IMG/VR virus record: IMGVR_UViG_3300030107_002792 | DNA length: 64,000 bases | Source: an uncultured virus (IMG/VR IMGVR_UViG_3300030107_002792) | Taxonomy: Duplodnaviria; Heunggongvirae; Uroviricota; Caudoviricetes; Kyanoviridae | Reading direction: 5' to 3' (one strand) | Shown: positions 1 through 64,000 of the stretch, in pieces | Position numbering within the stretch: position 1 is the stretch's first letter | How the letters are laid out: the number at the start of each line of letters is the position of its first letter | Made by a program: the position numbers and the translations under genes | The notes under the pieces: generated by a model | What the model saw: the letters and a program-made list of their open reading frames with translations, nothing else | Databases searched by the model: none | Told to the model about the DNA's origin: nothing

Positions 1-2
1 TT

Positions 3-182
3 AACATGTGTCTTGAAGCAATCGCTGGTAGGTTAGTAGAGATAGAAAAAAGGATCCAAGAGATGCCTACACCAGATAAAACCTACTATAAACCATCAGA
101 TGAGGACAAAGATCTCGATTTATTCCAAAATTTCACTAAAATTTACGAAAAACTAGACAAAATTGAGAAAAAAGTGCTATAA
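3..182 (+). CDS. 3' part (or short whole) of a hypothetical phage protein
   Basis: Open frame from the window edge (NMCLEAIAGRLVEIEKRIQEMPTPDKTYYKP...KVL) to TAA at 180-182; not in the ORF track. Confidence 0.5.
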   Translation, partial: NMCLEAIAGRLVEIEKRIQEMPTPDKTYYKPSDEDKDLDLFQNFTKIYEKLDKIEKKVL

Positions 183-234
183 TAAGCATATATGTGGCGA
201 GCGATCCACAAATTAACGTAATTTAAGGTATTTT

Positions 235-381
235 ATGGCAAAATCCGTTGCTTGGGGCTCAGATAAGAACTATATTGAGCCTATACCCAAGAAAACCCGT
301 CAAGGACGTTCTGCAAGAACAAAACTTGCAGCGACTTCACGAAACCATGCACAAAAGAAGTATAGAGGACAAGGAAAATGA
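235..381 (+). CDS. small basic hypothetical protein (48 aa)
   Basis: ATG at 235 after AAGGT; MAKSVAWGSDKNYIEPIPKKTRQGRSARTKLAATSRNHAQKKYRGQGK; stop overlaps the next start (ATGA 378-381). Confidence 0.7.
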   Translation: MAKSVAWGSDKNYIEPIPKKTRQGRSARTKLAATSRNHAQKKYRGQGK

Positions 382-581
382 TTCATTTTGCAGCAGCATC
401 ACTAGATCTTAACGAGGCATGGAACCTCTCTTGGGGAGAAGGTATCCAATTCATACTAGTACTTGCTTTTGTCTATTGGTTGAAGGTAAAAATTGATACA
501 CGAGCTGGTCTCGGAAAGAAGAAGCTAAGACAATTAAAAGGTGTTATAATAGAGGCAATTAAAGAAGCCAACAATGAGTGA
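378..581 (+). CDS. small hypothetical membrane protein
   Basis: 67 aa, one hydrophobic stretch (IQFILVLAFVYWL) followed by a basic tail; overlaps both neighbouring ORFs. Confidence 0.65.
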   Translation: MIHFAAASLDLNEAWNLSWGEGIQFILVLAFVYWLKVKIDTRAGLGKKKLRQLKGVIIEAIKEANNE

Positions 582-723
582 AGAATTTAATCGAATTGCT
601 AATGCACTTGAAAGAATTGCTAATTCTTTAGAACATTTGCATATTGAACAGATCGATCATGCTCACATAGATGACATCGGTGAGATACATGGTGATGTTA
701 TTACTCATCCTAAGCAATTTTGA
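574..723 (+). CDS. small His/acidic-rich hypothetical protein (49 aa)
   Basis: MSEEFNRIANALERIANSLEHLHIEQIDHAHIDDIGEIHGDVITHPKQF; exactly fills the gap between flanking ORFs, with overlaps at both ends. Confidence 0.65.
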   Translation: MSEEFNRIANALERIANSLEHLHIEQIDHAHIDDIGEIHGDVITHPKQF

Positions 724-1346
724 GACCAAATAAGACCGATTTTAACCTTTTTCCCACTCCAGTAACCCATTGGAGGGGATTATTAAAGACTATAGAGGTT
801 CAACCTATAGTCGATTTTTGTAAGGACTACCAATCAGGTCAACATAATATGTTAGAAGGGGACGCAGTATGCTCTAGTGGCAGTACACGTCCTCTTTCTC
901 ATACAGACAGTATTTTAAATGAGATAGATAAAACCCTTGGTCTAGACCTTTCTGAGGCATTAGAGGACGTTTTAAACAGGTATGCGAAGCAATACGGCAT
1001 ACAACCAGTAACTTTGACTAATAGTTGGTTTAACCTCCAATCTGAAGGGAGTGTCTTAAGACAACATAATCACCCCTTTAGTGTAATATCTGCTGCATTA
1101 TTTGTTAATGCACCTAAGAATTGTAGTAAATTATATTTTGAAAATCCAAATCCTCATATAGAGTTTAATTATAGGTTGGATGAGAAGGGAAGAGATGAAA
1201 GTTTATATGAATATTGGCATTTTGAACCAGAATCAGGAGATTTAGTGATATTTCCATCATGGTTAAAGCATGGATCAATGTATGAAAAGAATAATAGTAC
1301 TGATCGACTAGTCATAAGCGTGAACGCAGTTAGGAAAACCGACTAA
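720..1346 (+). CDS. putative 2OG-Fe(II) oxygenase (TIGR02466-like)
   Basis: LFPTP N-terminus, SWFN, HxH motif (QHNHP), 'GDLVIFPSWLKHG' and 'RLVISVN', typical of cyanophage 2OG-Fe(II) oxygenases. Confidence 0.85.
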   Translation: MRPNKTDFNLFPTPVTHWRGLLKTIEVQPIVDFCKDYQSGQHNMLEGDAVCSSGSTRPLSHTDSILNEIDKTLGLDLSEALEDVLNRYAKQYGIQPVTLTNSWFNLQSEGSVLRQHNHPFSVISAALFVNAPKNCSKLYFENPNPHIEFNYRLDEKGRDESLYEYWHFEPESGDLVIFPSWLKHGSMYEKNNSTDRLVISVNAVRKTD

Positions 1347-1349
1347 ATA
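1343..1349 (+). promoter_or_regulatory. T4-type late promoter motif (CTAAATA)
   Basis: Variant of the gp55-dependent TATAAATA motif, 25-30 nt upstream of the SET/gp25 unit. Confidence 0.55.
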
Positions 1350-1371
1350 GTAAGATAGTTATAATGTAGTT

Positions 1372-1656
1372 GTGATGTATAAGGCACTGCCCGATGGATT
1401 ATTCATCAATGAAAGTTCTATTGCTGGTCAAGGTATCTTTACCCGTGTAGCAATAGATGTTGGCACTGAACTTGGTATGTCTCATCTTATTATTGATAAT
1501 GAGATTATTAGGACACCGTTAGGAGGGTTTATTAACCATTCTGACCATCCAAATTGTGAAAAATATCTGATAGATAATCGATATTATGTGCGAGTGATTA
1601 GACCAGTTGTTCCAATGGAAGAATTGTTTCTTAAGTACACATTTTATACTGTTTAA
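1372..1656 (+). CDS. minimal SET-domain protein (putative lysine methyltransferase)
   Basis: SET motifs: 'SSIAGQGIF' (GxG), 'GFINHSDHPNC' (NHS), 'EELFLKY' (ELxxxY); start GTG 1372 or ATG 1375. Confidence 0.8.
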   Translation: MMYKALPDGLFINESSIAGQGIFTRVAIDVGTELGMSHLIIDNEIIRTPLGGFINHSDHPNCEKYLIDNRYYVRVIRPVVPMEELFLKYTFYTV

Positions 1657-2075
1657 TGGCATTAAAAGAAGTTTCTGGTAAGAAAGTAAACTTATCCCGT
1701 GCATTTAAAGATATTGCATTTGGGTTAAAACGTAATAGTATTACGAAGGATAGTGGTGTCGTTAAGAATGAGAATGCTATTAAACAAGCAATAAGGTGTT
1801 TAGTTCTTACACAAAAGGGAGAAAGATTGTTTCAACCCGATATTGGGTGTGCAGTATTTGAACTCTTGTTTGAACCCTTAGATCTTATGACTGCTGATGC
1901 AGTTAGAGATGAGATAATAAATACTCTTAATCAGTATGAGCCTAGAATTAGTCTAATCGATGTTACTGTTAACGTATCAGAAGTCTATAGTAGATTTGAT
2001 GTTACTGTAGAATATCGCATAGTTGGACAACCTATCGTTGAATCTGTCGATTTCGTATTAAAGAGACCTGAATAA
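1656..2075 (+). CDS. gp25: baseplate wedge subunit gp25
   Basis: 'NENAIKQAIRCLVLTQKGERLFQPDIGC...LLFEP...YEPRI' gp25 signature; directly upstream of gp6. Confidence 0.93.
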   Translation: MALKEVSGKKVNLSRAFKDIAFGLKRNSITKDSGVVKNENAIKQAIRCLVLTQKGERLFQPDIGCAVFELLFEPLDLMTADAVRDEIINTLNQYEPRISLIDVTVNVSEVYSRFDVTVEYRIVGQPIVESVDFVLKRPE

Positions 2076-4075
2076 TGCAACCGAATAATCTTACAGCATT
2101 AGATTTTACCGATGTTAAAGCATCTATTAAGTCCTATTTGAGGACTCGTGAAGAGTTTACTGATTATGACTTCGATGGAGCAGCATTATCGTATCTAATC
2201 GATGTATTAGCGTATAATACCTATTATACGTCATTTAATGCTAATATGTCATTAAATGAAGCGTTTTTACCTTCTGCTACAGTTAGAGACAATATTGTAA
2301 ATATTGCAAAATTACTAAATTATGTTCCACGTTCTATTATTGCATCCCAAGCAACTATAAATTTAGACGTTCAAACAACGCAAACAAGTAATTCATATCC
2401 AAGTACTATTACCCTTGCTAAAGGACCAGTAGTATCTGGTGGTAAGTATTTCTTCAATGTCGTTGCACCTACTACTGCATCTGTTGATTCTGTTACAGGA
2501 AAGGCGACTTTAAGTGATCTTGTAGTTAGACAAGGATCTATAGTTTCATTTTCTTATATTGTTAATACTTTCCAACAACAGACTTATGTAATCCCTTCTC
2601 CTAACTGCGATATTAGCACTTTAAGTATTAGGGTAAAAGCAAACGAATCTTCAACAACATCTGATTTATACAATAGAGTAGACACAGTAACTAATCTTAC
2701 CGCTACTTCAAGGATATTCTTCCTCTCTGAGGGTGAAGATATGCGTTATGAGGTTAAATTTGGTGATGATAGTATAGGTCGTGCTTTAAAAGATGGAGAA
2801 GTTGTTACTCTTGAGTACCTAGTTACGGATGGTGCTGAAGCAAATGACATCAATAGACTCTCATTTATTGGTCAAATTAGCGATTCTTTAGGAGGATCTT
2901 ACACTGCATCCGATACTACGCTCACAATTGTCAATAAATCTCAATTAGGAGCCGCAGCTGAGTCGGTTGAATCTATTAAATACAATGCTCCACGGTATTA
3001 TTCTTCTCAATATAGAGCAGTTACCGCACAAGATTACGCTTTAATTACTAAAAAGGTATATGATAACGCAGATTCTGTAGTTGCATATGGTGGAGATTCA
3101 TTGAATCCTCCAATTTACGGAAAAGTATACATTGCTATCAGAACTAAAACAGGATCATTACTCAATGATCAGACTAAAAAGACTATTGCTGCTTCACTTA
3201 GGAACTATGCAATGGCATCTATTGACCCTGTAGTCATTGATCCAGAGAATATTTTCATATATCCTAAAGTTTTTGTTTCATATGATACAGGATGCGGATC
3301 TGATACATCAACAATTAAGACTAATGTGTCAAATGCTATTACTGATTGGGCTAGTCAAACACAAATAAACAATTTTAATTCTACCTTTAGATCACAGGAG
3401 TTTGAAAAAGCGGTTACATTGGCAGACAAATGTGTAACTGACGTTTCACTTCAGACAACTATTCTAAGGTACATTAATCCAATTACCAACTCAACCAACA
3501 CATATACCATTTCTACTGGTTCAGCACTCTATAACAGTGCTCCTAGTTCGACTGATGTTACATCTACAACTACAACAAAAGAACCAATCTTGTTATCTGG
3601 ATCGTTTAGAACTTCTGACAGACCAGGTATTGATCAACAATTTGAAGATGATGGTTTTGGTAAGTTAAAAACCTTCTATAATACTGGAACTAGAAAGGTT
3701 TACACTAACACTAGTGCGGGTACAGTAAATTATGACACTGGAACAATTGCTTTTGGACCAGTTAATATAATTGGATCTGGATCTAACGTATCAACAACTG
3801 CAGTTACAATCACTGATTCCACTACTGGTGTTGGTAGTGTTAGTGATGCATCGTTGCTTCCTACTGGATTACAGATTCCTGTTCAGTTTATTCCTGCGAA
3901 CTCTAGTAGCATTCCTGCTTCTACACCAGGAACTATTATTAATATCGTTTTACCAGAAATAACAGTCGCTGCAATTGGAACGACTCCACCTCCTACTATC
4001 CCACTAAATAGTTTGACACCAACAATCTTTGATCAAACACCATCAACGGTTGCAGTCACATCCAGTTCATCATAA
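2075..4075 (+). CDS. gp6: baseplate wedge subunit gp6
   Basis: 'LDFTDVKASIKSYL...FTDYDFDGAALSYLIDVLAYNTYY', 'FGDDSIGR', 'RAVTAQDY'; T4-like gene order. Confidence 0.93.
   Translation: MQPNNLTALDFTDVKASIKSYLRTREEFTDYDFDGAALSYLIDVLAYNTYYTSFNANMSLNEAFLPSATVRDNIVNIAKLLNYVPRSIIASQATINLDVQTTQTSNSYPSTITLAKGPVVSGGKYFFNVVAPTTASVDSVTGKATLSDLVVRQGSIVSFSYIVNTFQQQTYVIPSPNCDISTLSIRVKANESSTTSDLYNRVDTVTNLTATSRIFFLSEGEDMRYEVKFGDDSIGRALKDGEVVTLEYLVTDGAEANDINRLSFIGQISDSLGGSYTASDTTLTIVNKSQLGAAAESVESIKYNAPRYYSSQYRAVTAQDYALITKKVYDNADSVVAYGGDSLNPPIYGKVYIAIRTKTGSLLNDQTKKTIAASLRNYAMASIDPVVIDPENIFIYPKVFVSYDTGCGSDTSTIKTNVSNAITDWASQTQINNFNSTFRSQEFEKAVTLADKCVTDVSLQTTILRYINPITNSTNTYTISTGSALYNSAPSSTDVTSTTTTKEPILLSGSFRTSDRPGIDQQFEDDGFGKLKTFYNTGTRKVYTNTSAGTVNYDTGTIAFGPVNIIGSGSNVSTTAVTITDSTTGVGSVSDASLLPTGLQIPVQFIPANSSSIPASTPGTIINIVLPEITVAAIGTTPPPTIPLNSLTPTIFDQTPSTVAVTSSSS
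4004..4010 (+). promoter_or_regulatory. late promoter motif inside the 3' end of gp6
   Basis: CTAAATA about 80 nt upstream of the giant ORF start. Confidence 0.45.
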
Positions 4076-4087
4076 TTAGAGCATTAG

Positions 4088-7000
4088 ATGACAAGTATCA
4101 ATAAGGTTTCACAGGCAGTCAATAGACAGACTCCCGAATTTGTAGAGCAGGATTATCCTCTCTTTAATAAGTTTCTTGAGTATTATTATCAATCTCAGGA
4201 AAAAACAGGTCTAGGACAGAATATTCTTAATAACTTCCTTGGTTATTTGGATATTGATAAACTAGACATTAGCATTCTGGATGGTGCAACGAAGGTAGTA
4301 GAATCAATAAGTGCGACAGACGATATAATAATTGTAGAGAGTGTTGATCAATTTCTTGAGAACGATGGTTCTGTTCTCATAGGTGATGAAGTAATTTACT
4401 ATGAAAAAGCACAAGCTGGACCCAATATTGCTCTAAGTCCAGGTGTTTCTTATGATCAGGTTAAATTAAAGTGGATTAACCTTGCAAGTCCATTAATGAG
4501 TTTTGATGGGTCTAGACAATCTTTCCCATTAACATCTCAAGATAATCCTATTGCTCCACCTTCTGTGCAGCATTTGATTGTTAGTAATTACGGTAAGGTT
4601 TTAATTCCTGGTACAGACTATAGTGTCGAAGGAACAAATATAATATTCACTACTGCTCCTAGAACTAGAATACCTGCTGATGATGCGTCATCAACTTATA
4701 TTACTTACTTAAACGGTTTTAATGAGAATACGATTGTTGCTTTAGACAATCTTTCTGGTAGTTTTGGTGAAAGTAAGAGACAATTTACTATTACTAGATC
4801 TGGTGCAAGATATGAACCTATTGCTGATGAATATGTTCTTGCAATTTATGATAATCGTCTATTAACTCCAAAAGTAGACTTTTTCATCGATGGTGATCAA
4901 TTTATCTTCTTAACAGCACCATTAAACGGTAGATTCCTTTCATTATTCTCTATTGAAGCACCTATTCCTTCTTTTGGTGCTGGTGCTGTAGGTTATGCAC
5001 GTATTAGTGATACTGGAACTCTAACTGGTATTTCTATTAGTAAAAATGGTACTGGATATAAGTCTGAGTATCCTCCAAAGATTTCTATTAATACTGAGAA
5101 TGGTAGCGGTGCTTCTGCTTCTGCTTTAGTTAATGGTCTTAAGAGTATTGCACTATTAGAAGGTGGTCAGGGATATAGTAGCACTAATCCACCTGTAGTT
5201 CAAGTTCAAGCACCTACTGCTGTAGGAGCAACTGCAGCAACTGTTTCTGCGACTGTTACTAATGGTGCTGTCAGTGCTCTTACAATCACTAATTCTGGTT
5301 CTGGATATACATTCACACCTAGAATCACTTTCAGGCAACCAGGAGGTGCTGTACTAGGCACTCCAACCGTTGTTAATGGACAGATTACTGCAGTAAGTAT
5401 TACTAGTTCTGGTTTTGGATATACAACTGTTCCAACAGTCTATATTGATGAACCAACTGGTACAAATCCAATTAAAGCAGCGTTCCAAGCAGTTTTAAGT
5501 AGTGATGGTGAAATTACATCCATTAACATTTTAAATGCTGGTCAAGGGTATACATCTACTCCTAGAATGGCAGTTATTGACCCAGTAGGTGCTCAAGTTC
5601 TTGAAACTACTGTTGATAATCAAGGTAGAGTAACAAATATTGAACTTTTAAGTGGTGGTGTAGGTTATAGTGATGTTCCTTCTGTTTATATCGTAGATAA
5701 CAGAACTGATGCTACTGGTGCATATGCTGGTGGAACTGGTGCTATAGCAACTGCATCAATCTTCAATGGTCAGATTACAGATATTAATATTAGTGCTTTT
5801 GGTGGAGGATACAGTCAATCTGCTCCTCCCGTGGTTGTTATTCAAGCACCTCCTGCTGCTGAAGCATCTGCGGAGATTGGTTTAAATGAAGTTACTGGTT
5901 TTACAGTAAATCAAGCTGGTAGCGGATATCAGAAGGCACAATTGACTGGATGTGCTCGTGCTGCGTCTTCTATTACTTCTTATACGGAAAGTGGTAACGC
6001 AATATTTACAAATAATACTATTGCATCTGCACATGCGGTAGATGAACCAATTAAGTGCTTAGATGCGTTATTTGTTAAGAGATTACTTGACAAGTACACA
6101 GAACAGTATTTACCAGATGTTCCTACATTAGATTACTCTAAAATTGATGTTAGAACAGCAATTAAGACAATTAAGGACTTTTATAGTTCTAAAGGAACAT
6201 CATACAGTATTGGATATCTCTTTAAACTACTTTATGGTGAGACAGTTAGTATATCTTATCCTAAAGATCAGATAATCAAACCATCTGCTGCAACATGGTC
6301 TATTGACACTATTTTGCGTGCTACTTTAGTTAGTGGTGATCCTACAGATATTCAAGACGGTCTTTTAACCCAAGAAGCGGATATTGCTGACCTTAATGTT
6401 AAAGAAGCAAGTGCTCTTGTAGAAAATTATATTTCAATTAGAACATCACAAGTTACCATATATGAATTAGTTCTTTCCGAAGAAACTATTGCGGGAACCT
6501 TTATTGTTCCTTATAAGACAAAATTAGCAGAACCGCTTAATAAAACTGAATCTATTATTACTGTTGACTCTACAATTGGTTGGCCTGAAAGAAACGGTGA
6601 ATTTATTATTGGTAGTTCAACTGATACTAGAGAAATTGTTCAATATAAGGAAAAATCATTAAACCAGTTCATTGAGTGTACTAGATCAGTAAATGGTGTA
6701 GTTGAGGACTGGGATTCTGCTACAGAGGTAAAATCTAACTTTAATGTTTACATTAATAAGGGAACTCCTCAAGAAGTGGTGATGAATATTGTTGGTATCG
6801 TTGATGCTCAACAAACAACTCTTACTGATACTGGATCTTACTACTTACCTGGTGATAAATTAACAGTTTCTAAGTTAGGTGGAACAGGAACTACTCCTGA
6901 ACTTACAACTTGGTTGTATAACGTTAAAAAATTAATCGAAGTTACTTCTGTAGCATTTGGTGGTATTAATAACCAATCCGCGACTATTACTTGTAAGAAT

Positions 7001-10000
7001 GATCACGGTCTTTTGGTAGGAGATCAGGTAACCATCTATGGTGCTAACCCAATCCTTTATAATGGAACATTCCTTGTAACATCTAGAGATAGTGATACTG
7101 TTTTCCAATATGCATTACCTCAACCTGCTACTGTTATCCCACAGGGTAATATTCTGGTATCTATTGACCTTAACAAAGGTAAATCTACTAGTACTGCAAT
7201 AAACAATGCTATTAGTCCTTATACGACTAACGTTCAGAACTCATTCTTTAACGACAATTACGTTTATCTTGCTTCTACTGGTATTCCAAACTATAATATT
7301 GGACCTTTCCCAGGATCAGCACTTCTTCCTGGTAACCAAAGAAAATTAACAAGATTCCCTAAAATACCTACTACAATTTCTACAAAGGACTTAATTGGTG
7401 CTGGTCCAATTGGAACTTGGGTAAATGGTGTTTCTGTATGGTCTTATAAGTCAAGTTTAACTAAGACATTTGGTGCTATAACAAGTATTGGCATTACAAA
7501 TGCTGGTTCAGGTTATGATGCTGCTTCTCCTCCTGCTATTACAATTTCTGGTGGTGGAGGTTCTGGTGCTACTGCTTCCGTAGTTGTTGACGGTGCTATC
7601 AGTGAAGTTACTGTAACTACTGGTGGATCTGATTATACATCCTCACCATTGGTCTCTATAGTCGGTGGAGGAGGGTCTGGAGCTGCTGCAACCGCTATTA
7701 TTACTAAAGGTGTTGTTTCACGTATTCTAATCAATTCTGGTGGAACTGGATATACTTCACAACCTCAAATTACTATTGTAGGTGGAGGTGGTTCTGGTGC
7801 TGCTGCTACCGCATCTGTTAGAGGTCCGATTAAAACTATTAACGTTGCTTCTGGTGGTTCCGCATACACATCTAAACCTAGTGTTACTTTAAGTTCTGGT
7901 TCTGGTGCTGTTGCACAAGCAATTGTACAGAATGGACGTATTATATCAATTGCTATTATATCTGCTGGATCTGGATATACTACTGCTCCTGAAATTACTA
8001 TTCAAGGTGATGGTTTTGGTGCAGTTGCTAGAGCAACTATTGACGTTGATGGAGAAAATGCTGGTAGAGTTACTAATATTGAGATTATTAACCGAGGTAT
8101 TGGATATCTTCAAGGAACTACTATTATTAATCTAGATTCAGTTGGATCTTCTGCATTATTCAGTGCAAATGTATTTGAGTGGACTTATAACTTACAATCA
8201 ACCGCAACTTTAGACTCTGCAAAGGGTGGTGTATTTGAAGGATATAATAATCAGTATGGTGGTGAATATGCCCACCTTTCTAACCCACAAACACTAAGAT
8301 ATATCTTAGGTGATAACCTTTATGAGTCAAACACTGGTACAATCCTAGAAAAAGAGGATTCTGTTGTTCACTCACCTATTATTGGTTGGGCATTTGATGG
8401 TAACCCAATTTATGGTCCTTATGGATATTCTGATCCAACTGACCAAGGTTCTGTAATAACTAGATTGAGTACTTCATACAGGGTTAAACCTGCTCTTATA
8501 TATGATGCTGCAACTAATCCATACCCAGTTAGAACTGATGGACCTTTACTTACGGATACAGATAGTAATGGAACTCTATTGTATCCATATGGTTCTTTCG
8601 TTGAAGACTACGAATATGTTTTTGGACTAGGGGATCTAGACCAATATAATGGTCGTTTTTGTAAAACACCTGATTATCCAACTGGTAGATATTGCTATTT
8701 TGTTACTATTGACAATACTACTGCTGGTAATCCTGAATTCCCATATGTTTTAGGACCAAGTTTCAACTCTGTTGTAGATAAGTGGAATTTAAGCACTTCT
8801 GCTGTTCAGCAGAACATTCCTACTGGTGTTGTCCGTTATAGAGACCCATATGAGAATGTTGACATTGATGTATCAAGAGCACCTAATGTTTCTACAAATG
8901 CTCTTACAACTGAATCTGGAGATATAATCTTATTTGAAGTAGAAGATGAAGATAGAAGTGGTGTAATAGATCAGATAGAAACTGATGATCCAGATCAAAT
9001 GTTTGAAGAATCACCTTTACAGTTATTTGATTACTTCCCTAAAGTAACATTTGACTCTAAAGTTGATATTGAAGTAGAAACTATCACTAAATTTGAAGAT
9101 GCTTCTGTAAATGGATTTACTATTGAAAACCCAGGTATTAACTATCAGGTTAATGACCGTTTAGAATTTGATAATACTGGTACTGATGGTACTGGTGTTT
9201 CTGCTCGTGTTTCTAGAATTAAGGGTGAAGCAGTTGAAAGTTATAGTTTTGAAAACATTAGTGGAGAGAATTTTGGTGTTTTAAAGACTACAGAACCTCA
9301 TAACCTAGTAATTGGTGATAGTGTCTTTGTGACATATAATCCAATAATGAATAATACGAACAAGACCTTTACTGTTCGTCAATTCAAAGGTATTGAAGAA
9401 ATTGTTATTAATCAGACTGGTTCTGGTTATAATTCTGATATTCCTCCAACAATTACTATTGATAGTGCTACTGGAAGTGGTGGAGAATTACAAGCAGTTG
9501 TAACTACTGTTGGAGCAATCGAGACTGTTAATATTATTAATTCAGGTTCTGGATACACAACTAATCCTCGTGTTATTCTTTCACATCCACAGGTGTTTAA
9601 GAAAGCAGATTACTATGTTTCTAAGATTGATAATAACAACTATGTTAAAGTAAATGACGTTGTTATTAATGAAAATAAAGAAATCTTTATTTGTGGTAAA
9701 ACAAAGGATACTAATGGTAACGAAATTGGTTTTGTTTCTAAATTATCTGCAACTGGTGTTAAAGAATGGGAGAAAAATTTAGAACTTACTGGTGGTGGAC
9801 AATATTGTGAATTCCAAAAACTTTATGTTGATGGAAATGATGTTTGGGTTGTTGGTAACAATAGACCAAATAGTAATCTTTTAGATTCATATAACCCAGA
9901 TATTATTCTAGCCAAGTACACTCAAGCATCAAATGGTCTTAGTGCAACACTAGGATTCCAGAAAGGATATGCTGGTATTTCTGGTTCTACTCGTTCTGAT

Positions 10001-13000
10001 AGTGTAACTGCAATTACTAAACTTTCTGATACTAGATTTGTTATAGGTGGTTATACAAATACAAACTCAACTAATCCTTTTGATGCATATATTGCTCTTA
10101 TTGATACAACAGGTAATTTTGCACTTAAGAGAAAGGTTGCAGGTACTACTACTTCAGAAAAAATTACTGGATTAGTTGTTAATGCTGGTAATGTTTATTT
10201 CTCTGTAGAGAGTGCTGCAAGTCCTAATGCTACTGCTATTGATCTTGGATTAGGTAAAGCAACAATTGGTACTAGTGCAATTAGTATTGATTATGTTAAA
10301 ACATATTCAAATACTTCATATTCATTCTTAGATTCCAGTATTTGTATTGATGAATTTAATGAAATTTATTTAACTGCAACTTGCAGACTTAAAGCAAATA
10401 ATACAACAAAGAATAGTTTCTGGGTTGGTAAAACAGATATTGATGGTAATCTTATTTGGAACTATAGGTATCAGATACCTAATGAAAGTGGCACAGAATA
10501 TGCAATTCAAGCAGTAAGTAAGACTGCAATTGATGTTTTTGGTGATCTTAACGTTGGTGTTACTTTAACAAGTGGAATTAACGGTCTTAAGACTGCAAGA
10601 TCCTTTAAGATTGGTTATAGTGGTAATCTTAAGGAACATTCATCTAATCTCTTCAATCTTAATAATGTTGAAGGTGTTACTATTAATTCGTTAGATGTTG
10701 ATAATTCTGGTGATGTTCATCTATATGGTCAATCTTCTTGGAATAGAAATGAATTCTTATTACCATTCACAGGTGGAGCAACAACAGATACAACTGGTCA
10801 TTATACTCCAACTATAGTAACTACAGGAGGTTCATTAAGTTATGAAAATACTGTCCAAGGTGGATATGCAAAAATACTCGGATCTCAACTTGCAAGTCCA
10901 ACTGTCTGGGAAAATGCTTACATTAAGTTCCCAGCTGCGGATCTTGGGACTAAACTTGGTGACGATTGGACTATAGAATTCTTCCTTTATAGGGATAGTT
11001 CAAATAGTAATGTATTCAGTCAAAATGAAGAAACTCTAATTTCTATTGGTGATGCAACAGTCACAACTGGTGGTCTTTGGTTATACTTTGAAATTAGTAC
11101 TGGTAAGATTGGATTAGCAGTTACTAATAATACTACTGCTTTAAATGCTGGAAGTGCTCAACTTAGCACAGCAACCACAATATATGCTACTAATACTTGG
11201 CAAACTATTGGATTAAAGAAAGAAGGAAATATATTTACTGTTTATAGTAATGGTATTCAAGTAATTCAATCTACAGTTCCTGATACTTCATTAGGTAGTA
11301 AAGATTTAGTTATTGGTAATATTTCTGGTAGAAGTGGAACTCTTAATAACTGGCGTTCAAATGAACAGGGTCAATACCATGTTGATAACTTACGTTTGAG
11401 AAACAGAGCAGTTACACCAACTGTTCCTAGTGATATTGGTGTTTTACCTCTTGCTGGAGCATTTTCAATTGGATATAATTGGGAAGATGATGCTTGGTTT
11501 ACTACTAACTTAAACAAGTTTGATTATATTGATTATACTGGTATTGGTATTAAAGTTGATAAGAATGCTGATGCTGCAAGAGTTGGTACTTATACAGAAA
11601 GAACTAATACTAAGTTAGGATTTATTAGAGCAGATGAAATAGGAACTACTATTACTCCTACATCACTTACTGTTGTAACAACAGGATTTGCATTAGCTGA
11701 TGCTGGATTCCAAGGTTTAGACTTTGATGATGCCACTATAACAATGGCTCAAGATACTGAGACTATGACCTATACTCAGGACGTATGGAGTTCTAGAACT
11801 GCTACTGTTCCTTCACCAGGTTCTCAGAAGTTATCTGTATCTGCTGTAGTTAAAGACAAATACTATTTCAAAGTAACTAATACTATAAAAATTGATAATG
11901 TTCAAGAACTTACTCTAAATCAGGCGTTTAATTTTACTACAGGAACAAAATTAAGACTTAATAATGATGCAGGAACCTTTGTTAATAGTGGATACATTAT
12001 CAGACAGGATACTACTAATAATAAAATATATCTTGCAATTAATAATAATGCTTGGTCTAATGATCTAAACACAGGTAACTTAGTTACAGAACAGTTTAGT
12101 GAGCAAAGCACTTATGGTATTGTTGGACCTATTCCTGCTGATGTTAATGAAATTGTAGGATATACATTTGCTCAGGTTAACAATACAACTCCTGGAACAT
12201 TTGATATTGATCTTGATGATTATAATTTAAGTGGTACTGGTTATAATGCAGGTGGTGGACAAGACCTTGATAGTTATGCTAAGTTTAAACCTTATTCTGA
12301 TAATGATTATTCAGTAAGAATTGATGAAGTTACTACTGGATCACCATATATCGTTGGTTCTGTTATTAATATTACCGATAGTAATATTTCATATAATGCT
12401 GCTTATTCTACTGCACAAATTACTGGTTTAACTGCAGTTACCAAAATTACATTAGTTGCAAATCTAACTAAGATTCTTCAAGTTAGTGCAGTATCTAATA
12501 GTGATGAAGTTTATGTAATTACTGGAACAAGTCATTACCTTTCTGCAGGTGAGATGATTTATGTTGATGGTAACCCAACAGAGAATAGTCTTGACGAGTA
12601 TGATGGTGCATTTGCTGTTAATTCTGTTGTAAGTCCATTAGAATTTACATATAAACTAAAACAGGTAGCAACTACTTCTCCTGCTACATCAGCAGGTAGC
12701 GTTAACATATTTGTTAAATCTCCTGTATTGAAGATGTATTATGGTCACCAGTACATCTTTGACATGAGTCATAGTTCATTACTTGGTGGTAACTTATCAT
12801 TCTCTAAAGATAACCTATACAAACTTGAATATTCATTCAACTCAATTGAAAGAACTGGAACTCCTGGTGTAAGTGGAGAAGGTGTTCCTACACCTATAGT
12901 TAAGTTAAAAGTTGATGATAATATTTTAACTAACATATCATACTACTTTGATCCTTCAAGAATTGGAGCAGATTCTCCAATTAATCCTTCTAGTTACCTA

Positions 13001-16000
13001 GATGTTACTAATTCTCCATATAAGGGAACATTCTCAATTAGTTCTGTTGCTGGTGCAACAATTACTCGTGGTGCTGATACATTCAAATTCCCTCTATTAG
13101 ATGAACCAGAAGGTGCTGCTGAAGTATCTCAGACAACTTATAGTACAAGTTCTGTTAAAGCAGTTGGATCTATATCTGATGTTCGTATTGTCAACTCTGG
13201 TGGATTCTACACTAGACTACCAATTGTAAGTAGTATTACTTCTACAAGACAGATTGAAAGAGTTGCTATTGAGGATCCAGGTACTGAATATGCTAATGGT
13301 GTTTATAACGCTGTTCCTATTGCTGGTAATGGTGAAGGTGGATTAGTTGAAATTACTGTTGCTGATGGATTAGACAGTGAAGGTGTAACTATTCCAGGTC
13401 AAATTCAAGCAGTTACAGTTACTTCTCCAGGTAAAAATTATACTACTGCATCAATTGATATTGAAGCAATACCTGGTATTCTTGGAGCAGGATTAACTGG
13501 TTCTGGTGCTAAATTAACTGTTGTTATTCCAAATGCAGGTACTCAGGCATCTATCTTTACTAAGGCAGATAAAGTTGGTAAGATTAAGAAACTTAAGAAT
13601 AATAACTTTGGTTATGATTATCCTCATGACTATACACTACGCCCTGAGATTTCGTTCCCAATAAACGCACAGCTTACTTCTACAAGTATTCTTTCTAGTA
13701 TTACTGTTACAAATCCAGGTTCTGGATATTCACAAGCACCTGCTGTTGTAATTACAGGTGGTGGTGGATCTGGTGCAACTGCAGAATCATCTATTAAGAA
13801 TGGTAGATTAGACATAATCATTGTTAAGGATCCAGGTGCTGGATATTCTTCTACACCAACTGTTTCACTTAAGTCTTCATTCAACTATGTTGTTAACCTT
13901 GACTTAGGTCTTTTACAGTTTGCTTTCCCACATGGTATTACAAATGGTGCTGCTGTAACTTTAAACGTAGTTGATACAGGAGATGGTGCTGATTTCCCAC
14001 TTGCTGCTGGTGCTGTTGGTCGTCTTAATGGAACTACTACTTATTATGCAATTTCTGGTGCTGCAAATTCACTAGAAAATGACCAATTAAAACTTGCTCT
14101 TACTGCAGCAAATGCTGAATTAGGTGACGCTCTTTCCTTTGTTAACGCTGGTGAAGGTCGTCAACAAGTATTAACTGAATCATTTGGTGGTTCTGCTACT
14201 GCAAACGTTATCACTTCTACTTTCTTAGAAGGAGAACTTGTTTATCAAGGTGATTCATTAGATACTGCAACTGCTACTGGATACGTTTCTACTAACCAAG
14301 GTTGGCAGATTGGACCTAGAATTCTTAAGATTGTTGATTATACTGGAACTTTCGCAGAGACACAAAAGGTTACTGGTGTTATTTCTAAGTCTTCAGGTAC
14401 TATTAGTGATTTAAATATTGCTCGTGGTGTTCTTGAAATTGGTTCTATCACTAAAACTACTGGTCAATTCATTGATGATGTTGGTAAACCATCTGAGATT
14501 ATTCAGAAGATCCAAGACTCTTACTATTATCAGGACTTCTCTTATGCTATTAAGTCTGCTGTTTCTATTAGTGAGTGGAAAGAGATTCTTATTAAGAACG
14601 TTCACCCTGCATCATTTAAGGTATTTGGTGAGTTAAATCTATCTGATTATGGATTTATTCCAAATAAAGATACAGATTTCCAACTTACTAAGTCTGTTGA
14701 ACTTGCAAGAGAAGCGATTGTTCCAAATATTCAAAGTTTTGCTCTTGTAGAACCAATTTACTCAGAATTTAATAATACAGAGGTTTTATTCCGTCAGAAG
14801 AGATTGACATCTTCTGAGAACATTTTGACTTCTGTTGTACAGAGAATTGATGATATTTCTGGTCAATTTGATGGTGAGAAGATTGCATTCCCTCTAACAG
14901 TTGATGGCAACACCGTTGTTGCTAACGCTAATCAGTTAATGATTGTTTTGAATGGTATTGTTCAGAACCCTGGAACTGCATTTGAGATTCAAGGTGATTC
15001 TATCGTCTTTAGTGAACCACCACAACCACCTGCAAGTGTTAAGTATGTTAATATTAAAATATCACAGATTGCAATTGTAAGTAATACATTTACTAACCAA
15101 AGTGGTATTTTCCCAAGTCCAGGTAATGTTTTAACTGGAACAAACTCTGGTGCTAAATTGACTGTAACTTCTGTTGTTGGTGATACTATATTTGGTTTCA
15201 TTACAGAAGGAACATTTATTGCTGCAGAAAACGTAACTGTTAGTGCAACTGGATTTAGTGCTAACTTAGATGTTCAAAGTAATGTTTCTAATATTGGATT
15301 ATTCCAGTATGGAGAACAAGTTAAGAACTTAACTAATGATACTGCTAAAGTAGAACAGATTAACCTACAAAGAGGTTTGGAAAATGCATTAGCACAATTA
15401 CGTTATACAGTTGGTCCTTCTACAACTTCAATAGAAGTAGTTCCTGATGGATCAACTACAGATGGTCCTGTTCCTGCTGGAACATTTACAACCAGTACAA
15501 GTTATCAACTTGGATCTGAAGTTGTTACTGTTACTAATATTGTTGATGGAAATGATTCAACAACTCTAACAGTTAGCAGAGGACAAAATGGAACAGTTGC
15601 TGTTTCACATCAAGAAGATTTCCCAATTTACGGAACTGTTATTGCAGTAACAGATGAACTTACTTTAAGTAAGACTGCTGGAACATATAAGTCTACTCCA
15701 GGTCTATTTGATATTCAATTAAATGATGTTATTATTGGTGCTAAATCTGGTGTTGTTGCTCGTGTTACTCAAACAAGTGCATATCAAGATCCTACAACTC
15801 AAGAATTTATAAGTCAGGTTAATATTTCTGAAGGATCATCATTCTTTGGTCTATTGATGAATAGAATTTCATCTACATCATATCCAAATATTGTTCTTGA
15901 TGATATTTCTAAATCACAAGTTAGTGTTGTTCAGTATACTGATAATACTACTGCTTTCAACTCACAGTTCCCTGCTAATGAACAACTTAATAATATCGTA

Positions 16001-19000
16001 GTTCCTTATGATAATCTAGTTGGTGGACCTATTCAAGAGAATGAAACTATTAGAAATTACAAACTTAAGTATGGTGGAAATACTGGTGAATTTATTGCTG
16101 GAGAAGGTGCGAGAGCAAGAAAACTTTCTTACATCAATCCTAAAGGTGATGGATTCTTTGCTAAAGGTCAAGTACTTAGAACTCAAGATACTAAAGCAGA
16201 AGTTCTTGGATTTAATCAGGCAGATCAGGTAATCTATCTTGGTAAAGTTGGTAGAACAAAGGCAAATGGTCAAGACTACCATATCCCATCATTCTCCAAT
16301 AGTGCTCAACTGGATACCACAGTCAAATACTATGGAACTGCTTCATTACAATTAGCAGCAGCAACTAACGATTATGTCACTATTCCTTCTTCAAGTGAAT
16401 TTGCTTTTGGAACAGGTGCATTTACTATAGATCTAATGTTGCGTCCTGCTGCATCTTCTATAAGTGGAACTGCTACTATACTTGATATGAGAGCATCTGC
16501 TGCGAATGAAGTTGCTGGTAGACTATACTTACAAGCAGGTCAAGTTCGTTGGAACGTTAATAATGCTGATATAGTTACTTCTGGTGCTACAGCTCTTACT
16601 GCAGATACTTGGGTTTATGTTTCCATTATGAAGTCTGGTACAACAACTAAGATTTTATTAAATGGAGTTGAAGCAGGTACAGCAACAGATAACACAACAT
16701 ATGTTGCAAAACCAATTAGATTAGGTTCTGATTATGCTGGTGCTAATAGTTTAACTGGATTCATTGATGAATTAAGAGTATCTAATACTAACCGTCATCA
16801 AACAATTCCATTTACTCCTCAGAATGGTATTTGGCAGGGTGATGCTAATACTAAGTTATTATTACACTTTGATGGTGCTGATGCTCAGACATGGACTGAA
16901 GATTGGTCTGGTGCAGAAGGATTTACTGCTGGTGAAGACTTTAATAATGATGCTATAATAGCTTCAACTCGTTCTTCTAATGCTACTCCTGGAGGATTTA
17001 CTGGTAATACTCAAAGATATTATGATGCTGCTGATTTAATTCTTCTTAATAAGGAATTCCTTGCTCAAGAAGTTGTTTATATTCTTAAAGAAAGACATCC
17101 TCATCACACTGTTAAGGGTAGTGAAGTTGATTGTGAAGATGATGTTCGTGATGTATTAGATGCTATTATTTCTGACCTTCGTAATGGAACAAATAATAAG
17201 ATCTGGGATGCATCTTCATACTATGTTGATAGAACATCATCTCCAATCGTATTGAAGTTTGTTTCTAATGAAGTTGATGAAGTAGTTTACACTTATGACA
17301 AACTTGAGGAAATGCTCAAGTATATTGTTAATAATACTCTTTGGGATGTTCAAGGTGATCATGGTTTAGTACAGAAGACTGATTCTACTATTACAGAAGC
17401 TAGTGGTTTAACCACACAAACCTTCCAGCCTACTGCTGCTGCATATGATGCAGAAAGTGGTTATATGGTATTGACTGCTTCTGGACATGGTATGAGAGCA
17501 GAAAGAGGAATTACTGCAACTGGTGCTGGTTATACTGCAACAACAGGTGTTTTACAATTAACCGTTGCTACTACCACATTTAGTGTATCTACTGCAACTT
17601 ATGACCATACAACTGGTGTTATGGTGATAACAATTGGTTCTCATAGTTTGACAACCAATGATAATATTAGAATTGCCACTGGTGGAATTACATTTAGTTG
17701 TAACAACGGTGGAGTTAGTACTGGTGCATATCCTCGTGCAAATGGTGCTAATACAGAGAGTGGTGCTGACTATGCATACGATAGATGGCTTCCAATCCTT
17801 GCTGTAGGTGCAACAACTATTACTGTTAATGTTAATGGTGGTAAGGGTGCTATTAGTCATGCCTTTGCACACACATATTCAACTTCTTCTGCAGGATGTA
17901 TTACTGCTGGTCATGGTCTTAATGATGGAGATAGAATCAAGTTTGATCCTAATTCTCTTGTAATGAATTGCACCTCTGATGGTAATACAGTTAATCAGAG
18001 TTATCCAAGACCTGATGATCCTGCTGCTCAAGGTTGGTTAGAAGTTACAGCAAATACTGGTACTACATTTGATGTAAACGTTGGTAAATCACCTACTGTA
18101 AATTATACAGCAAGTGCTGGAACTTATGATGCTGATACTGGTTTCTTAACCATGAATATTGGTCAGCATAACCTAAGAACTAGTAGAAAGTATACTGCAA
18201 CTAATGCTGATTACACTGCATCTTCAGGTGCAATGAAGATCACTATTGGTGATAATATTGATGTTCATGATGCAAGTTATGTTGCTAAGAATGGTTTATT
18301 AAAATTAAATATTGGTCATCACAACTTCAAACAAGGTAGTTTAGTTAAGATTGCTCCTAACTCACTATTCTTTACATGTAGTATGGATGATCATCAATCA
18401 GTTCATGCATATCCAAGATCATCTGATCCTGTTTACAATGATGATATTGAAGTTATTGATATAACTGATGATACTATTACTGTTGATGTGGGAACATCTC
18501 CAGAAGTTTCATATACACCTACTGGTGCAACTTATAACACCTCTACAGGTGACATGGTTCTTACCATTGGTGCTCATAGTTTAGCTGCTGGAACTAGTAT
18601 AAGACTTTTAGATGAATCTATAGCATTCAGTTGTAGTTTTGGTAGTGGTGGTACTAGTTCATATCCTCGTCCTACAGTAGACACTAAGAATGTTCAAACA
18701 GCATCTTATAATCCTCAAAGTGGTATATTATCCGTAACAACCACTGCTGCACATAACTTAACTGGTCCTACTGCTAAGAATGTTACTGATGCTACTTACA
18801 ATGCATCTACAGGTATTTTACAATTAGAATCTGCTGGTCATGGATTTAGTCTTGGTGATAAGATAAGAATTAAAGATGATGCTTTAGTGTTTACTTGCAC
18901 TAAAGATGGAAATGCAACAAACCATACATATCCAAGATCAACTGATCCTGTAAGTGGTCAATGGTTGACTATTGTTGCTAAAGCAACTGATACGATTGAT

Positions 19001-22000
19001 CTTCAAGTTGGTGCTTCTAAGATTGGTTTAAATGAATTTGCTCATACATGGGCTGGTGGTACTGCAAGTAATGCTATTGAAAAAGCAAATGATGTAATTA
19101 AGATTGTTGATGAGTCATTAACATTTACTTGTGCTATGGATAATAATGGCACTAACCATTTGTATCCACGTTCAACTGACCCAATTAGCGGTAGATGGTT
19201 AATTATTGAGAATGTTGCATCAACTACTTTCGATGTTCAAGTTTTAGATAACGCTCCTTCTACTAACACATCTGCTCATACATTTGTTACTGCTACAACT
19301 GGTGCTATTCAAGCTAAGAGAGACCCTGCTCAAGGAACTGCACTTCCAATTACTGCTGTAGGTGCAACAACTATTACTGTTAACGTTACCCCTGTTACTT
19401 CATATAGTTCAACAACTCATACATTCCAGTCTGCATCTCAAGGTGCTGTTAAGGTTGGTGGTGATTACACTCATAAATTTGTAGATGCTGCCTCTGGTGC
19501 TATTATTCCTAATCACGGATTCTATACTGGTGATAGAATTATGTTTGAGGAAGGATCATTAGTCTTTACTTGTGGTATGGATAGTGATGCTACTAGACAT
19601 GCATATCCAAGAGAAAGTGATCCATTCTATAATAAATGGTTGCCAATTAGTAGTGTAACTACAAATACTTTTAATGTTAATGTTGGAACAACTACTAATA
19701 CACAATTTACACCTACTGGAGGAACCTACGATGGAACCACAGGTAAATTAGGTATTACTATTGGTGCTCACACACTTGAAGTTGGTCAACATATTAAGAT
19801 TGCTACTGGTGGAATTTCATTCACTTGTGCAATGGATGGTGGTACTGCTGTTAAGGCATATCCTCGTGCAACTGATCCAGCAGACGGTGTTACTCTTCCA
19901 ATTCTTGAAAGAACTGATACTACTATTACTGTTGATGTTGGTCAATCACCTTATGTTTACTTTGATGTTTCTGCTGCTACCTACAACCCAACATCGGGTG
20001 TCATGGTACTTACAATTGGAGATCATGGATTAACTGCTAATACAAGTATTAGACTTAAAGATAATTCATTAACCTTTAGTTGTGATAATGGTGGTGTTGG
20101 AACTGGAACTTATCCTAGATCAAGTAATGACTACGTTTATCAGAAAGCAATTAATATTGATTCTGTAACTGATACTACAATCACAATTAATGTTAATGGT
20201 GGTCAAGGTGCTATTACTAACACCAATGCTCATACATTTGTAAGTGCTTTACCTGGAGCAGTTATTGCTGGTGGTGCTTGGGCTCATACTTATTCAACTG
20301 CTGCATCAAATGCAATTTCAGTTGGTGGTAACTATACTCATAACTTTAAATCTGCAACTCCTGGTGGCATAGTAAGAGCTGGTGAGACTATTAGAATTGC
20401 TAAAGATGGTATTTCATTCAAGTGTTCACAAGATGGATATCAAACAATTCATTCATATCCTAGAACAGATGATCCTGGATATAACACTTCTCTACCAATC
20501 TATAATGATGGAACATCTTATACTGCATCTAATGCAGCATATAATGCATCGACTGGAGAGATGGTTATCACTATTAATTCACATGGATTTACAACCAGTG
20601 ATCAAATTAGAATCGAAAATAATTCACTAACATTTACTTGTGTTAAGGATAGTAATACATCTATCCATAGTTATCCTAGAGATAACGATCCTTATGTTCG
20701 TAGATGGTTGAGAGTTAGTGCTGTTACTGAAAATACATTCACTGTAAATGTAGGTAAGGCATCATCCTCAACACAACAGTACGCACACACATTTGCTAGT
20801 GCTGCTAAGAATGGTATTACCAAACGTGATAATACTGTTACAGTTAACGTTGGTGCTACTCCAACTAAGAGTTTCACACCGACTGCATCAACTTATAATC
20901 CTTCAACTGGTGCTTTAGCATTAACTATTGGATCACATAGTCTACCAGCTCCAACCACACATACACCAACTGATGTTGCATATAATCCAACAACAGGTAT
21001 TATGACTCTTACTATTAATGGTCATAACTTCTCTAATGGTGAAAAGGTTAAGATTGCTGATGGTGGATTGAAATTAAGTTGTGCATTTGGTGGTGCTTCA
21101 GGTGGTGCTGCACAGAAAGATTACCCACGTTCAACTGACCCAATTAGCGGTAAGTGGATTCCTATTTCTGGTGTAACTACAAATACATTTGATGTTCAAG
21201 TTCTAGATGTAATTCCTTCTACAAATACTGACACTCATTCATTCGTATCTGCTGTTACTGGATGTGTAAGTAAAGCAAATTCAACAGTTAAGATTGCTGA
21301 GAATTCACTAGTTTATAAGTGTGCTGAAGATAGTAATGCTACTGAACATGCTTATCCAAGAAGCAACGTTGCTACTCATACAGCAGGACCAGGAACAAAT
21401 TATAATCCTGTTACAGGTGTTCTAAAACTTAGTGTTCCTACAGAAAGTCATACACCTTCCACAGCAACATATAACCCAACAACGGGTGATATGGTTCTAA
21501 CTCTAGATTCAACTTCTGGAACATTTAATGTTTCTAATGCAACTTATAACACCTCTACAGGTGATATGGTACTTACTATTGGATCTCATAGTTTAACCAC
21601 ATCAAATAGAATTAAACTTAAAGAAGGATCTTTGAAGTTTGCATGTAACTTTGCTAATGATAATTATCAGACTGCAAAAGCATATCCAAGAGCTTCAGGT
21701 GCTAATACTACTAATGGTGCTGACTATGCATATAATACATTCTTACCAATTACCGCAGCTGATGCTACAACTATTACTGTCAATGTTAATGGTGGTCAAG
21801 GTGCTATCAGTAACAATAATCAGCATAACTTCTTAACTGCTGATGCTGGTGCAGTTATTGTTGGTCATGGACTAGAAGTTGGTGATAGAATTAAGATTGC
21901 TGATGAATCATTAACCTTTAGTTGTGATAATGGTGGTGTTGGAAATGGTTCATATCCTAGATCATCTAATGACTATGTTTATCGTAAGTGGATTAGAATT

Positions 22001-25000
22001 AGAGCAGTAACTGGAACTACTATTACTGTTAATGTTAACGGTGGACAAGGTGCTATTACCAATACTAATGCTCATACATTTGTATCTGCTACTGCTAATT
22101 GTATAACCTCTGGTCATGGAATGACTAATGGGTCTCCAATTAAGATTGCTGATAGTTCACTATCATTCAGTTGCACTGAAGGTAGTGGTGGTACATATGC
22201 ATACCCAAGAGCAACTGACCCAGTTTCTAAGAGATGGTTATTCATCAATAATGTAACTGATTCATCATTCGATGTTAATGTTCTAGATACAATTCCTTCA
22301 ACCAATGTAACTACACATACATGGATTAGTGCTGTTGCTAATGGTATTATTGAAGGTGATCCTATTGTCGGACAAGCAGTTCCTGTTGAATCTGTAACTT
22401 CTACAACTATTACAATTAATCCTCTTGATGGTGATGTTCCAACTAATACATCTGCTCATACATTTGAGAAGTTAAACACATATCAATTCCAACCATCTGC
22501 TATTACTTACACTCCATCGACAGGTGTAATGTCAGTAACTTCAACAGCTCATAAGATTGAAGAAAATGATAAGATCTTTATTAAGGATAATTCACTTTCA
22601 TTCAAGTGTAATATGGGTGATGATGCTGGTATTCATACTTATCCTCGTGAGTCAGATCCAGTTTCTAATAAGTGGATCACTGCTACCAATGTAACTGCAA
22701 ATACATTTGATGTTAATGTTGGTGCTACACCTAATATCTTCTTCACTCCTTCTGATGCGACATATAATCCAACAACAGGTATTATGTCACTTACGATTGG
22801 TAATCACGATCTAAGACCTGGTAGTAGTGTTAAGTTAAGTCAAGAATCATTAACATTTAAGTGTGCTCATGATTCATATGCAACTAACCATTCATATCCA
22901 AGAAATACAATATTAACTCACACACCAACTGATGCTGATTATCATCCTGATACAGGTATCATGACATTGACTGTCAATAATCATAAGATGGGTGATGGTG
23001 ATTGGGTCAAGATTGCTGATGGTGCTGTAACATTCAAATGCACATATGGTGCTGGTGTTCATACATGGACTGGTGGTACTGCAACTGGTGCTGTTCAAGT
23101 TCAAGAAGCAGGTTTAGGAAACTTTGATGTTACTGGTGCTGACTATAATGCCTTAACAGGTGATATGGTATTGACAGTTGGATCTCATTCAATTACAACT
23201 GGTAACACAGTTAAGATTGTTGCTAACTCATTAACATTCAGTTGTGATCTTGATGCTAACGCAACGAACCACACATATCCTCGTGCAACTGACCCTGCAT
23301 ATGATACTGCTCTTGCAATATCTGCTGTAAGTGGTACAACAATTACAGTTAACGTTGGTGTAAGTTCACCTGGAACTGCATATCCTCGTGCTTCTGATCC
23401 TGTTAGTGGTAAGTGGATTAAGGTATCTAATACAACTACAAATACATTTGATGTTCAACTTTTAGACATCGTTCCTTCAACAAACACAAGTATTCATACA
23501 TTTGTTTCTGCTGTTACTAATGGAATTAGTCAGAAGAAAGATAGTGCTTATGATTCTCCAATTGAGATTGTTGATACTACTGCTACAACTATTGATCTTA
23601 AAGTTGTTAAGAAATTACCTTCAACAAACACAACCAATCATATATTTGTATCTGCTGCATCTAATGCGGTCATATCTGGTGGTTCATATACACACACCTT
23701 TGTTACAGCAGACCCAGATGCTATTACTAGATCTATAGTACATACTGGTGGTAATTATAATCATGTATTTACATCATCCTTGACTGATGGTGTAATAACT
23801 GGTGGTAACTATGTTCACACCTTTGTATCTGCTGAAACTAACGGTATTAAATGTGCTGGTGATTCAGTTTATCTAACTCCTGGATCACTTACATTTAAGT
23901 GTGCTCAGGATAATTATGATAGACCTACTGCATATCCTAGAACCACAGATCCTTCTTACAATCAACTATTAGAAATTAAAGAGGTAACTGGTGATACATT
24001 TACTATTGATGTTGGTGCTGCTGCAGATAAGAATCAATATGCTCATACATGGGTAAGTTCTGCACAGGGTGCTGTTAAGAAGTCTGATTACAATCTTAGA
24101 GATTGCACAGATGTATTCACTACAGTTGGTAACTTAGTTGACATACTTACAGATACACTAACAAATGCTAATGCAACTCCTGTTGTTGATCATCTAGCAA
24201 GTGTTACTAAGGTTACACCACCTTATAAGTTCTACGGTGCAACTGTTGATGCATTTAATGAGACTCCATTCCCAGTATCATATCATAGTTCTGCTAACGA
24301 TATTATCGTTACAAATCAAATTGATGAAGATACTCAATATAGATTCCGTGATGCTGCATACTTAATTCGTGCAAATGCTGGTGTTATCGTTGATAAGGCA
24401 TCATATGATATGCTTCAACGTTATCCAGATCTTGCTATTAGTATGCCAAGAAATGCTAATGGAACATCTACAGATGGTACTGTTCGTTGTAAGCAAGATT
24501 TACTTGAGATCGTTACTGCAATTGCTACTGATCTTGAAAATGGTGGTAACTTACAGACACTAAAAGCTGCTAAGTTCTATATCGGTGTTAACGGTGGATT
24601 ACAGCATATTCGTTTACAAGTATTCCAATCTGCATACGCACATACTCGCCTTGGAGTTTATCTTAAGCAAGCAATTACAGGTGATTTAACATACGATAAT
24701 ACTGATAATATTATTGTTCGTGACTGGGGTATTACTGATAATAGTAGTTCTGGTAACTGTGCTAATGTTCAAACTGCTATTGACACATTAATTACATCAG
24801 TTAATGATTTAATTGCACCTACAGATAGTGATTACGCACTTGCTGCAGATAGACTTTACTTCAATAAGGACTTCATTGCTGAAGAAATTACTGGTCTTAC
24901 AACCGCATACTTCACTTATGCATTGAATGGTGTTAATTATTCAGCACTTACATATCCTGGATCTACTGGAGAAACCACATGTCGTAGAGACCTTAAGTTA

Positions 25001-28000
25001 ATCTTAGATGGTATTATATCTGATTTACAAACTGGTGGTAATGAAAGTACTATTATTGCAATGGAGACATATTTGAGTGCTACATTGCAAATTGAGCAAG
25101 TTGATGATGAATTAGCAGCAACTATCTACGCTATTGATAGACTAAGACATATCGGTGAATTTGCTATTAAGGATAAAGTATTCTCACAAAATGAAGGATC
25201 AGGTGCTGCTGATGAATATGAAGCAGTTCATACTAACAGAGCAGAATATAGAGATGGATTAAGTGCAACTAATAATATCCTCAATCCTGTTTATCATTAC
25301 CGTGATCTTTGCGATATCGCAATTAATATTCTCGCTCCTGGTGGTAAGGCAGCAAGAAGTGCTGTTAAGCAACTTAAGTACAACCAAAATTACTATAAGG
25401 AAGAATTAACTACTCTTGTTAATTCACAGTTTGGTGCTGGATCTTGGACTTATAATACATTCATTGATGAAATGGTTGGTAATACTGTCCATGACATCAT
25501 TACAACTGACTTTAATAAGACAAGAATTGCTTACACTATACAATTATCTAATACATTCAATGAATATGTTGCTGGAGAAACTGTTGTTTCTAGTAACAAT
25601 GGTAAAGCAACTGTTCTAGAGTGGAATAGTGATGAAGAGATATTATATGTTTCTTCATGGACTGGTAATAAGTTTGAACCAACTCAGATATTAATTGGTG
25701 CAGATTCTAATGCATATGGAACTGTTGCTGCTAATGGAGTTAGTGCTCCATATACTTGGTATACAGAACCTGCTAATCTTAAAGCTATTAATTCTGCAAG
25801 ATTAATTACTTCTAATATTGCTGGTCAAATTGCTGGAACTAATATAGCATCTAACTCAGAAAACTTTACAACTGGATGGACAAATACAGGTACGTCTGTA
25901 TCTGCAGATCAACTTGATTCACCAGATAGCACAGCTACTGCAGATAAGATAATTGCTACTGCTGTTGCAGGTGAACACTTTATTCATCAAAACTTCTCTA
26001 TTAGTGCTTTTGAAACATTTGATAGTGATGCAGTTAAGTTTGATAACACTAATGAAACATTTGACACTGGTGCTGTTGGAACTGCTCAATCTCAGCAGTA
26101 TACATTCTCAGTCTTCTTGAAGAAGGGTGAATTTAATAGAGTTCGTGTTCAAATGGGTCTTGATACTGGAGCTGCTGGTGAACAGTTAGCATTCTTCGAT
26201 CTTAACCTTACAGATGGAACATTTGGTGGAATATTCACTCCTGGTAATGGTATTACGATTGATGCTTTTGGAACTATTCCTTATGGTAATGGTTGGTATA
26301 GAGCATACATTACAGGTACATTCTCCTTCGGATTTGGTGAAATTAGACCACTAATTTATGTTAGAGATGCTGCAGGTAATGCTCAGTATACTGGTGACGG
26401 TAGTTCTGGAGTATATGTTTGGGGTATGAAACTCTTTAAGGGTATTCTTGATCCTTATCAATCTGCTGCTGGTCAGGTATTCTATGCTGATACAGAGTAT
26501 AACATTAAGACTTACGCATTAGATCTATTACAAGATTATATGATTAAGGCACTTACAGGATCTCTAATATCACCTTCCACAAACTCAGGATTCTATTCAT
26601 ACTTTGATAATACACTTGATACTGATTATAAGTATCGCTCAATTGAAAGATTAGTTAGATATAACTTAAATATTATTCGCGAACAATTAACAGTTGATAG
26701 TTACTATACAACTCTTACTACAACGAATGGAGTTTCTATTCCTACTAAGACTTATGGAACTAGAAGTATTCCCGCAGGTATTACTGGTGGACTACAAAAT
26801 TCAATTTATGTTTATGGACTTCAAAGTGATGCTAATGCTGAAATTGAAGAAATTAGTGAGAACTCAGGTAAGGTTGTTCAAGTTTACCAGAGATTTAGAA
26901 TTGATGGTGATATAACTGACGGTCCATTCACTATGAATGAAGTAGTTGCTAAACTCGGTAATAATTCTATTACTGGTGTTGTTTATGGATACCATTTTGA
27001 TGAGAACTACAAGTACCTAGATGTTAAAGTTACTGCTGGTCCTTGGGCAGTTACAGACCAAGTTGTTGGTGCTACTAACTCAACTACTGCACAGATCAGT
27101 GCTATAGAAGATAGACTTCATATCATTGATGTTAAGGGACAATTTGAGAATGATATCCCATTCAAGGGTTATGCAAGTTCTGCTACAGCATCACCTACTG
27201 GTTACATTAAGGCAGAAGCTTCTATAACAGATAACACTGGTGGAACATTAACCGTTGATACTGAATCATTAACAGGAACATTTGAAGCAACATCTGTTGT
27301 TTACCCATCATCTTCGAGACAATATATAGACGTATCTAAATACGCTGGTCTTGATATAACGGTTGGTGATAGAATTGCTTCGGGTGGATATAAGAGATTT
27401 GGTATTTCTGTTCTAAGTGGACTTAATAGTTTCACTCAAGGTAATAGACTTTATAAGGTTGTTTCTGGTATTCAAGATCCTCTCACATACGGTATTATCA
27501 CTGAAGTTGATCTTGATAATAGTTACATCTATGTCGCAGAATACCAAGGAACATTTACGCAGGGTGATGTTATAGGTGACTATGGCACAAATGCTTCGTT
27601 CCCGATTGGTTACGCAACAATTCTAACGATTGTTACTACTCAAGGTGCTGCTGCAGGACTCGTACAGGATATTCGTGATATTGCTCTGAATAAGAGAATA
27701 TATCTCACAGACGTAGCAGGAACATTTGACGATAAAGATTACATTATCGGTCCTGACGCTTACAGGTCTGTAGTTCTTGGAATCACTGAAATTAAGGCAC
27801 GTGTTAAGCGTTCCTTCAAGGGATTTGATGGAACTACAACTACGTTCCCACTAACAATTAATACAGGAACATCTTACTTACCTGATCCTGCAGGTCATAT
27901 GTTAATATTCCTTAATGGTATTCTACAACCTCCAGGCGCAACTAACGCATATACAGCGTTCTCCAACCAGATTCAGTTTACTGAAGCACCAGAACTAGGT

Positions 28001-28732
28001 GCATCCTTCACAGGATTCTATGTTGGTAAATTGAGACAGTTGGATGATATATCCTTCGAGTTTGACTCCTTACGTCAGTCATTCAACCTCAAGCGTAATG
28101 AAGTGTTCTACTCACTGACTCTAACTGAAGGTGTTCAGTCCAGTACAATTCTTCCAGAAAATAATATCATTTGTTCTCTTAATGGTGTTATTCAGGAACC
28201 AGGCGTAGGTTTCGAGATCGTTGGTTCTAGAATCATCTTCTCTGAGATTCCTCGTGTAGGATCAACATTCGTAGCATTCTCCTACGTTGGTTCTGAGGCA
28301 GACGTTGATGCTGCTGAAGTTGTTCCACCTATCGAACCTGGTGACTTTATTGACATCCAAGGTGAGACTTCAGACAGAGAAGTTGCTGTTATTGAATCTT
28401 CAAACTCTCTAATCACTTATGATTACTTGGGTTCTGTATTCGGTAAAGACGCACAAGGTCAAGCAAATATTACTTCAGGAACTATTGATACTGTTCAGGT
28501 TACATCAGGTGGATCTGGTTATACAACTAGACCAACTGTCAGACTTGATTCTATATCTGGTTTTGATGGTAACGTTAAGGCACTAGTCGGTGTTGCTGGT
28601 GTTGAGATTAATAATACTGGTTCAGGATATCAAACTCCTAACGTTGCAGTTGAAACTGTAGTGGATGATAATTGGACTGCACCCGATCTTTCACTATACG
28701 GTGAAGAAGAGGTAGACCCCGAAACCCCATAA
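4088..28732 (+). CDS. gp7: giant baseplate wedge initiator-like (gp7-like) multidomain virion protein, 8214 aa
   Basis: Lies between gp6 and gp9/gp8. N-terminal 'QTPEFVEQDYPLFNKFLEYYY', 'IKDFYSSKGT...LFKLLYGE' and 'QDSYYYQDFSYAIKS...VHPASFK' are gp7-type motifs. Also GSGY-type repeats, a split YHYH-like domain, a beta-propeller-like region, two LamG/ConA-like domains (~10960-11410, ~16400-16870), helical repeats and a nested repeat array. Confidence 0.8.
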   Translation: MTSINKVSQAVNRQTPEFVEQDYPLFNKFLEYYYQSQEKTGLGQNILNNFLGYLDIDKLDISILDGATKVVESISATDDIIIVESVDQFLENDGSVLIGDEVIYYEKAQAGPNIALSPGVSYDQVKLKWINLASPLMSFDGSRQSFPLTSQDNPIAPPSVQHLIVSNYGKVLIPGTDYSVEGTNIIFTTAPRTRIPADDASSTYITYLNGFNENTIVALDNLSGSFGESKRQFTITRSGARYEPIADEYVLAIYDNRLLTPKVDFFIDGDQFIFLTAPLNGRFLSLFSIEAPIPSFGAGAVGYARISDTGTLTGISISKNGTGYKSEYPPKISINTENGSGASASALVNGLKSIALLEGGQGYSSTNPPVVQVQAPTAVGATAATVSATVTNGAVSALTITNSGSGYTFTPRITFRQPGGAVLGTPTVVNGQITAVSITSSGFGYTTVPTVYIDEPTGTNPIKAAFQAVLSSDGEITSINILNAGQGYTSTPRMAVIDPVGAQVLETTVDNQGRVTNIELLSGGVGYSDVPSVYIVDNRTDATGAYAGGTGAIATASIFNGQITDINISAFGGGYSQSAPPVVVIQAPPAAEASAEIGLNEVTGFTVNQAGSGYQKAQLTGCARAASSITSYTESGNAIFTNNTIASAHAVDEPIKCLDALFVKRLLDKYTEQYLPDVPTLDYSKIDVRTAIKTIKDFYSSKGTSYSIGYLFKLLYGETVSISYPKDQIIKPSAATWSIDTILRATLVSGDPTDIQDGLLTQEADIADLNVKEASALVENYISIRTSQVTIYELVLSEETIAGTFIVPYKTKLAEPLNKTESIITVDSTIGWPERNGEFIIGSSTDTREIVQYKEKSLNQFIECTRSVNGVVEDWDSATEVKSNFNVYINKGTPQEVVMNIVGIVDAQQTTLTDTGSYYLPGDKLTVSKLGGTGTTPELTTWLYNVKKLIEVTSVAFGGINNQSATITCKNDHGLLVGDQVTIYGANPILYNGTFLVTSRDSDTVFQYALPQPATVIPQGNILVSIDLNKGKSTSTAINNAISPYTTNVQNSFFNDNYVYLASTGIPNYNIGPFPGSALLPGNQRKLTRFPKIPTTISTKDLIGAGPIGTWVNGVSVWSYKSSLTKTFGAITSIGITNAGSGYDAASPPAITISGGGGSGATASVVVDGAISEVTVTTGGSDYTSSPLVSIVGGGGSGAAATAIITKGVVSRILINSGGTGYTSQPQITIVGGGGSGAAATASVRGPIKTINVASGGSAYTSKPSVTLSSGSGAVAQAIVQNGRIISIAIISAGSGYTTAPEITIQGDGFGAVARATIDVDGENAGRVTNIEIINRGIGYLQGTTIINLDSVGSSALFSANVFEWTYNLQSTATLDSAKGGVFEGYNNQYGGEYAHLSNPQTLRYILGDNLYESNTGTILEKEDSVVHSPIIGWAFDGNPIYGPYGYSDPTDQGSVITRLSTSYRVKPALIYDAATNPYPVRTDGPLLTDTDSNGTLLYPYGSFVEDYEYVFGLGDLDQYNGRFCKTPDYPTGRYCYFVTIDNTTAGNPEFPYVLGPSFNSVVDKWNLSTSAVQQNIPTGVVRYRDPYENVDIDVSRAPNVSTNALTTESGDIILFEVEDEDRSGVIDQIETDDPDQMFEESPLQLFDYFPKVTFDSKVDIEVETITKFEDASVNGFTIENPGINYQVNDRLEFDNTGTDGTGVSARVSRIKGEAVESYSFENISGENFGVLKTTEPHNLVIGDSVFVTYNPIMNNTNKTFTVRQFKGIEEIVINQTGSGYNSDIPPTITIDSATGSGGELQAVVTTVGAIETVNIINSGSGYTTNPRVILSHPQVFKKADYYVSKIDNNNYVKVNDVVINENKEIFICGKTKDTNGNEIGFVSKLSATGVKEWEKNLELTGGGQYCEFQKLYVDGNDVWVVGNNRPNSNLLDSYNPDIILAKYTQASNGLSATLGFQKGYAGISGSTRSDSVTAITKLSDTRFVIGGYTNTNSTNPFDAYIALIDTTGNFALKRKVAGTTTSEKITGLVVNAGNVYFSVESAASPNATAIDLGLGKATIGTSAISIDYVKTYSNTSYSFLDSSICIDEFNEIYLTATCRLKANNTTKNSFWVGKTDIDGNLIWNYRYQIPNESGTEYAIQAVSKTAIDVFGDLNVGVTLTSGINGLKTARSFKIGYSGNLKEHSSNLFNLNNVEGVTINSLDVDNSGDVHLYGQSSWNRNEFLLPFTGGATTDTTGHYTPTIVTTGGSLSYENTVQGGYAKILGSQLASPTVWENAYIKFPAADLGTKLGDDWTIEFFLYRDSSNSNVFSQNEETLISIGDATVTTGGLWLYFEISTGKIGLAVTNNTTALNAGSAQLSTATTIYATNTWQTIGLKKEGNIFTVYSNGIQVIQSTVPDTSLGSKDLVIGNISGRSGTLNNWRSNEQGQYHVDNLRLRNRAVTPTVPSDIGVLPLAGAFSIGYNWEDDAWFTTNLNKFDYIDYTGIGIKVDKNADAARVGTYTERTNTKLGFIRADEIGTTITPTSLTVVTTGFALADAGFQGLDFDDATITMAQDTETMTYTQDVWSSRTATVPSPGSQKLSVSAVVKDKYYFKVTNTIKIDNVQELTLNQAFNFTTGTKLRLNNDAGTFVNSGYIIRQDTTNNKIYLAINNNAWSNDLNTGNLVTEQFSEQSTYGIVGPIPADVNEIVGYTFAQVNNTTPGTFDIDLDDYNLSGTGYNAGGGQDLDSYAKFKPYSDNDYSVRIDEVTTGSPYIVGSVINITDSNISYNAAYSTAQITGLTAVTKITLVANLTKILQVSAVSNSDEVYVITGTSHYLSAGEMIYVDGNPTENSLDEYDGAFAVNSVVSPLEFTYKLKQVATTSPATSAGSVNIFVKSPVLKMYYGHQYIFDMSHSSLLGGNLSFSKDNLYKLEYSFNSIERTGTPGVSGEGVPTPIVKLKVDDNILTNISYYFDPSRIGADSPINPSSYLDVTNSPYKGTFSISSVAGATITRGADTFKFPLLDEPEGAAEVSQTTYSTSSVKAVGSISDVRIVNSGGFYTRLPIVSSITSTRQIERVAIEDPGTEYANGVYNAVPIAGNGEGGLVEITVADGLDSEGVTIPGQIQAVTVTSPGKNYTTASIDIEAIPGILGAGLTGSGAKLTVVIPNAGTQASIFTKADKVGKIKKLKNNNFGYDYPHDYTLRPEISFPINAQLTSTSILSSITVTNPGSGYSQAPAVVITGGGGSGATAESSIKNGRLDIIIVKDPGAGYSSTPTVSLKSSFNYVVNLDLGLLQFAFPHGITNGAAVTLNVVDTGDGADFPLAAGAVGRLNGTTTYYAISGAANSLENDQLKLALTAANAELGDALSFVNAGEGRQQVLTESFGGSATANVITSTFLEGELVYQGDSLDTATATGYVSTNQGWQIGPRILKIVDYTGTFAETQKVTGVISKSSGTISDLNIARGVLEIGSITKTTGQFIDDVGKPSEIIQKIQDSYYYQDFSYAIKSAVSISEWKEILIKNVHPASFKVFGELNLSDYGFIPNKDTDFQLTKSVELAREAIVPNIQSFALVEPIYSEFNNTEVLFRQKRLTSSENILTSVVQRIDDISGQFDGEKIAFPLTVDGNTVVANANQLMIVLNGIVQNPGTAFEIQGDSIVFSEPPQPPASVKYVNIKISQIAIVSNTFTNQSGIFPSPGNVLTGTNSGAKLTVTSVVGDTIFGFITEGTFIAAENVTVSATGFSANLDVQSNVSNIGLFQYGEQVKNLTNDTAKVEQINLQRGLENALAQLRYTVGPSTTSIEVVPDGSTTDGPVPAGTFTTSTSYQLGSEVVTVTNIVDGNDSTTLTVSRGQNGTVAVSHQEDFPIYGTVIAVTDELTLSKTAGTYKSTPGLFDIQLNDVIIGAKSGVVARVTQTSAYQDPTTQEFISQVNISEGSSFFGLLMNRISSTSYPNIVLDDISKSQVSVVQYTDNTTAFNSQFPANEQLNNIVVPYDNLVGGPIQENETIRNYKLKYGGNTGEFIAGEGARARKLSYINPKGDGFFAKGQVLRTQDTKAEVLGFNQADQVIYLGKVGRTKANGQDYHIPSFSNSAQLDTTVKYYGTASLQLAAATNDYVTIPSSSEFAFGTGAFTIDLMLRPAASSISGTATILDMRASAANEVAGRLYLQAGQVRWNVNNADIVTSGATALTADTWVYVSIMKSGTTTKILLNGVEAGTATDNTTYVAKPIRLGSDYAGANSLTGFIDELRVSNTNRHQTIPFTPQNGIWQGDANTKLLLHFDGADAQTWTEDWSGAEGFTAGEDFNNDAIIASTRSSNATPGGFTGNTQRYYDAADLILLNKEFLAQEVVYILKERHPHHTVKGSEVDCEDDVRDVLDAIISDLRNGTNNKIWDASSYYVDRTSSPIVLKFVSNEVDEVVYTYDKLEEMLKYIVNNTLWDVQGDHGLVQKTDSTITEASGLTTQTFQPTAAAYDAESGYMVLTASGHGMRAERGITATGAGYTATTGVLQLTVATTTFSVSTATYDHTTGVMVITIGSHSLTTNDNIRIATGGITFSCNNGGVSTGAYPRANGANTESGADYAYDRWLPILAVGATTITVNVNGGKGAISHAFAHTYSTSSAGCITAGHGLNDGDRIKFDPNSLVMNCTSDGNTVNQSYPRPDDPAAQGWLEVTANTGTTFDVNVGKSPTVNYTASAGTYDADTGFLTMNIGQHNLRTSRKYTATNADYTASSGAMKITIGDNIDVHDASYVAKNGLLKLNIGHHNFKQGSLVKIAPNSLFFTCSMDDHQSVHAYPRSSDPVYNDDIEVIDITDDTITVDVGTSPEVSYTPTGATYNTSTGDMVLTIGAHSLAAGTSIRLLDESIAFSCSFGSGGTSSYPRPTVDTKNVQTASYNPQSGILSVTTTAAHNLTGPTAKNVTDATYNASTGILQLESAGHGFSLGDKIRIKDDALVFTCTKDGNATNHTYPRSTDPVSGQWLTIVAKATDTIDLQVGASKIGLNEFAHTWAGGTASNAIEKANDVIKIVDESLTFTCAMDNNGTNHLYPRSTDPISGRWLIIENVASTTFDVQVLDNAPSTNTSAHTFVTATTGAIQAKRDPAQGTALPITAVGATTITVNVTPVTSYSSTTHTFQSASQGAVKVGGDYTHKFVDAASGAIIPNHGFYTGDRIMFEEGSLVFTCGMDSDATRHAYPRESDPFYNKWLPISSVTTNTFNVNVGTTTNTQFTPTGGTYDGTTGKLGITIGAHTLEVGQHIKIATGGISFTCAMDGGTAVKAYPRATDPADGVTLPILERTDTTITVDVGQSPYVYFDVSAATYNPTSGVMVLTIGDHGLTANTSIRLKDNSLTFSCDNGGVGTGTYPRSSNDYVYQKAINIDSVTDTTITINVNGGQGAITNTNAHTFVSALPGAVIAGGAWAHTYSTAASNAISVGGNYTHNFKSATPGGIVRAGETIRIAKDGISFKCSQDGYQTIHSYPRTDDPGYNTSLPIYNDGTSYTASNAAYNASTGEMVITINSHGFTTSDQIRIENNSLTFTCVKDSNTSIHSYPRDNDPYVRRWLRVSAVTENTFTVNVGKASSSTQQYAHTFASAAKNGITKRDNTVTVNVGATPTKSFTPTASTYNPSTGALALTIGSHSLPAPTTHTPTDVAYNPTTGIMTLTINGHNFSNGEKVKIADGGLKLSCAFGGASGGAAQKDYPRSTDPISGKWIPISGVTTNTFDVQVLDVIPSTNTDTHSFVSAVTGCVSKANSTVKIAENSLVYKCAEDSNATEHAYPRSNVATHTAGPGTNYNPVTGVLKLSVPTESHTPSTATYNPTTGDMVLTLDSTSGTFNVSNATYNTSTGDMVLTIGSHSLTTSNRIKLKEGSLKFACNFANDNYQTAKAYPRASGANTTNGADYAYNTFLPITAADATTITVNVNGGQGAISNNNQHNFLTADAGAVIVGHGLEVGDRIKIADESLTFSCDNGGVGNGSYPRSSNDYVYRKWIRIRAVTGTTITVNVNGGQGAITNTNAHTFVSATANCITSGHGMTNGSPIKIADSSLSFSCTEGSGGTYAYPRATDPVSKRWLFINNVTDSSFDVNVLDTIPSTNVTTHTWISAVANGIIEGDPIVGQAVPVESVTSTTITINPLDGDVPTNTSAHTFEKLNTYQFQPSAITYTPSTGVMSVTSTAHKIEENDKIFIKDNSLSFKCNMGDDAGIHTYPRESDPVSNKWITATNVTANTFDVNVGATPNIFFTPSDATYNPTTGIMSLTIGNHDLRPGSSVKLSQESLTFKCAHDSYATNHSYPRNTILTHTPTDADYHPDTGIMTLTVNNHKMGDGDWVKIADGAVTFKCTYGAGVHTWTGGTATGAVQVQEAGLGNFDVTGADYNALTGDMVLTVGSHSITTGNTVKIVANSLTFSCDLDANATNHTYPRATDPAYDTALAISAVSGTTITVNVGVSSPGTAYPRASDPVSGKWIKVSNTTTNTFDVQLLDIVPSTNTSIHTFVSAVTNGISQKKDSAYDSPIEIVDTTATTIDLKVVKKLPSTNTTNHIFVSAASNAVISGGSYTHTFVTADPDAITRSIVHTGGNYNHVFTSSLTDGVITGGNYVHTFVSAETNGIKCAGDSVYLTPGSLTFKCAQDNYDRPTAYPRTTDPSYNQLLEIKEVTGDTFTIDVGAAADKNQYAHTWVSSAQGAVKKSDYNLRDCTDVFTTVGNLVDILTDTLTNANATPVVDHLASVTKVTPPYKFYGATVDAFNETPFPVSYHSSANDIIVTNQIDEDTQYRFRDAAYLIRANAGVIVDKASYDMLQRYPDLAISMPRNANGTSTDGTVRCKQDLLEIVTAIATDLENGGNLQTLKAAKFYIGVNGGLQHIRLQVFQSAYAHTRLGVYLKQAITGDLTYDNTDNIIVRDWGITDNSSSGNCANVQTAIDTLITSVNDLIAPTDSDYALAADRLYFNKDFIAEEITGLTTAYFTYALNGVNYSALTYPGSTGETTCRRDLKLILDGIISDLQTGGNESTIIAMETYLSATLQIEQVDDELAATIYAIDRLRHIGEFAIKDKVFSQNEGSGAADEYEAVHTNRAEYRDGLSATNNILNPVYHYRDLCDIAINILAPGGKAARSAVKQLKYNQNYYKEELTTLVNSQFGAGSWTYNTFIDEMVGNTVHDIITTDFNKTRIAYTIQLSNTFNEYVAGETVVSSNNGKATVLEWNSDEEILYVSSWTGNKFEPTQILIGADSNAYGTVAANGVSAPYTWYTEPANLKAINSARLITSNIAGQIAGTNIASNSENFTTGWTNTGTSVSADQLDSPDSTATADKIIATAVAGEHFIHQNFSISAFETFDSDAVKFDNTNETFDTGAVGTAQSQQYTFSVFLKKGEFNRVRVQMGLDTGAAGEQLAFFDLNLTDGTFGGIFTPGNGITIDAFGTIPYGNGWYRAYITGTFSFGFGEIRPLIYVRDAAGNAQYTGDGSSGVYVWGMKLFKGILDPYQSAAGQVFYADTEYNIKTYALDLLQDYMIKALTGSLISPSTNSGFYSYFDNTLDTDYKYRSIERLVRYNLNIIREQLTVDSYYTTLTTTNGVSIPTKTYGTRSIPAGITGGLQNSIYVYGLQSDANAEIEEISENSGKVVQVYQRFRIDGDITDGPFTMNEVVAKLGNNSITGVVYGYHFDENYKYLDVKVTAGPWAVTDQVVGATNSTTAQISAIEDRLHIIDVKGQFENDIPFKGYASSATASPTGYIKAEASITDNTGGTLTVDTESLTGTFEATSVVYPSSSRQYIDVSKYAGLDITVGDRIASGGYKRFGISVLSGLNSFTQGNRLYKVVSGIQDPLTYGIITEVDLDNSYIYVAEYQGTFTQGDVIGDYGTNASFPIGYATILTIVTTQGAAAGLVQDIRDIALNKRIYLTDVAGTFDDKDYIIGPDAYRSVVLGITEIKARVKRSFKGFDGTTTTFPLTINTGTSYLPDPAGHMLIFLNGILQPPGATNAYTAFSNQIQFTEAPELGASFTGFYVGKLRQLDDISFEFDSLRQSFNLKRNEVFYSLTLTEGVQSSTILPENNIICSLNGVIQEPGVGFEIVGSRIIFSEIPRVGSTFVAFSYVGSEADVDAAEVVPPIEPGDFIDIQGETSDREVAVIESSNSLITYDYLGSVFGKDAQGQANITSGTIDTVQVTSGGSGYTTRPTVRLDSISGFDGNVKALVGVAGVEINNTGSGYQTPNVAVETVVDDNWTAPDLSLYGEEEVDPETP
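17420..24085 (+). repeat. array of 21 nested ~105-aa modules (YNPxTG..H / FxC..YPR..DP..TITVNV / HTFVSA) within the gp7-like ORF
   Basis: 21 A-segments, 21 Cys+YPR segments and 21 H-x-[FWY] segments counted by hand in aa 4445-6666. Confidence 0.9.
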
Positions 28733-28735
28733 ATA
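28729..28735 (+). promoter_or_regulatory. late promoter motif (ATAAATA) overlapping the gp7 stop codon
   Basis: CATAAATAAC about 23 nt upstream of ATG 28758. Confidence 0.65.
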
Positions 28736-28757
28736 ACTAAAAAAATAGTAGTGAGTA

Positions 28758-29984
28758 ATGGCTAAACAACTATTAAGTCTTGGTACTAATGCTAACGACA
28801 ACACGGGGGATACTCTCCGTGCTGGCGGTGATAAAGTTAATGACAATTTCAATGAACTATATACTGCTCTAGGTAATGGTACAGATTTAACCATTAGTCT
28901 CGCTTCTGCAGGTAGTGGTCAGGTATTACGTTATAATGGAACAAACTTTGTTGCTTCCGATTATTTAAATCTAACATCTGCTTTAGATGTTAATAGTAAC
29001 TCAATCATATCATCTTCCAATGGTAATATTAATATTGCTCCTAATGGAACTGGTAATGTAACTATTGGTAATGGTAGTATTACTAATACCTTTAACGGAA
29101 CTGATGGAACGATTGATTTTCCAACTAAAGTAAAATATAAAAATGAATTCAGCACACTTGCTGGTGCTCCTGCTGCTGCAACATACACAGGATATTTCTT
29201 TACAGTTGATGGTGATGACAACCCATATGTAAACATTAATATTACTGCTGGTGGTGCTGGTGATGTGCAAGCAAAAGTTTTAACACAGTATTCTAGTGTT
29301 GATCTTTTAAAAGATATTGATATTACTACTGCAGCACCTACTGAGGGACAAGTTCTAAAGTGGAGTGTTAGTGGAGGTAAATTTGTTCCTGGTGATGATG
29401 CTGCTGGTGCTAGTCAACAAAACCTATGGGCAACTTTTGGTGGTGATACTGGTACAACAAGTGCTAATACTACAACAGATACATTAACCATTGCTGGTGG
29501 AACTAATATTGCAACAGCAGTATCTGGTGATACACTCACAGTAAACTTTGATGGTACACTTGTTACAACATTAGCATCTTTAACGGACGTTGATGTTTCT
29601 AGTGTTGTTCAAGGTGATTCTTTATTTTGGAATGGAACTCAATGGACTAAAACAAGAAGTCCTATTACATGGTGGGAGTTAGGTTCTAACGGAAGCACAG
29701 ACTATACTTTTGATGGACCTGGATTTGCTTCTGCAACTAATGACCCAACTCTTTATGTGCATAGAGGTTTTACCTATGCTTTTGATAATACTACAATGGG
29801 TGGTGCTCATCCATTTAGAGTACAGAGCACACAGGGTTTAACTGGAACTCCATATACTGCTGGTCAATCTGGTAGTGGAACTAGTGTTCTCTATTGGACT
29901 GTTCCTATGGATGCTCCAACAACACTGTATTATCAGTGTACACTCCATGCATCAATGCAAGGACAAATTAACGTTGTAAGTTGA
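28758..29984 (+). CDS. baseplate/tail-fibre connector-like protein (gp9-like N-terminus) with C-terminal cupredoxin-like domain
   Basis: N-terminal 'MAKQLLSLGTNANDNTGDTLRAGGDKVNDNFNELY' is the gp9/gp10-type motif; C-terminal 'AHPF...LYYQCTLHASMQG'. Confidence 0.75.
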   Translation: MAKQLLSLGTNANDNTGDTLRAGGDKVNDNFNELYTALGNGTDLTISLASAGSGQVLRYNGTNFVASDYLNLTSALDVNSNSIISSSNGNINIAPNGTGNVTIGNGSITNTFNGTDGTIDFPTKVKYKNEFSTLAGAPAAATYTGYFFTVDGDDNPYVNINITAGGAGDVQAKVLTQYSSVDLLKDIDITTAAPTEGQVLKWSVSGGKFVPGDDAAGASQQNLWATFGGDTGTTSANTTTDTLTIAGGTNIATAVSGDTLTVNFDGTLVTTLASLTDVDVSSVVQGDSLFWNGTQWTKTRSPITWWELGSNGSTDYTFDGPGFASATNDPTLYVHRGFTYAFDNTTMGGAHPFRVQSTQGLTGTPYTAGQSGSGTSVLYWTVPMDAPTTLYYQCTLHASMQGQINVVS

Positions 29985-29989
29985 TATAA

Positions 29990-32900
29990 ATGGCAAGAAC
30001 TGTTCCTGGATCTGGTGCTGTAATTAACCCAATTTTCGATGAGACTTTTGGTGTTCGTGCAGTAGAAGTATTAAAAGGGGGATCTGGATACTCGGTATCC
30101 GACCCACCTAAACTTTCTGTGACTGGATGTGGAACTCCAGATGTAGAGGCATTATTATATCCAATTATCGATTCTGATTCAGGAAAGATTATACATGTTA
30201 GGGTTCTGAATAGAGGTAGTGGATATGATCCTTTACGTTTACAAATTATCCCACAAGGAGAAACTCCTAATGTTGTAACATCATTTGATTTCAATAGAAT
30301 ATGGCAAACGCATCCTAACTCTACAACTACTGGTGCTTTTTCAGGAACTACTGATAGATTATTAATTGCATCAGACAATCATCCAAAACCTACTTGGACT
30401 CAAGCAGAGGCAGCACCAGGTGGTGGTCCTTTAGTTGATAGAACATTTAATCAAACCTTTGTTTTTAGAGGTGGTAAAGACGTTCCTAATAATGGTACTA
30501 GAGAAAATCAACAAGATAAGGTTGTAGGTATTTTAGCAAATGGTGGATTACTTCATACTCCTGAATGGGGTCCAGATGGTAATGCTCCTCCAGGACATTC
30601 TATTGATGCAGTTAAAAATAATTACGTTAAATCTAATGATGTATATGATGTTGTTACTGAAAACAATATCAAATATTATCATTCAAACAAACTTATTAAT
30701 GAATGGGAATTAAAAAATGGTGTATTTGATTGGGGATTATTAAGACCATTTACTTGGAATATTAAAGTTGAATACGATAATATAATGTTGCAAGTTACTG
30801 ATGTTGATGAAACATTAGGAACTATTACTGTTGGTAGATTAGTTGATGAAATTGCTGGAAATGCTAGAGGTGAAATTGCTAAAGTTGTTAGAAATAATCA
30901 AAACGTAGTTACTAGAATATATCTAAGAGACCTTTCTACATCTGCATCATTCTCTCAAGGTGACGGGTGTTTAGGATCTAACGGGTTTAATTTTAAAATT
31001 CAAGAAGTTCCTTTAGCATTTCCAACTGGGGTATTCTATATTGATTTTGGTACAGAAGCAAGTGAGTTTGGTTCATTTACTCCAGGAACCTATTATATGG
31101 CTCCTGAGAATATTAAAGTTCAAAGAAATTATTTGATTATTTGGAATCAATCTGATAGTTCTAATAGTCAAGGTGCTCAAGGGCATCCAATGAGATTTAG
31201 TACAACTCCAGATGGTCCTTTGAATCAAACTCCTGGTACACTTTATTATAAGAGCACTGGAGTAACAGAAGCACCTGCGGCTGATTATGAAAATGAATAT
31301 CAACCGCTATTCATTATGAATCAGGATGAATCAGCAAGAATTTATTACCATTGTGCTTACCATACACATATGTCTGGTTACACTGGTGATGAAGGATATA
31401 TGATTTTTGATTCAACAGTTGATAACGATCCAAGACCAAATACTTATTATACTGATAATTTTTATCAAAGTGATTCAAACAATCCTGCGACTATTGATCG
31501 TTCAAGACATACAGATGGACATTCTAAGATTCTTGGTATGTCATTTGATGGATATCCCATTTATGGTCCTTATGGATATCTTTTAGGTGGTACTAGTATT
31601 ATAACTACTACCCCCAGTTTAAGTTACTATGGTGGTCTTTTCTATCAGGTTGGTGATGGTTACCCAACTGTTGCTCAAACTGGATCTGGATCTGGTGCTG
31701 TTGTTAATATAACAGCAATTGGTACTTATCAGACTGGTGGTATTGAGACAATTACTATAGCTGAAGGTGGAAGTGGATACGCTGTTGGTGATAAAATTAG
31801 AATCCTTCATAAGTATGATGGAGCATTTGTATCTGGATATACGCATAGTTCTTGGAATGCTAATGGAGATAGAACTGAAGGAGTGTATGGTGAAGTTGGC
31901 ACTGCGTCTGAATTCACAGTTCAAGCTTCATGGACTTCTGCTAATGGTATTGGTGGTAAACCTAAAGTTACTGTTGCTGCTGATGGTTCTGTAACTGGTT
32001 TTACTATGGGTGGCAATGGACCTGAGGCGATACCTGGACCAGATGGTAATATGGGATATAATTATGTCGAAGATGAGGAGATTACTATTCCTGGTAATTA
32101 CATTGGTGGATCTACTCCTGCAGGTGATATACTAGTCAGAGTTGCTTGGGCTACTAATGATGATAGTGGAGTTGCTACTATTACTGCTATAGGTGCAGGG
32201 GTTGGTAAAGAAACTTCAGGATATCGTTTAAAAACATCTTTAGAATTAGCTGGTAATAGACCTGCAGTTACAACAGCAAGTACGGTAACTTATACAGTCA
32301 CTTCTTCTAATGGAAAATATCTCTTCGATGGAGCTTCTCCATCATTCTTAAATCTAGAACGTGGTAAAACTTATGTCTTTAACTTAAATAGTGCTACTAA
32401 TGATAGTCAGCAATTATTGATAGGAATAAATGAAGATGGTTGGCATAGTCAAAACCCTGTTGTAATTGGAGATACTACACAGTTATTTGGTGGACCAGGT
32501 ATCACTTATACTATAGATGGTGCTACAGTATCATACACTGGTTATCTAACTGGATTTAACGGAGCAACGACAAGATCAATTACGTTCCAAGTTCCTGCAA
32601 CTGCACCAGCAGCATTGTACTTGTTTGCATATACAACTGCTGATTATGGACTTAGAACTGTTCAAGATGGATATATTTTAGGAGATTTAATTGATGATAA
32701 TATATTTGATGAATCTGTTCTTTGGGATAGTGGAACTGCTTATGTTATAGGTGAGACTGTAAAAAACTCATCTGATGTAATATACGAAGCAACTGCTGCT
32801 ATTAATAGTGGAGGATCACAACCTGTTCATACTACTGGAACTACTAGTAATTGGAAGTTCCTTGGAAAGAAAGGATCTTTGGATGCTTATAATGGTAAAT

Positions 32901-34930
32901 TCGCAGTAACCCCAGAATATCCTAATGGAACATATGCTTATTATATGATTGAGGATGGTAGTGGTAATCCTGTTTATCCATATGCTATTGGTCCAAGATA
33001 TTATGGATCACCTTTATTTGAAGGTGACACACCACCACCAGCACCTACAATATTCCCAACTGTTGCAGAGGGTGATGTTGTTTTAAGTACTGATAATCCT
33101 GGACAAGTATCTTATATTAAGATGACTAAGAAAGGTGATAATTATTTTGGTGCTGCAACTGCAAGAATTTTAGGTGGTGAAGGAAGTGGTGCTACAGGAA
33201 CACCTACTGTTCAAACAGTTACTGGTCTTTCATTAACTAATCAAGGTAGAAATTATGCAACTCCTCCAACACTTATCTTTGAAGGTGGTGGTGGTCAAGG
33301 TGCTCAAGGTGCTGCTGAAGTTGATATATTAGGTAAGGTTACATCAATTAGTATTGTTAATCAAGGTGAGTATTATGATGAACCTCCATATGTTTTAATT
33401 ACTGGTGGCGGTGGATTAGGTGCTAAAGCAGAGGCAACTGTATCTCAAGGTAAAGTTACTGGTATTAATGTAATAGAACCTGGTGATGGATATACTGGAT
33501 CACCTAATGTTATCTTTACAAAACTTGTTAATCTTAAACGTAAGACAAGAGCAAGACAGGCATTTAACTCATCTAATATATTCTTAACTGGTCTTGTTAA
33601 AACTGTTGCACCAGCAGATACTACGATATATGTTAATTCTACTGCTGCTTATCCAGGATCTGGTACTATTATTCTTAATAGAGAAACTATTACCTACACT
33701 TCTAAAGGAGCAGGTAGATTTACTGGTGTAACCAGAGGTGTTAACTTTAATTACGACCAGAGAATTATTCTTGATGCTGGACAAAATGATTCTGAAGGTA
33801 ATTCAACTTATCAATTCCAAGTTGGTGATAGAGTTATTAGAAAAGTTGAAAATGCTGCTAACAAGGTTGCTAAAGTATATGACTGGGATCCTTCAACTAG
33901 AGAATTATTAGTTGTATTTGAAATTGATGAATTAGCATTTATTGATGGTGGATTACCTTCTACAGAAGATGCAATCGTTCAGTTTGATGCTGGTGTTGCT
34001 GCTTCTGCTCCAAGTGGGTTCCAACCTCATGTTGTTTTACAAACAGCAAATGAAGTAGGGCAAGTTATACCACTTTTAACTGCACCAACACTTACAACAT
34101 TACAAGATGCAGCATTTGAAGATGATGATGAGAACTTGGGTACAGGTGATGGAATACCTGATCTTGTAAATACAAGTACTGATTTTGAAAATCAAATTAG
34201 TCTTGATGGTGGTATCTATAGTTCACTATATGGTATTGAAGCAACTCAGGGTGGTCAAAACACTACTCTATTCCAAGTTGGTGATAATATTAAGGATGGT
34301 TCAATACCATTTAAATATGCCACTGTAGGGACTGCAGGTGCTCTTGCAGACGGTGTAGACCATACTGCACTAGTCAAACTATACCTTGATGCTAATAACG
34401 CTAATGGTCAAAGTTTCAGTGTTAATGAAGTTGTAACGGGTAATATCTCTGGAGTTATTGGAACTGTTGTTACTTGGGATCCTGTAGAGGTAAGTCTTAC
34501 TGTTAAGGATATTGTTCCTTATAATACAGGTGATGTTAATGTTGGTATAGGTGGTTATCTTTATAAATTCTCTGAGAAGGGTACTATAGTTGATTATTAT
34601 GTTCAAACAGCAGGAACTAACTATACACAAACTCCAACACTAGCAGTTGAAAATATTGGTGATATACAAGCAACAGGAACAGTTAATATGACCACTGCTG
34701 GTGACCAAGTTGCAAGTATTACTATAACTAACGGTGGTTATGGTATTACACAATCTGTTGATGGATCATATAACCTTCATCCTACAGTAACATTTAATAA
34801 TGGTGCAGGTGACACCACTGGTTCAGGTGCTAAAGCATATGCAATTATGGGTGGTGAAAACATCGTTGGTAATGGTGGTGCGACTTATCGTATCAAATCA
34901 ATTGAATATACTACACAGGTTCGTTCGTAA
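29990..34930 (+). CDS. large virion structural protein with split YHYH-like domain, cupredoxin-like and CBM-like inserts
   Basis: 'HSKILGMSFDGYPIYGPYGY' ... 'LDAYNGKFAVTPEYPNGTYAYY', GSGY repeats, 'HPM...YYHCAYHTHM'; located in the baseplate cluster. Confidence 0.75.
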   Translation: MARTVPGSGAVINPIFDETFGVRAVEVLKGGSGYSVSDPPKLSVTGCGTPDVEALLYPIIDSDSGKIIHVRVLNRGSGYDPLRLQIIPQGETPNVVTSFDFNRIWQTHPNSTTTGAFSGTTDRLLIASDNHPKPTWTQAEAAPGGGPLVDRTFNQTFVFRGGKDVPNNGTRENQQDKVVGILANGGLLHTPEWGPDGNAPPGHSIDAVKNNYVKSNDVYDVVTENNIKYYHSNKLINEWELKNGVFDWGLLRPFTWNIKVEYDNIMLQVTDVDETLGTITVGRLVDEIAGNARGEIAKVVRNNQNVVTRIYLRDLSTSASFSQGDGCLGSNGFNFKIQEVPLAFPTGVFYIDFGTEASEFGSFTPGTYYMAPENIKVQRNYLIIWNQSDSSNSQGAQGHPMRFSTTPDGPLNQTPGTLYYKSTGVTEAPAADYENEYQPLFIMNQDESARIYYHCAYHTHMSGYTGDEGYMIFDSTVDNDPRPNTYYTDNFYQSDSNNPATIDRSRHTDGHSKILGMSFDGYPIYGPYGYLLGGTSIITTTPSLSYYGGLFYQVGDGYPTVAQTGSGSGAVVNITAIGTYQTGGIETITIAEGGSGYAVGDKIRILHKYDGAFVSGYTHSSWNANGDRTEGVYGEVGTASEFTVQASWTSANGIGGKPKVTVAADGSVTGFTMGGNGPEAIPGPDGNMGYNYVEDEEITIPGNYIGGSTPAGDILVRVAWATNDDSGVATITAIGAGVGKETSGYRLKTSLELAGNRPAVTTASTVTYTVTSSNGKYLFDGASPSFLNLERGKTYVFNLNSATNDSQQLLIGINEDGWHSQNPVVIGDTTQLFGGPGITYTIDGATVSYTGYLTGFNGATTRSITFQVPATAPAALYLFAYTTADYGLRTVQDGYILGDLIDDNIFDESVLWDSGTAYVIGETVKNSSDVIYEATAAINSGGSQPVHTTGTTSNWKFLGKKGSLDAYNGKFAVTPEYPNGTYAYYMIEDGSGNPVYPYAIGPRYYGSPLFEGDTPPPAPTIFPTVAEGDVVLSTDNPGQVSYIKMTKKGDNYFGAATARILGGEGSGATGTPTVQTVTGLSLTNQGRNYATPPTLIFEGGGGQGAQGAAEVDILGKVTSISIVNQGEYYDEPPYVLITGGGGLGAKAEATVSQGKVTGINVIEPGDGYTGSPNVIFTKLVNLKRKTRARQAFNSSNIFLTGLVKTVAPADTTIYVNSTAAYPGSGTIILNRETITYTSKGAGRFTGVTRGVNFNYDQRIILDAGQNDSEGNSTYQFQVGDRVIRKVENAANKVAKVYDWDPSTRELLVVFEIDELAFIDGGLPSTEDAIVQFDAGVAASAPSGFQPHVVLQTANEVGQVIPLLTAPTLTTLQDAAFEDDDENLGTGDGIPDLVNTSTDFENQISLDGGIYSSLYGIEATQGGQNTTLFQVGDNIKDGSIPFKYATVGTAGALADGVDHTALVKLYLDANNANGQSFSVNEVVTGNISGVIGTVVTWDPVEVSLTVKDIVPYNTGDVNVGIGGYLYKFSEKGTIVDYYVQTAGTNYTQTPTLAVENIGDIQATGTVNMTTAGDQVASITITNGGYGITQSVDGSYNLHPTVTFNNGAGDTTGSGAKAYAIMGGENIVGNGGATYRIKSIEYTTQVRS

Positions 34931-34935
34931 CCTTC

Positions 34936-34942
34936 ATAAATA
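34936..34942 (+). promoter_or_regulatory. late promoter motif (ATAAATA)
   Basis: Intergenic, 27 nt upstream of the gp8 ATG. Confidence 0.7.
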
Positions 34943-34968
34943 AACAAGAGGACAATAGTCACTAGGAA

Positions 34969-36501
34969 ATGGCAGCTCTATTAACTGATCAATTTAGAAT
35001 TTTTTCAGCTCAAAAATTCATTAAAGCTCTTGAGGGTCCAGATGCAACCCAGAGCGACACGGCTGCGGGTGCAACGAGAGATCGTTTGTACTTGTTTATT
35101 GGAAGACCGCAAAGTTGGGACAATGAAAACTCGCCTCCACAGGCAGTTGATTCATTCTCAGAATTTTCTGGTGCTTATGATGATATGGTTTCTCTGAAGA
35201 GAGTCCTTGCTTCAGATACCGTTCAGGTGGTTCGTAGAATTGACTGGGTTTCTCCAGAACAAACTACTGGTGGATTAGGTTTTACCTATGACATGTATCG
35301 CCAAGACTATTCTCCTAGTAAAACTGCTGCATCTGGTGCTACTAAACTATATGATTCTGACTTTTACGTTGTAAACTCTCAGTATCAAGTATATAAGTGC
35401 ATCTATAACGGAACTTCACCTTCCGATCCTAACGGAAAACCTTCGACTGTTGAACCAACTGGAACATCTACTTCAATTATTACCACTGGTGATGGTTATC
35501 GTTGGAAGTATATGTATACTATTCCTGTTGCATCAGTTCTTAAGTTCTTCTCTACAGACTATATGCCTGTCTTTACTAATGATTCTGTAAAGACAAATGC
35601 TGTTGCTGGTGAGATTGACACTGTAGTAATTAATGCTGCTGGAACTGGTTATAACAACGGAACTTATGATAACGTTGCTATTAATGGTGACGGAACAGGT
35701 GGTCGAGTTTCCATCGTTGTTGACGGTGGTAAAGTCATTTCAGCAACTGTTACCTCTGGTGGTACTGGTTATACCTTTGGTAAAATTAGTGTTGATAATA
35801 TAACTGGTATTGGAACAGGAACTGGTGGACAAGTTGATGTTATCATTCCTCCTCCTGGTGGTCATGGTTCTGACGCAGTTGTAGAAATTGGTGCTTTCCG
35901 AGTTATGATTAACGCCAAACTCTCATATGATGAGGGTGCAGGTGACTTCCCGATTGATAACGACTATCGTCGTATTGGTCTAATTACTAATCCTTTAAAG
36001 TTTGGAACTGCAGAATTAATTGCAGACTTGACTGTTTCTGCTACTAAAGCAGCAATTTTCTCACCTACTTTCCAAGGTAATTACGTTCCTGATGAGATCA
36101 TTACTCAAACACGTGTTGTTGGTGGAACCAACGTTACTGCTCGTGCAAGAGTTATTTCATGGAATGCAACAACAAAAGTTTTGAAATACTATCAAAACTC
36201 TGTAGATGGTATCTTCCCTGAAGTTACTGGTACACAAAATGAGTTTGATGGATCTAACGTTATAAGTGGAGCGACATCTGGTGCAGCTGGTCAACCTGAT
36301 GTTAACTTCCCTGCCGTCCCTAATTCTTCTTCTAGAACCATTAATAATACCGAGTATGACTTGGGTATGAAATTTAATAATGGTTATGCAAAACCTGAAG
36401 TCGCTTCAAGTAGCGGTTCAGTTGTTTACATAGATAATAGGAGATCTATTAGTCGTGCAAACGACCAGGTAGAAGATATTAAAATCGTAATCGAGTTCTA
36501 A
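34969..36501 (+). CDS. gp8: baseplate wedge subunit gp8
   Basis: 'LYLFIGRPQSW', 'VVRRIDW', 'YQVYKCIYNG', 'DGYRWKYMYTI', C-terminal 'YIDNRRSISRANDQVEDIKIVIEF'. Confidence 0.92.
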   Translation: MAALLTDQFRIFSAQKFIKALEGPDATQSDTAAGATRDRLYLFIGRPQSWDNENSPPQAVDSFSEFSGAYDDMVSLKRVLASDTVQVVRRIDWVSPEQTTGGLGFTYDMYRQDYSPSKTAASGATKLYDSDFYVVNSQYQVYKCIYNGTSPSDPNGKPSTVEPTGTSTSIITTGDGYRWKYMYTIPVASVLKFFSTDYMPVFTNDSVKTNAVAGEIDTVVINAAGTGYNNGTYDNVAINGDGTGGRVSIVVDGGKVISATVTSGGTGYTFGKISVDNITGIGTGTGGQVDVIIPPPGGHGSDAVVEIGAFRVMINAKLSYDEGAGDFPIDNDYRRIGLITNPLKFGTAELIADLTVSATKAAIFSPTFQGNYVPDEIITQTRVVGGTNVTARARVISWNATTKVLKYYQNSVDGIFPEVTGTQNEFDGSNVISGATSGAAGQPDVNFPAVPNSSSRTINNTEYDLGMKFNNGYAKPEVASSSGSVVYIDNRRSISRANDQVEDIKIVIEF

Positions 36502-36504
36502 CGA

Positions 36505-39500
36505 ATGGCACAGAATACTAATTTAAACGTAACACCGTATTACGACGACTTTGATAAAGCAAAGAACTTTTATCGAGTGTTATTCCGTCCTGGATTTCCA
36601 ATACAGGCAAGAGAACTTACCAGTATGCAATCCATCCTGCAAAATCAGGTGGAGAATATGGGAACCCATATGTTCAAGGATGGAGCAATGGTCATTCCTG
36701 GGCAAATTGGTTACGATTTAGAAGTTGATGCGATTCAGGTTCAAGAGAGTTTCTTGGGTGCTGATGTAGAAAATTATCGTTCTCAACTTACAGGAAAAAT
36801 TATTACAGGTCTTACCTCTGGTGTTAAGGCTAAAGTTCTTTATAGTATTTCTGCTACTACTTCTGAAAAAGGTTATATTACTTTGTATCTAAAGTATATT
36901 GAATCTGGAACAGAGACAGGTGGTACTGAAAATACACAACAAACATTTATTAATAATGAGCAGTTAGTTACTGATACTGAGATTACTTTTGGAACCACTT
37001 TGATTGAAATTGGTTCACCATTTGCTCAGTTATTACCTACTGCTGCAATACAAACTGGTTCTGCTGCATATGTTCAAACTGGTGTTTACTTCATTAGAGG
37101 ATTCTTTGTAGACGTTCCTTATCAATATATTCTCCTTGATCAGTATGGAAGCACACCAAAATACAGGATCGGTCTCGAAATTCTGGAATCGATCATCACC
37201 CCAGAAGATGACTTATCACTCAATGATAACGCTGCAGGAACATCTAATTATGCTGCTCCTGGTTCTCACAGGTTCAGAATAACTACTAACCTAGTTAAGA
37301 AATTACTTACAGATGAAGCAGATAAAGACTTCATAGAATTACTGCGTATTAATGGAGATAAAGTTGAGAAATTAGTTGATCGTAGTGCATATGATGAACT
37401 AGAAAGATCACTTGCTACTAGAACTTATGAAGAGTCTGGTGACTATGTGGTTGATGATTTCCAAATCACAATGCGTGAAAACTTAGATGATGGATTTAAT
37501 AACGGTGTATATGCAACTGGTGATACTACTGCTGATGGTAATTCAGCAGCAGAAAATCTTTTTGCTGTTGAGTTTGGACCAGGTACTGCATATGTTAGAG
37601 GATATAGAATTAAAACTCTTGCTCCAACCTATGTTGACTTAGCAAAACCAAGAGATACAAACTCTGCACAAAATACGATTGTTCCTTTTGAATTAGGAAA
37701 CTATTCTAAAGTAACGAATACTTTTGGATTCTTAAACACTTCTGGTTCTACAATTTCTAATGCATATCAGACAGTAGAATTACGTGATAGATTTACAGCA
37801 ACTCCTGGTGACAGTGTAGGTAATCTAATTGGTTATGCTCGTGCTGCTTCACTTGAGTTTTTAACTAATCCAAATGGAACATTTGGTGATACTGATGACC
37901 AGTATAAACTACACATGTTTGATGTGCAGATGTTTACTGTTATTCAATTAGCATCTGCTCAAACTATTCAAAGTACTGCTGCTGATAATAGAGGATCTTT
38001 AATTGTTGGTAAAACAACTGGTGCTAGAGGTTATATAGTTGCTCCTATATCAAGTGCTACACATCTACAAGTGTATCAGGTTGAAGGGGTATTTGCAAAA
38101 GGTGAAATGATCACTGTTGATGGTTTAGATAAAGATACCATTACTAATGTTCATACTTACCAATATTCTGATACTCGTCAAGTTCTTTCTAGAGATGAAA
38201 GCACTAGTAATGTAGAATTTACTGCTGATATTATTTTAGAAGATCTAAGAGGACTTCAAGGTATTACATTTACATATGATGCTACTGGTGGTTCAGAGAA
38301 AATTACGGGAACAAATTCTAACTTTGCTGCTGATCTACGTGCTGGAGATAGAATCTACTTTAATGAAACTAAGTATGTTGACGTTGATTATGTAGACCCA
38401 ACCAATTTAGCATCTGCTAATGGTTCTACTATCTTTAATTATTCAACTCAAGTAGCACTTGTAACTCCTGGTGGAGGTGGTGCTGCTCCTAGTGCAGGAA
38501 CATATACACAGCTACTTCGTTATAGAGGTAAGTTACTTGAAGTTGATAAAGCAACTTTAATTAAGGAAATGCCTAAGCCTTATGTTAAGAGCATTTCTGA
38601 TGAATCTATGATTGTTAGAAGAACGTTTGATAACCAAACTGTTTCTTCTAGTTCACTTTCAATTACTCTTCCTGAGAATGAACAGTTCCAAGCAATTACA
38701 GATGCTAATTATACTCTAACTGTAATGGGTGGATCTAATGGTACTTATCCTGTTGGCGATCAATTACCTGTTGATACTGTAAACTCTGGTGGTATAGGAT
38801 ATACTGCTTTTGCTGATCCAGCAACTAAGACTACTCTTAATATTTCAAACCTAACAAATATTACATCAGTTAAAGTTACTGCATCTATTTCTAAGAACGT
38901 TACAACTAAAAAGACAAAATCACCAACAAATATGTTTGTCTTGAAAGTTAATCAGAGTCAAGAGAATTTAGATAAGATGAAATATGGTCTTACTTATTCT
39001 GGTGTATATGGAACTAGAATTGAAGATCAAGAATTATCTTTAGGATTAACAGATGTATTTAATGTTCATGCTGTATATGAATCTTTAGATGATCTTGATC
39101 CTGTAATTCCATCAGTTACTTTAGTTGAACCTGCTTTCTTTGCTAATAAGAGTATTGTTACTGGTAGAACTTCAAAGGCAAGAGCAAGAGTTGTTGATTT
39201 TAACTCAAGTACTTTAAAACTAACAGTTGTTTATCTAGAAGGTAAGTTTGTTTCTGGTGAAACATTAGATGGACTTAATAGTAGTAATGTTGCTATTCAA
39301 GGTATTATTAATGACTCTGTAGGTTCTGTTATTGCTGGATCTAAAGTAATTACAGATCGTTATACTTTACAGAACGGTCAAACTGATTTCCTTTATGGTA
39401 TATCTAAACTGACTAGAGAGAAAGGTGTTGCACAACCTATTAGAAAATTAAAAATAGTTTTAGATTACTATACACATGCTGCAACTGGAGATTACTTCGG

Positions 39501-42500
39501 TGGTCAATCTTATCTTGATACTAACTATGCAGATATTCCATTCTACTCTGGTTTATTCTTACCTGATTTCTTAGATTTCCGTCCAGGTGTTAAAAACTTA
39601 TTTGCAGGAACAGGTACTGTTGCATCACCAGCATATGTTCAGTTACCATCATTAGACTTTAGATCAAGAATCTTCCCAACTTCTGGTACACCTTCAGCAA
39701 CGTTGTTTGATGTTCCTCAAGTTAATAGTGATTTTAGATGTGATTTTGATTGGTATTTGTCAAGGGTTGATAAAGTATTTGTTCTCCCTAGTGGTGAATT
39801 CCAGATCATTAAAGGTAAGTCTGCAGAGAATCCTACTGAACCAGATGATTTACAGGATGGTATGCTATTAGCAGTACTAAAGCATGATCCTTATACATTT
39901 GATACTTCTGACGATACTATTATCATAAAGTCTGATAATAAGAGATATACCATGAGAGATATTGGTAATATCGAAAATCGTCTTAATAATGTTGAGTATT
40001 ATACATCACTTAACATGCTTGAATCAGATACATTTAATACTGAAGTTTTAGATTCATCTGGTAAGAGTCGTTTGAAGAATGGTTTTATTGTAGATGACTT
40101 TACAGATCATTCTAAATCTGACATGGAAGAAGAAGACTATAGTGCTTCATTGGATTATGAGTCAGGAACATGTCATGCTTCACACTATACTACTAATGTT
40201 TCTTTATTACTTGATAGTTCATTATCACAAAATGTCCAGCAAACTGGTCCTCTAATTACACTTCCATATGTTGAAGAGGCATTAATTATACAACCATATG
40301 CTTCTAGAGTTGAGAATGTAAACCCATTCAACGTTTTTGCTTATATTGGACGTATTGATTTAACTCCTGCATCTGATGACTGGGTAGATACTAATCGTCT
40401 TCCAAGAAGAGTTACTAGTATTGAAGGTAACTTTAGAGCAACTAGAAGAAGACTTAATGTAGACCAAAATGGATTTGCTCCAACACAATGGAGAGCATGG
40501 AGGACTACTTGGACAGGAACATCTCGTGGTAGTTGGAATAGATGGAGAGAGCATACTTTTGCTAACTTTGTTCCAGGTAGAGGTCGTCGTGTTCTTGGTA
40601 GTAGAACAACTACTACAACTCGTCGTCAAACAAGATCTGGTATTAGAACTAGAGTTGTACCAAGGATTGATAGAAGATCATTAGGAGATAGGATAGTATC
40701 AGAAACTTCAATACCGTGGATTAGGTCTAGGAACGTTGAAGTTGTTGTTGCTCGTATGAAGCCAAGAACTTCATTCTTCTCATTCTTTGATGGTCAGAAG
40801 ATTGATGATTATATGATTCCTAAAGTTATTGAACTTATTAAAAACTCTTCTACTGATAGTAGAACTAACTCAACACCATTCGTGGTTGGAGAATTAGTTA
40901 GAGGTTTAACAAGTGGGTGTAGATTTAGAGTTGCTGCACCAAATGACTTCTACAAGTACAATCAGTATGATGATACTGAGATGCCATCATCTTATGCATC
41001 TACTACAGCATTCTTAAATATTGATACTGAATCACTTGCTAGAAGAGCAGTAGGACGTTACTATGGTAACTTCCAAGTTGGTGAAGTTCTACTTGGACAA
41101 TCTGGTGCAAGAGCAGTTGTTAAAGATCGTAGATCAGTTACAGATAGATTAGGGCAATGGAAGGGAGCATTCTTTATTCCAAATCCTAGAAATAGGTCTA
41201 ATCCACGTTGGTCAACTGGTGATAGAACTCTAAGACTTACTACAAGTAAGACTGATTCTAGACTTCCAGGAGCAGTTTCTTCATCTGCAGAGACTGAGTA
41301 CTCAGCAAAAGGAACACTTAGGAGAGTTCAAGAAAACGTATTAGCAGTTAGAAATGCTAGACTTGTAAGAGACACAACAACACAAAGAAGAACTAGAAGA
41401 TCAACTAGAACTGAAACTCGTCAGGTTGGTTGGTGGGATCCACTAGCACAATCATTCTTAATAACAGAAGAAGGTGGTACATTCATTACTTCAGTGGATG
41501 TATATTTCAACACTAAGGATACTAATATTCCGATCTCTATGCAGATCAGAACAATGGAAAATGGTTATCCAACAACTACTATTCTCCCATTCTCTGATAC
41601 TACAGTAACTCCTGATAATGTTCAGATCTCTGAAACTGGTGCTATTGCGACTAAGTTTACATTTAGAGCACCTGTTTATATTCCACAGTCTATTGAACAT
41701 TGTTTTGTTCTATTCTCCGATTCCAACTCTTATCAGGTTTGGATTTCTAGAATGGGTGAATTGGATATTTCTGGAGACAGAACTATATCTGAACAGCCTT
41801 ATGCTGGTGTTCTATTCAAATCACAGAACGCAACTACTTGGACAGCAGACCAATATGAAGATCTTAAGTTTATTGTAAATAGAGCGAAGTTTACTACTGG
41901 TTTAAATTCTAGAGTTACACTTACCAATGCTCCTTTAGATGTAGGTAATAATGGTAAGATTACTTTAGCTCCTGATCCAATTCAAACTTATCAACCAGAG
42001 TTACAACTTAATACTGCAGCATCTAACTTAACTGATACACCGTTTACTATTGGTGCTCGTGTTTATCAGAAACAGTCTCTTGCTCAAGGAACCATTACTG
42101 CGAAAGCAAATAAAGGTGGTGGTGGATTTACTCTAACCATTAATGATATTAGTGGCACTTGGGTTGATGCACAAGCAATTGTGTCATCTAAGACCACTGG
42201 AACGATAACTCTAACAAGTACATCTGGATATGCAGTTGGTGATGTAATTACTGGTGGAACTAGTAGCACTACTTCTACAATTACTGCAGTAACCAATGCA
42301 ACCACTTTGGCAGTTAATTATCTTTCTGGAGCATATACTAACGGTGAGACAGTAACTGGTGACGGTGCTGGAGGAGGAACTGCAAACCAATCAACAACAG
42401 TTCCTGGATCTGGAACTAATACTGTTCCTGCTGGAGACAGAGTAAGTTCTGCTACAGTTCAAGCAGCAACTCAATCAGGTTCTCCTACTTATGATACAGG

Positions 42501-43719
42501 TAATAGAAAGATTAGAGTAGCACATTCTGATCATGGTATGCATGACTTAGATAATAACGTTATCATTGAAGGTGCTATATCAGAAGTATCTGATACTTAT
42601 CTAACATCTGCTATATCAGCATCTGATACTGCTGTTAATGTAAATGATGCTACGGCATTCCACAAAATTGTTAACGGTGCTGCAATTAGTGCATCCAATG
42701 TAGGATACATTAAGATTGAAGATGAGATCATGTCTTATTCAGCAATTAGTAATGATGGTAAAACTATTACAGTTCACGAAAGAGGACTTGATGGAACTAC
42801 TGGTGTAACACATGCTGATGAATCTGTTGTTGAATGTTATAACCTTGATGGTATACCTCTAACAGAAATTAATAAGACTCATGTTGCTATTGCTTCTCCT
42901 ACACTTGATAGTTACGAGATAGCAACAACTTCTCTTGGTAGATTGGGTATAAGATCTGGTGGTGACGCAATTGTTGCAACTCAGAACGTTCAATACGAAA
43001 TCTTAGTACCTCAGATTGAAAGAATGTTATTACCTAAGACAGATATTACTGCAAGGGTTAATACCATTACTGGTACATCTATCAATGATGGAACTACAAT
43101 GGGACAAAACTCCTTTAGTAATACAGGAGAGTTTATAGATGTAAACTTAAGTGAAGATAATCCTTTTGATTCTCCTCAGTTGATTTGTTCTGAACAGAAT
43201 GAGTCTGCAGAATTGAATGGTGCTAAGTCATTTAGAATGGATCTAACTATGATTAGTAATTTAGCAACAGTATCACCTGTTGTAGATACTGATAGAATGT
43301 CAATTACTACTGTAAGTCAAAGGATTAATAATCCTGCTAATGTTGATAGTGCTAAACTTGCTATTGGTGACGAACATGCTGCTGTTTATATTAGTAAGGT
43401 TGCAAGTCTTACTAATAACTCAACATCTATTAGGTTGATGTTTGCTGGATACCGTCCACCAAATACTTACATAAAACCCCTATATAGAGTGCTCCCTGCT
43501 GGATCAACAGATCCTATAGAATCCTATGGATTTGAATGGTTCCCAACAGAAGGGGCTAAAATTCCTGAAACTACTGAGTTGGAATTGTATAATGATTACG
43601 AGTATGAAGTAACTGGTTTGGACTTCACAGCATATCAAGTTAAACTTGTTCTTGTGTCTGCAAACCAAGCATATGCACCAACTCTTAAAGAACTCAGGGC
43701 AATCGCACTCGCTGTATAA
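36505..43719 (+). CDS. VrlC-like / DUF4815-type large virion structural protein
   Basis: 'NLNVTPYYDDFD...FYRVLFRPGFPIQARELTSMQSILQNQ', 'YTMRDIG..ENRL..VEYYTSL', 'KNGFIVDDF', 'DPLAQSF', 'LFKSQNATTW'; follows gp8 as in other cyanomyoviruses. Confidence 0.85.
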   Translation: MAQNTNLNVTPYYDDFDKAKNFYRVLFRPGFPIQARELTSMQSILQNQVENMGTHMFKDGAMVIPGQIGYDLEVDAIQVQESFLGADVENYRSQLTGKIITGLTSGVKAKVLYSISATTSEKGYITLYLKYIESGTETGGTENTQQTFINNEQLVTDTEITFGTTLIEIGSPFAQLLPTAAIQTGSAAYVQTGVYFIRGFFVDVPYQYILLDQYGSTPKYRIGLEILESIITPEDDLSLNDNAAGTSNYAAPGSHRFRITTNLVKKLLTDEADKDFIELLRINGDKVEKLVDRSAYDELERSLATRTYEESGDYVVDDFQITMRENLDDGFNNGVYATGDTTADGNSAAENLFAVEFGPGTAYVRGYRIKTLAPTYVDLAKPRDTNSAQNTIVPFELGNYSKVTNTFGFLNTSGSTISNAYQTVELRDRFTATPGDSVGNLIGYARAASLEFLTNPNGTFGDTDDQYKLHMFDVQMFTVIQLASAQTIQSTAADNRGSLIVGKTTGARGYIVAPISSATHLQVYQVEGVFAKGEMITVDGLDKDTITNVHTYQYSDTRQVLSRDESTSNVEFTADIILEDLRGLQGITFTYDATGGSEKITGTNSNFAADLRAGDRIYFNETKYVDVDYVDPTNLASANGSTIFNYSTQVALVTPGGGGAAPSAGTYTQLLRYRGKLLEVDKATLIKEMPKPYVKSISDESMIVRRTFDNQTVSSSSLSITLPENEQFQAITDANYTLTVMGGSNGTYPVGDQLPVDTVNSGGIGYTAFADPATKTTLNISNLTNITSVKVTASISKNVTTKKTKSPTNMFVLKVNQSQENLDKMKYGLTYSGVYGTRIEDQELSLGLTDVFNVHAVYESLDDLDPVIPSVTLVEPAFFANKSIVTGRTSKARARVVDFNSSTLKLTVVYLEGKFVSGETLDGLNSSNVAIQGIINDSVGSVIAGSKVITDRYTLQNGQTDFLYGISKLTREKGVAQPIRKLKIVLDYYTHAATGDYFGGQSYLDTNYADIPFYSGLFLPDFLDFRPGVKNLFAGTGTVASPAYVQLPSLDFRSRIFPTSGTPSATLFDVPQVNSDFRCDFDWYLSRVDKVFVLPSGEFQIIKGKSAENPTEPDDLQDGMLLAVLKHDPYTFDTSDDTIIIKSDNKRYTMRDIGNIENRLNNVEYYTSLNMLESDTFNTEVLDSSGKSRLKNGFIVDDFTDHSKSDMEEEDYSASLDYESGTCHASHYTTNVSLLLDSSLSQNVQQTGPLITLPYVEEALIIQPYASRVENVNPFNVFAYIGRIDLTPASDDWVDTNRLPRRVTSIEGNFRATRRRLNVDQNGFAPTQWRAWRTTWTGTSRGSWNRWREHTFANFVPGRGRRVLGSRTTTTTRRQTRSGIRTRVVPRIDRRSLGDRIVSETSIPWIRSRNVEVVVARMKPRTSFFSFFDGQKIDDYMIPKVIELIKNSSTDSRTNSTPFVVGELVRGLTSGCRFRVAAPNDFYKYNQYDDTEMPSSYASTTAFLNIDTESLARRAVGRYYGNFQVGEVLLGQSGARAVVKDRRSVTDRLGQWKGAFFIPNPRNRSNPRWSTGDRTLRLTTSKTDSRLPGAVSSSAETEYSAKGTLRRVQENVLAVRNARLVRDTTTQRRTRRSTRTETRQVGWWDPLAQSFLITEEGGTFITSVDVYFNTKDTNIPISMQIRTMENGYPTTTILPFSDTTVTPDNVQISETGAIATKFTFRAPVYIPQSIEHCFVLFSDSNSYQVWISRMGELDISGDRTISEQPYAGVLFKSQNATTWTADQYEDLKFIVNRAKFTTGLNSRVTLTNAPLDVGNNGKITLAPDPIQTYQPELQLNTAASNLTDTPFTIGARVYQKQSLAQGTITAKANKGGGGFTLTINDISGTWVDAQAIVSSKTTGTITLTSTSGYAVGDVITGGTSSTTSTITAVTNATTLAVNYLSGAYTNGETVTGDGAGGGTANQSTTVPGSGTNTVPAGDRVSSATVQAATQSGSPTYDTGNRKIRVAHSDHGMHDLDNNVIIEGAISEVSDTYLTSAISASDTAVNVNDATAFHKIVNGAAISASNVGYIKIEDEIMSYSAISNDGKTITVHERGLDGTTGVTHADESVVECYNLDGIPLTEINKTHVAIASPTLDSYEIATTSLGRLGIRSGGDAIVATQNVQYEILVPQIERMLLPKTDITARVNTITGTSINDGTTMGQNSFSNTGEFIDVNLSEDNPFDSPQLICSEQNESAELNGAKSFRMDLTMISNLATVSPVVDTDRMSITTVSQRINNPANVDSAKLAIGDEHAAVYISKVASLTNNSTSIRLMFAGYRPPNTYIKPLYRVLPAGSTDPIESYGFEWFPTEGAKIPETTELELYNDYEYEVTGLDFTAYQVKLVLVSANQAYAPTLKELRAIALAV

Positions 43720-43940
43720 TGGACGTACCTGTTAAAGACCACGCTGGATGGTTTCGTGATAATAGCGGAGCTATCCAATGTGCTGATACCTCAACATATG
43801 ATAAGTATATGAAGGGGTATAGAGCAGAACAAAAGAAACGGAAAGAATTTGTAGCTTTACAAAATGACGTTTCTGCGTTAAAATCAGATATGAGTGAGAT
43901 AAAATCACTTTTACTAACGTTAGCTGACAAATCATCATGA
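43719..43940 (+). CDS. small hypothetical protein with coiled-coil C-terminus
   Basis: 73 aa, overlaps the upstream stop; 'LQNDVSALKSDMSEIKSLL'. Confidence 0.75.
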   Translation: MDVPVKDHAGWFRDNSGAIQCADTSTYDKYMKGYRAEQKKRKEFVALQNDVSALKSDMSEIKSLLLTLADKSS

Positions 43941-44179
43941 CCACTGAACTGGAAAAGGTATCCCAAGATCAGATGCTTTCCCAATTTAAGGAAAGATATC
44001 AAAAATGCATTGCTGAAAACCAGCAATTAGCAGCAAAAATTAAAGAAAATGAAGTCACAGCACTCAAGCTTCAGGGTGCTATTGAGGCATTGGAGTATTA
44101 CAATCCACCGCAAGAAACGGCAGCACCAGAAATTCCTGCCGATGATGTAACGGATGGGTCTCCTGAATTAACTGAATAA
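43937..44179 (+). CDS. small coiled-coil hypothetical protein
   Basis: 80 aa, ATGA overlap with the previous ORF; 'LKLQGAIEALEYY'. Confidence 0.75.
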   Translation: MTTELEKVSQDQMLSQFKERYQKCIAENQQLAAKIKENEVTALKLQGAIEALEYYNPPQETAAPEIPADDVTDGSPELTE

Positions 44180-44183
44180 TATC

Positions 44184-44209
44184 GAAGGGGGACGCAAGTC
44201 CCCTTTCTT
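44184..44209 (+). terminator. probable intrinsic terminator (GCAA tetraloop hairpin)
   Basis: GAAGGGGGAC-GCAA-GTCCCCTTTC, followed by TT; immediately after stop 44179. Confidence 0.65.
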
Positions 44210-44215
44210 AATGGC

Positions 44216-44222
44216 ATAAATA
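44216..44222 (+). promoter_or_regulatory. late promoter motif (ATAAATA)
   Basis: Just downstream of the hairpin, 41 nt upstream of the tail-fibre ATG. Confidence 0.7.
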
Positions 44223-44262
44223 ACTTGGAAGCATGTTCCCATAGAGTTGTCTTAAAAATAAA

Positions 44263-47200
44263 ATGGCAAATAGAATTCAATTAAGAAGAGGTGGTGCTCA
44301 GGATTGGGCTAACTCTAACCCGACCCTAGCACAAGGTGAATTAGGTATTGAACTTGATACTGGTAGATTTAAAATAGGTGACGGTGTTACCGCTTGGAAT
44401 ACTTTACGGTATGAGCGTCCCGTAGAATCTACTTCTAATACTGCAAATACACTTGTACAAAGAGATGCTGATGGTAACTTCTCTGCAGGAACTATCACAT
44501 CAACCCTTATCGGTAATGCTTCAACTTCTTCAAGACTTGCATCTGCTAGACAGCTTACGTTATCAGATGACATAGTAGGATCTGGTGTTTTTGATGGTTC
44601 TGCCAACCTCACTATATCTACTGGACTACAATTAATTTCAACTCTACCTCATTATGATGGAACTGCTAGTGCTTCTGCAACTTATACAAAGGTAACTGTA
44701 GACGCAAAAGGTAGAATTACAAATGCTTCTACACCTTCAACTCTTGCTGATTATAACCTTAATGGAACTGTAGAGGGATCATCAGCTCAACCATATGATT
44801 TAGACTTAGTTGCACTTTCTGGTCTTACTACTACTGGTATTATTGCTAGAACTAGTGGTGGTGCTATGTCAACCAGAACCATTACTGGTACTGCTACAAG
44901 AATTGGTATGACCAATGGTAATGGTGTTTCTGGAAACCCAACTATTGACCTTATTACTACTGCAGTGCAAGCAGGTGATTATAATACAGAGTCTCTAACA
45001 TCAGTATCTGGTGTTGGTAGTAACAGTGAACCATTTGGTACACAAACTGTAAACGCTACGAAATTTACAGTTGATGCATATGGTAGACTAACTAGTGCAA
45101 CTAATGTACCTATTGCCACAGCAGTAGAAGGAACAGATGCAGCAGCATACAACGCAGGAACGACCTATTCCAGAGGTGATAAGATCACTAATGCGTCGAA
45201 ACTTTATCAAGCCATTGCAGGTATCTCGGCAGGAGCTGGCGCACCTACTCATTCAGATACTAGTGATGCTGGATCGTGGAGACACCTCGGTGCAGTTACG
45301 ACAAAACAAAAAGGTCTCGCTTCCTTTGCTCAAGAAGATTTCGATGTATCTGCAGGGGGTCACGTTAGTCTCTCTGCTGCTGGTATTGACAATTCTCAAT
45401 TACAAAACAGTAGAATTTCCTTTGCTGACGGCAACGCGAAAGAGGACTTCGACCTCGACCAAGAATTAACTACGACTACAGGATATCGTGGATTCAATAA
45501 ACTCAACTATATCAAGATTAATGATACAAGTGGTAATCTACTGTTTGGGGCAAATAATACGGGTGATAGTAGTGCTGGAGAGATTGATGTCAACGTCAGA
45601 TCCTATTTCAGTGATCCAGACATTACCCTCGATGGGGCGGTTGCACAAACTTTAGATAAGACTGGAGATGGTAATCTAACATTCCAGACTACACAGAACT
45701 CAACATCTGCTAGAACCTTAAGTATTTTAGCAACTAACGCTGGTTCTGGTGCTAGTGGTGTTGTAGTAACTGCAGAAAATACAGTTACTATCACTGCATC
45801 AGACGCTGCTGGTAAAGTACAAGTAGAAGACACATATTTCCAAGGAGATTATATTGCTTCCTCTGCTGCTACCATGATCTTGGATCCTGGTGATGATAGA
45901 GCAGTAAGTGGTAAAGTTCAAATAATGGGGGACTTACAAGTAGATGGAACGACTACAACAATTAATTCAGCAGTCACTACTCTGGATGATCCTATTATCA
46001 CTCTTGGTGGTGATACTGCTCCAGCGTCAGATGACAATAAGGACAGAGGAGTTGAATTCAGATATTACGACGCTTCGGCAAAGGTTGGATTCTTTGGTTA
46101 CGACGATTCAGCCGCAGATCTTGGAGGGCATACAGGAGCGTTTACATTCCTCTACGATGCCACAAATTCCTCCGAAGTATTCTCTGGAACAGATGCAGGG
46201 ATCATCGCTGGTAATTTAAAACTAACAACAAATACTAACTCAACATCTAATACTACTGGAGATTTGGTAGTAGCAGGTGGTGTTGGTATTGGTGATGATG
46301 TTAATATTGGTGGACTATTAGATGTAGATGGTACATTCCGTGCTAATAGCACATCTAGATTTGATGATAATATTGTATTACAAGGTGCTTCTAAGACACT
46401 TCAACTTAATAATGGATCTGGAACTACTAAGATTGAGTTACAATCTACAACTGGTAATGCTAATATAGGTGGTATCTTAACTAACACTGGTGCTATTGAT
46501 GCTAACTCTAGTTTAGACGTAGCAGGTTTAGTTCATTTTGAATCTACTGATGCTCCAACTATTGCTTTAAATGGTGGAACAAATCTTTATGAGATTCAAA
46601 GTTCTGACTATGGTTCATTACAAGTAGATGGTGGTGGATATATTGATAAAGACGTTCTCTTTAATGGAGACATTTATATAAACGGTGATCTTAACCAGAG
46701 AGATAGTGGTACTGAGAGTTGGGGATTCAGGAACTGGTTGCAGGTCAGATATAAGGGAAGATTTGGTTCAAGTGTTGCTTACAACCCAACTTATGCTACA
46801 CATAACACTTCTAACTTAAGAGTGTATGGTGGTGCTGGTGTTGCTCAAAATTTACATGTTGGTGCTACAGGAACTGGAGAAGGTTTCTTTGTTGGTAAGA
46901 AGAACTCTGGAGACACAGTTAAGTTTAGTGTTTTAGGTGCTTCTGGTAATACAACTATTGTTGGTGATCTTACAGTTAACGCTGCTGTTGACTTTGACAC
47001 TACTTTAAACGTTGATGGTGCTGCTACATTCCAAGATAATGTTACTATCAATGCTGATAATAAAATGTTTACTATCGAGAATAACTCGGCAGTAGACCAA
47101 TTTACAGTTGATACAGATAATGGTAACACATATGTTGGTGGATCATTAACAGTTGATGATGCTGCTGAATTAAATTCAACATTAAATGTTGATGCTGGTG

Positions 47201-50200
47201 CTACATTCCAAGACAATGTTACGATTAACGCAGATAATAAATTCTTTAAAGTCCAGAATAATTCGAGTGCTGACAAGTTTACCGTTGATACGGATAACGG
47301 CAACACTGTTATCGCTGGTACTCTTGACGTTACTAGTAATGTCGGTATCGACGGAAACTTTGATATTGCTACTTCTAAGTTTACTGTTGCTGCTGCTACT
47401 GGTAATACTGTTATTGACGGAACTGTTGATATAGATGAGCAACTTACAGTTACTTCTGGTGTAACAATTAATGATGCTAATAAAACATTTGATATTCAAA
47501 ATGGATCTGCTGTATCTAAGTTTAGTGTAGATACTGACAATGGTAACACTAACATTATTGGTACATTAACCGTTGGTGATGCTACACAGATTAATGACAC
47601 CTTTGGTGTTTCAGGTGTAGTAACTGCTACGGCAAACACAGAGCAAACTCTAACAGGATCATACGCTGCTGATGGTGCTGCAAGATTCTCTGGTGGTATT
47701 GGATTAGCAAAGAACTTAGCAGTTGGTGGTGGAGCACGAGTCTACGGTAATACAGAACTAACAGGAACATTAGATCTTAATAACTCTGCAGATATCTCTG
47801 GTGCTTTAGTAACTCATGATAATGTTACTATCACTGCAGATAACAAAACATTTGCTATTCAAAATGCATCTGCTGCTAATAAACTTACAGTAGATACCGA
47901 CAATGGTAATACTGATATTCGTGGAACATTAGATGTTGGTGGTGATGTAACTGCTGAATCTAACCTCACAATTACGGGGAATCTTACTGTCAATGGAACA
48001 ACAACTACTGTCAATTCTACGGTTACAACTCTCGATGACCCTATCATTACTGTGGGTGGTGACACAGCACCCGCGTCTAACGACGGTAAGGATCGTGGTG
48101 TTGAGTTCCGTTATTACGACGGTTCTGCGAAAATTGGGTTCTTCGGATATGACAGATCAACCTCCGAATTTGCACTCTTAACATCTGTTACTAATACTGC
48201 TGAAGTAATGGCAGGTACTGATGGTGCTTTAAGAATTGGATCAGTTCATGTAACTGGTGCTGGCACTTCCTTAGATGTAGATAATAATTTAAATGTAGAT
48301 GGTGCTGCTACAGTTGACGGTCAAATAACTTCTAATGTTGCTGATGGAACTGCTCCATTGGTTATCACATCTACAACTAAAGTTAATAACCTAAACGTTG
48401 ATCGTTTAGATAACATGACAACTGCAAGTGCAAACACTGCATCCACAGTTGTTAATCGTGATGCTTCTGGAGACTTTGCTGCAAATCAAATTACTGCTGC
48501 TAGTGCTGCTGGTTCTGGTGCAGGTTTCTTAGGTAACGCAACCACTGCTGACGCATGGAAGACTGCTAGAGTATTCACCCTTGATGGTGTTGTATCTGGT
48601 TCTGTATCTGTAGATGGTAGTGCTGCTCCAACATTAACAACAACATATGTTGATGCTGATATAACTGCTTTGGCAGCGATGAGTGGCACAGGATACGTTG
48701 TAAGAACTGCTGCAAATACATACGCACAAAGAACACTTGCTGTTACAGCATCCTCTGGTATTACACTTACCAATGCTGATGGTGTATCAGGTAACACAAC
48801 AATTAACGTTGCTTCTGCAAGTTCAAACGCTGCAAACAACTTAGTCATACGTGACGGATCTGGAGACTTTGCTGCTAATGAGATTACTTCAGACTTAGTT
48901 GGTAACCTTACAGGTGCTACTTCTACTGCTAAGGATCTTAATCCTGCTGCTGATAGCACATACGATCTTGGAACTAATACAGTTAGATGGCAGACTTTAT
49001 ATGCAGATACTGTAAATGCAACCACATACGTTGGTTCTCTTACAGGTACTTCTTCTGATGCTGCTGCAATTACTGTTGCTGATGAATCTGCTGATACATC
49101 ATGTAATGTGGTATTTGTTACTGCAGCTACTGGATCACTTGCTCCTAAGACAGGAACTAACTTAACCTTTAATTCCAGTACTGGAAATCTTGCTGCTACT
49201 ACCTTTACAGGTCTTGTAGTTGGAGATGTTACTGGCGATGTTACAGGTAATGCTGACACCGCAACTCTTGCTTCAACAGTTACTGTTGCTGACGAGTCAA
49301 CTGATACTTCATGTAATGTTTTATTCGCAACCGCAGCAACTGGTTCTCTTGGAGTTAAGAGTGGAACTAATCTAACTTTTGATTCTGCAAATGGAGTTCT
49401 AACTACTACTTCTGTAACTGGAAATCTAACTGGTAATTTAATTGCTACAACATCTACTGCTAAGAATCTTAACCCTGCTGCTGATAGTGCTCATGATCTA
49501 GGAACTAACACTGTTCGTTGGCAGAATGTATATGCAGATGCTGCTAATATCACTGCTATAACAGGAACCTTAACTGGTACTGCATCTAGTATTGCAAACC
49601 ATAATACTGATGCATTAACTGAAGGATCAACTAATTTATACTTCACTGATGAGCGTGTAGATGATAGACTTAATGCTGTTATCGTTGCTGGCACAGGTGT
49701 TACTAAGGTATATGATGATGGTGCTAATACATACACACTATCTGTTACTCAGGCAGATGTTAATACCGATAACATAACAGAAGGAAGCACAAATCTATTC
49801 TTCACTAATGAAAGAGTAGATGACAGATTGAATGCTGTTATCGTTGCTGGTACTGGTGTTACTAAGGTTTATGATGACGCTGCTAACACATATACGTTAT
49901 CAGTTACACAGGCAGATGTTAATACTGATACTGTAACTGAGGGATCAACAAATCTCTTTACTACTGCTGCAAGAACCAGAACTCACTTTACATATGGAAC
50001 TGGTATTACACATAGTTCTGGAACTCTATCTGTAACTCAAGCAGATATTAATACAGACAATGTAACTGAAGGATCAACAAATCTCTTTACCACTGCTGCT
50101 AGAACTAGAGGTCACTTTACATACGGCACAGGTATTACACACAGTTCAGGTACTCTTAGTGTTACTCAGGCAGACATAGACACAGATAATATTACTGAAG

Positions 50201-52077
50201 GTTCAACAAATGTATTCTTTACTAACACTCGTGCTGATGCAAGAGTTGCTGCTGCTACTGGTGCAAACTTAGATCTATCAAGTAAGTCTACAACTAACCT
50301 TTCTGAAGGAACTAATCAATACTATACAGAAGCAAGAGTTCAAGCAAAACTTGACAGTGCTTATGAGCAACTAAGAGCAATGTTGAATAACCTTGCTACT
50401 GCAACAACACTAAAACTGAATCTATCTGGAGACCCAACTCCTGGTGCAGTTGTAACTCTTGGATCTATCTCTAATGGTGGTCTTGGTGGATACACTGCTG
50501 GAACAAATGTTGCTACTACAGGTGGAACTGGATCAGCATTAACAGTTGATACTACAGTGACCAGTGGTGCTATAACTGGAATTACTTTAAACACTGCAGG
50601 TACTGGTTATCTTATTGGCGATACAATTACAATTACTAACCCTAATCTAGGTGGTGTTAAGACACTTAACCTTGGATCACTATCTAATGGTGTTGGAGGA
50701 TTTAGTTCTGGAACTGCTGTTGCTACTTCATCATCTGGATCAGGAACTAGTTGCACAGTTAATACAACTGCTGATGGCAACGGTGCTATTACTAACGTAG
50801 TAATTAACGCTGCAGGGTCTGGTTATGCCATTGGAGAGACCTTAACCATTACTAACCCTAATGCAGGTGGTGTAGCAACCGTAGACACGCTTGTAGGTGG
50901 CACAGGATACGCTAACGGAACTGCTATTGCTACTACAGGTGGTGGAGGATCAAGTTTATCACTAGATCTTACAACCTCTAATGGTGTTGTGACTGGAGTT
51001 GCAGTTAATGCTGCTGGTACAGGATACGCTGTAGATGAGACAATAACGATTGTAAATGCTAACGCAACTGGTGCTAAGACTCTTGGTTCTATTGCAACTG
51101 CAGGAACTGGATATGCTGCTGGATCTGCAATCGCAACTGCTGCTTCTGCTTCTGGATCTTCTGCAACTGTTGACATTACAGTTGATGGATCTGGTGCTGT
51201 AACAGGTGTCACAATTAATGATGATGGTACTGGATATGCAGCATCTGAAGTATTGACAATTACTAACGCTAATGCATCTGGAGTTCGGACTCTCGGTTCT
51301 ATCAGTGCTGCTGGTACTGGTTACACTGCTGCAAATGGAGTTGCTACAACTTCATCTGGATCAGGAACTGGATTGACTGTTGATATTACAGTTTCTGCTG
51401 GTGGTGTTGCTGGAGTTACCATCAATGATGATGGATCTGGTTATGCTGCATCTGAGGTAATTACTATCACTAATGCTAATGCAAGTGGTGTTAAGACTCT
51501 TGGATCAATAACTGCTGCAGGAACTGGATACACTTCTGGAACAGTTACTGGAGTTGCTACAACTTCATCTGGATCTGGAACAGGATTAACAGTTGATGTT
51601 ACTGCTGATGGATCAGGAAATGTTACTGGTGTTGCAATTAATAATGATGGATTGAATTATGCAGCATCTGAAATTATAACTATATCAGGTGAAGGTAATG
51701 GTGATGCAACCATAACCGTATCTGCTATTCATACAAGTGGAGCACAAATCCCTGTTTCTGCAATACATGGTAACGGATGCACAATACCTGTTTCCGCTAT
51801 ACATGGAAATGGAGCAACAGTTGATGTTGCTACAATCTTTGCTAATGCAACAGTTAATACTTCTACAGTATTCACCAATGCAACCTTCGCACTCTCTGAC
51901 ATCACAACGATGGAAGTTGGTGCAACAGTAACTGGAGCAACCTCTGGTACAACTGGAGTTATAACTGCTATGGATGCAACTTCAGTCACAGTTGATAATG
52001 TCGATGGTTTCTATAAAAAAGGAGAAACCGTTGGTGCTAATGATGTCACTAATCTGACTATAAGTTCATTCGGATAA
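44263..52077 (+). CDS. long tail-fibre-like protein, 2604 aa
   Basis: N-terminal 'RIQLRRG..WANSNPTLAQGELGIELDTGRFKIGDG..AWNTL' (Mtd-N-type fibre attachment motif); G/T/A/S-rich fibre repeats ('VTVDAKGRIT', 'FTVDTDNGNT', 'DLGTNTVRW', 'TEGSTNLYFT'); upstream of the neck genes. Confidence 0.85.
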   Translation: MANRIQLRRGGAQDWANSNPTLAQGELGIELDTGRFKIGDGVTAWNTLRYERPVESTSNTANTLVQRDADGNFSAGTITSTLIGNASTSSRLASARQLTLSDDIVGSGVFDGSANLTISTGLQLISTLPHYDGTASASATYTKVTVDAKGRITNASTPSTLADYNLNGTVEGSSAQPYDLDLVALSGLTTTGIIARTSGGAMSTRTITGTATRIGMTNGNGVSGNPTIDLITTAVQAGDYNTESLTSVSGVGSNSEPFGTQTVNATKFTVDAYGRLTSATNVPIATAVEGTDAAAYNAGTTYSRGDKITNASKLYQAIAGISAGAGAPTHSDTSDAGSWRHLGAVTTKQKGLASFAQEDFDVSAGGHVSLSAAGIDNSQLQNSRISFADGNAKEDFDLDQELTTTTGYRGFNKLNYIKINDTSGNLLFGANNTGDSSAGEIDVNVRSYFSDPDITLDGAVAQTLDKTGDGNLTFQTTQNSTSARTLSILATNAGSGASGVVVTAENTVTITASDAAGKVQVEDTYFQGDYIASSAATMILDPGDDRAVSGKVQIMGDLQVDGTTTTINSAVTTLDDPIITLGGDTAPASDDNKDRGVEFRYYDASAKVGFFGYDDSAADLGGHTGAFTFLYDATNSSEVFSGTDAGIIAGNLKLTTNTNSTSNTTGDLVVAGGVGIGDDVNIGGLLDVDGTFRANSTSRFDDNIVLQGASKTLQLNNGSGTTKIELQSTTGNANIGGILTNTGAIDANSSLDVAGLVHFESTDAPTIALNGGTNLYEIQSSDYGSLQVDGGGYIDKDVLFNGDIYINGDLNQRDSGTESWGFRNWLQVRYKGRFGSSVAYNPTYATHNTSNLRVYGGAGVAQNLHVGATGTGEGFFVGKKNSGDTVKFSVLGASGNTTIVGDLTVNAAVDFDTTLNVDGAATFQDNVTINADNKMFTIENNSAVDQFTVDTDNGNTYVGGSLTVDDAAELNSTLNVDAGATFQDNVTINADNKFFKVQNNSSADKFTVDTDNGNTVIAGTLDVTSNVGIDGNFDIATSKFTVAAATGNTVIDGTVDIDEQLTVTSGVTINDANKTFDIQNGSAVSKFSVDTDNGNTNIIGTLTVGDATQINDTFGVSGVVTATANTEQTLTGSYAADGAARFSGGIGLAKNLAVGGGARVYGNTELTGTLDLNNSADISGALVTHDNVTITADNKTFAIQNASAANKLTVDTDNGNTDIRGTLDVGGDVTAESNLTITGNLTVNGTTTTVNSTVTTLDDPIITVGGDTAPASNDGKDRGVEFRYYDGSAKIGFFGYDRSTSEFALLTSVTNTAEVMAGTDGALRIGSVHVTGAGTSLDVDNNLNVDGAATVDGQITSNVADGTAPLVITSTTKVNNLNVDRLDNMTTASANTASTVVNRDASGDFAANQITAASAAGSGAGFLGNATTADAWKTARVFTLDGVVSGSVSVDGSAAPTLTTTYVDADITALAAMSGTGYVVRTAANTYAQRTLAVTASSGITLTNADGVSGNTTINVASASSNAANNLVIRDGSGDFAANEITSDLVGNLTGATSTAKDLNPAADSTYDLGTNTVRWQTLYADTVNATTYVGSLTGTSSDAAAITVADESADTSCNVVFVTAATGSLAPKTGTNLTFNSSTGNLAATTFTGLVVGDVTGDVTGNADTATLASTVTVADESTDTSCNVLFATAATGSLGVKSGTNLTFDSANGVLTTTSVTGNLTGNLIATTSTAKNLNPAADSAHDLGTNTVRWQNVYADAANITAITGTLTGTASSIANHNTDALTEGSTNLYFTDERVDDRLNAVIVAGTGVTKVYDDGANTYTLSVTQADVNTDNITEGSTNLFFTNERVDDRLNAVIVAGTGVTKVYDDAANTYTLSVTQADVNTDTVTEGSTNLFTTAARTRTHFTYGTGITHSSGTLSVTQADINTDNVTEGSTNLFTTAARTRGHFTYGTGITHSSGTLSVTQADIDTDNITEGSTNVFFTNTRADARVAAATGANLDLSSKSTTNLSEGTNQYYTEARVQAKLDSAYEQLRAMLNNLATATTLKLNLSGDPTPGAVVTLGSISNGGLGGYTAGTNVATTGGTGSALTVDTTVTSGAITGITLNTAGTGYLIGDTITITNPNLGGVKTLNLGSLSNGVGGFSSGTAVATSSSGSGTSCTVNTTADGNGAITNVVINAAGSGYAIGETLTITNPNAGGVATVDTLVGGTGYANGTAIATTGGGGSSLSLDLTTSNGVVTGVAVNAAGTGYAVDETITIVNANATGAKTLGSIATAGTGYAAGSAIATAASASGSSATVDITVDGSGAVTGVTINDDGTGYAASEVLTITNANASGVRTLGSISAAGTGYTAANGVATTSSGSGTGLTVDITVSAGGVAGVTINDDGSGYAASEVITITNANASGVKTLGSITAAGTGYTSGTVTGVATTSSGSGTGLTVDVTADGSGNVTGVAINNDGLNYAASEIITISGEGNGDATITVSAIHTSGAQIPVSAIHGNGCTIPVSAIHGNGATVDVATIFANATVNTSTVFTNATFALSDITTMEVGATVTGATSGTTGVITAMDATSVTVDNVDGFYKKGETVGANDVTNLTISSFG
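49606..50340 (+). repeat. tandem TEGSTN(L/V)xxT fibre repeats (6 units)
   Basis: Two near-identical ~53-aa units and two near-identical ~43-aa units, plus two degenerate ones. Confidence 0.9.
50440..51903 (+). repeat. six serially nested Gly/Thr-rich modules at the tail-fibre C-terminus
   Basis: Six ~65-70-aa 'G-V-x-T-L...GTGY...TITN' openers followed by six 11-12-aa closing strands. Confidence 0.8.
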
Positions 52078-52083
52078 TAAGAT

Positions 52084-52890
52084 ATGTCTGCTACTAGACC
52101 CGCTTCTAAAACAGAATTAAGGGATTATGCTCTTCGTAGGTTAGGTTATCCTACGATAGACATTAACGTTGCGACTGAGCAACTAGATGATCTAATAGAA
52201 GAAGCAATCGATTACTACCAAGAGTATCATTATAATGGAAGTTATAAGACTTTCATGAGAATTGAAGTAACCGAAGCAATGCAAACTGCTACAACGGGAT
52301 TTACTCAGGAAGGTTCAACTTCATGGTATGGTGCAGATAATTATGTTTCAACACCTCCTGGAATGTTAGGTGTTAATCATGTTTATACAGGAATTGGTGC
52401 ATCTAGTATAGTACCAGGTAATATATTCAATATTAAATATCAGATCTTTTTGAATGACATCTATTCTATGACTCATGGTCATATCTTACATTATTTCTTG
52501 ACTTCTCAATATCTTGAAACTCTTGATTGGGTAACCAACTCACAAGCAAACCGTAGAGTTAAATGGAATGAACATCAAAATAGATTGTATCTTGATTTTG
52601 ATTGGGCAGACTTGTCTCCAGGTGATTATATAATGGTAGATATGCAGATGAGACAAGATCCTACAACATATACCGATATGTTTAATGACAATTGGTTAAA
52701 AGATTATGTTGAATCATTGTTCCAACAGCAATGGGGTCGTAACCTAAGTAAGTATGACGGCATTCAAATGTTGGGTGGTGTCACTCTTAATGGTAGACAA
52801 ATTTTAGAGGATGGTTCTAAATTCAAGACTGATCTTGAAGATGAACTTCGTGATCGTTATGAGCTTCCACCAATGGACTTAGTGGGGTAA
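52084..52890 (+). CDS. gp13: neck protein gp13
   Basis: 'ELRDYALRRLGYPTIDINV..EQLDDLIEEAIDYYQEYH', 'QWGRNLSKYDGIQMLGGVTLNG'. Confidence 0.95.
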   Translation: MSATRPASKTELRDYALRRLGYPTIDINVATEQLDDLIEEAIDYYQEYHYNGSYKTFMRIEVTEAMQTATTGFTQEGSTSWYGADNYVSTPPGMLGVNHVYTGIGASSIVPGNIFNIKYQIFLNDIYSMTHGHILHYFLTSQYLETLDWVTNSQANRRVKWNEHQNRLYLDFDWADLSPGDYIMVDMQMRQDPTTYTDMFNDNWLKDYVESLFQQQWGRNLSKYDGIQMLGGVTLNGRQILEDGSKFKTDLEDELRDRYELPPMDLVG

Positions 52891-52893
52891 CTA

Positions 52894-53820
52894 ATGACTT
52901 TTAGAAATACACCAGCACAAGATTACGTTCAATCCGATTATACGTCTTCATCTCGTTTACAAATAAACGGTTCTGCTCAAGAGCAGAAGTTCATGGAAAA
53001 CCTTATCGTAGAGAGCATTGAAATTTATGGGCAAGACATATATTATGTACCGAGAACTATCGTCAATCGTGACACGGTTTTCGGAGAAGATTCGGATGGC
53101 AAGTTCGAGTCTGCAAAACCAATCCGAGCCTACGTCAATAATGTCGATGGATGGGAAGGACAAGGTGAGTTACTTACAAAGTTTGGAATACGCATCGAAG
53201 ATAAAACGACGTTTATATTCTCCCGTGAAAAGTTTAAAGAAAAGGTTGACGACTCTACAGTCCTTAATGTCGAAGGAAGACCAAACGAGGGGGATCTAAT
53301 TTGGTTCCCAATAACAAAACATTTATTTGAAATACAATTTGTAGAAGTTGAGCGTCCTTTCTATCAGTTAGGTAAAGGATATGTTTGGGAATGTCAGTGT
53401 GAACTCTTCGAGTACAGTGATGAAGAAATTAACACTGGTATCACTGAACTGGATGCTGTTGAGACTGCCTTTGCTAATGCTATTACGGTTGGTCTCGTAG
53501 CTGGTGGTAGTGGAGACTTTACTGTTGGAGAAACTGTTACTGGAGGATCATCTAATGTTACGGCTGAGGTTAAGTCTTGGGATTCTTCTACTAGGACTCT
53601 CATCGTTATCAATCGTTCTGGTATCTTTACTATCCCAGAAACAGTTACGGGGGGAACATCTAGTGCCTCTTGGACAACTGCTACATATAATACAATAGAT
53701 AATAAGGCAGTTACCTATGATCAAAATTATGAATTTGAAACTGCCGACGATGATATCATTGACTTCTCCGAATCAAATCCATTTGGTTCTATCGGATCTA
53801 CTACTGACTTGACAATCTAA
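52894..53820 (+). CDS. gp14: neck protein gp14
   Basis: 'EQKFMENLIVESIEIYGQDIYYVPR', 'RPNEGDLIWFP', 'PFYQLGK', 'DFSESNPFG'. Confidence 0.95.
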   Translation: MTFRNTPAQDYVQSDYTSSSRLQINGSAQEQKFMENLIVESIEIYGQDIYYVPRTIVNRDTVFGEDSDGKFESAKPIRAYVNNVDGWEGQGELLTKFGIRIEDKTTFIFSREKFKEKVDDSTVLNVEGRPNEGDLIWFPITKHLFEIQFVEVERPFYQLGKGYVWECQCELFEYSDEEINTGITELDAVETAFANAITVGLVAGGSGDFTVGETVTGGSSNVTAEVKSWDSSTRTLIVINRSGIFTIPETVTGGTSSASWTTATYNTIDNKAVTYDQNYEFETADDDIIDFSESNPFGSIGSTTDLTI

Positions 53821-54851
53821 TGCTAGGAACTTACTCGTATAACGAAATATTTCGTAAAACTATTATTGCCTTTGGTACATTATTCAATAATATTGAACTA
53901 AGGAGATCTGATGAGGTGATGAAAGTTCCTCTTGCTTATGGTCCTAAGCAAAAGTTTTTAGCACGTTTAGATCAGAACCCCGATCCAACAAATAAAAGAG
54001 TTCAAATAACTCTACCTAGAATCTCTTTTGAAATAAATGGAGTCTCTTATGATCCTACAAGAAAGGTTTCTCCAACTCAGAAGATAAAAATTAAAAAGGA
54101 TTCTACTCAGAATTACAATACATATATGCCAGTTCCATATAATTTGGATTTTGAAATGGCAGTTATATCAAAAAATCAGGATGATGGATTACAGATTGTA
54201 GAACAAATACTACCATTCTTTCAACCTCATTATAATCTAGCAGTCAAGTTATTAACTAGTATGGCTGAAGTTAAAGATGTTCCTGTAGTTTTAAATAGTC
54301 TTGAATATGAAGATGATTATGAAGGAGATTTTTCAAATCGTAGAGCAATCATTTACACATTTCAGTTTACTGTAAAGACATATCTATACGGACCAATCCA
54401 CGAGTCCAAGACTATCAGAAAGGCACAGGTCGATTACTATACATCAACCAATACTACTTCTGCACCAAGACAAGTTCGTTATGCTGTTACACCTGCATCT
54501 ACTATTGATAGAGATGGAACAGTTGTAACAACTGTAGGTACAGCAATAGGAACTACTGAAACAACTTTAGTTGTTGCAGATGCATCTAATATTGCTCAAT
54601 GGGATAATATTTACGTTGATACTGAGACCATGCGAGTATCTAAAAAGGTTGGTAATAATCTAACTGTTATTCGTGCATGGCAAGGGACTGCTGCAGGTAG
54701 TCATGCTTCAAGTGCAAGTGTTTATAAGATAGATGCTACTGACGATGCATTAGTGGATTCAGATGATGACTTTGGATTTAATGAACTTACTAGTGAGTTT
54801 ACAGATATGAAGAAGTATAATCCTACTAGTGGGTCAGATGAGGCAATCTAA
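53820..54851 (+). CDS. gp15: tail sheath stabiliser/terminator gp15
   Basis: 'YNEIFRKTIIAFGTLFNNI', 'KVPLAYGPKQKFLAR', 'LPRISFE', 'QIVEQILPFFQP', 'KTYLYGP'. Confidence 0.95.
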   Translation: MLGTYSYNEIFRKTIIAFGTLFNNIELRRSDEVMKVPLAYGPKQKFLARLDQNPDPTNKRVQITLPRISFEINGVSYDPTRKVSPTQKIKIKKDSTQNYNTYMPVPYNLDFEMAVISKNQDDGLQIVEQILPFFQPHYNLAVKLLTSMAEVKDVPVVLNSLEYEDDYEGDFSNRRAIIYTFQFTVKTYLYGPIHESKTIRKAQVDYYTSTNTTSAPRQVRYAVTPASTIDRDGTVVTTVGTAIGTTETTLVVADASNIAQWDNIYVDTETMRVSKKVGNNLTVIRAWQGTAAGSHASSASVYKIDATDDALVDSDDDFGFNELTSEFTDMKKYNPTSGSDEAI

Positions 54852-55273
54852 TGAAAGAGTTTGATGGTCTTAATAATGCTTTTGGTGCTGAACCGTCAGA
54901 ATTACAAAAGCATGTAGAGAGTGTAAAACCAACTCTCAAGAAAAGTGAAGAAGGAGATGTAAAGCAAGACTATGAAATGAGTCGTGCTAATTTGCATAAC
55001 CTAGTTATGAAAGGTCAAGAAGCATTAGATGGTATAATGGATGTTGCACAGAGTAGTGATCATCCTAGAGCATATGAAGTTGCTGCTTTAATGATTAAAA
55101 ACGTTGCAGATACAACAGATAAGTTGATTGATCTACAGCGAAAGATGAAAGATTTAGATGCTGAAGATAAGAAAGTTACAAATAATACTACCAATGCAAT
55201 GTTCGTTGGAAGCACAAGTGATCTTCAGAAGATGTTGAAAAATATAAATAATAAGACAACTGAATCTACATAG
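54851..55273 (+). CDS. gp16: terminase small subunit gp16
   Basis: 'DYEMSRANL', 'SDHPRAYEVA', 'NNTTNAMFVGSTSDLQKML'. Confidence 0.95.
   Translation: MKEFDGLNNAFGAEPSELQKHVESVKPTLKKSEEGDVKQDYEMSRANLHNLVMKGQEALDGIMDVAQSSDHPRAYEVAALMIKNVADTTDKLIDLQRKMKDLDAEDKKVTNNTTNAMFVGSTSDLQKMLKNINNKTTEST
55243..55250 (+). promoter_or_regulatory. late promoter TATAAATA within the 3' end of gp16
   Basis: Perfect T4 late consensus, 32 nt upstream of ATG 55282. Confidence 0.7.
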
Positions 55274-55281
55274 ACACGACA

Positions 55282-55818
55282 ATGACAGTAATTAATGTAT
55301 TAAGTACAAACGCCGTTGCAGCAGGAGCGACAGAATACCAAGTCGTAAAGACTGGATTTTATCGTGTTATTGGTACCGCAGGAGATGCTACTATAGCATT
55401 TAATGACGGACCTGCAATCACTCTGATACAAGACGAGGCTATATTATTAAAAGGTGGTAAGCCTGGTCATGCAAAGGTAGTTAAGGCAGTAGATGATTCT
55501 ACAGCAGATTATCAATTAGGATTACATCTGCAAGAAACATCATCACAACATCCTTTCTCTAGTGGCGATTATATCGCTGTTGAAGATGATAGTACTTCAC
55601 CTGCTATTGATAGTAATTTTCTCTCTGCAGGAACTGTAGGTAAGAAGATAACTGCAGTTGTTAATAATACAATTAGTACAGATATAGATTCATCGAGTGC
55701 GTCAGCTGACTACACATATGCATACTCTGGTCCTCAAGCAGTTGTTAAACGTTGCGTTAAAGTCGCAGTAACTGGCAATGCAATAGTCCTAGAGGAAATA
55801 CAAGTAGTAGGTGGTTAA
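55282..55818 (+). CDS. hypothetical protein, possibly virion-associated
   Basis: 178-aa ORF behind a late promoter; A/S/T/V-rich. Confidence 0.75.
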   Translation: MTVINVLSTNAVAAGATEYQVVKTGFYRVIGTAGDATIAFNDGPAITLIQDEAILLKGGKPGHAKVVKAVDDSTADYQLGLHLQETSSQHPFSSGDYIAVEDDSTSPAIDSNFLSAGTVGKKITAVVNNTISTDIDSSSASADYTYAYSGPQAVVKRCVKVAVTGNAIVLEEIQVVGG

Positions 55819-56481
55819 ATGCCAGCCGTTAATCAAGAAGCAGAACGTATAGTTAAAGGTATGAAGCGTCAATCAGCGAAACGCTTCAGGAAACTATATG
55901 GGACACGTGACAAGGAAGTCATGTATGCAACGGCAAACAAGTTAGCTCAGAAAGAACAGCTCAAAGTTATGTATTATCAAGATTTCATCAACATAGTAGA
56001 AGGTAATCCTACCACTAGAATGTTAACCAAGTCAAAGACAAAAGTGACTGGTCATATCAGTGCAGATAGGGGTGGAGATGAAAAAGCGAATAGATCGAAA
56101 CGAAAGGGTTTAGAAAAAGATTTAAAAAAGAAAGGCATCGGATATAAGAAAGGTGTCGGAGAATACAAATACGACGATGGTAAGACAGGTAGAGAAGTAT
56201 CCTATCAAACTACAAAACCAGATAAAATGAGCAAGAGGAAGTTTGGAAAATTAACTCGCCGTCTTGGTCGTAAACATGGACAAGAATCTGTAATTACCAA
56301 AGACAAAAACAAACCCGCTAAGTTACACTATACTGATAAGAGTAAGAAAAAATCTGAGACTGTTGGCAAATCAAAAGCAGGAAAGCACCCAGATAGTTAT
56401 GGTGAAACATCAGGTACTAAGGTAAGAAGTGGAAAACTCCCCAAGAAAACAAACAAAGCAGCATATCATTACAACAAATAA
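55819..56481 (+). CDS. highly basic hypothetical protein
   Basis: 220 aa, very Lys/Arg-rich; abuts the previous ORF. Confidence 0.8.
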   Translation: MPAVNQEAERIVKGMKRQSAKRFRKLYGTRDKEVMYATANKLAQKEQLKVMYYQDFINIVEGNPTTRMLTKSKTKVTGHISADRGGDEKANRSKRKGLEKDLKKKGIGYKKGVGEYKYDDGKTGREVSYQTTKPDKMSKRKFGKLTRRLGRKHGQESVITKDKNKPAKLHYTDKSKKKSETVGKSKAGKHPDSYGETSGTKVRSGKLPKKTNKAAYHYNK

Positions 56482-56581
56482 TGACTTTCAAGAGATATTA
56501 TTAAGGGAACTAGCAAGACTACAAGACGAGAAGTTATGTCGTAAGTCACAGTCCCCTAATGATGTGTTGAATCGGAAATAA
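56429..56581 (+). CDS. possible small hypothetical protein (50 aa, GTG start)
   Basis: MENSPRKQTKQHIITTNNDFQEILLRELARLQDEKLCRKSQSPNDVLNRK; AAGGT upstream; fills an otherwise empty gap. Confidence 0.4.
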   Translation: MENSPRKQTKQHIITTNNDFQEILLRELARLQDEKLCRKSQSPNDVLNRK

Positions 56582-56608
56582 TGTTAGGCACAATTACTCA
56601 TTCCGTGC

Positions 56609-56616
56609 TATAAATA
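56609..56616 (+). promoter_or_regulatory. late promoter TATAAATA
   Basis: Perfect consensus upstream of a GGAG RBS and ATG 56644. Confidence 0.75.
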
Positions 56617-56643
56617 ATCGAGTAACGTGGAGTTGAAACTATC

Positions 56644-56808
56644 ATGTCCCACTATACTGTCGGTTATCACGACGAACAGAGACATATGCTGGAAATTTGT
56701 ACGTATGCACATGATGCGTATGAAGCCATAGAAGACGTAAAGGAGGATGTACCATATTTAAATGGGCATCCTCATTATATTGATTACGTCTTGCAAGATA
56801 AATCATGA
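56644..56808 (+). CDS. small His/Tyr/acidic hypothetical protein (54 aa)
   Basis: MSHYTVGYHDEQRHMLEICTYAHDAYEAIEDVKEDVPYLNGHPHYIDYVLQDKS; promoter plus GGAG RBS; ATGA overlap with the next ORF. Confidence 0.75.
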   Translation: MSHYTVGYHDEQRHMLEICTYAHDAYEAIEDVKEDVPYLNGHPHYIDYVLQDKS

Positions 56809-56900
56809 AACATGAAATTATGTGGTGGATGAGCCGACTCACCATCATGGGAGTATCATTAGGGTTAGCATTCAGACTTGCTGCTGAAGCGTATGTATAA
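56805..56900 (+). CDS. small hydrophobic peptide (31 aa)
   Basis: MKHEIMWWMSRLTIMGVSLGLAFRLAAEAYV; ATGA-coupled to the upstream ORF. Confidence 0.6.
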   Translation: MKHEIMWWMSRLTIMGVSLGLAFRLAAEAYV

Positions 56901-56921
56901 GTAGTTAAAACTATTTTCGTT

Positions 56922-57836
56922 ATGGATTATAAAACTGCTGGTGTTGACATTGAAGCAGGTAATGCTTTTGTGGAAAGACTCAAAAAGAAAGCATATACCA
57001 TTGGTGGATTCAATGGTATGTTTAAGGTTCCTCGTGGATATGAGGAACCTGTTTTAGTATCTGGTGCTGATGGTGTTGGCACTAAGATTAATATAGCAAA
57101 GATCCATAGAGAATTTACTACTATAGGTATTGATCTCGTTGCCATGTGTGTCAACGATGTAATCACTTGTGGTGCTAAACCTTTATACTTTCTTGATTAT
57201 ATTTCTACTGGTAAGATATCTCCTATCATAGATGAGATTATGGAAGGCATTCTTAAGGGATGTGAATTATCAGGGATGGATCTATTAGGTGGAGAAACTG
57301 CTGAACATCCTAGACCTGCACCACCACCAACATATGATGATGATCTAGATCTAGCAGGATTCTGTACAGGTATTGTAGAAAAGAATGAGATTATAGATGG
57401 ATCTCTTATTAAAAAAGGAGATAAGATTGTAGGTTTTCTTAGTAGTGGATTCCATAGTAATGGGTATAGTTTGATCAATGAACTTATATGGAGACAGAAA
57501 ATATATTATAGAGATATGCCTGAGTTACTTAGACCAACTACCATATATGCACCTAAGATTAATCAATTGATGGATGAGATACCTATCTTAGGTATGGCAC
57601 ATATTACAGGTGGTGGTATTCCAGAGAATATTCCTAGATGTTTACCAGAAGGATTGGAAGCACATATTGATTATAGTTCTTGGGAAAGACCTCAAATGTT
57701 TAAAACTGTTCAAGAAGCAGGTGAAATAGAAGAGCAAGAAATGAGAAGAGTATTCAATTGTGGTATTGGATTTTGTATTGTGGTACCTCCTGACGTTGAT
57801 GTTTCAGATGGAATTGTAATTGGAGAAGTCCATTGA
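56922..57836 (+). CDS. purM: phosphoribosylformylglycinamidine cyclo-ligase (AIR synthetase), auxiliary metabolic gene
   Basis: 'YKTAGVDIEAGN', 'DGVGTK', 'GIDLVAMCVND', 'PLYFLDY', 'GGETAEHP', 'SSGFHSNGYSL', 'AHITGGG', 'FNCGIG'. Confidence 0.97.
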   Translation: MDYKTAGVDIEAGNAFVERLKKKAYTIGGFNGMFKVPRGYEEPVLVSGADGVGTKINIAKIHREFTTIGIDLVAMCVNDVITCGAKPLYFLDYISTGKISPIIDEIMEGILKGCELSGMDLLGGETAEHPRPAPPPTYDDDLDLAGFCTGIVEKNEIIDGSLIKKGDKIVGFLSSGFHSNGYSLINELIWRQKIYYRDMPELLRPTTIYAPKINQLMDEIPILGMAHITGGGIPENIPRCLPEGLEAHIDYSSWERPQMFKTVQEAGEIEEQEMRRVFNCGIGFCIVVPPDVDVSDGIVIGEVH

Positions 57837-57979
57837 GCGAAGTTGTCTGGTCGATAAATATTATGTTAGCAATCTTGCTCATTATGGTAGGATATGTGAT
57901 ATACTGGATATTTAAGTACGATGATTGGAATCCTAATCCCATTATTACTGATGACCACACCAGTGAAAGCGGAAGCTGA
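57833..57979 (+). CDS. small single-pass membrane protein (48 aa, TTG start)
   Basis: MSEVVWSINIMLAILLIMVGYVIYWIFKYDDWNPNPIITDDHTSESGS; GGAG RBS; TTGA overlap with the purM stop. Confidence 0.65.
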   Translation: MSEVVWSINIMLAILLIMVGYVIYWIFKYDDWNPNPIITDDHTSESGS

Positions 57980-58223
57980 TCCACAGGTCAATGCCATCTA
58001 TGGACCAGAATTAGAAAGATCTAATTCTATTTTGGACTGGAAACCAGAGGATATGCATAAATTATTTGATGCATTAAGAGAACATCATCGTGCAAAGAAT
58101 AGATCGTCTGTTGATGATATGCTAAATAAAGCTTTACTGGAGTATCAAGATGGGAGCGATGGTTCCACCGAGCAGGAAGAGCTGCTACAACTTTCGAGTG
58201 GTGACGATAGACAAGGTACTTGA
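57921..58223 (+). CDS. hypothetical protein with signal-peptide-like N-terminus
   Basis: 100 aa; MIGILIPLLLMTTPVKA-E; overlaps its neighbours by 59 and 74 nt. Confidence 0.55.
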   Translation: MIGILIPLLLMTTPVKAEADPQVNAIYGPELERSNSILDWKPEDMHKLFDALREHHRAKNRSSVDDMLNKALLEYQDGSDGSTEQEELLQLSSGDDRQGT

Positions 58224-58608
58224 TGGCGATACTATTGACGTTACCATTGATCTTGGGTTTGATCTATACAAGAAAGAAAGAGTTAGAATTGCAGGAGTTG
58301 ATACGCCAGAGAAAAGAACAAGAGATCTTGAGGAGAAGGCACTAGGAATCGATGCAACAAACTGGCTTAAAGAAAAATTGGAGACTACCATTGCTGGCGA
58401 TGATGAGCTCTCTGTTCGTACTGAGCTTGTCGGCGGCGTTGGGAAGTATGGTCGGCTTCTTGGGTGGCTATACGTGGGGGACGCAACAGTGTCACTCAAT
58501 GAACAAATGATAGAGGAAGGTTATGCTTGGTCGTATGATGGTGGCACTAAACAAAAAGACTTTGAAGAGCTACGTGAAATTAGGAGAACGAATGGGACTT
58601 TGGTCTAG
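58150..58608 (+). CDS. staphylococcal nuclease (thermonuclease)-like protein
   Basis: 'VLDGDTIDV', 'RVRIAGVDTPE', 'GKYGRLLG', 'LNEQMIEEGYA' SNase motifs. Confidence 0.88.
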   Translation: MGAMVPPSRKSCYNFRVVTIDKVLDGDTIDVTIDLGFDLYKKERVRIAGVDTPEKRTRDLEEKALGIDATNWLKEKLETTIAGDDELSVRTELVGGVGKYGRLLGWLYVGDATVSLNEQMIEEGYAWSYDGGTKQKDFEELREIRRTNGTLV

Positions 58609-58678
58609 TCTTGATCAAAGAACACTTGATACTAAAGGAATAGTTGTGAATAGATTGATTATTGAATTTAAAAAATGA
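58592..58678 (+). CDS. short ORF coupled to gp17 (28 aa; frame open back to 58523)
   Basis: AGGAG at 58582-58586, ATG 58592, MGLWSSLDQRTLDTKGIVVNRLIIEFKK; stop overlaps the gp17 start (ATGA). Confidence 0.5.
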   Translation: MGLWSSLDQRTLDTKGIVVNRLIIEFKK

Positions 58679-60327
58679 GTAAAACACAAGAGATTTATTT
58701 AGGTAATCCCAATCTAAAGAAGGCAAACGTCACTGTAGACTTTACTAAGAAACAAGTAAATGAATATTTGAAGTGTGCTAAAAATCCTGTGTACTTTATA
58801 AGAAAGTATATCAAGATTGTATCTCTAGATGAGGGTGTCATACCATTTAAAATGTATGACTTCCAAGAAGGGATGGTAGAGAAGTTTCATGAACACAGGT
58901 TCAATATATGTAAACTACCTCGTCAGTCTGGTAAATCTACAATTGTTACGGCATATCTATTGTGGTATGTCTTGTTTAATAGTAATGTAAATGTCGCAAT
59001 CCTCGCAAACAAAGCCCCAACTGCAAGAGAAATGCTGGGCCGCTTACAACTTTCTTACGAGAATCTTCCTAAATGGATGCAACAAGGTATCGTGGGGTGG
59101 AACAAAGGAAGCTTGGAGTTGGAGAACGGAAGTAAGATCCTCGCTTCAAGTACTAGTGCTAGTGCTGTTCGCGGTATGTCCTTTAACATTATATTTCTGG
59201 ACGAATTCGCGTTTGTTCCGAATCATATTGCTGAACAGTTTTTTGCTAGTGTCTATCCTACTATATCTTCTGGTAAATCAACAAAAGTTATTATCATATC
59301 TACACCACATGGGATGAATCAGTTTTATAAACTGTGGCATGATGCGGAAAGAGGATCGAATAACTATGTTGCAACAGAAGTCCATTGGTCTCAAGTACCT
59401 GGTAGAGATGCTAAATGGAAACAACAAACAATTGAAAATACTTCAGAATCACAGTTCAGAGTTGAGTTTGAATGTGAGTTCTTAGGATCAGTTGATACAT
59501 TAATTAGTCCAAGTAAATTGAGGATTATGCCATATGAAGAACCAGTCACACAGAATAGAGGATTGGCGGTCTATGAGCAAGTCCAAGAGGAGCATAACTA
59601 TATTCTTACAGTTGATGTATCTCGTGGCATTGGCGGTGATTATTCAGCATTTTGCGTAATGGATACAACCACGCTTCCATATACGATGGTTGCAAGGTAT
59701 AAGAATAATCAAATTAAACCTATCATCTTACCTAATATAATAGTTGATGTAGCTAAGAATTATAATAATGCTTACATCCTATGTGAAGTAAATGACATTG
59801 GTGGACAGGTAGCAGATATAATTCAATACGATTTAGAGTATGAGAATCTTCTTATGGCAGCAATGCGTGGAAGAGCAGGACAACAATTAGGACAGGGATT
59901 CTCAGGTAAGAAAACCCAGTTGGGTGTAAAGATGAGCACGACTGTCAAACAGGTAGGATGTTCTAACCTTAAAGCATTAATAGAAGATGATAAATTAATC
60001 ATAAAAGATTATGATACTATTTCTGAGTTAACTACTTTTATTCAAAAGGGTCAATCATTCCAAGCAGAAGATGGATGTCATGATGATCTTGCTATGTGTT
60101 TAGTTATTTTTGCGTGGATGGCTATGCAAGAATATTTTAAAGAGATGCATGATAATGATGTACGTCAGAGAATATATGATGATCAGAGAGATTCGATAGA
60201 ACAAGATATGGCTCCCTTTGGATTTGTTAGTGATGGATTGGAAGATGATGTTATTGTAGATGCTCAAGGGGAAAGATGGGAACTCGCGGAATATGGAGAT
60301 ATTCAGCACATGTTAGACTTCAGGTGA
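58675..60327 (+). CDS. gp17: terminase large subunit gp17
   Basis: Walker A 'PRQSGKST', Walker B 'IIFLDEFAF', 'STPHG', nuclease 'VDVSRG' and 'HDDLAM'. Confidence 0.98.
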   Translation: MSKTQEIYLGNPNLKKANVTVDFTKKQVNEYLKCAKNPVYFIRKYIKIVSLDEGVIPFKMYDFQEGMVEKFHEHRFNICKLPRQSGKSTIVTAYLLWYVLFNSNVNVAILANKAPTAREMLGRLQLSYENLPKWMQQGIVGWNKGSLELENGSKILASSTSASAVRGMSFNIIFLDEFAFVPNHIAEQFFASVYPTISSGKSTKVIIISTPHGMNQFYKLWHDAERGSNNYVATEVHWSQVPGRDAKWKQQTIENTSESQFRVEFECEFLGSVDTLISPSKLRIMPYEEPVTQNRGLAVYEQVQEEHNYILTVDVSRGIGGDYSAFCVMDTTTLPYTMVARYKNNQIKPIILPNIIVDVAKNYNNAYILCEVNDIGGQVADIIQYDLEYENLLMAAMRGRAGQQLGQGFSGKKTQLGVKMSTTVKQVGCSNLKALIEDDKLIIKDYDTISELTTFIQKGQSFQAEDGCHDDLAMCLVIFAWMAMQEYFKEMHDNDVRQRIYDDQRDSIEQDMAPFGFVSDGLEDDVIVDAQGERWELAEYGDIQHMLDFR

Positions 60328-60338
60328 CGTTTCAAAAA

Positions 60339-60346
60339 TATAAATA
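60339..60346 (+). promoter_or_regulatory. late promoter TATAAATA
   Basis: Perfect consensus, intergenic, upstream of the AGGAG RBS of gp18. Confidence 0.8.
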
Positions 60347-60390
60347 ATCTTAGACAAAGCGAAAAGCATTTTTTCTAGGAGTATATAAAC

Positions 60391-62640
60391 ATGGCAGCCA
60401 ATCAATCATCGCCAGGTGTAGTAGTACAGGAAAGAGACCTGACAACAGTCTCTACTGTATCATCTGCAAATATAGGCGTTCTTGCAGCACCCTTTGAGTC
60501 AGGTCCAGTTGAAGAGATTGTAGAGATCGCTTCTGAGAGAGCGTTGGCTGAAACATTCGGTGATCCAAATAGTGCAAACTACGAATACTGGTTTACAGCA
60601 TCACAATTTTTAGCATACGGTGGTGTTCTTAAAACCATCCGTGTTAATTCTTCAACTCTTAAGAACGCTGTTGATACTGGAACTGCTCCTCTAATTAAGA
60701 ATTTTCAAGATTACGAAACAACCTACGAACCTGCTAATAACAGTTGGACATGGGCTGCCAAGACTGCTGGAACAAAAGGTAATTCAATAGGAATATTTGT
60801 AACAGACTCTGGTGCTGATCATATTGCTGTTCTTCCAGCTCCTAGTTCAGGTAACGAATGGGAGTATGTTGCTAATGCTGCTCTAACTGCTGCTTCTGGT
60901 GCTTCTGGTAAAGTTTATAAGTATACACTTATCCTTGATATTGATACTATTGTTGGTTCATTTACTCCTGGTGTTGCTACTACAATTAATATTGGTGGTT
61001 CACAAGAAAGTGTAAACGTTCTTGCATACGATGCAACTAATAAGAAATTAGAAGTTGATCTTCCTAGTGGTGGTGTTACTGGTATCATTGCTAATGATCA
61101 AGCAATTACACAGGGAACTAATACTGCTGCTGTTAATACAACAATTGAGCGTCGTCTTTATATCGTTAAAGACAAAGATAGCATCGACTTTGCTGCTAGT
61201 GATGTTCTTGCTGATACAAACTCAAACAACGCTACTGTTTCTTCTATTCGTACTGAGTATGCAGAGCGTGAGTATCTTCCTGGTGTTAAGTGGATTAACG
61301 TTGCTCCCCGTCCAGAAACTTCACAGTTTACAAGTCAAGTAGGTGGACATCGTGACGAACTACACATTCTTGTAGTTGATATTGATGGTAAGATTACTGG
61401 TACAACTGGTGCTTTACTTGAGCGTTACATTGGTCTTTCTAAAGCATCTAATGCTAAGACTTCTGTTGGAGAAACAAACTACTACGTTGATGTTCTGAAG
61501 CAACGTTCACAGTATATCTACTGGGGTGAGCACGAGGGAACTACTTTCGCTGCCACAGCTGTTTCTGCTGATGGTCTTTGGGGAACTACTGCAGACGCAA
61601 GACAGTTTAACTTACTACAGTCTGCTACAGGTACTACTGATTTCCCTGCTGGTGCTACAACTGTTGCTTCTAAGAAGAATGCAACTTACTACTATCGTTT
61701 AGCTGGTGGTGCAGACTACGCAGTTTCTGGTGGACAGTATAGTGTATCAAACACAGATGTTACAGGTGCATATCAACTAGTTGAAGATCCTGAGTCACAA
61801 ACAATTGACTTCCTATTAACTGGTCCTTCTGGAACAGATGATGCAGGTGCAATTGCTAAGATTACTGGTCTAGTTAACATCGCTGAAGAGCGTCGTGACT
61901 GCATGGTATTTGTTTCACCTCGTCGTGCTAACGTTGTTGGTCAAACTAATACAACTACAATCACAACAAATATTGTTGACTTCATGAGGCAACTACCAAG
62001 TTCTTCTTACGTGGTATTTGATTCTGGTTACAAGTATATCTACGACAAGTATAGTGACGTATATCGTTACGTTCCTTGTAACGGTGACATGGCTGGTCTA
62101 TGCTTACAAACTGCTGAAGTTTCTGAAGCATGGTTCTCACCTGCTGGTTTCCAACGTGGTGTTCTAAGAAATGCTATTAAACTAGCATATACACCAACTA
62201 AGACTCAGCGTGATCGTCTATATGCAAATAGAGTTAACCCAATCGTAGCCTTCCCTGGACAGGGTGTGGTACTATTTGGTGATAAAACTGCTCTTGGATT
62301 TGCTAGTGCATTTGACCGCATTAACATTCGTCGCTTATTCCTTGTTGTTGAAAGAGTTATTCAAAGTGCTGCTAAGGCACAACTCTTCGAGCAAAACGAT
62401 GAGTCACAAAGAAGTCTATTCGTTAACATTATCGAACCATATCTCCGTGACGTTCAAGGACGTAGAGGTATTACAGACTTCCTTATTAAGTGTGATAGCA
62501 CAAACAATACACCTGAAGCAGTTGACCGTGGAGAATTCTATGCTGAGATCTTCATCAAGCCAACACGCACAATTAACTACATCACTCTAACCTTCGTTGC
62601 AACCAGAACTGGTGTTGCATTTACTGAGGTTGCGAACTAA
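60391..62640 (+). CDS. gp18: tail sheath protein gp18
   Basis: 'SPGVVVQERDLT', 'WFSPAGFQRG', 'FGDKTAL..SAFDRINIRRLF', 'IKPTRTINYITLTFVATRTG'. Confidence 0.97.
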   Translation: MAANQSSPGVVVQERDLTTVSTVSSANIGVLAAPFESGPVEEIVEIASERALAETFGDPNSANYEYWFTASQFLAYGGVLKTIRVNSSTLKNAVDTGTAPLIKNFQDYETTYEPANNSWTWAAKTAGTKGNSIGIFVTDSGADHIAVLPAPSSGNEWEYVANAALTAASGASGKVYKYTLILDIDTIVGSFTPGVATTINIGGSQESVNVLAYDATNKKLEVDLPSGGVTGIIANDQAITQGTNTAAVNTTIERRLYIVKDKDSIDFAASDVLADTNSNNATVSSIRTEYAEREYLPGVKWINVAPRPETSQFTSQVGGHRDELHILVVDIDGKITGTTGALLERYIGLSKASNAKTSVGETNYYVDVLKQRSQYIYWGEHEGTTFAATAVSADGLWGTTADARQFNLLQSATGTTDFPAGATTVASKKNATYYYRLAGGADYAVSGGQYSVSNTDVTGAYQLVEDPESQTIDFLLTGPSGTDDAGAIAKITGLVNIAEERRDCMVFVSPRRANVVGQTNTTTITTNIVDFMRQLPSSSYVVFDSGYKYIYDKYSDVYRYVPCNGDMAGLCLQTAEVSEAWFSPAGFQRGVLRNAIKLAYTPTKTQRDRLYANRVNPIVAFPGQGVVLFGDKTALGFASAFDRINIRRLFLVVERVIQSAAKAQLFEQNDESQRSLFVNIIEPYLRDVQGRRGITDFLIKCDSTNNTPEAVDRGEFYAEIFIKPTRTINYITLTFVATRTGVAFTEVAN

Positions 62641-62664
62641 ATAGTTCTGAGTTCGAGATGGATC

Positions 62665-62690
62665 AGAGACCCTACGGGGTCTCTTTTTTT
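62665..62690 (+). terminator. intrinsic terminator with cUACGg tetraloop
   Basis: AGAGACCC-TACG-GGGTCTCT running into a T7 tract. Confidence 0.9.
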
Positions 62691-62710
62691 GCGTGAAAAT
62701 ATTAATACTT

Positions 62711-62717
62711 CTAAATA
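62711..62717 (+). promoter_or_regulatory. late promoter motif (CTAAATA) for gp19
   Basis: Downstream of the terminator, upstream of AGGAG and ATG 62746. Confidence 0.7.
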
Positions 62718-62745
62718 ATAAAGTTAGGAGTACTTTTATACAATC

Positions 62746-63324
62746 ATGGCAGAAAGAGGAACAATTGATGCTTTTAAGAGTAATGTCGCCGCAGACTTTG
62801 CTCGTCCTAATCTATTCCAAGTAGATTTAGCATTCCCACAAGAAATACAAGCGGCCGCTGATCTATCAAGACTTGGGAAGTTTACAGTTAGAGCAGCAAA
62901 TTTACCTTCATCACAGTTAGGTGTCATTGAAGTACCATTTAGAGGTAGAACACTTAAGATTGCTGGAGACAGAACCTTTGAACCTTGGACAATCACTGTA
63001 ATGAATGACAGTGCATTTAGAATCCGCACTACATTTGAAAAGTGGGCTTCTTCAATACAAGCATATAATGAGAACTTTACTGCTGCAGCAGGACTAGGAG
63101 ATGATGATGATTCTACTGGTTATTTTGCGGATATGAAAGTTCATCAACTCTCACGTGGAATAAAGACAGGTGATTCACCTAAGATTCTCAAGAGTTATAA
63201 ATTCTTTAACTGCTTCCCAAGTAATATCGCTGCTATCGATCTTGATTTCGGTAACAACGATGCTGTTGAAGAGTTCACTGTGGAGCTACAAGTCCAGTAC
63301 TGGACTCCAATAGCGTCTGACTAA
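62746..63324 (+). CDS. gp19: tail tube protein gp19
   Basis: 'ARPNLFQV', 'VPFRGRTLKIAGDRTFEPWTITVMND', 'EEFTVELQVQYW'. Confidence 0.97.
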   Translation: MAERGTIDAFKSNVAADFARPNLFQVDLAFPQEIQAAADLSRLGKFTVRAANLPSSQLGVIEVPFRGRTLKIAGDRTFEPWTITVMNDSAFRIRTTFEKWASSIQAYNENFTAAAGLGDDDDSTGYFADMKVHQLSRGIKTGDSPKILKSYKFFNCFPSNIAAIDLDFGNNDAVEEFTVELQVQYWTPIASD

Positions 63325-63329
63325 CCCTA

Positions 63330-63336
63330 CTAAATA
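63330..63336 (+). promoter_or_regulatory. late promoter motif (CTAAATA) for gp20
   Basis: Intergenic, 30 nt upstream of ATG 63366. Confidence 0.65.
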
Positions 63337-63365
63337 GAAACAGGACCAATCAGTTTTATAACATA

Positions 63366-64000
63366 ATGGCACAACAGCTCTTCGGATTTTCATTACAAAG
63401 AGCGAAGAAGGTCCCCAAGGGGCCTTCTTTTGTTCAAAAGGATAGTCTAGATGGATCACAACCTATTGTAGGTGGTGGTTACTATGGCTATTCTGTTGAT
63501 TTTGATGGACAGATCCGAAATGAATATGAATTAATCACCCGATATAGGGAGATGGTTTTACAACCAGAATGTGATAGTGCAGTTGATGATGTAGTCAATG
63601 AAACTATATGTGGTAATTTTGATGATGTACCCGTAGCAGTTGAATTATCCAACCTTAAGGTATCATCAAAAGTAAAGACTTTAATTAGAGAAGAGTTTGA
63701 TGAGATTCTTCGTTTACTAGATTTTGACAATAGAAGTTATGAGATCTTCCGTAGATGGTATGTCGATGGAAGACTTTTTTATCATAAAGTTATTGACCCA
63801 GATAAACCTAGAAGTGGTTTGGTAGAACTACGTTATATCGATCCACGTAAGATTCGTAAAGTTACTGAGTATGAATCTAAGAATCCTGAGTTGATGAGAG
63901 GAGTAGATCTTAATACTGCTCTTAGTAGAAAGAGTGCAGATTATTTCTTATACAATCCAAAAGGATTAAAGAACTCCACTAATCAGGGTATGAAAATTGC
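63366..64000 (+). CDS. gp20: portal vertex protein gp20 (5' part, runs off the window)
   Basis: MAQQLFGFSL...ELITRYREMVLQPECDSAVDDVVNE...IFRRWYVDGRLFYHKVID...ELRYIDPRKIRKV; follows gp19. Confidence 0.96.
   Translation, partial: MAQQLFGFSLQRAKKVPKGPSFVQKDSLDGSQPIVGGGYYGYSVDFDGQIRNEYELITRYREMVLQPECDSAVDDVVNETICGNFDDVPVAVELSNLKVSSKVKTLIREEFDEILRLLDFDNRSYEIFRRWYVDGRLFYHKVIDPDKPRSGLVELRYIDPRKIRKVTEYESKNPELMRGVDLNTALSRKSADYFLYNPKGLKNSTNQGMKI

What the first reader, a model, noticed from the sequence alone, without database searches (positions are those of the whole stretch)
17420..24085. Recursively nested ('matryoshka tree') array of 21 domains inside the giant baseplate protein
Seen in sequence: aa 4445-6666 of the 8214-aa ORF consist of one ~105-aa module with three parts. 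A = (F/Y)xxxxAxYNPxTGxMxLTIGxH; B = GDxIKIxxxSLxFxC...YPRxxDP...WLxI...TITVNV; C = HTFVSAxxxA(I/V). I count 21 A, 21 B (21 Cys, 21 YPR) and 21 C parts, but not in ABC-ABC order. They parse as balanced brackets: A1 A2 A3B3C3 B2 A4 A5 A6B6 A7B7' A8 A9B9C9 B8C8 B7''C7 C6 B5 A10B10 A11B11C11 C10 C5 B4' A12B12C12 B4'' A13 A14B14C14 B13' A15 A16 A17B17C17 B16C16 B15C15 B13''C13' A18B18 A19B19' A20B20' [C21A21B21] B20''C20 B19''C19 C18 C13'' C4 C2 B1C1. Two internal checks support the parse. The four A parts that stop before the His (2, 5, 15, 16) are exactly those whose B part resumes with H-G-x. Modules cut after YPR (7, 13, 19) resume at DP/DS. Maximum depth is 8, and several modules carry 2-3 daughters in different loops. 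Inference: the protein grew by repeated insertion of whole modules into surface loops of sibling modules, and should fold as a branched tree rather than a linear fibre, giving a multivalent dendritic appendage on the baseplate. I do not know of a description of this architecture, but could not search for one.
Basis: partly seen in the sequence, partly recalled or inferred. Interest (0 to 1): 0.95.

Follow-up and report, generated by a model that had tools for sequence, protein, structure and literature searches.

The report
Self-nested beta-barrel tree in cyanophage gp7
A giant baseplate protein of a marine cyanobacterial virus carries 21 copies of one small beta-barrel domain, 20 of them inserted into loops of other copies up to eight levels deep, so that a single chain encodes a branched tree of domains instead of a string of beads.

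Summary
Residues 4446-6666 of the 8214-residue gp7-like ORF (4088..28732) are 21 copies of a ~103-residue module. A profile built from only the 6 uninterrupted copies splits the region into 40 pieces that obey a strict last-in-first-out parse: 21 modules, depth 8, no leftover. No shuffle out of 10^6 parses.

All 21 rejoined modules score as full-length domains. AlphaFold2 folds one module as a 10-stranded barrel (pLDDT 96), and all seven classes of insertion site fall in its loops. A three-level sub-tree folds at pLDDT 83. Known single barrels superpose on three model ranges that match the bracket partners.

Relatives carry 1, 4, 5, 8, 11, 17, 18, 21 or 23 modules at this place. The whole array sits inside one barrel that is intact in 36 of 80 related loci. 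Two other assemblies and four independent runs reproduce the order of parts.

The principle is not new: the Si3 insertion of cyanobacterial RNA polymerase is a solved six-level case. I found no paper describing it for a phage particle, and this array is deeper and branched. Function is inferred: a size-variable side-branch, probably adhesive. This scan noted the same build earlier in at least eight other cyanophage genomes.

The parts
4088..28732 (+). Giant gp7-like baseplate wedge / virion structural protein ORF, 8214 aa
   Evidence: ORF list. Pfam Baseplate_wedge PF23786 at aa 685-729, 37 bits against a cut-off of 27, plus YHYH and Laminin_G_3. PHROG 701 is colinear over aa 3-4439 and again over the C-terminal part. 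Orthologues are annotated 'similar to gp7'.
17423..24085 (+). The nested array, aa 4446-6666: 21 modules in 42 pieces
17423..17512 (+). Module 1, part A (opens the outermost barrel)
   Evidence: hmm 1-28. Orthologous to the N-terminal third of the intact module of relatives.
23855..24085 (+). Module 1, parts B and C (close the outermost barrel 2114 residues later)
   Evidence: hmm 26-102; alignment with intact modules of relatives
17513..17578 (+). Module 2 part A. Its B part is 17909-18103 and its C part 23801-23854.
17579..17908 (+). Module 3, contiguous leaf inside module 2 (site ~24)
   Evidence: full-length hit. Absent as a 113-aa block from L063 and L095.
18104..18190 (+). Module 4 part A. 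B' is 20378-20506, B'' is 20828-20872 and C is 23747-23800. It hosts modules 5, 12, 13 and possibly 18.
18191..20377 (+). Sub-tree of module 5 (modules 5-11, depth 4 to 8). The pieces are A5, A6B6, A7B7', A8, module 9, B8C8, B7''C7, C6, B5, A10B10, module 11, C10, C5.
20507..20827 (+). Module 12, contiguous leaf in the beta7-beta8 hairpin of module 4. This is the module that was folded alone.
   Evidence: AlphaFold2 pLDDT 96, pTM 0.88
20873..22468 (+). Module 13 (A, B', B''C') with daughters 14 and 15-16-17. A last short piece of 13 may lie at 23729-23746.
21368..22357 (+). Sub-tree 15(16(17)), aa 5761-6090. This is the three-level nest that was folded.
   Evidence: AlphaFold2 pLDDT 82.9, pTM 0.72. 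Three classes of barrel superposition fit the bracket partners.
22469..23728 (+). Sub-tree 18(19(20(21))). Module 21 (23057-23374) is circularly permuted, C before A-B.
2075..4075 (+). gp6-like baseplate wedge subunit, upstream neighbour
   Evidence: phrog_219, E 8e-220
28758..29984 (+). gp9-like baseplate wedge / tail fibre connector, downstream neighbour
   Evidence: phrog_677; annotation of orthologues
34969..36501 (+). gp8-like baseplate wedge subunit
   Evidence: phrog_438

Best explanation
Shown in silico.

Residues 4446-6666 of the gp7-like baseplate wedge protein of a T4-like marine cyanophage are 21 copies of one ~103-residue, 10-stranded beta-barrel. Its invariant residues are a His at the end of part A, the FxC Cys, the YPR motif, and the His of HTF. 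Only 6 copies are uninterrupted and 1 is circularly permuted. The other 14 are split by whole copies inserted into their loops.

The chain opens barrels on the way out and closes them in reverse order on the way back:
(1 (2 [3] 2 (4 (5 (6 (7 (8 [9] 8) 7) 6) 5 (10 [11] 10) 5) 4 [12] 4 (13 [14] 13 (15 (16 [17] 16) 15) 13) (18 (19 (20 [21] 20) 19) 18) 4) 2) 1)

Insertions use a few loops only. In profile positions these are ~20-28, ~45, ~56, ~69, ~83-85 and perhaps ~94. Junctions are tight (median 2 residues), so the ends of each barrel must lie together at the host loop.

The array grew and shrank by in-frame gain or loss of whole modules or sub-trees. The whole array is an excursion from the beta3-beta4 loop of a single ancestral barrel, and that barrel is intact in many relatives.

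Inferred.

The chain returns to where it left. The conserved flanks are the LamG-like domain upstream and the 1548-residue C-terminal region. They therefore keep their mutual position whatever the size of the array. The array is a side-branch of adjustable size, not a spacer.

With multiple daughters on modules 2, 4, 5 and 13 it should be a branched object with 7 leaf barrels. Taking T4's one gp7 per wedge and six wedges per baseplate (recalled knowledge), that gives 126 barrels per virion.

The most likely role is weak, multivalent adhesion to host surface or envelope glycans, or to pili, at the periphery of the baseplate. I put about 0.4 on this role. The architecture itself is much more certain than the role.
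For: Parse:
- The HMM was built from 6 contiguous modules only.
- The automatic stack parse gives 21 modules, depth 8, 0 flagged pieces.
- 0 of 10^6 shuffles parse under each of two null models.
- 21 of 21 rejoined modules are full-length hits.

Fold:
- Single module: pLDDT 96, pTM 0.88, 10 strands.
- The window's 20 insertion sites, and 299 events counted in 396 distinct modules of related loci, cluster at profile positions 20-34, 45-49, 55-59, 65-79 and 80-89. These correspond to the loops of that model.
- Three-level nest: pLDDT 82.9, pTM 0.72. The 'orphan' A15 and A16 pieces have pLDDT 83-87.
- All 50 of 50 listed structural matches of that model are single barrels of 64-90 aligned residues. 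They fall into three range classes: 48-51..166-167 (11 rows), 24-28..247-250 (16 rows) and 1-5..330 (23 rows). These are the limits of module 17, of A16+B16C16 and of A15+B15C15.

Evolution:
- Isolate genomes carry 1 module (S-RIM2, S-SM1, ACG-2014a, S-CAM22), 4 (P-RSM1, Syn19), 8 (Syn30, S-P4) or 11 (P-SSM3, P-RSM3).
- Of 80 IMG/VR loci with a complete 5' side, 36 have one intact module and 44 have 4-23 modules. Of those 44, 29 parse without any flag.
- A1 and B1C1 align with the two parts of the intact module of relatives. Their separation is 296 to 2117 residues in different phages.
- Pairwise alignments to L063 and L095 (57-58% identity) differ by blocks of 113, 103 (85+18) and 223 aa at module limits.
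- The A part and the B+C part of a relative's module pick the same window module in 15 of 36 cases, where about 1 in 21 is expected (P about 3e-11). Of those 15, 14 are the positional orthologue.

Not an artefact:
- L015 and L017 come from other metagenomes and have the same 21-module topology at 91% and 88% identity.
- Contigs of four runs from four other studies tile the region with 0-13 differences per piece and bridge the unusual junctions.
- DNA repeats are only 60-76% identical, at most 91% over 46 nt.
- Module pairs have a median identity of 38% and a maximum of 67%.
Against: - No coordinates of the models were available to me. Pairing of bracket partners rests on first and last aligned residues and aligned lengths, not on a contact map.
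- Only an unbranched three-level chain was folded. Its outermost module had just 6 sequences in the alignment, and residues 111-116 are below pLDDT 50.
- 15 of 44 multi-module relatives gave 1-5 flagged or unclosed pieces with my simple parser. Most trace to one diverged module.
- Leaves are not more variable than hosts among close relatives: 0.90 against 0.87 identity to L017, Spearman rho 0.08 with depth. This gives no sign of tip-directed diversification.
- Baseplate location and copy number per virion are carried over from T4, not tested here.
Confidence: 0.87

Rival explanations
1. The architecture is the same, but the role is not adhesion. The tree is an inert structural decoration: a bumper, a spacer between baseplate and cell surface, or a shield of the baseplate periphery. 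Its size drifts because gains and losses are nearly neutral.
For: - Copy number varies from 1 to 23 among related phages, while the flanks stay colinear and conserved.
- Leaves are no more variable than internal modules.
- No match to a known binding family reaches its threshold.
- The nested topology makes growth harmless to the flanks, which would allow drift.
Against: - Three lineages 84-91% identical keep all 21 modules and the same topology. All modules keep the invariant His, Cys, YPR and His. That argues for purifying selection on every copy.
- The best fold matches include the inserted barrel of phage endosialidases. That barrel is a sugar-binding accessory domain by recalled knowledge.
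Confidence: 0.3
2. The pieces do not pair as nested brackets within one chain. A parts would be completed by B/C parts of another module or of a neighbouring gp7 chain, a domain swap. This would cross-link wedges instead of building a tree.
For: - Recursively inserted domains of the RNA polymerase Si3 region are reported to exchange secondary-structure elements in some cases (passages of PMC11515920).
- All A parts are homologous, so swapping is sterically conceivable.
- I had no contact map.
Against: - The order of pieces is strictly last-in-first-out, with matching profile coordinates at 19 of 19 resumptions.
- Linkers are 0-9 residues, median 2.
- The AlphaFold2 nest gives three barrels whose limits are the bracket partners.
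- A and B+C parts of a bracket pair share their orthologue.
- Relatives have the same barrels uninterrupted.
Confidence: 0.05
3. Artefact: a repeat-rich region was misassembled from short metagenomic reads, so the odd order of parts is not real.
For: - The window comes from a metagenome assembly.
- No long-read run was among the 24 runs listed.
- Laid contigs break into pieces of 159-1828 bases, and short 'joints' with 20-26 letters on one side are listed.
Against: - Repeats are only 60-76% identical at the DNA level, too diverged to collapse.
- The same 21-module order occurs in two other assemblies that are 88-91% identical, so they are not copies.
- Nested arrays occur in sequenced isolates: P-SSM3, P-RSM3, Syn30, S-P4, P-RSM1, Syn19, S-TIM4.
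- Contigs from four other studies bridge the junctions with 0-13 differences.
- The ORF is open for 8214 codons.
- The listed joints all have sides under 30 letters. The tool itself attributes such joints to repeats or other organisms.
Confidence: 0.01

Closest known systems
Si3 insertion in the trigger loop of cyanobacterial RNA polymerase beta' (RpoC2): recursively inserted SBHM / HABAS domains
   Same: - Copies of one small beta domain are inserted into loops of other copies of the same domain.
- The chain folds back and completes the interrupted domains.
- The expansion is lineage-specific, starting from a simple form.
- It is solved by crystallography and cryo-EM: 8 SBHMs, 4 of them built from distant parts of the chain, forming a 150 A elongated body (passages of PMC10895346).
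- It is described as recursive insertion (passages of PMC11515920).
- A survey of 2.7 million domains gives it as the six-level example of complex nesting (abstract and passages of PMC13114784).
   Different: - The domain is different. No RNA polymerase chain is among the 50 listed structural matches and there is no Pfam match.
- The protein is a different kind: a virion baseplate protein, not an enzyme.
- There are 21 modules and 8 levels, against 8-9 domains and 6 levels.
- Branching is extensive, with 7 leaves.
- Copy number ranges from 1 to 23 among related phages, whereas Si3 is roughly fixed within cyanobacteria.
- I have no evidence here for exchange of strands between domains.
Beta-barrel domain inserted into the propeller of phage endosialidases (phi92, K1F; Pfam End_beta_barrel PF12195), and the FCCH barrel of ubiquitin E1 (PF16190)
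   Same: - Both are small barrels that occur as insertions in a host domain.
- Both Pfam families turn up as sub-threshold hits in 3 of 84 modules each.
   Different: - No hit reaches a family threshold; the best E-values are 0.032 and 0.012.
- Those are single insertions into a different host fold, not self-insertion.
Tandem arrays of small beta domains (Ig-like, FN3, BIG) on phage virion proteins, and tandem arrays of this same module
   Same: - Accessory beta domains on tail or baseplate proteins vary in copy number. They are thought to give weak adhesion (recalled from the literature on Ig-like domains of phages; not read here).
- This very module also occurs as plain tandem arrays of 9-10 copies in other proteins: P0008, P0009, P0012.
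   Different: - Tandem arrays are linear and lengthen the chain between their flanks.
- Here the copies are nested, the flanks stay together, and the object is branched.
T4 gp7 baseplate wedge protein
   Same: - There is a Pfam Baseplate_wedge match in the N-terminal part.
- The gene order is gp6-like, this ORF, gp9-like, a wedge subunit, gp8-like.
- Orthologues are annotated 'similar to gp7'.
   Different: - The ORF is 8214 aa, against about 1000 aa in T4 (recalled).
- Only 45 residues match the 284-position profile.
- The nested array has no counterpart in T4.

Membership tests
T4 gp7-type baseplate wedge protein | Sequence match to the family model above its curated threshold | tested here: met
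   PF23786 Baseplate_wedge, E 3.4e-9, 37 bits against a cut-off of 27. The match covers only aa 685-729, profile positions 177-221 of 284. PHROG 2885 and 708 'baseplate wedge subunit' also match.
T4 gp7-type baseplate wedge protein | Position in the wedge gene cluster next to gp6, gp8 and gp9 homologues | tested here: met
   phrog_219 (gp6-like) lies upstream. phrog_677 (gp9-like), phrog_708 and phrog_438 (gp8-like) lie downstream. Nine isolate genomes show the same order.
T4 gp7-type baseplate wedge protein | Physical presence in the baseplate wedge, one copy per wedge | not testable with these tools
   This needs virion proteomics or cryo-EM of a cultured relative.
Recursive homotypic domain insertion (the Si3 kind of architecture) | A domain is interrupted by a whole copy of the same family and resumes afterwards (A1-B-A2) | tested here: met
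   14 of 21 modules are split. There are 19 resumptions with profile coordinates continuous within -5 to +4.
Recursive homotypic domain insertion (the Si3 kind of architecture) | Inserted copies are themselves hosts (two or more levels) | tested here: met
   Depth is 8 along the path 1-2-4-5-6-7-8-9.
Recursive homotypic domain insertion (the Si3 kind of architecture) | The separated pieces of a host form one folded domain | tested here: met
   This is in silico only. The AlphaFold2 nest has pLDDT 82.9. Single barrels superpose on model ranges 24-250 and 1-330 with 64-90 aligned residues. Relatives have the same barrels intact. No experimental structure exists and I had no contact map.
SBHM / HABAS domain (the building block of Si3) | Sequence or fold match of the module to that domain | tested here: inconclusive
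   No RNA polymerase beta' chain is among the 50 listed rows of the search over 48,161 chains. No Pfam family matched at E 0.01. No profile-profile comparison with an SBHM alignment was made.
Endosialidase beta-barrel domain (Pfam PF12195) | Sequence match above the family threshold | tested here: not met
   3 of 84 modules match at E up to 1, the best at 0.032. None is significant.
Endosialidase beta-barrel domain (Pfam PF12195) | Same fold | tested here: inconclusive
   [not shown]
Ubiquitin E1 FCCH domain (Pfam PF16190) | Sequence match above the family threshold | tested here: not met
   [not shown]

The most novel reading that the evidence does not exclude
This would be the largest and deepest self-nested domain architecture on record: a single polypeptide that encodes a branched 'dendrimer' of 21 barrels, up to 23 in relatives. 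It evolves like a growing tree, by in-frame gain and loss of whole modules at a handful of permissive loops. Nesting leaves the flanks in place, so the phage can tune the size and valency of a baseplate appendage without touching baseplate assembly. One invariant residue comes from each of the three parts: His at the end of A, Cys in B, His in C. These may meet in a metal site that clasps the separated pieces together. Folding must run inside-out, with up to eight barrels open at once.
Probability: 0.4. Interest if true: 0.88.

Novelty: new variant of a known kind. Interest (0 to 1): 0.8.

Why it matters
For protein evolution, this is a natural series. Related phages carry 1, 4, 5, 8, 11, 17, 18, 21 or 23 modules, so recursive domain insertion can be watched step by step, with its hot-spot loops, a circular permutant and clean indels. 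It exceeds the six-level case that a 2026 survey of 2.7 million domains gives as its example of complex nesting (abstract of PMC13114784).

For protein folding, it poses a sharp problem. Up to eight barrels are open while more than 2000 residues are still to be made.

For protein design, it offers a barrel that has adjacent termini and five or six insertion-tolerant loops.

For phage biology, it points to a large structure at the baseplate periphery that varies between lineages and has not been imaged in the most abundant marine myoviruses. That structure may bear on adsorption and host range.

Tried and rejected
Tools that did not run:
- Complex prediction on A1 against B1C1 (alignments A4 and A5) was not available, so no interface test was made.

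Searches that found nothing useful:
- PDB by sequence gave no meaningful match, either for one module (best E 0.51) or for the profile of 84 modules (best E 0.024, an unrelated carbonic anhydrase).
- Pfam gave no family at threshold for the array. The only row was Fn1_2 at 18.8 bits against a cut-off of 27. Scanning 84 modules at E up to 1 gave scattered sub-threshold rows only.

Hypotheses tested and not supported:
- If new modules were copies of their own host, host and guest should be more alike. They are not: 0.378 against 0.390 identity, permutation p 0.79.
- If tips were diversifying, leaves should be more variable. They are not.

A flaw I corrected: lost one module per genome because two siblings in the same loop received the same label. 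One search repeats them with all modules, and I quote only.

Results that were uninformative:
- The pairwise alignment to the one-module locus L019 put the whole gap at the end. For L021, paralogy split the gap into 52 + 2058 aa.
- My parser fails on more diverged proteins of the family, such as P0064 and P0144. The depths it printed there (17-25) are artefacts of unclosed modules.
- The joints listed when contigs were laid all have 20-26 letters on the shorter side. I take them as cross-matches between paralogous modules or strains, not as alternative forms.
- The search of earlier findings by place returned nothing for this genome.

Literature: searches found no paper describing nested modules in a cyanophage or other phage virion protein. 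Subscription journals and supplementary files were not searched.

Full report
**Context.** The window is part of a T4-like marine cyanophage genome. The ORF 4088..28732 (+) encodes 8214 residues. A gp6-like wedge subunit precedes it. A gp9-like connector, another wedge subunit, a gp8-like subunit, large structural proteins, neck proteins and the tail sheath stabilizer follow it. Its N-terminal part matches Pfam Baseplate_wedge (aa 685-729, 37 bits against a cut-off of 27), YHYH and a LamG-like domain (aa 4093-4236). PHROG 701, a 6136-position 'virion structural protein', is colinear with aa 3-4439 and again with the last ~1000 residues. The finding's region lies in between and matches only as many repeated stretches. 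Orthologues in isolates are annotated 'similar to gp7'. The finding's coordinates 17420-24085 are aa 4445-6666.

**Checking the observation.** YPR occurs 21 times in the protein, and all 21 lie in aa 4548-6616. I aligned only the six modules that looked uninterrupted and built a profile from them. It gave 34 hits in aa 4446-6666 and 2 weak ones elsewhere. Each hit covers either the whole profile or a defined part of it, and the pieces tile the region with gaps of 0-27 residues that contain the short A- or C-type pieces.

I rejoined the pieces according to the bracket reading inside a script. All 21 of 21 modules then gave a single full-length hit (82-161 bits, 99-113 residues). The 15 interrupted or permuted modules had no part in building the profile.

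A simple automatic stack parser opens a module when a piece starts at profile position 10 or lower. Otherwise the piece must continue the most recently opened module within 12 positions. On the window's own contig this parser gave 21 modules, depth 8, no flagged piece and no unclosed module (locus L014).

At the 19 resumptions the coordinate continues within -5 to +4 positions. Of 1,000,000 random orders of the 40 pieces, none parses. Of 1,000,000 permutations of the 19 continuation pieces among their own slots, none parses.

Three small corrections apply:
- The region has 25 Cys, of which 21 are at the conserved position.
- Module 21 is a circular permutant.
- The place of module 18 is open.

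**The module.** An alignment of 84 uninterrupted modules came from the window and from IMG/VR loci, with rows kept below ~85% identity to one another. In it the Cys, the Pro of YPR and the His of HTF are invariant. The Tyr and Gly of the YNxxTG turn, the His at the end of part A, the Tyr and Arg of YPR, and the Asp of DP are at least 90% conserved.

AlphaFold2 folds module 12 with this alignment at mean pLDDT 96 and pTM 0.88, as ten beta strands. Foldseek against the PDB gives nothing at E 0.001 or better. The best rows are phage endosialidases (4hiz_A, TM 0.54, rmsd 3.8) and ubiquitin E1.

Two sequence results point the same way:
- Scanning the 84 modules against Pfam at E up to 1 gives no hit at threshold. 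E1_FCCH and End_beta_barrel each appear in 3 of 84 modules. This echoes the fold matches but proves nothing.
- The PDB holds no sequence relative.

In BFVD, the same fold is predicted in pieces of cyanophage 'baseplate wedge initiator', 'tail protein', 'long tail fiber' and 'structural protein' entries (TM 0.85-0.95, 24 rows at E 0.001 or better). In 1.84 billion representative proteins, the profile finds 767 at E 0.001 or better, many with 5-30 matched stretches. The family is therefore small and typically multi-copy. Some members carry plain tandem arrays of 9-10 modules (P0008, P0009, P0012), so nesting is not forced by the domain.

**Insertion sites.** In the window the 20 insertions lie at profile positions 20, 20, 21, 24, 25, 25, 27, 28, 45, 56, 56, 57, 69, 83, 83, 83, 83, 84, 84 and 85. 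Model residue number equals profile position plus 4. The sites then fall:
- between strands 18-22 and 33-36,
- between 41-45 and 53-56,
- between 53-56 and 68-73,
- at the 73/77 hairpin,
- between 77-81 and 94-99.

The possible site at ~94 lies between the last two strands.

Over 396 distinct closed modules of related loci, 299 insertion events fall into the same clusters: 90 at positions 20-34, 3 at 45-49, 28 at 55-59, 45 at 65-79 and 133 at 80-89. None falls at 1-19, 35-44, 50-54 or 60-64.

Junctions between aligned pieces have a median of 2 and a maximum of 9 unaligned residues. The two ends of an inserted barrel must therefore meet at the host loop. The permuted module 21, whose C and A parts are joined by nine residues, says the same.

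**Do bracket partners form one domain?** I folded aa 5761-6090, the pieces A15, A16, module 17, B16C16 and B15C15. The alignment had 25 natural sequences: 5 orthologous three-level nests and 19 two-level nests of the same topology. MAFFT placed the two-level nests on the inner two levels.

The model has mean pLDDT 82.9 and pTM 0.72. The first 50 residues (A15, A16) are at pLDDT 83-87. It has about three times the strand pattern of a single module, and only residues 111-116 are below pLDDT 50.

All 50 listed matches are single small barrels with 64-90 aligned residues, and their first and last aligned model residues fall into exactly three classes:

| Class | Model range | Rows |
|---|---|---|
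| Inner | 48-51 to 166-167 | 11 |
| Middle | 24-28 to 247-250 | 16 |
| Outer | 1-5 to 330 | 23 |

The bracket reading puts module 17 at 53-165, A16 and B16C16 at 28-52 and 166-248, and A15 and B15C15 at 1-27 and 249-330.

**Comparative evidence.** The 1548 residues after the array are 46-68% identical in 16 listed kinds of cyanomyovirus, and they anchor the comparison. At the same distance from the C-terminus:
- S-RIM2, S-SM1, ACG-2014a and S-CAM22 have one intact module.
- P-RSM1 and Syn19 have 4 modules nested 4 deep.
- Syn30 and S-P4 have 8.
- P-SSM3 and P-RSM3 have 11.

In IMG/VR, 80 loci have a complete 5' side. Module counts are:

| Modules | 1 | 4 | 5 | 6 | 8 | 10 | 11 | 17 | 18 | 21 | 23 |
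|---|---|---|---|---|---|---|---|---|---|---|---|
| Loci | 36 | 11 | 12 | 1 | 3 | 2 | 4 | 1 | 1 | 8 | 1 |

The single 6-module locus has a doubtful anchor. The eight 21-module loci fall into three different topologies and include the window's own contig. Of the 44 multi-module loci, 29 parse with no flag. The other 15 have 1-5 flagged or unclosed pieces, mostly because one diverged module loses its middle piece.

In the lineages related to the window, the whole array lies inside module 1, split at profile position ~26-30. Its A and B+C parts are 296, 314, 737, 1048, 1692 and 2115-2117 residues apart in different phages. Both parts align with the two parts of the intact module of one-module phages.

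The trees share a backbone: module 1 hosts module 2 at ~27; module 2 hosts the next module at ~85; that module carries daughters at ~27, ~69 and ~84. They differ by whole modules. Against L063 (17 modules, 58% identity over 1747 columns), the window has extra blocks of 113 aa (module 3), 85+18 aa (one module at 10/11), 223 aa (modules 16+17) and 91 aa (module 21). It lacks a 118-aa module that L063 carries in the A part of module 18. Against L095 (11 modules) the extra blocks are 113, 107+313+210, 223 and smaller ones.

As an independent check of pairing, I compared modules of L095, L063 and L077 with the window's modules. I asked separately which window module the A part (21 columns) and the B+C part (75 columns) resemble most. 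They agree in 15 of 36 cases, against about 1 in 21 expected (binomial P about 3e-11), and 14 of the 15 are the positional orthologue.

Other lineages (S-TIM4, L020 and six more loci) keep module 1 intact and carry a separate nest just upstream. Another structural protein, in phage Sf-FR1, has nests four deep. Nesting has therefore arisen more than once.

**Not an artefact.**
- Direct DNA repeats in the region are 60-76% identical, at most 91% over 46 nt.
- Module pairs are 27-67% identical at the protein level, with a median of 38%.
- L015 and L017, from other metagenomes, have the same 21-module topology at 91% and 88% identity over the array.
- Twenty of 24 listed public runs from 11 studies hold part of the stretch. 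Leaving out study P1, the study of the possible source run, five runs from four other studies (X2 and X4, X3, X6, X7) hold 91-96% of its sampled words.
- Contigs of X2, X3, X6 and X7 cover all 30 bins. Pieces such as 17420-18955, 18928-20095 and 21915-23413 have 0-5 differences and run through many of the unusual junctions. No insertions or deletions are listed. The listed joints have only 20-26 letters on one side.
- No long-read run was on offer.

**How it most likely works.** Shown in silico: the region is a tree of 21 barrels encoded by one chain, with barrels opened in order and closed in reverse order.

Inferred from this:
- The array is an excursion from one loop of module 1. The conserved regions before and after it are therefore in the same relation in a 1-module and a 21-module phage. 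The array is a side-branch, not a spacer, and its size can change without disturbing the rest of the protein. This explains why copy number is so variable while the flanks are conserved.
- Modules 2, 4, 5 and 13 carry 2-4 daughters in different loops, so the object must branch. It has 7 leaves, and its longest path is 8 barrels.
- The solved Si3 region shows that nested small barrels can form a rigid elongated body (passages of PMC10895346).
- Folding has to proceed from the inside out, with up to eight barrels incomplete at one time.
- Growth is by in-frame insertion of module-length DNA at loop-coding sites. The permuted module 21 fits a copy taken with shifted limits from two adjacent modules. 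Hosts and guests are no more alike than other pairs (0.378 against 0.390), so the copies are old and the source of each insertion cannot be named.

The function is not shown. I favour weak multivalent adhesion at the baseplate periphery. The reasons are the location, the resemblance to inserted accessory barrels of tail proteins, and the conservation of all copies in close relatives. TEM of T4-like cyanophages docked on pili by their base structures has been reported, without identification of the proteins (passages of bioRxiv 10.1101/2025.09.20.677514). An inert structural role is a serious rival. Leaves are not more variable than hosts.

**Comparison with what is known.** Domain insertion is common and nested insertion is known. 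A 2026 survey of 2.7 million classified domains describes most cases as single-level. Its example of complexity is a six-level recursive arrangement of eight domains in the Si3 region of Prochlorococcus RpoC2 (abstract and passages of PMC13114784). That region is made of one repeated domain inserted into itself (passages of PMC11515920) and has been solved (passages of PMC10895346). The kind of architecture is therefore known.

What differs here is the domain, the setting in a virion protein, the scale (21 modules and 8 levels, up to 23 modules in a relative), the branching, and a natural series from 1 to 23 modules. Six literature searches found no description of it for a cyanophage or any phage particle protein. 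Only open-access full text and bioRxiv were searched, and no supplements.

Notes of this scan, which are unchecked AI notes, report the same build in at least eight other cyanophage genomes and name the same closest relative. I saw them after reaching my reading, and they agree with it.

**Verdict.** This is a new variant of a known kind, of high interest for protein evolution, folding and phage structure. The three-dimensional shape and the function remain to be shown.

Noticed in passing
window 15812-15964 (aa 3909-3959 of the giant ORF): There is a weak, partial match to the middle of the module (profile 28-78) about 490 residues upstream of the array. At a comparable place, S-SM1, syn9, S-CAM22, Syn19 and Syn30 carry a circularly permuted copy (C then A-B) that the window lacks.
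   Followed up: partly
L020, L083, L089, L090, L105, L107, L109 and S-TIM4 (L013): In these lineages module 1 is intact, and a separate five-module nest (depth 3) lies 100-500 residues upstream of it. Nested arrays have therefore arisen at more than one place in gp7.
   Followed up: partly
L012 (Synechococcus phage Sf-FR1, CDS SfFR1_80): A different structural protein carries the same module nested four deep, always at the B/C loop.
   Followed up: no
P0008, P0009, P0012: Proteins of 3693-5709 aa carry 9-10 uninterrupted copies of the module in plain tandem. They are a natural contrast to the nested form.
   Followed up: no
window 17423-24085, every module: One invariant residue comes from each of the three parts: His at the end of A, Cys of FxC in B, His of HTF in C. 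The YPR motif is also invariant. A metal site joining the three parts is conceivable but could not be tested without coordinates.
   Followed up: no
window 4088-17419 (aa 1-4444 of the giant ORF): The N-terminal part holds a YHYH domain (aa 1365-1544) and a LamG-like domain (aa 4093-4236). It also has several other internally repeated PHROG matches, for example phrog_460 in 9 stretches and phrog_2885 in 8. I did not examine whether these are also nested.
   Followed up: no
window 44263-52077: A 2604-aa structural protein matches phrog_697 in 11 stretches, so it is another repeat-rich virion protein. This stretch has a higher G+C (0.38-0.41) than the 0.33-0.39 upstream. Two antisense ORFs of 153 and 257 aa inside it are probably not genes.
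   Followed up: no
window 720-1346: A 2OG-Fe(II) oxygenase gene (phrog_81) lies just upstream of the baseplate gene cluster.
   Followed up: no

Follow-up and report, generated by a model that had tools for sequence, protein, structure and literature searches.

The C-terminus of a giant fibre protein from a marine, T4-like cyanophage is most likely built as six small β-barrels, serially nested and closed by returning strands in mirror order. The protein is encoded in the window, by which we mean the whole 64,000-nt stretch of viral DNA analyzed here, and ends in six modules (68–72 aa), six short strands (the closers; 11–12 aa) and a 57-aa end domain. The last ~545 residues would form a hairpin-like chain of small, mostly six-stranded barrels: the chain would lay down strands 1–5 of barrel 1, exit via the loop before the last strand, build strands 1–5 of barrel 2 and continue to barrel 6, which would be complete and contiguous; on its way back, it would donate a sixth strand to each waiting barrel in the order 6, 5, 4, 3, 2, 1, and the small end domain would be completed last. 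Insertion of each module ahead of the final strand of its predecessor, with the chain running out and back, had been proposed in a first-pass annotation; counts, mirror pairing, paired indels, homology of the closers and a two-level structural model now support it.

What kind of protein carries this block? The Mtd_N domain (PF18454) matches its residues 5–43 at 46.5 bits (gathering cut-off 26.3), and phrog_697, a cyanomyovirus “structural protein,” matches residues 1–2039 with E = 0 and the C-terminal 565 aa with E = 2.6e-119; the upstream part contains repeats typical of fibres. Pfam, run on the whole protein at E ≤ 1, returned only Mtd_N and weak matches to CBM_5_12 and YbaB, and no fibritin family. 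Directly downstream of the ORF lie gp13/gp14/gp15. In T4, wac (fibritin) occupies the place just upstream of gp13-gp14-gp15, and the likeness to fibritin is one of position only: the fibre gene adjoins gp13-gp14-gp15 and comes after baseplate-wedge-like genes, whereas its product is 2604 aa long, starts with Mtd_N and is without a fibritin family match. The features of the gene and of its 3′ end are as follows (basis in parentheses).

44263..52077, plus strand: giant fibre/structural protein, 2604 aa, Mtd_N at the N-terminus, phrog_697 (ORF, Pfam, PHROG).
50404..50439, plus strand: N-side anchor, TTLKLNLSGDPT, putative strand 1 of the end domain split by the block.
50440..50646, plus strand: module 1, putative outermost barrel, strands 1–5, NPN end (translation, HMM).
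50647..50862, plus strand: module 2, NPN end (translation, HMM).
50863..51066, plus strand: module 3, NANA end (translation, HMM).
51067..51276, plus strand: module 4, NANA end (translation, HMM).
51277..51483, plus strand: module 5, NANA end (translation, HMM, AlphaFold2 model).
51484..51693, plus strand: module 6, putative innermost barrel and likely far tip, contiguous with its own closer (translation, profile, model).
51694..51729, plus strand: closer for module 6, GNGDATITVSAI (modelled as strand E145-153).
51730..51765, plus strand: closer for module 5, HTSGAQIPVSAI (modelled as strand E157-163; alignments of the outer domain run over residues 2..164 of the model).
51766..51801, plus strand: closer for module 4, HGNGCTIPVSAI (mirror-order pairing).
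51802..51837, plus strand: closer for module 3, HGNGATVDVATI (mirror-order pairing).
51838..51870, plus strand: closer for module 2, FANATVNTSTV, 11 aa (mirror-order pairing).
51871..51903, plus strand: closer for module 1, FTNATFALSDI, 11 aa (mirror-order pairing).
51904..52074, plus strand: C-terminal 57-aa small domain, TTMEVGATVTG...SSFG (conservation).

Translation of 50380–52077 confirms the six openers followed by six closers that had been annotated at 50440–51903: the modules start at nt 50440 and measure 69, 72, 68, 70, 69 and 70 aa, module 6 ends in ISGE, and the first letters of the closers are, in order, G, H, H, H, F and F. A six-module HMM finds six full-length matches, in this ORF only, at i-E values of 1e-27 to 1e-32, which are circular, the model having been built from these modules; Tandem Repeats Finder reports a 207-nt period over modules 4–6 and a 36-nt period over closers 2–3. 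The six-plus-six layout is not an assembly artefact because four metagenome contigs (L005–L008; 91–94% protein identity) share it. On either side of the block, anchor residues L41, S42, G43, D44, P45 and T46 are invariant among 31 sequences, and the 57-aa domain, followed by the stop at 52077, has a mean column identity of 86% among 28 sequences. We regard two minus-strand ORFs (50823–51212 and 51729–51989) as frame shadows cast by the repetitive coding strand.

If a closer is the displaced end of a module, what does the undivided domain look like? An 83-position profile that joins module 6 to its closer has matches in 990 representative proteins when E ≤ 1e-3 is required, and in 122 when the limit is E ≤ 1e-10. 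The best 150 of the 990 matches include 20 single full-length copies and 35 proteins with tandem full copies, and single copies of this ~83-aa domain family occur in many unrelated small proteins. As judged by profile comparison, the closer is homologous to the last strand of this contiguous domain, and modules 1–5 come without exactly that strand: their HMM matches end at position 69–70 of 70–71, in a model that excludes the closer.

Structure prediction, which the first-pass annotation had suggested as a check, hints at nesting for the two inner levels and is too poor to judge the whole. For modules 5–6 with closers 1–2 (164 aa, 21-row alignment), the best AlphaFold2 model (pLDDT 83.2, pTM 0.58; the other four reach pLDDT 60.3, 57.2, 46.5 and 45.2) contains no helix and folds both closers as strands, with pLDDT 72–78 in those blocks; the fold of the full 565-aa C-terminus is poor (pLDDT 47.6), and closers 3–6 are not strands there. 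When the two-level model is compared to 48,161 chains by VIA-align, single barrel domains align either to residues 73..153 or to residues 1-4..162-164; because the latter alignments reach from end to end with only 67–76 residues aligned, the outer barrel appears to be built from both ends of the fragment, a topology read from the first and last aligned residues and the aligned lengths of weak matches only. Indeed, every structural match is weak (Z 5.0 at best): no PDB chain matched in Foldseek at E ≤ 0.001, phmmer matches to PDB sequences had E ≥ 0.33 throughout, and the ESM Atlas returned unnamed clusters only. BFVD models of homologues superpose over ~170 columns with TMq 0.55–0.59.

The same out-and-back chain could also be wired between subunits: returning strands would complete the barrels of the neighboring chain in a fibre trimer, in the manner of donor-strand exchange, giving an interlocked bundle instead of three separate fingers. 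We regard this arrangement as improbable. The fibre-typical upstream repeats and the Mtd_N N-terminus make an oligomer plausible, and equal counts and mirror order (see below) would hold equally in an exchanged trimer; however, in the monomer model both closers form strands of the two folded inner levels, at the pLDDT given above, and many unrelated small proteins carry just one copy of the family domain.

Does the nesting extend to the domain that surrounds the block? The block had been proposed to interrupt a KLNLSGDPT/TMEVG β-domain, and complex prediction hints that it does. The N-side anchor (46 aa) and the 57-aa end domain gave ipSAE values of 0.34, 0.49 and 0.12 (median 0.34, against 0.00 for the best control), with partner pLDDT of 66–75 and runs that agree in ≥29% of contacts; the mark used in this test is reached by 116/157 solved complexes and 2/215 mismatched pairs, and at ≤0.60 it is reached by 18/157 solved complexes and by both passing mismatches. 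A separate, visual likeness of the end domain to the C-terminal domain of gp14 was dropped (BLASTP E 0.44, not significant).

Serial nesting before the last strand implies a mirror: the first closer belongs to the last module. The junctions indeed pair in reverse order, as first annotated. Across 236 levels, NxN-xG exits pair in mirror order with non-His closers in 99/107 cases and NAN-x[ST..] exits with His closers in 128/128, whereas parallel order gives the same pairings in only 60/107 and 88/128, respectively; 8/107 NxN-xG junctions break this crude typing rule. Proteins with five levels (N = 5) come in three compositions (3+1, 2+2 and 1+3), which are matched on both sides. When similarity matrices of modules and closers are compared, the mirror correlation exceeds the parallel one in 11/14 proteins and lies within the top 5% of permutations in 10/14; in the remaining three (L049, L022 and L069), mirror is no better than parallel.

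The mirror also bears on the view that the short units fold as a small repeat domain of their own, e.g., a β-solenoid, whose number tracks the modules for some other reason, such as matched spacing. The regular 11–12-aa series, and the failure of closers 3–6 to form strands in the poor full-length model, are what such a domain would lead one to expect; yet the unit shares homology with the strand that ends undivided single domains, modules 1–5 miss exactly this strand, the junction types pair in reverse, the outer-barrel alignments extend to fragment residue 162–164, and the two counts are equal in every sequence surveyed. Taken together, these observations make a separate repeat domain very unlikely.

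The serial nesting favored here makes a prediction about relatives: each opener gained or lost must take a closer with it. The survey started from 82 loci plus the window, dropped three loci in which the contig end removed the N-side anchor, and collapsed duplicates into 54 distinct homologous C-termini; a module was counted when an HMM match covered ≥70% of the model. Module and closer counts are equal in 54/54 sequences, which are related cyanophage proteins, many of them close variants, and not 54 independent events. Their N ranges from 2 to 8: two sequences have N = 2, two have 3, six have 4, 16 have 5, 23 have 6, two have 7 and three have 8. Because the counts agree in all 54 over seven values of N, the pattern exceeds chance; the independent variation that would speak against nesting was not found among them. 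By eye, a form with one module and one closer also exists (P0035, to which S-P4 is 100% and Syn30 99.5% identical); no N = 0 homologue was seen among 60 of 221 matching phage records.

Whole levels separate even close isolates. Between N = 2 and N = 1 forms of S-RIM12, the upstream region is 100% identical and the difference consists of two separate gaps, one of ~60 aa that follows LSGDPTP directly and one of 12 aa within the closer series. Between N = 3 and N = 2 forms of S-RIM14, strand 5 and the closer are joined by a 13-aa loop in place of the contiguous innermost domain; the host domain is kept, the flanks are near-identical, and the inserted unit is present or absent. The earlier idea that length could be tuned in module steps thus holds as evolutionary variation, N = 1–8, including within these two lineages. 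That the modules are plain tandem repeats followed by a low-complexity tail, structurally uncoupled and equal in number by descent from one ancestor, is hardly credible: kinship among the 54 sequences, many of them close variants, would allow it, but all eight values of N (1–8) and the three N = 5 compositions are balanced, a paired indel separates near-identical isolates, and unequal crossing-over would unbalance the series, which is seen in 0/54.

What would a phage gain from such a design? In the nested array, neighboring barrels would be linked by two chain crossings, not one, and the far end of the array would be the innermost barrel rather than the C-terminus. Gain, loss or exchange of a level (module plus strand) or of a tip domain could leave the flanks undisturbed, and natural phages appear to use this freedom to vary the array from one to eight levels and to present either of two tip-domain types. 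The array may have the geometry of a rod, and its role is likely in reach and binding at the host surface.

Could self-nesting be a habit of the barrel family rather than of one fibre? Other members of the ~83-aa family are nested at other loops, and we lean slightly toward a broader reading in which self-nesting is a general expansion route for this family, an alternative to tandem duplication. The domain would be nested within its own copies at least at two or three loops: (i) before the last strand, in cyanophage fibres; (ii) at the junction of the domain's two pseudo-symmetric halves, in numerous phage proteins as well as in a T9SS surface protein of Bacteroidota type, reaching 5 + 5; and (iii) after the first strand, in one protein (P0014). 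This route would give doubly linked rods with a working tip that is innermost in sequence, and length and tip would be swapped as cassettes, retuning host contact.

Repeat proteins are normally thought to expand via tandem duplication. Here, one domain would expand inside its own copies, up to eight deep, in strict balance, and near-identical isolates differ by whole levels; should a structure bear this out, no more regular case of recursive domain insertion would be known from nature. There are practical consequences as well. If the model is true, the annotation rule becomes N openers and N closers in mirror order, and the receptor-binding tip of cyanophage fibres should be sought mid-block, not at the C-terminus. 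Annotators and domain databases should be warned that 11–12-aa “tail repeats” may be parts of upstream domains. With isolate pairs that are one level apart (S-RIM12 and S-RIM14), one can test directly how length affects adsorption and host range.

How does this architecture compare to known systems? Stalks that vary in length are familiar: “periscope proteins” are bacterial surface proteins with variable-length tandem-repeat stalks, in which length changes in whole-domain steps, and in streptococcal antigen I/II a repeat series running outward pairs with one running back, which places the functional head at the tip of the hairpin. These stalks consist of plain tandem domains, or of a helix packed against a polyproline helix, not of barrels closed by a returning strand. 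We found no description of the present architecture in PubMed Central open-access papers or bioRxiv.

Domain nesting as such has precedents. One is the T4 tail sheath protein gp18 (PDB 3FO8, 3FOA), along with multi-domain sheath proteins; its domain I (residues 98–188), a six-stranded barrel, is also the best structural match of the module. The module model superposes on sheath domain I with Z 4.7–5.0 and rmsd 2.8–3.8 over 75–97 aligned residues, a range the tool calls common (3fo8_D, Z 5.0; 9ev2_S1, Z 4.7, rmsd 2.8 over 75 residues, 25% identity, chain 98..187). In Pfam, Gp18_dom_I (PF22639; cut-off 27 bits) has no match in the window protein at E ≤ 1 and sub-threshold matches (13.9–22.6 bits) in 5/12 family members. 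The predicted module fold thus weakly resembles gp18 domain I, which, unlike the fibre model, contains a helix. In gp18, which is a sheath subunit, the nested domains differ in fold and are nested to a fixed depth; in the cyanophage fibre, one domain would sit inside copies of itself, one to eight deep, at the end of a fibre.

The other precedent is the Si3 insertion in the β′ subunit of cyanobacterial RNA polymerase, with eight SBHM domains described from crystal and cryo-EM structures. Si3 differs in fold (a sandwich-barrel hybrid motif), in regularity (four continuous and four split domains) and in place (the enzyme's trigger loop), and it is not reported to vary stepwise in depth between close relatives. 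No SBHM chain is among the 50 structural matches listed for the module; the two folds may nonetheless be alike. The cyanophage block would be an unusually regular and variable version of the nesting already known from gp18 and Si3.

The tail-fibre gene of the window ends in what is most likely a nested series of barrels, in which incomplete barrels (modules; 68-72 aa, strands 1-5) are followed by short strands of 11-12 aa (closers), each of which would complete one module; a module and its closer make a level, N is the number of levels, and module 1 is the outermost, module 6 the innermost.

Layout of the fibre gene and its probably nested block (window coordinates)
44263-52077: fibre ORF, encoding 2604 aa, with the block at its end
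directly before module 1: N-side flank, whose translation ends TTLKLNLSGDPT
from 50440: six modules of 69, 72, 68, 70, 69 and 70 aa
51694-51903: six closers of 12, 12, 12, 12, 11 and 11 aa
after the closers: end domain, 57 aa

The layout, the module endings (NPN, NPN, NANA, NANA, NANA and ISGE, from 1 to 6) and the closer initials (G, H, H, H, F and F) had been proposed in the first-pass annotation and all match the translation; the same six-plus-six arrangement recurs in four metagenome contigs (91-94% identity). Closers 2-4 (51730-51837) each start with His right behind the last Ile of the preceding closer; the closer-initial H451, H463 and H475 do not vary across 22 sequences with six levels, and one closer carries a conserved Cys (HGNGCTIPVSAI). 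Frame shadows, rather than genes, are the most likely explanation for two Pro-, Val- and Ala-rich ORFs of 129 and 86 aa on the minus strand, antisense to the block (50823-51212 and 51729-51989).

The window derives from a T4-like cyanomyovirus whose nearest isolates over gp13-gp16 are the Prochlorococcus phages P-SSM4, P-RSM3 and P-SSM3 (77% nucleotide identity). The fibre protein, a member of phrog_697 ("structural protein"), starts with an Mtd_N domain (Pfam, 46.5 bits; cut-off 26.3). Its gene is preceded by baseplate-wedge-like genes and several giant ORFs, one of 8214 aa, and followed, in order, by gp13 (phrog_211), gp14 (phrog_460) and gp15 (phrog_227). In the T4 gene order, wac occupies the corresponding place; a Pfam search found no fibritin family in the fibre protein, so the likeness to wac is one of position only.

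Do modules and closers come and go together, as was predicted for homologous fibres? Four phage records and 78 loci from viral contigs were compared; three loci (L055, L077 and L078), whose contigs stop short of the N-side anchor, were dropped, and the remaining 79 plus the window yielded 54 distinct C-termini. Modules were counted with an HMM built from the six in the window (matches covering at least 70% of the model), closers in steps of 11 or 12 residues backwards from the end-domain anchor. The two counts agree in 54/54 sequences, which span N = 2 (2 sequences), 3 (2), 4 (6), 5 (16), 6 (23), 7 (2) and 8 (3). Total lengths of these C-termini fall into classes about 82 aa apart, a difference that corresponds to a module together with a closer and not to a module alone. 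The N = 1 form is represented by a library protein, P0035, which over 188 aa is 100% and 99.5% identical to S-P4 and Syn30 proteins, respectively.

Equal numbers could go with pairing in parallel (first module with first closer) or in mirror order (last module with first closer), as nesting implies. The 236 non-innermost levels were typed by the residues where the next module joins (junction marked by a slash) and by whether the closer starts with His; one junction was not typable. In mirror order, NxN/xG exits pair with non-His closers in 99/107 cases and NAN/x[ST..] exits with His closers in 128/128, against 60/107 and 88/128 in parallel order; the eight mirror-order exceptions are NAN/SG and NAN/AG junctions mis-typed by this crude rule. 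Proteins with N = 5 show one of three compositions, with three, two or one levels of the outer type, and each has a closer series to match. When module-module and closer-closer identity matrices are compared, the mirror correlation exceeds the parallel one in 11/14 proteins and ranks among the best 5% of all permutations in 10/14, tests which are not independent trials because the sequences are related; L049, L069 and L073 fall outside the top 5%, as does the window, at rank 72 of 720.

The clearest evidence for nesting comes from two pairs of near-identical isolates. In S-RIM12, KX349327 (N = 2) matches KX349319 (N = 1) at 100% identity through the upstream ~180 aa, after which two separate gaps set them apart: ~60 aa right behind LSGDPTP, and 12 aa among the closers. 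In S-RIM14, the flanks are nearly identical in KX349303 (N = 3) and KX349305 (N = 2); the innermost element is a contiguous domain in the former, whereas in the latter just a 13-aa loop (QPVGSDPLGPGAG) connects strand 5 to the closing strand of barrel 2. The difference looks like a domain inserted into that loop. Module 2 of the S-RIM14 pair differs as well, which points to recombination in the block. Level number varies within a lineage at L086/L087 and L002/L085, S-RIM12 having one or two levels and S-RIM14 two or three.

What, then, is a closer? Module 6 and its own closer are contiguous (83 aa). A profile of 18 such units, searched in 1.84 billion representative proteins, matched 990 at E <= 1e-3, of which 122 reach E <= 1e-10 and 6 reach E <= 1e-30. 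Among the best 150 of the 990, crude HMM coding gave 20 proteins with a single full-length copy and 35 with tandem full copies, in which "...ITI-G-G-N-G-D-A-T-I-x-V" runs unbroken. Judged from these sequences, a closer corresponds to the final strand of a contiguous domain; in the window, modules 1-5 are each one strand short, and exactly five spare strands of that kind lie behind them. By eye, the module itself is a duplicated strand-GxGY-strand-Gly loop-strand unit.

Structure prediction, suggested earlier as a check, gave one confident model, of the two inner levels. The whole 565-aa end folds poorly (pLDDT 47.6). Under nesting, any centred sub-fragment should be a complete set of domains, so modules 5-6 and closers 1-2 (51274-51765, 164 aa) were folded with 21 aligned homologous fragments. 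The best model reached pLDDT 83.2 and pTM 0.58 (the other four, 60.3, 57.2, 46.5 and 45.2), and both closers are strands in it (E145-153 and E157-163). The topology was read from rows of a VIA-align comparison with 48,161 chains, not from contacts. The rows are of two kinds: (i) small single barrels (for example, translation GTPase domains II/III and a sheath domain) on residues 73..153; and (ii) the same kind of barrel running from residues 1-4 to 162-164 with just 67-76 residues aligned. Rows of the second kind would make the outer barrel of the model one compact unit built from both fragment ends, around the inner one. All Z values are low (<= 5.0), of a size that the tool warns is common, and the rows speak to topology within the model, not to kinship. 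Against the PDB, Foldseek gave the model no match at E <= 0.001. Homologous cyanophage proteins in BFVD have models that superpose over ~170 columns (TMq 0.55-0.59); these are predictions of the same kind and not independent evidence. The strongest structural hits are to two sheath proteins, the T4 fragment 3fo8_D (Z 5.0) and that of Klebsiella phage KP1, 9ev2_S1 (Z 4.7, rmsd 2.8, 75 aligned, 25% identity). The latter is matched over chain residues 98..187, which corresponds to sheath domain I, in T4 a six-stranded barrel plus helix at residues 98-188 (PMC3004832). Pfam Gp18_dom_I scores below threshold in 5/12 family members (13.9-22.6 bits; cut-off 27) and has no match in the window protein; a distant likeness, not membership, is likely.

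The block as a whole had also been proposed to split a small domain. Its flanks, the N-side anchor and the end domain, are highly conserved, and in a split test the 46 aa ending LSGDPT paired with the 57-aa end domain at a median ipSAE of 0.34 (best control, 0.00), which lends this part weak support from modelling; no N = 0 homologue occurs among the 60 rows listed.

At the other end of the series, the 54 sequences carry two alternative innermost domains, the standard type (25/54; 51484-51729 in the window) and a longer one with a GGGG linker behind it (29/54; SGIKTVGNFGATD...GGGG-AALTFDxTAI), which suggests a swappable tip. This domain family also nests at other loops elsewhere. By eye, library proteins P0032, P0046, P0137 and P0118 run from half-domain A through a full domain to half-domain B; P0018 has three A halves, a full domain and three B halves; in P0014, a run of three short first-strand units leads into three bodies; and P0005, probably bacterial because it has PA and T9SS sorting domains, has five A halves then five B halves. 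With half-domain HMMs, 23/135 proteins with matches show at least two A then at least two B, 16/23 in equal numbers, although detection is crude (P0005 scored 4 + 5). These cases support the general building mode proposed from the window, at least for this domain family.

The 8214-aa ORF and two other baseplate-type ORFs (4088-28732, 29990-34930 and 34969-36501) align with the barrel portion of the phrog_460 profile (positions ~221-340), the protein spanning two to three times the profile span; this hints that further virion proteins of the window phage contain related barrels that carry insertions. In S-H25 and S-RIM14 (L083 and L084), the neck protein gp14 has an insert of ~82 aa in the small domain at its C-terminus, flanked by GDFTVGETxTG and AEVKSW, with two GxxY-type half-barrel motifs; window gp14 (52894-53820) is without it.

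The block is a balanced out-and-back series with cassette-like gain and loss; equal counts, mirror order, paired indels, the closer as last domain strand and the model all support the nesting first proposed. For an antiparallel barrel, the termini would meet at one end, through its first and last strands, while the loop ahead of the last strand would lie at the opposite end; nesting should thus line the barrels up in a straight chain with double links between neighbours. The barrel innermost in sequence would form the far tip, a sensible position for a swappable binding domain.

How does this compare with known systems? Among PubMed Central open-access papers and bioRxiv, no paper on a serially self-nested barrel architecture was found. 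In T4 gp18 (PMC3004832) and large sheath proteins (PMC9230969), the domains nested by insertion are unlike each other, in contrast to the like domains nested in the Si3 insertion of cyanobacterial RNA polymerase, whose structure is solved: its eight SBHM copies form no simple tandem, and four are assembled from distant chain segments (PMC10895346). The out-and-back series in the window fibre is a real feature, and its reading as nested domains is supported; nested domains are known, and what is new is the very regular, variable form.
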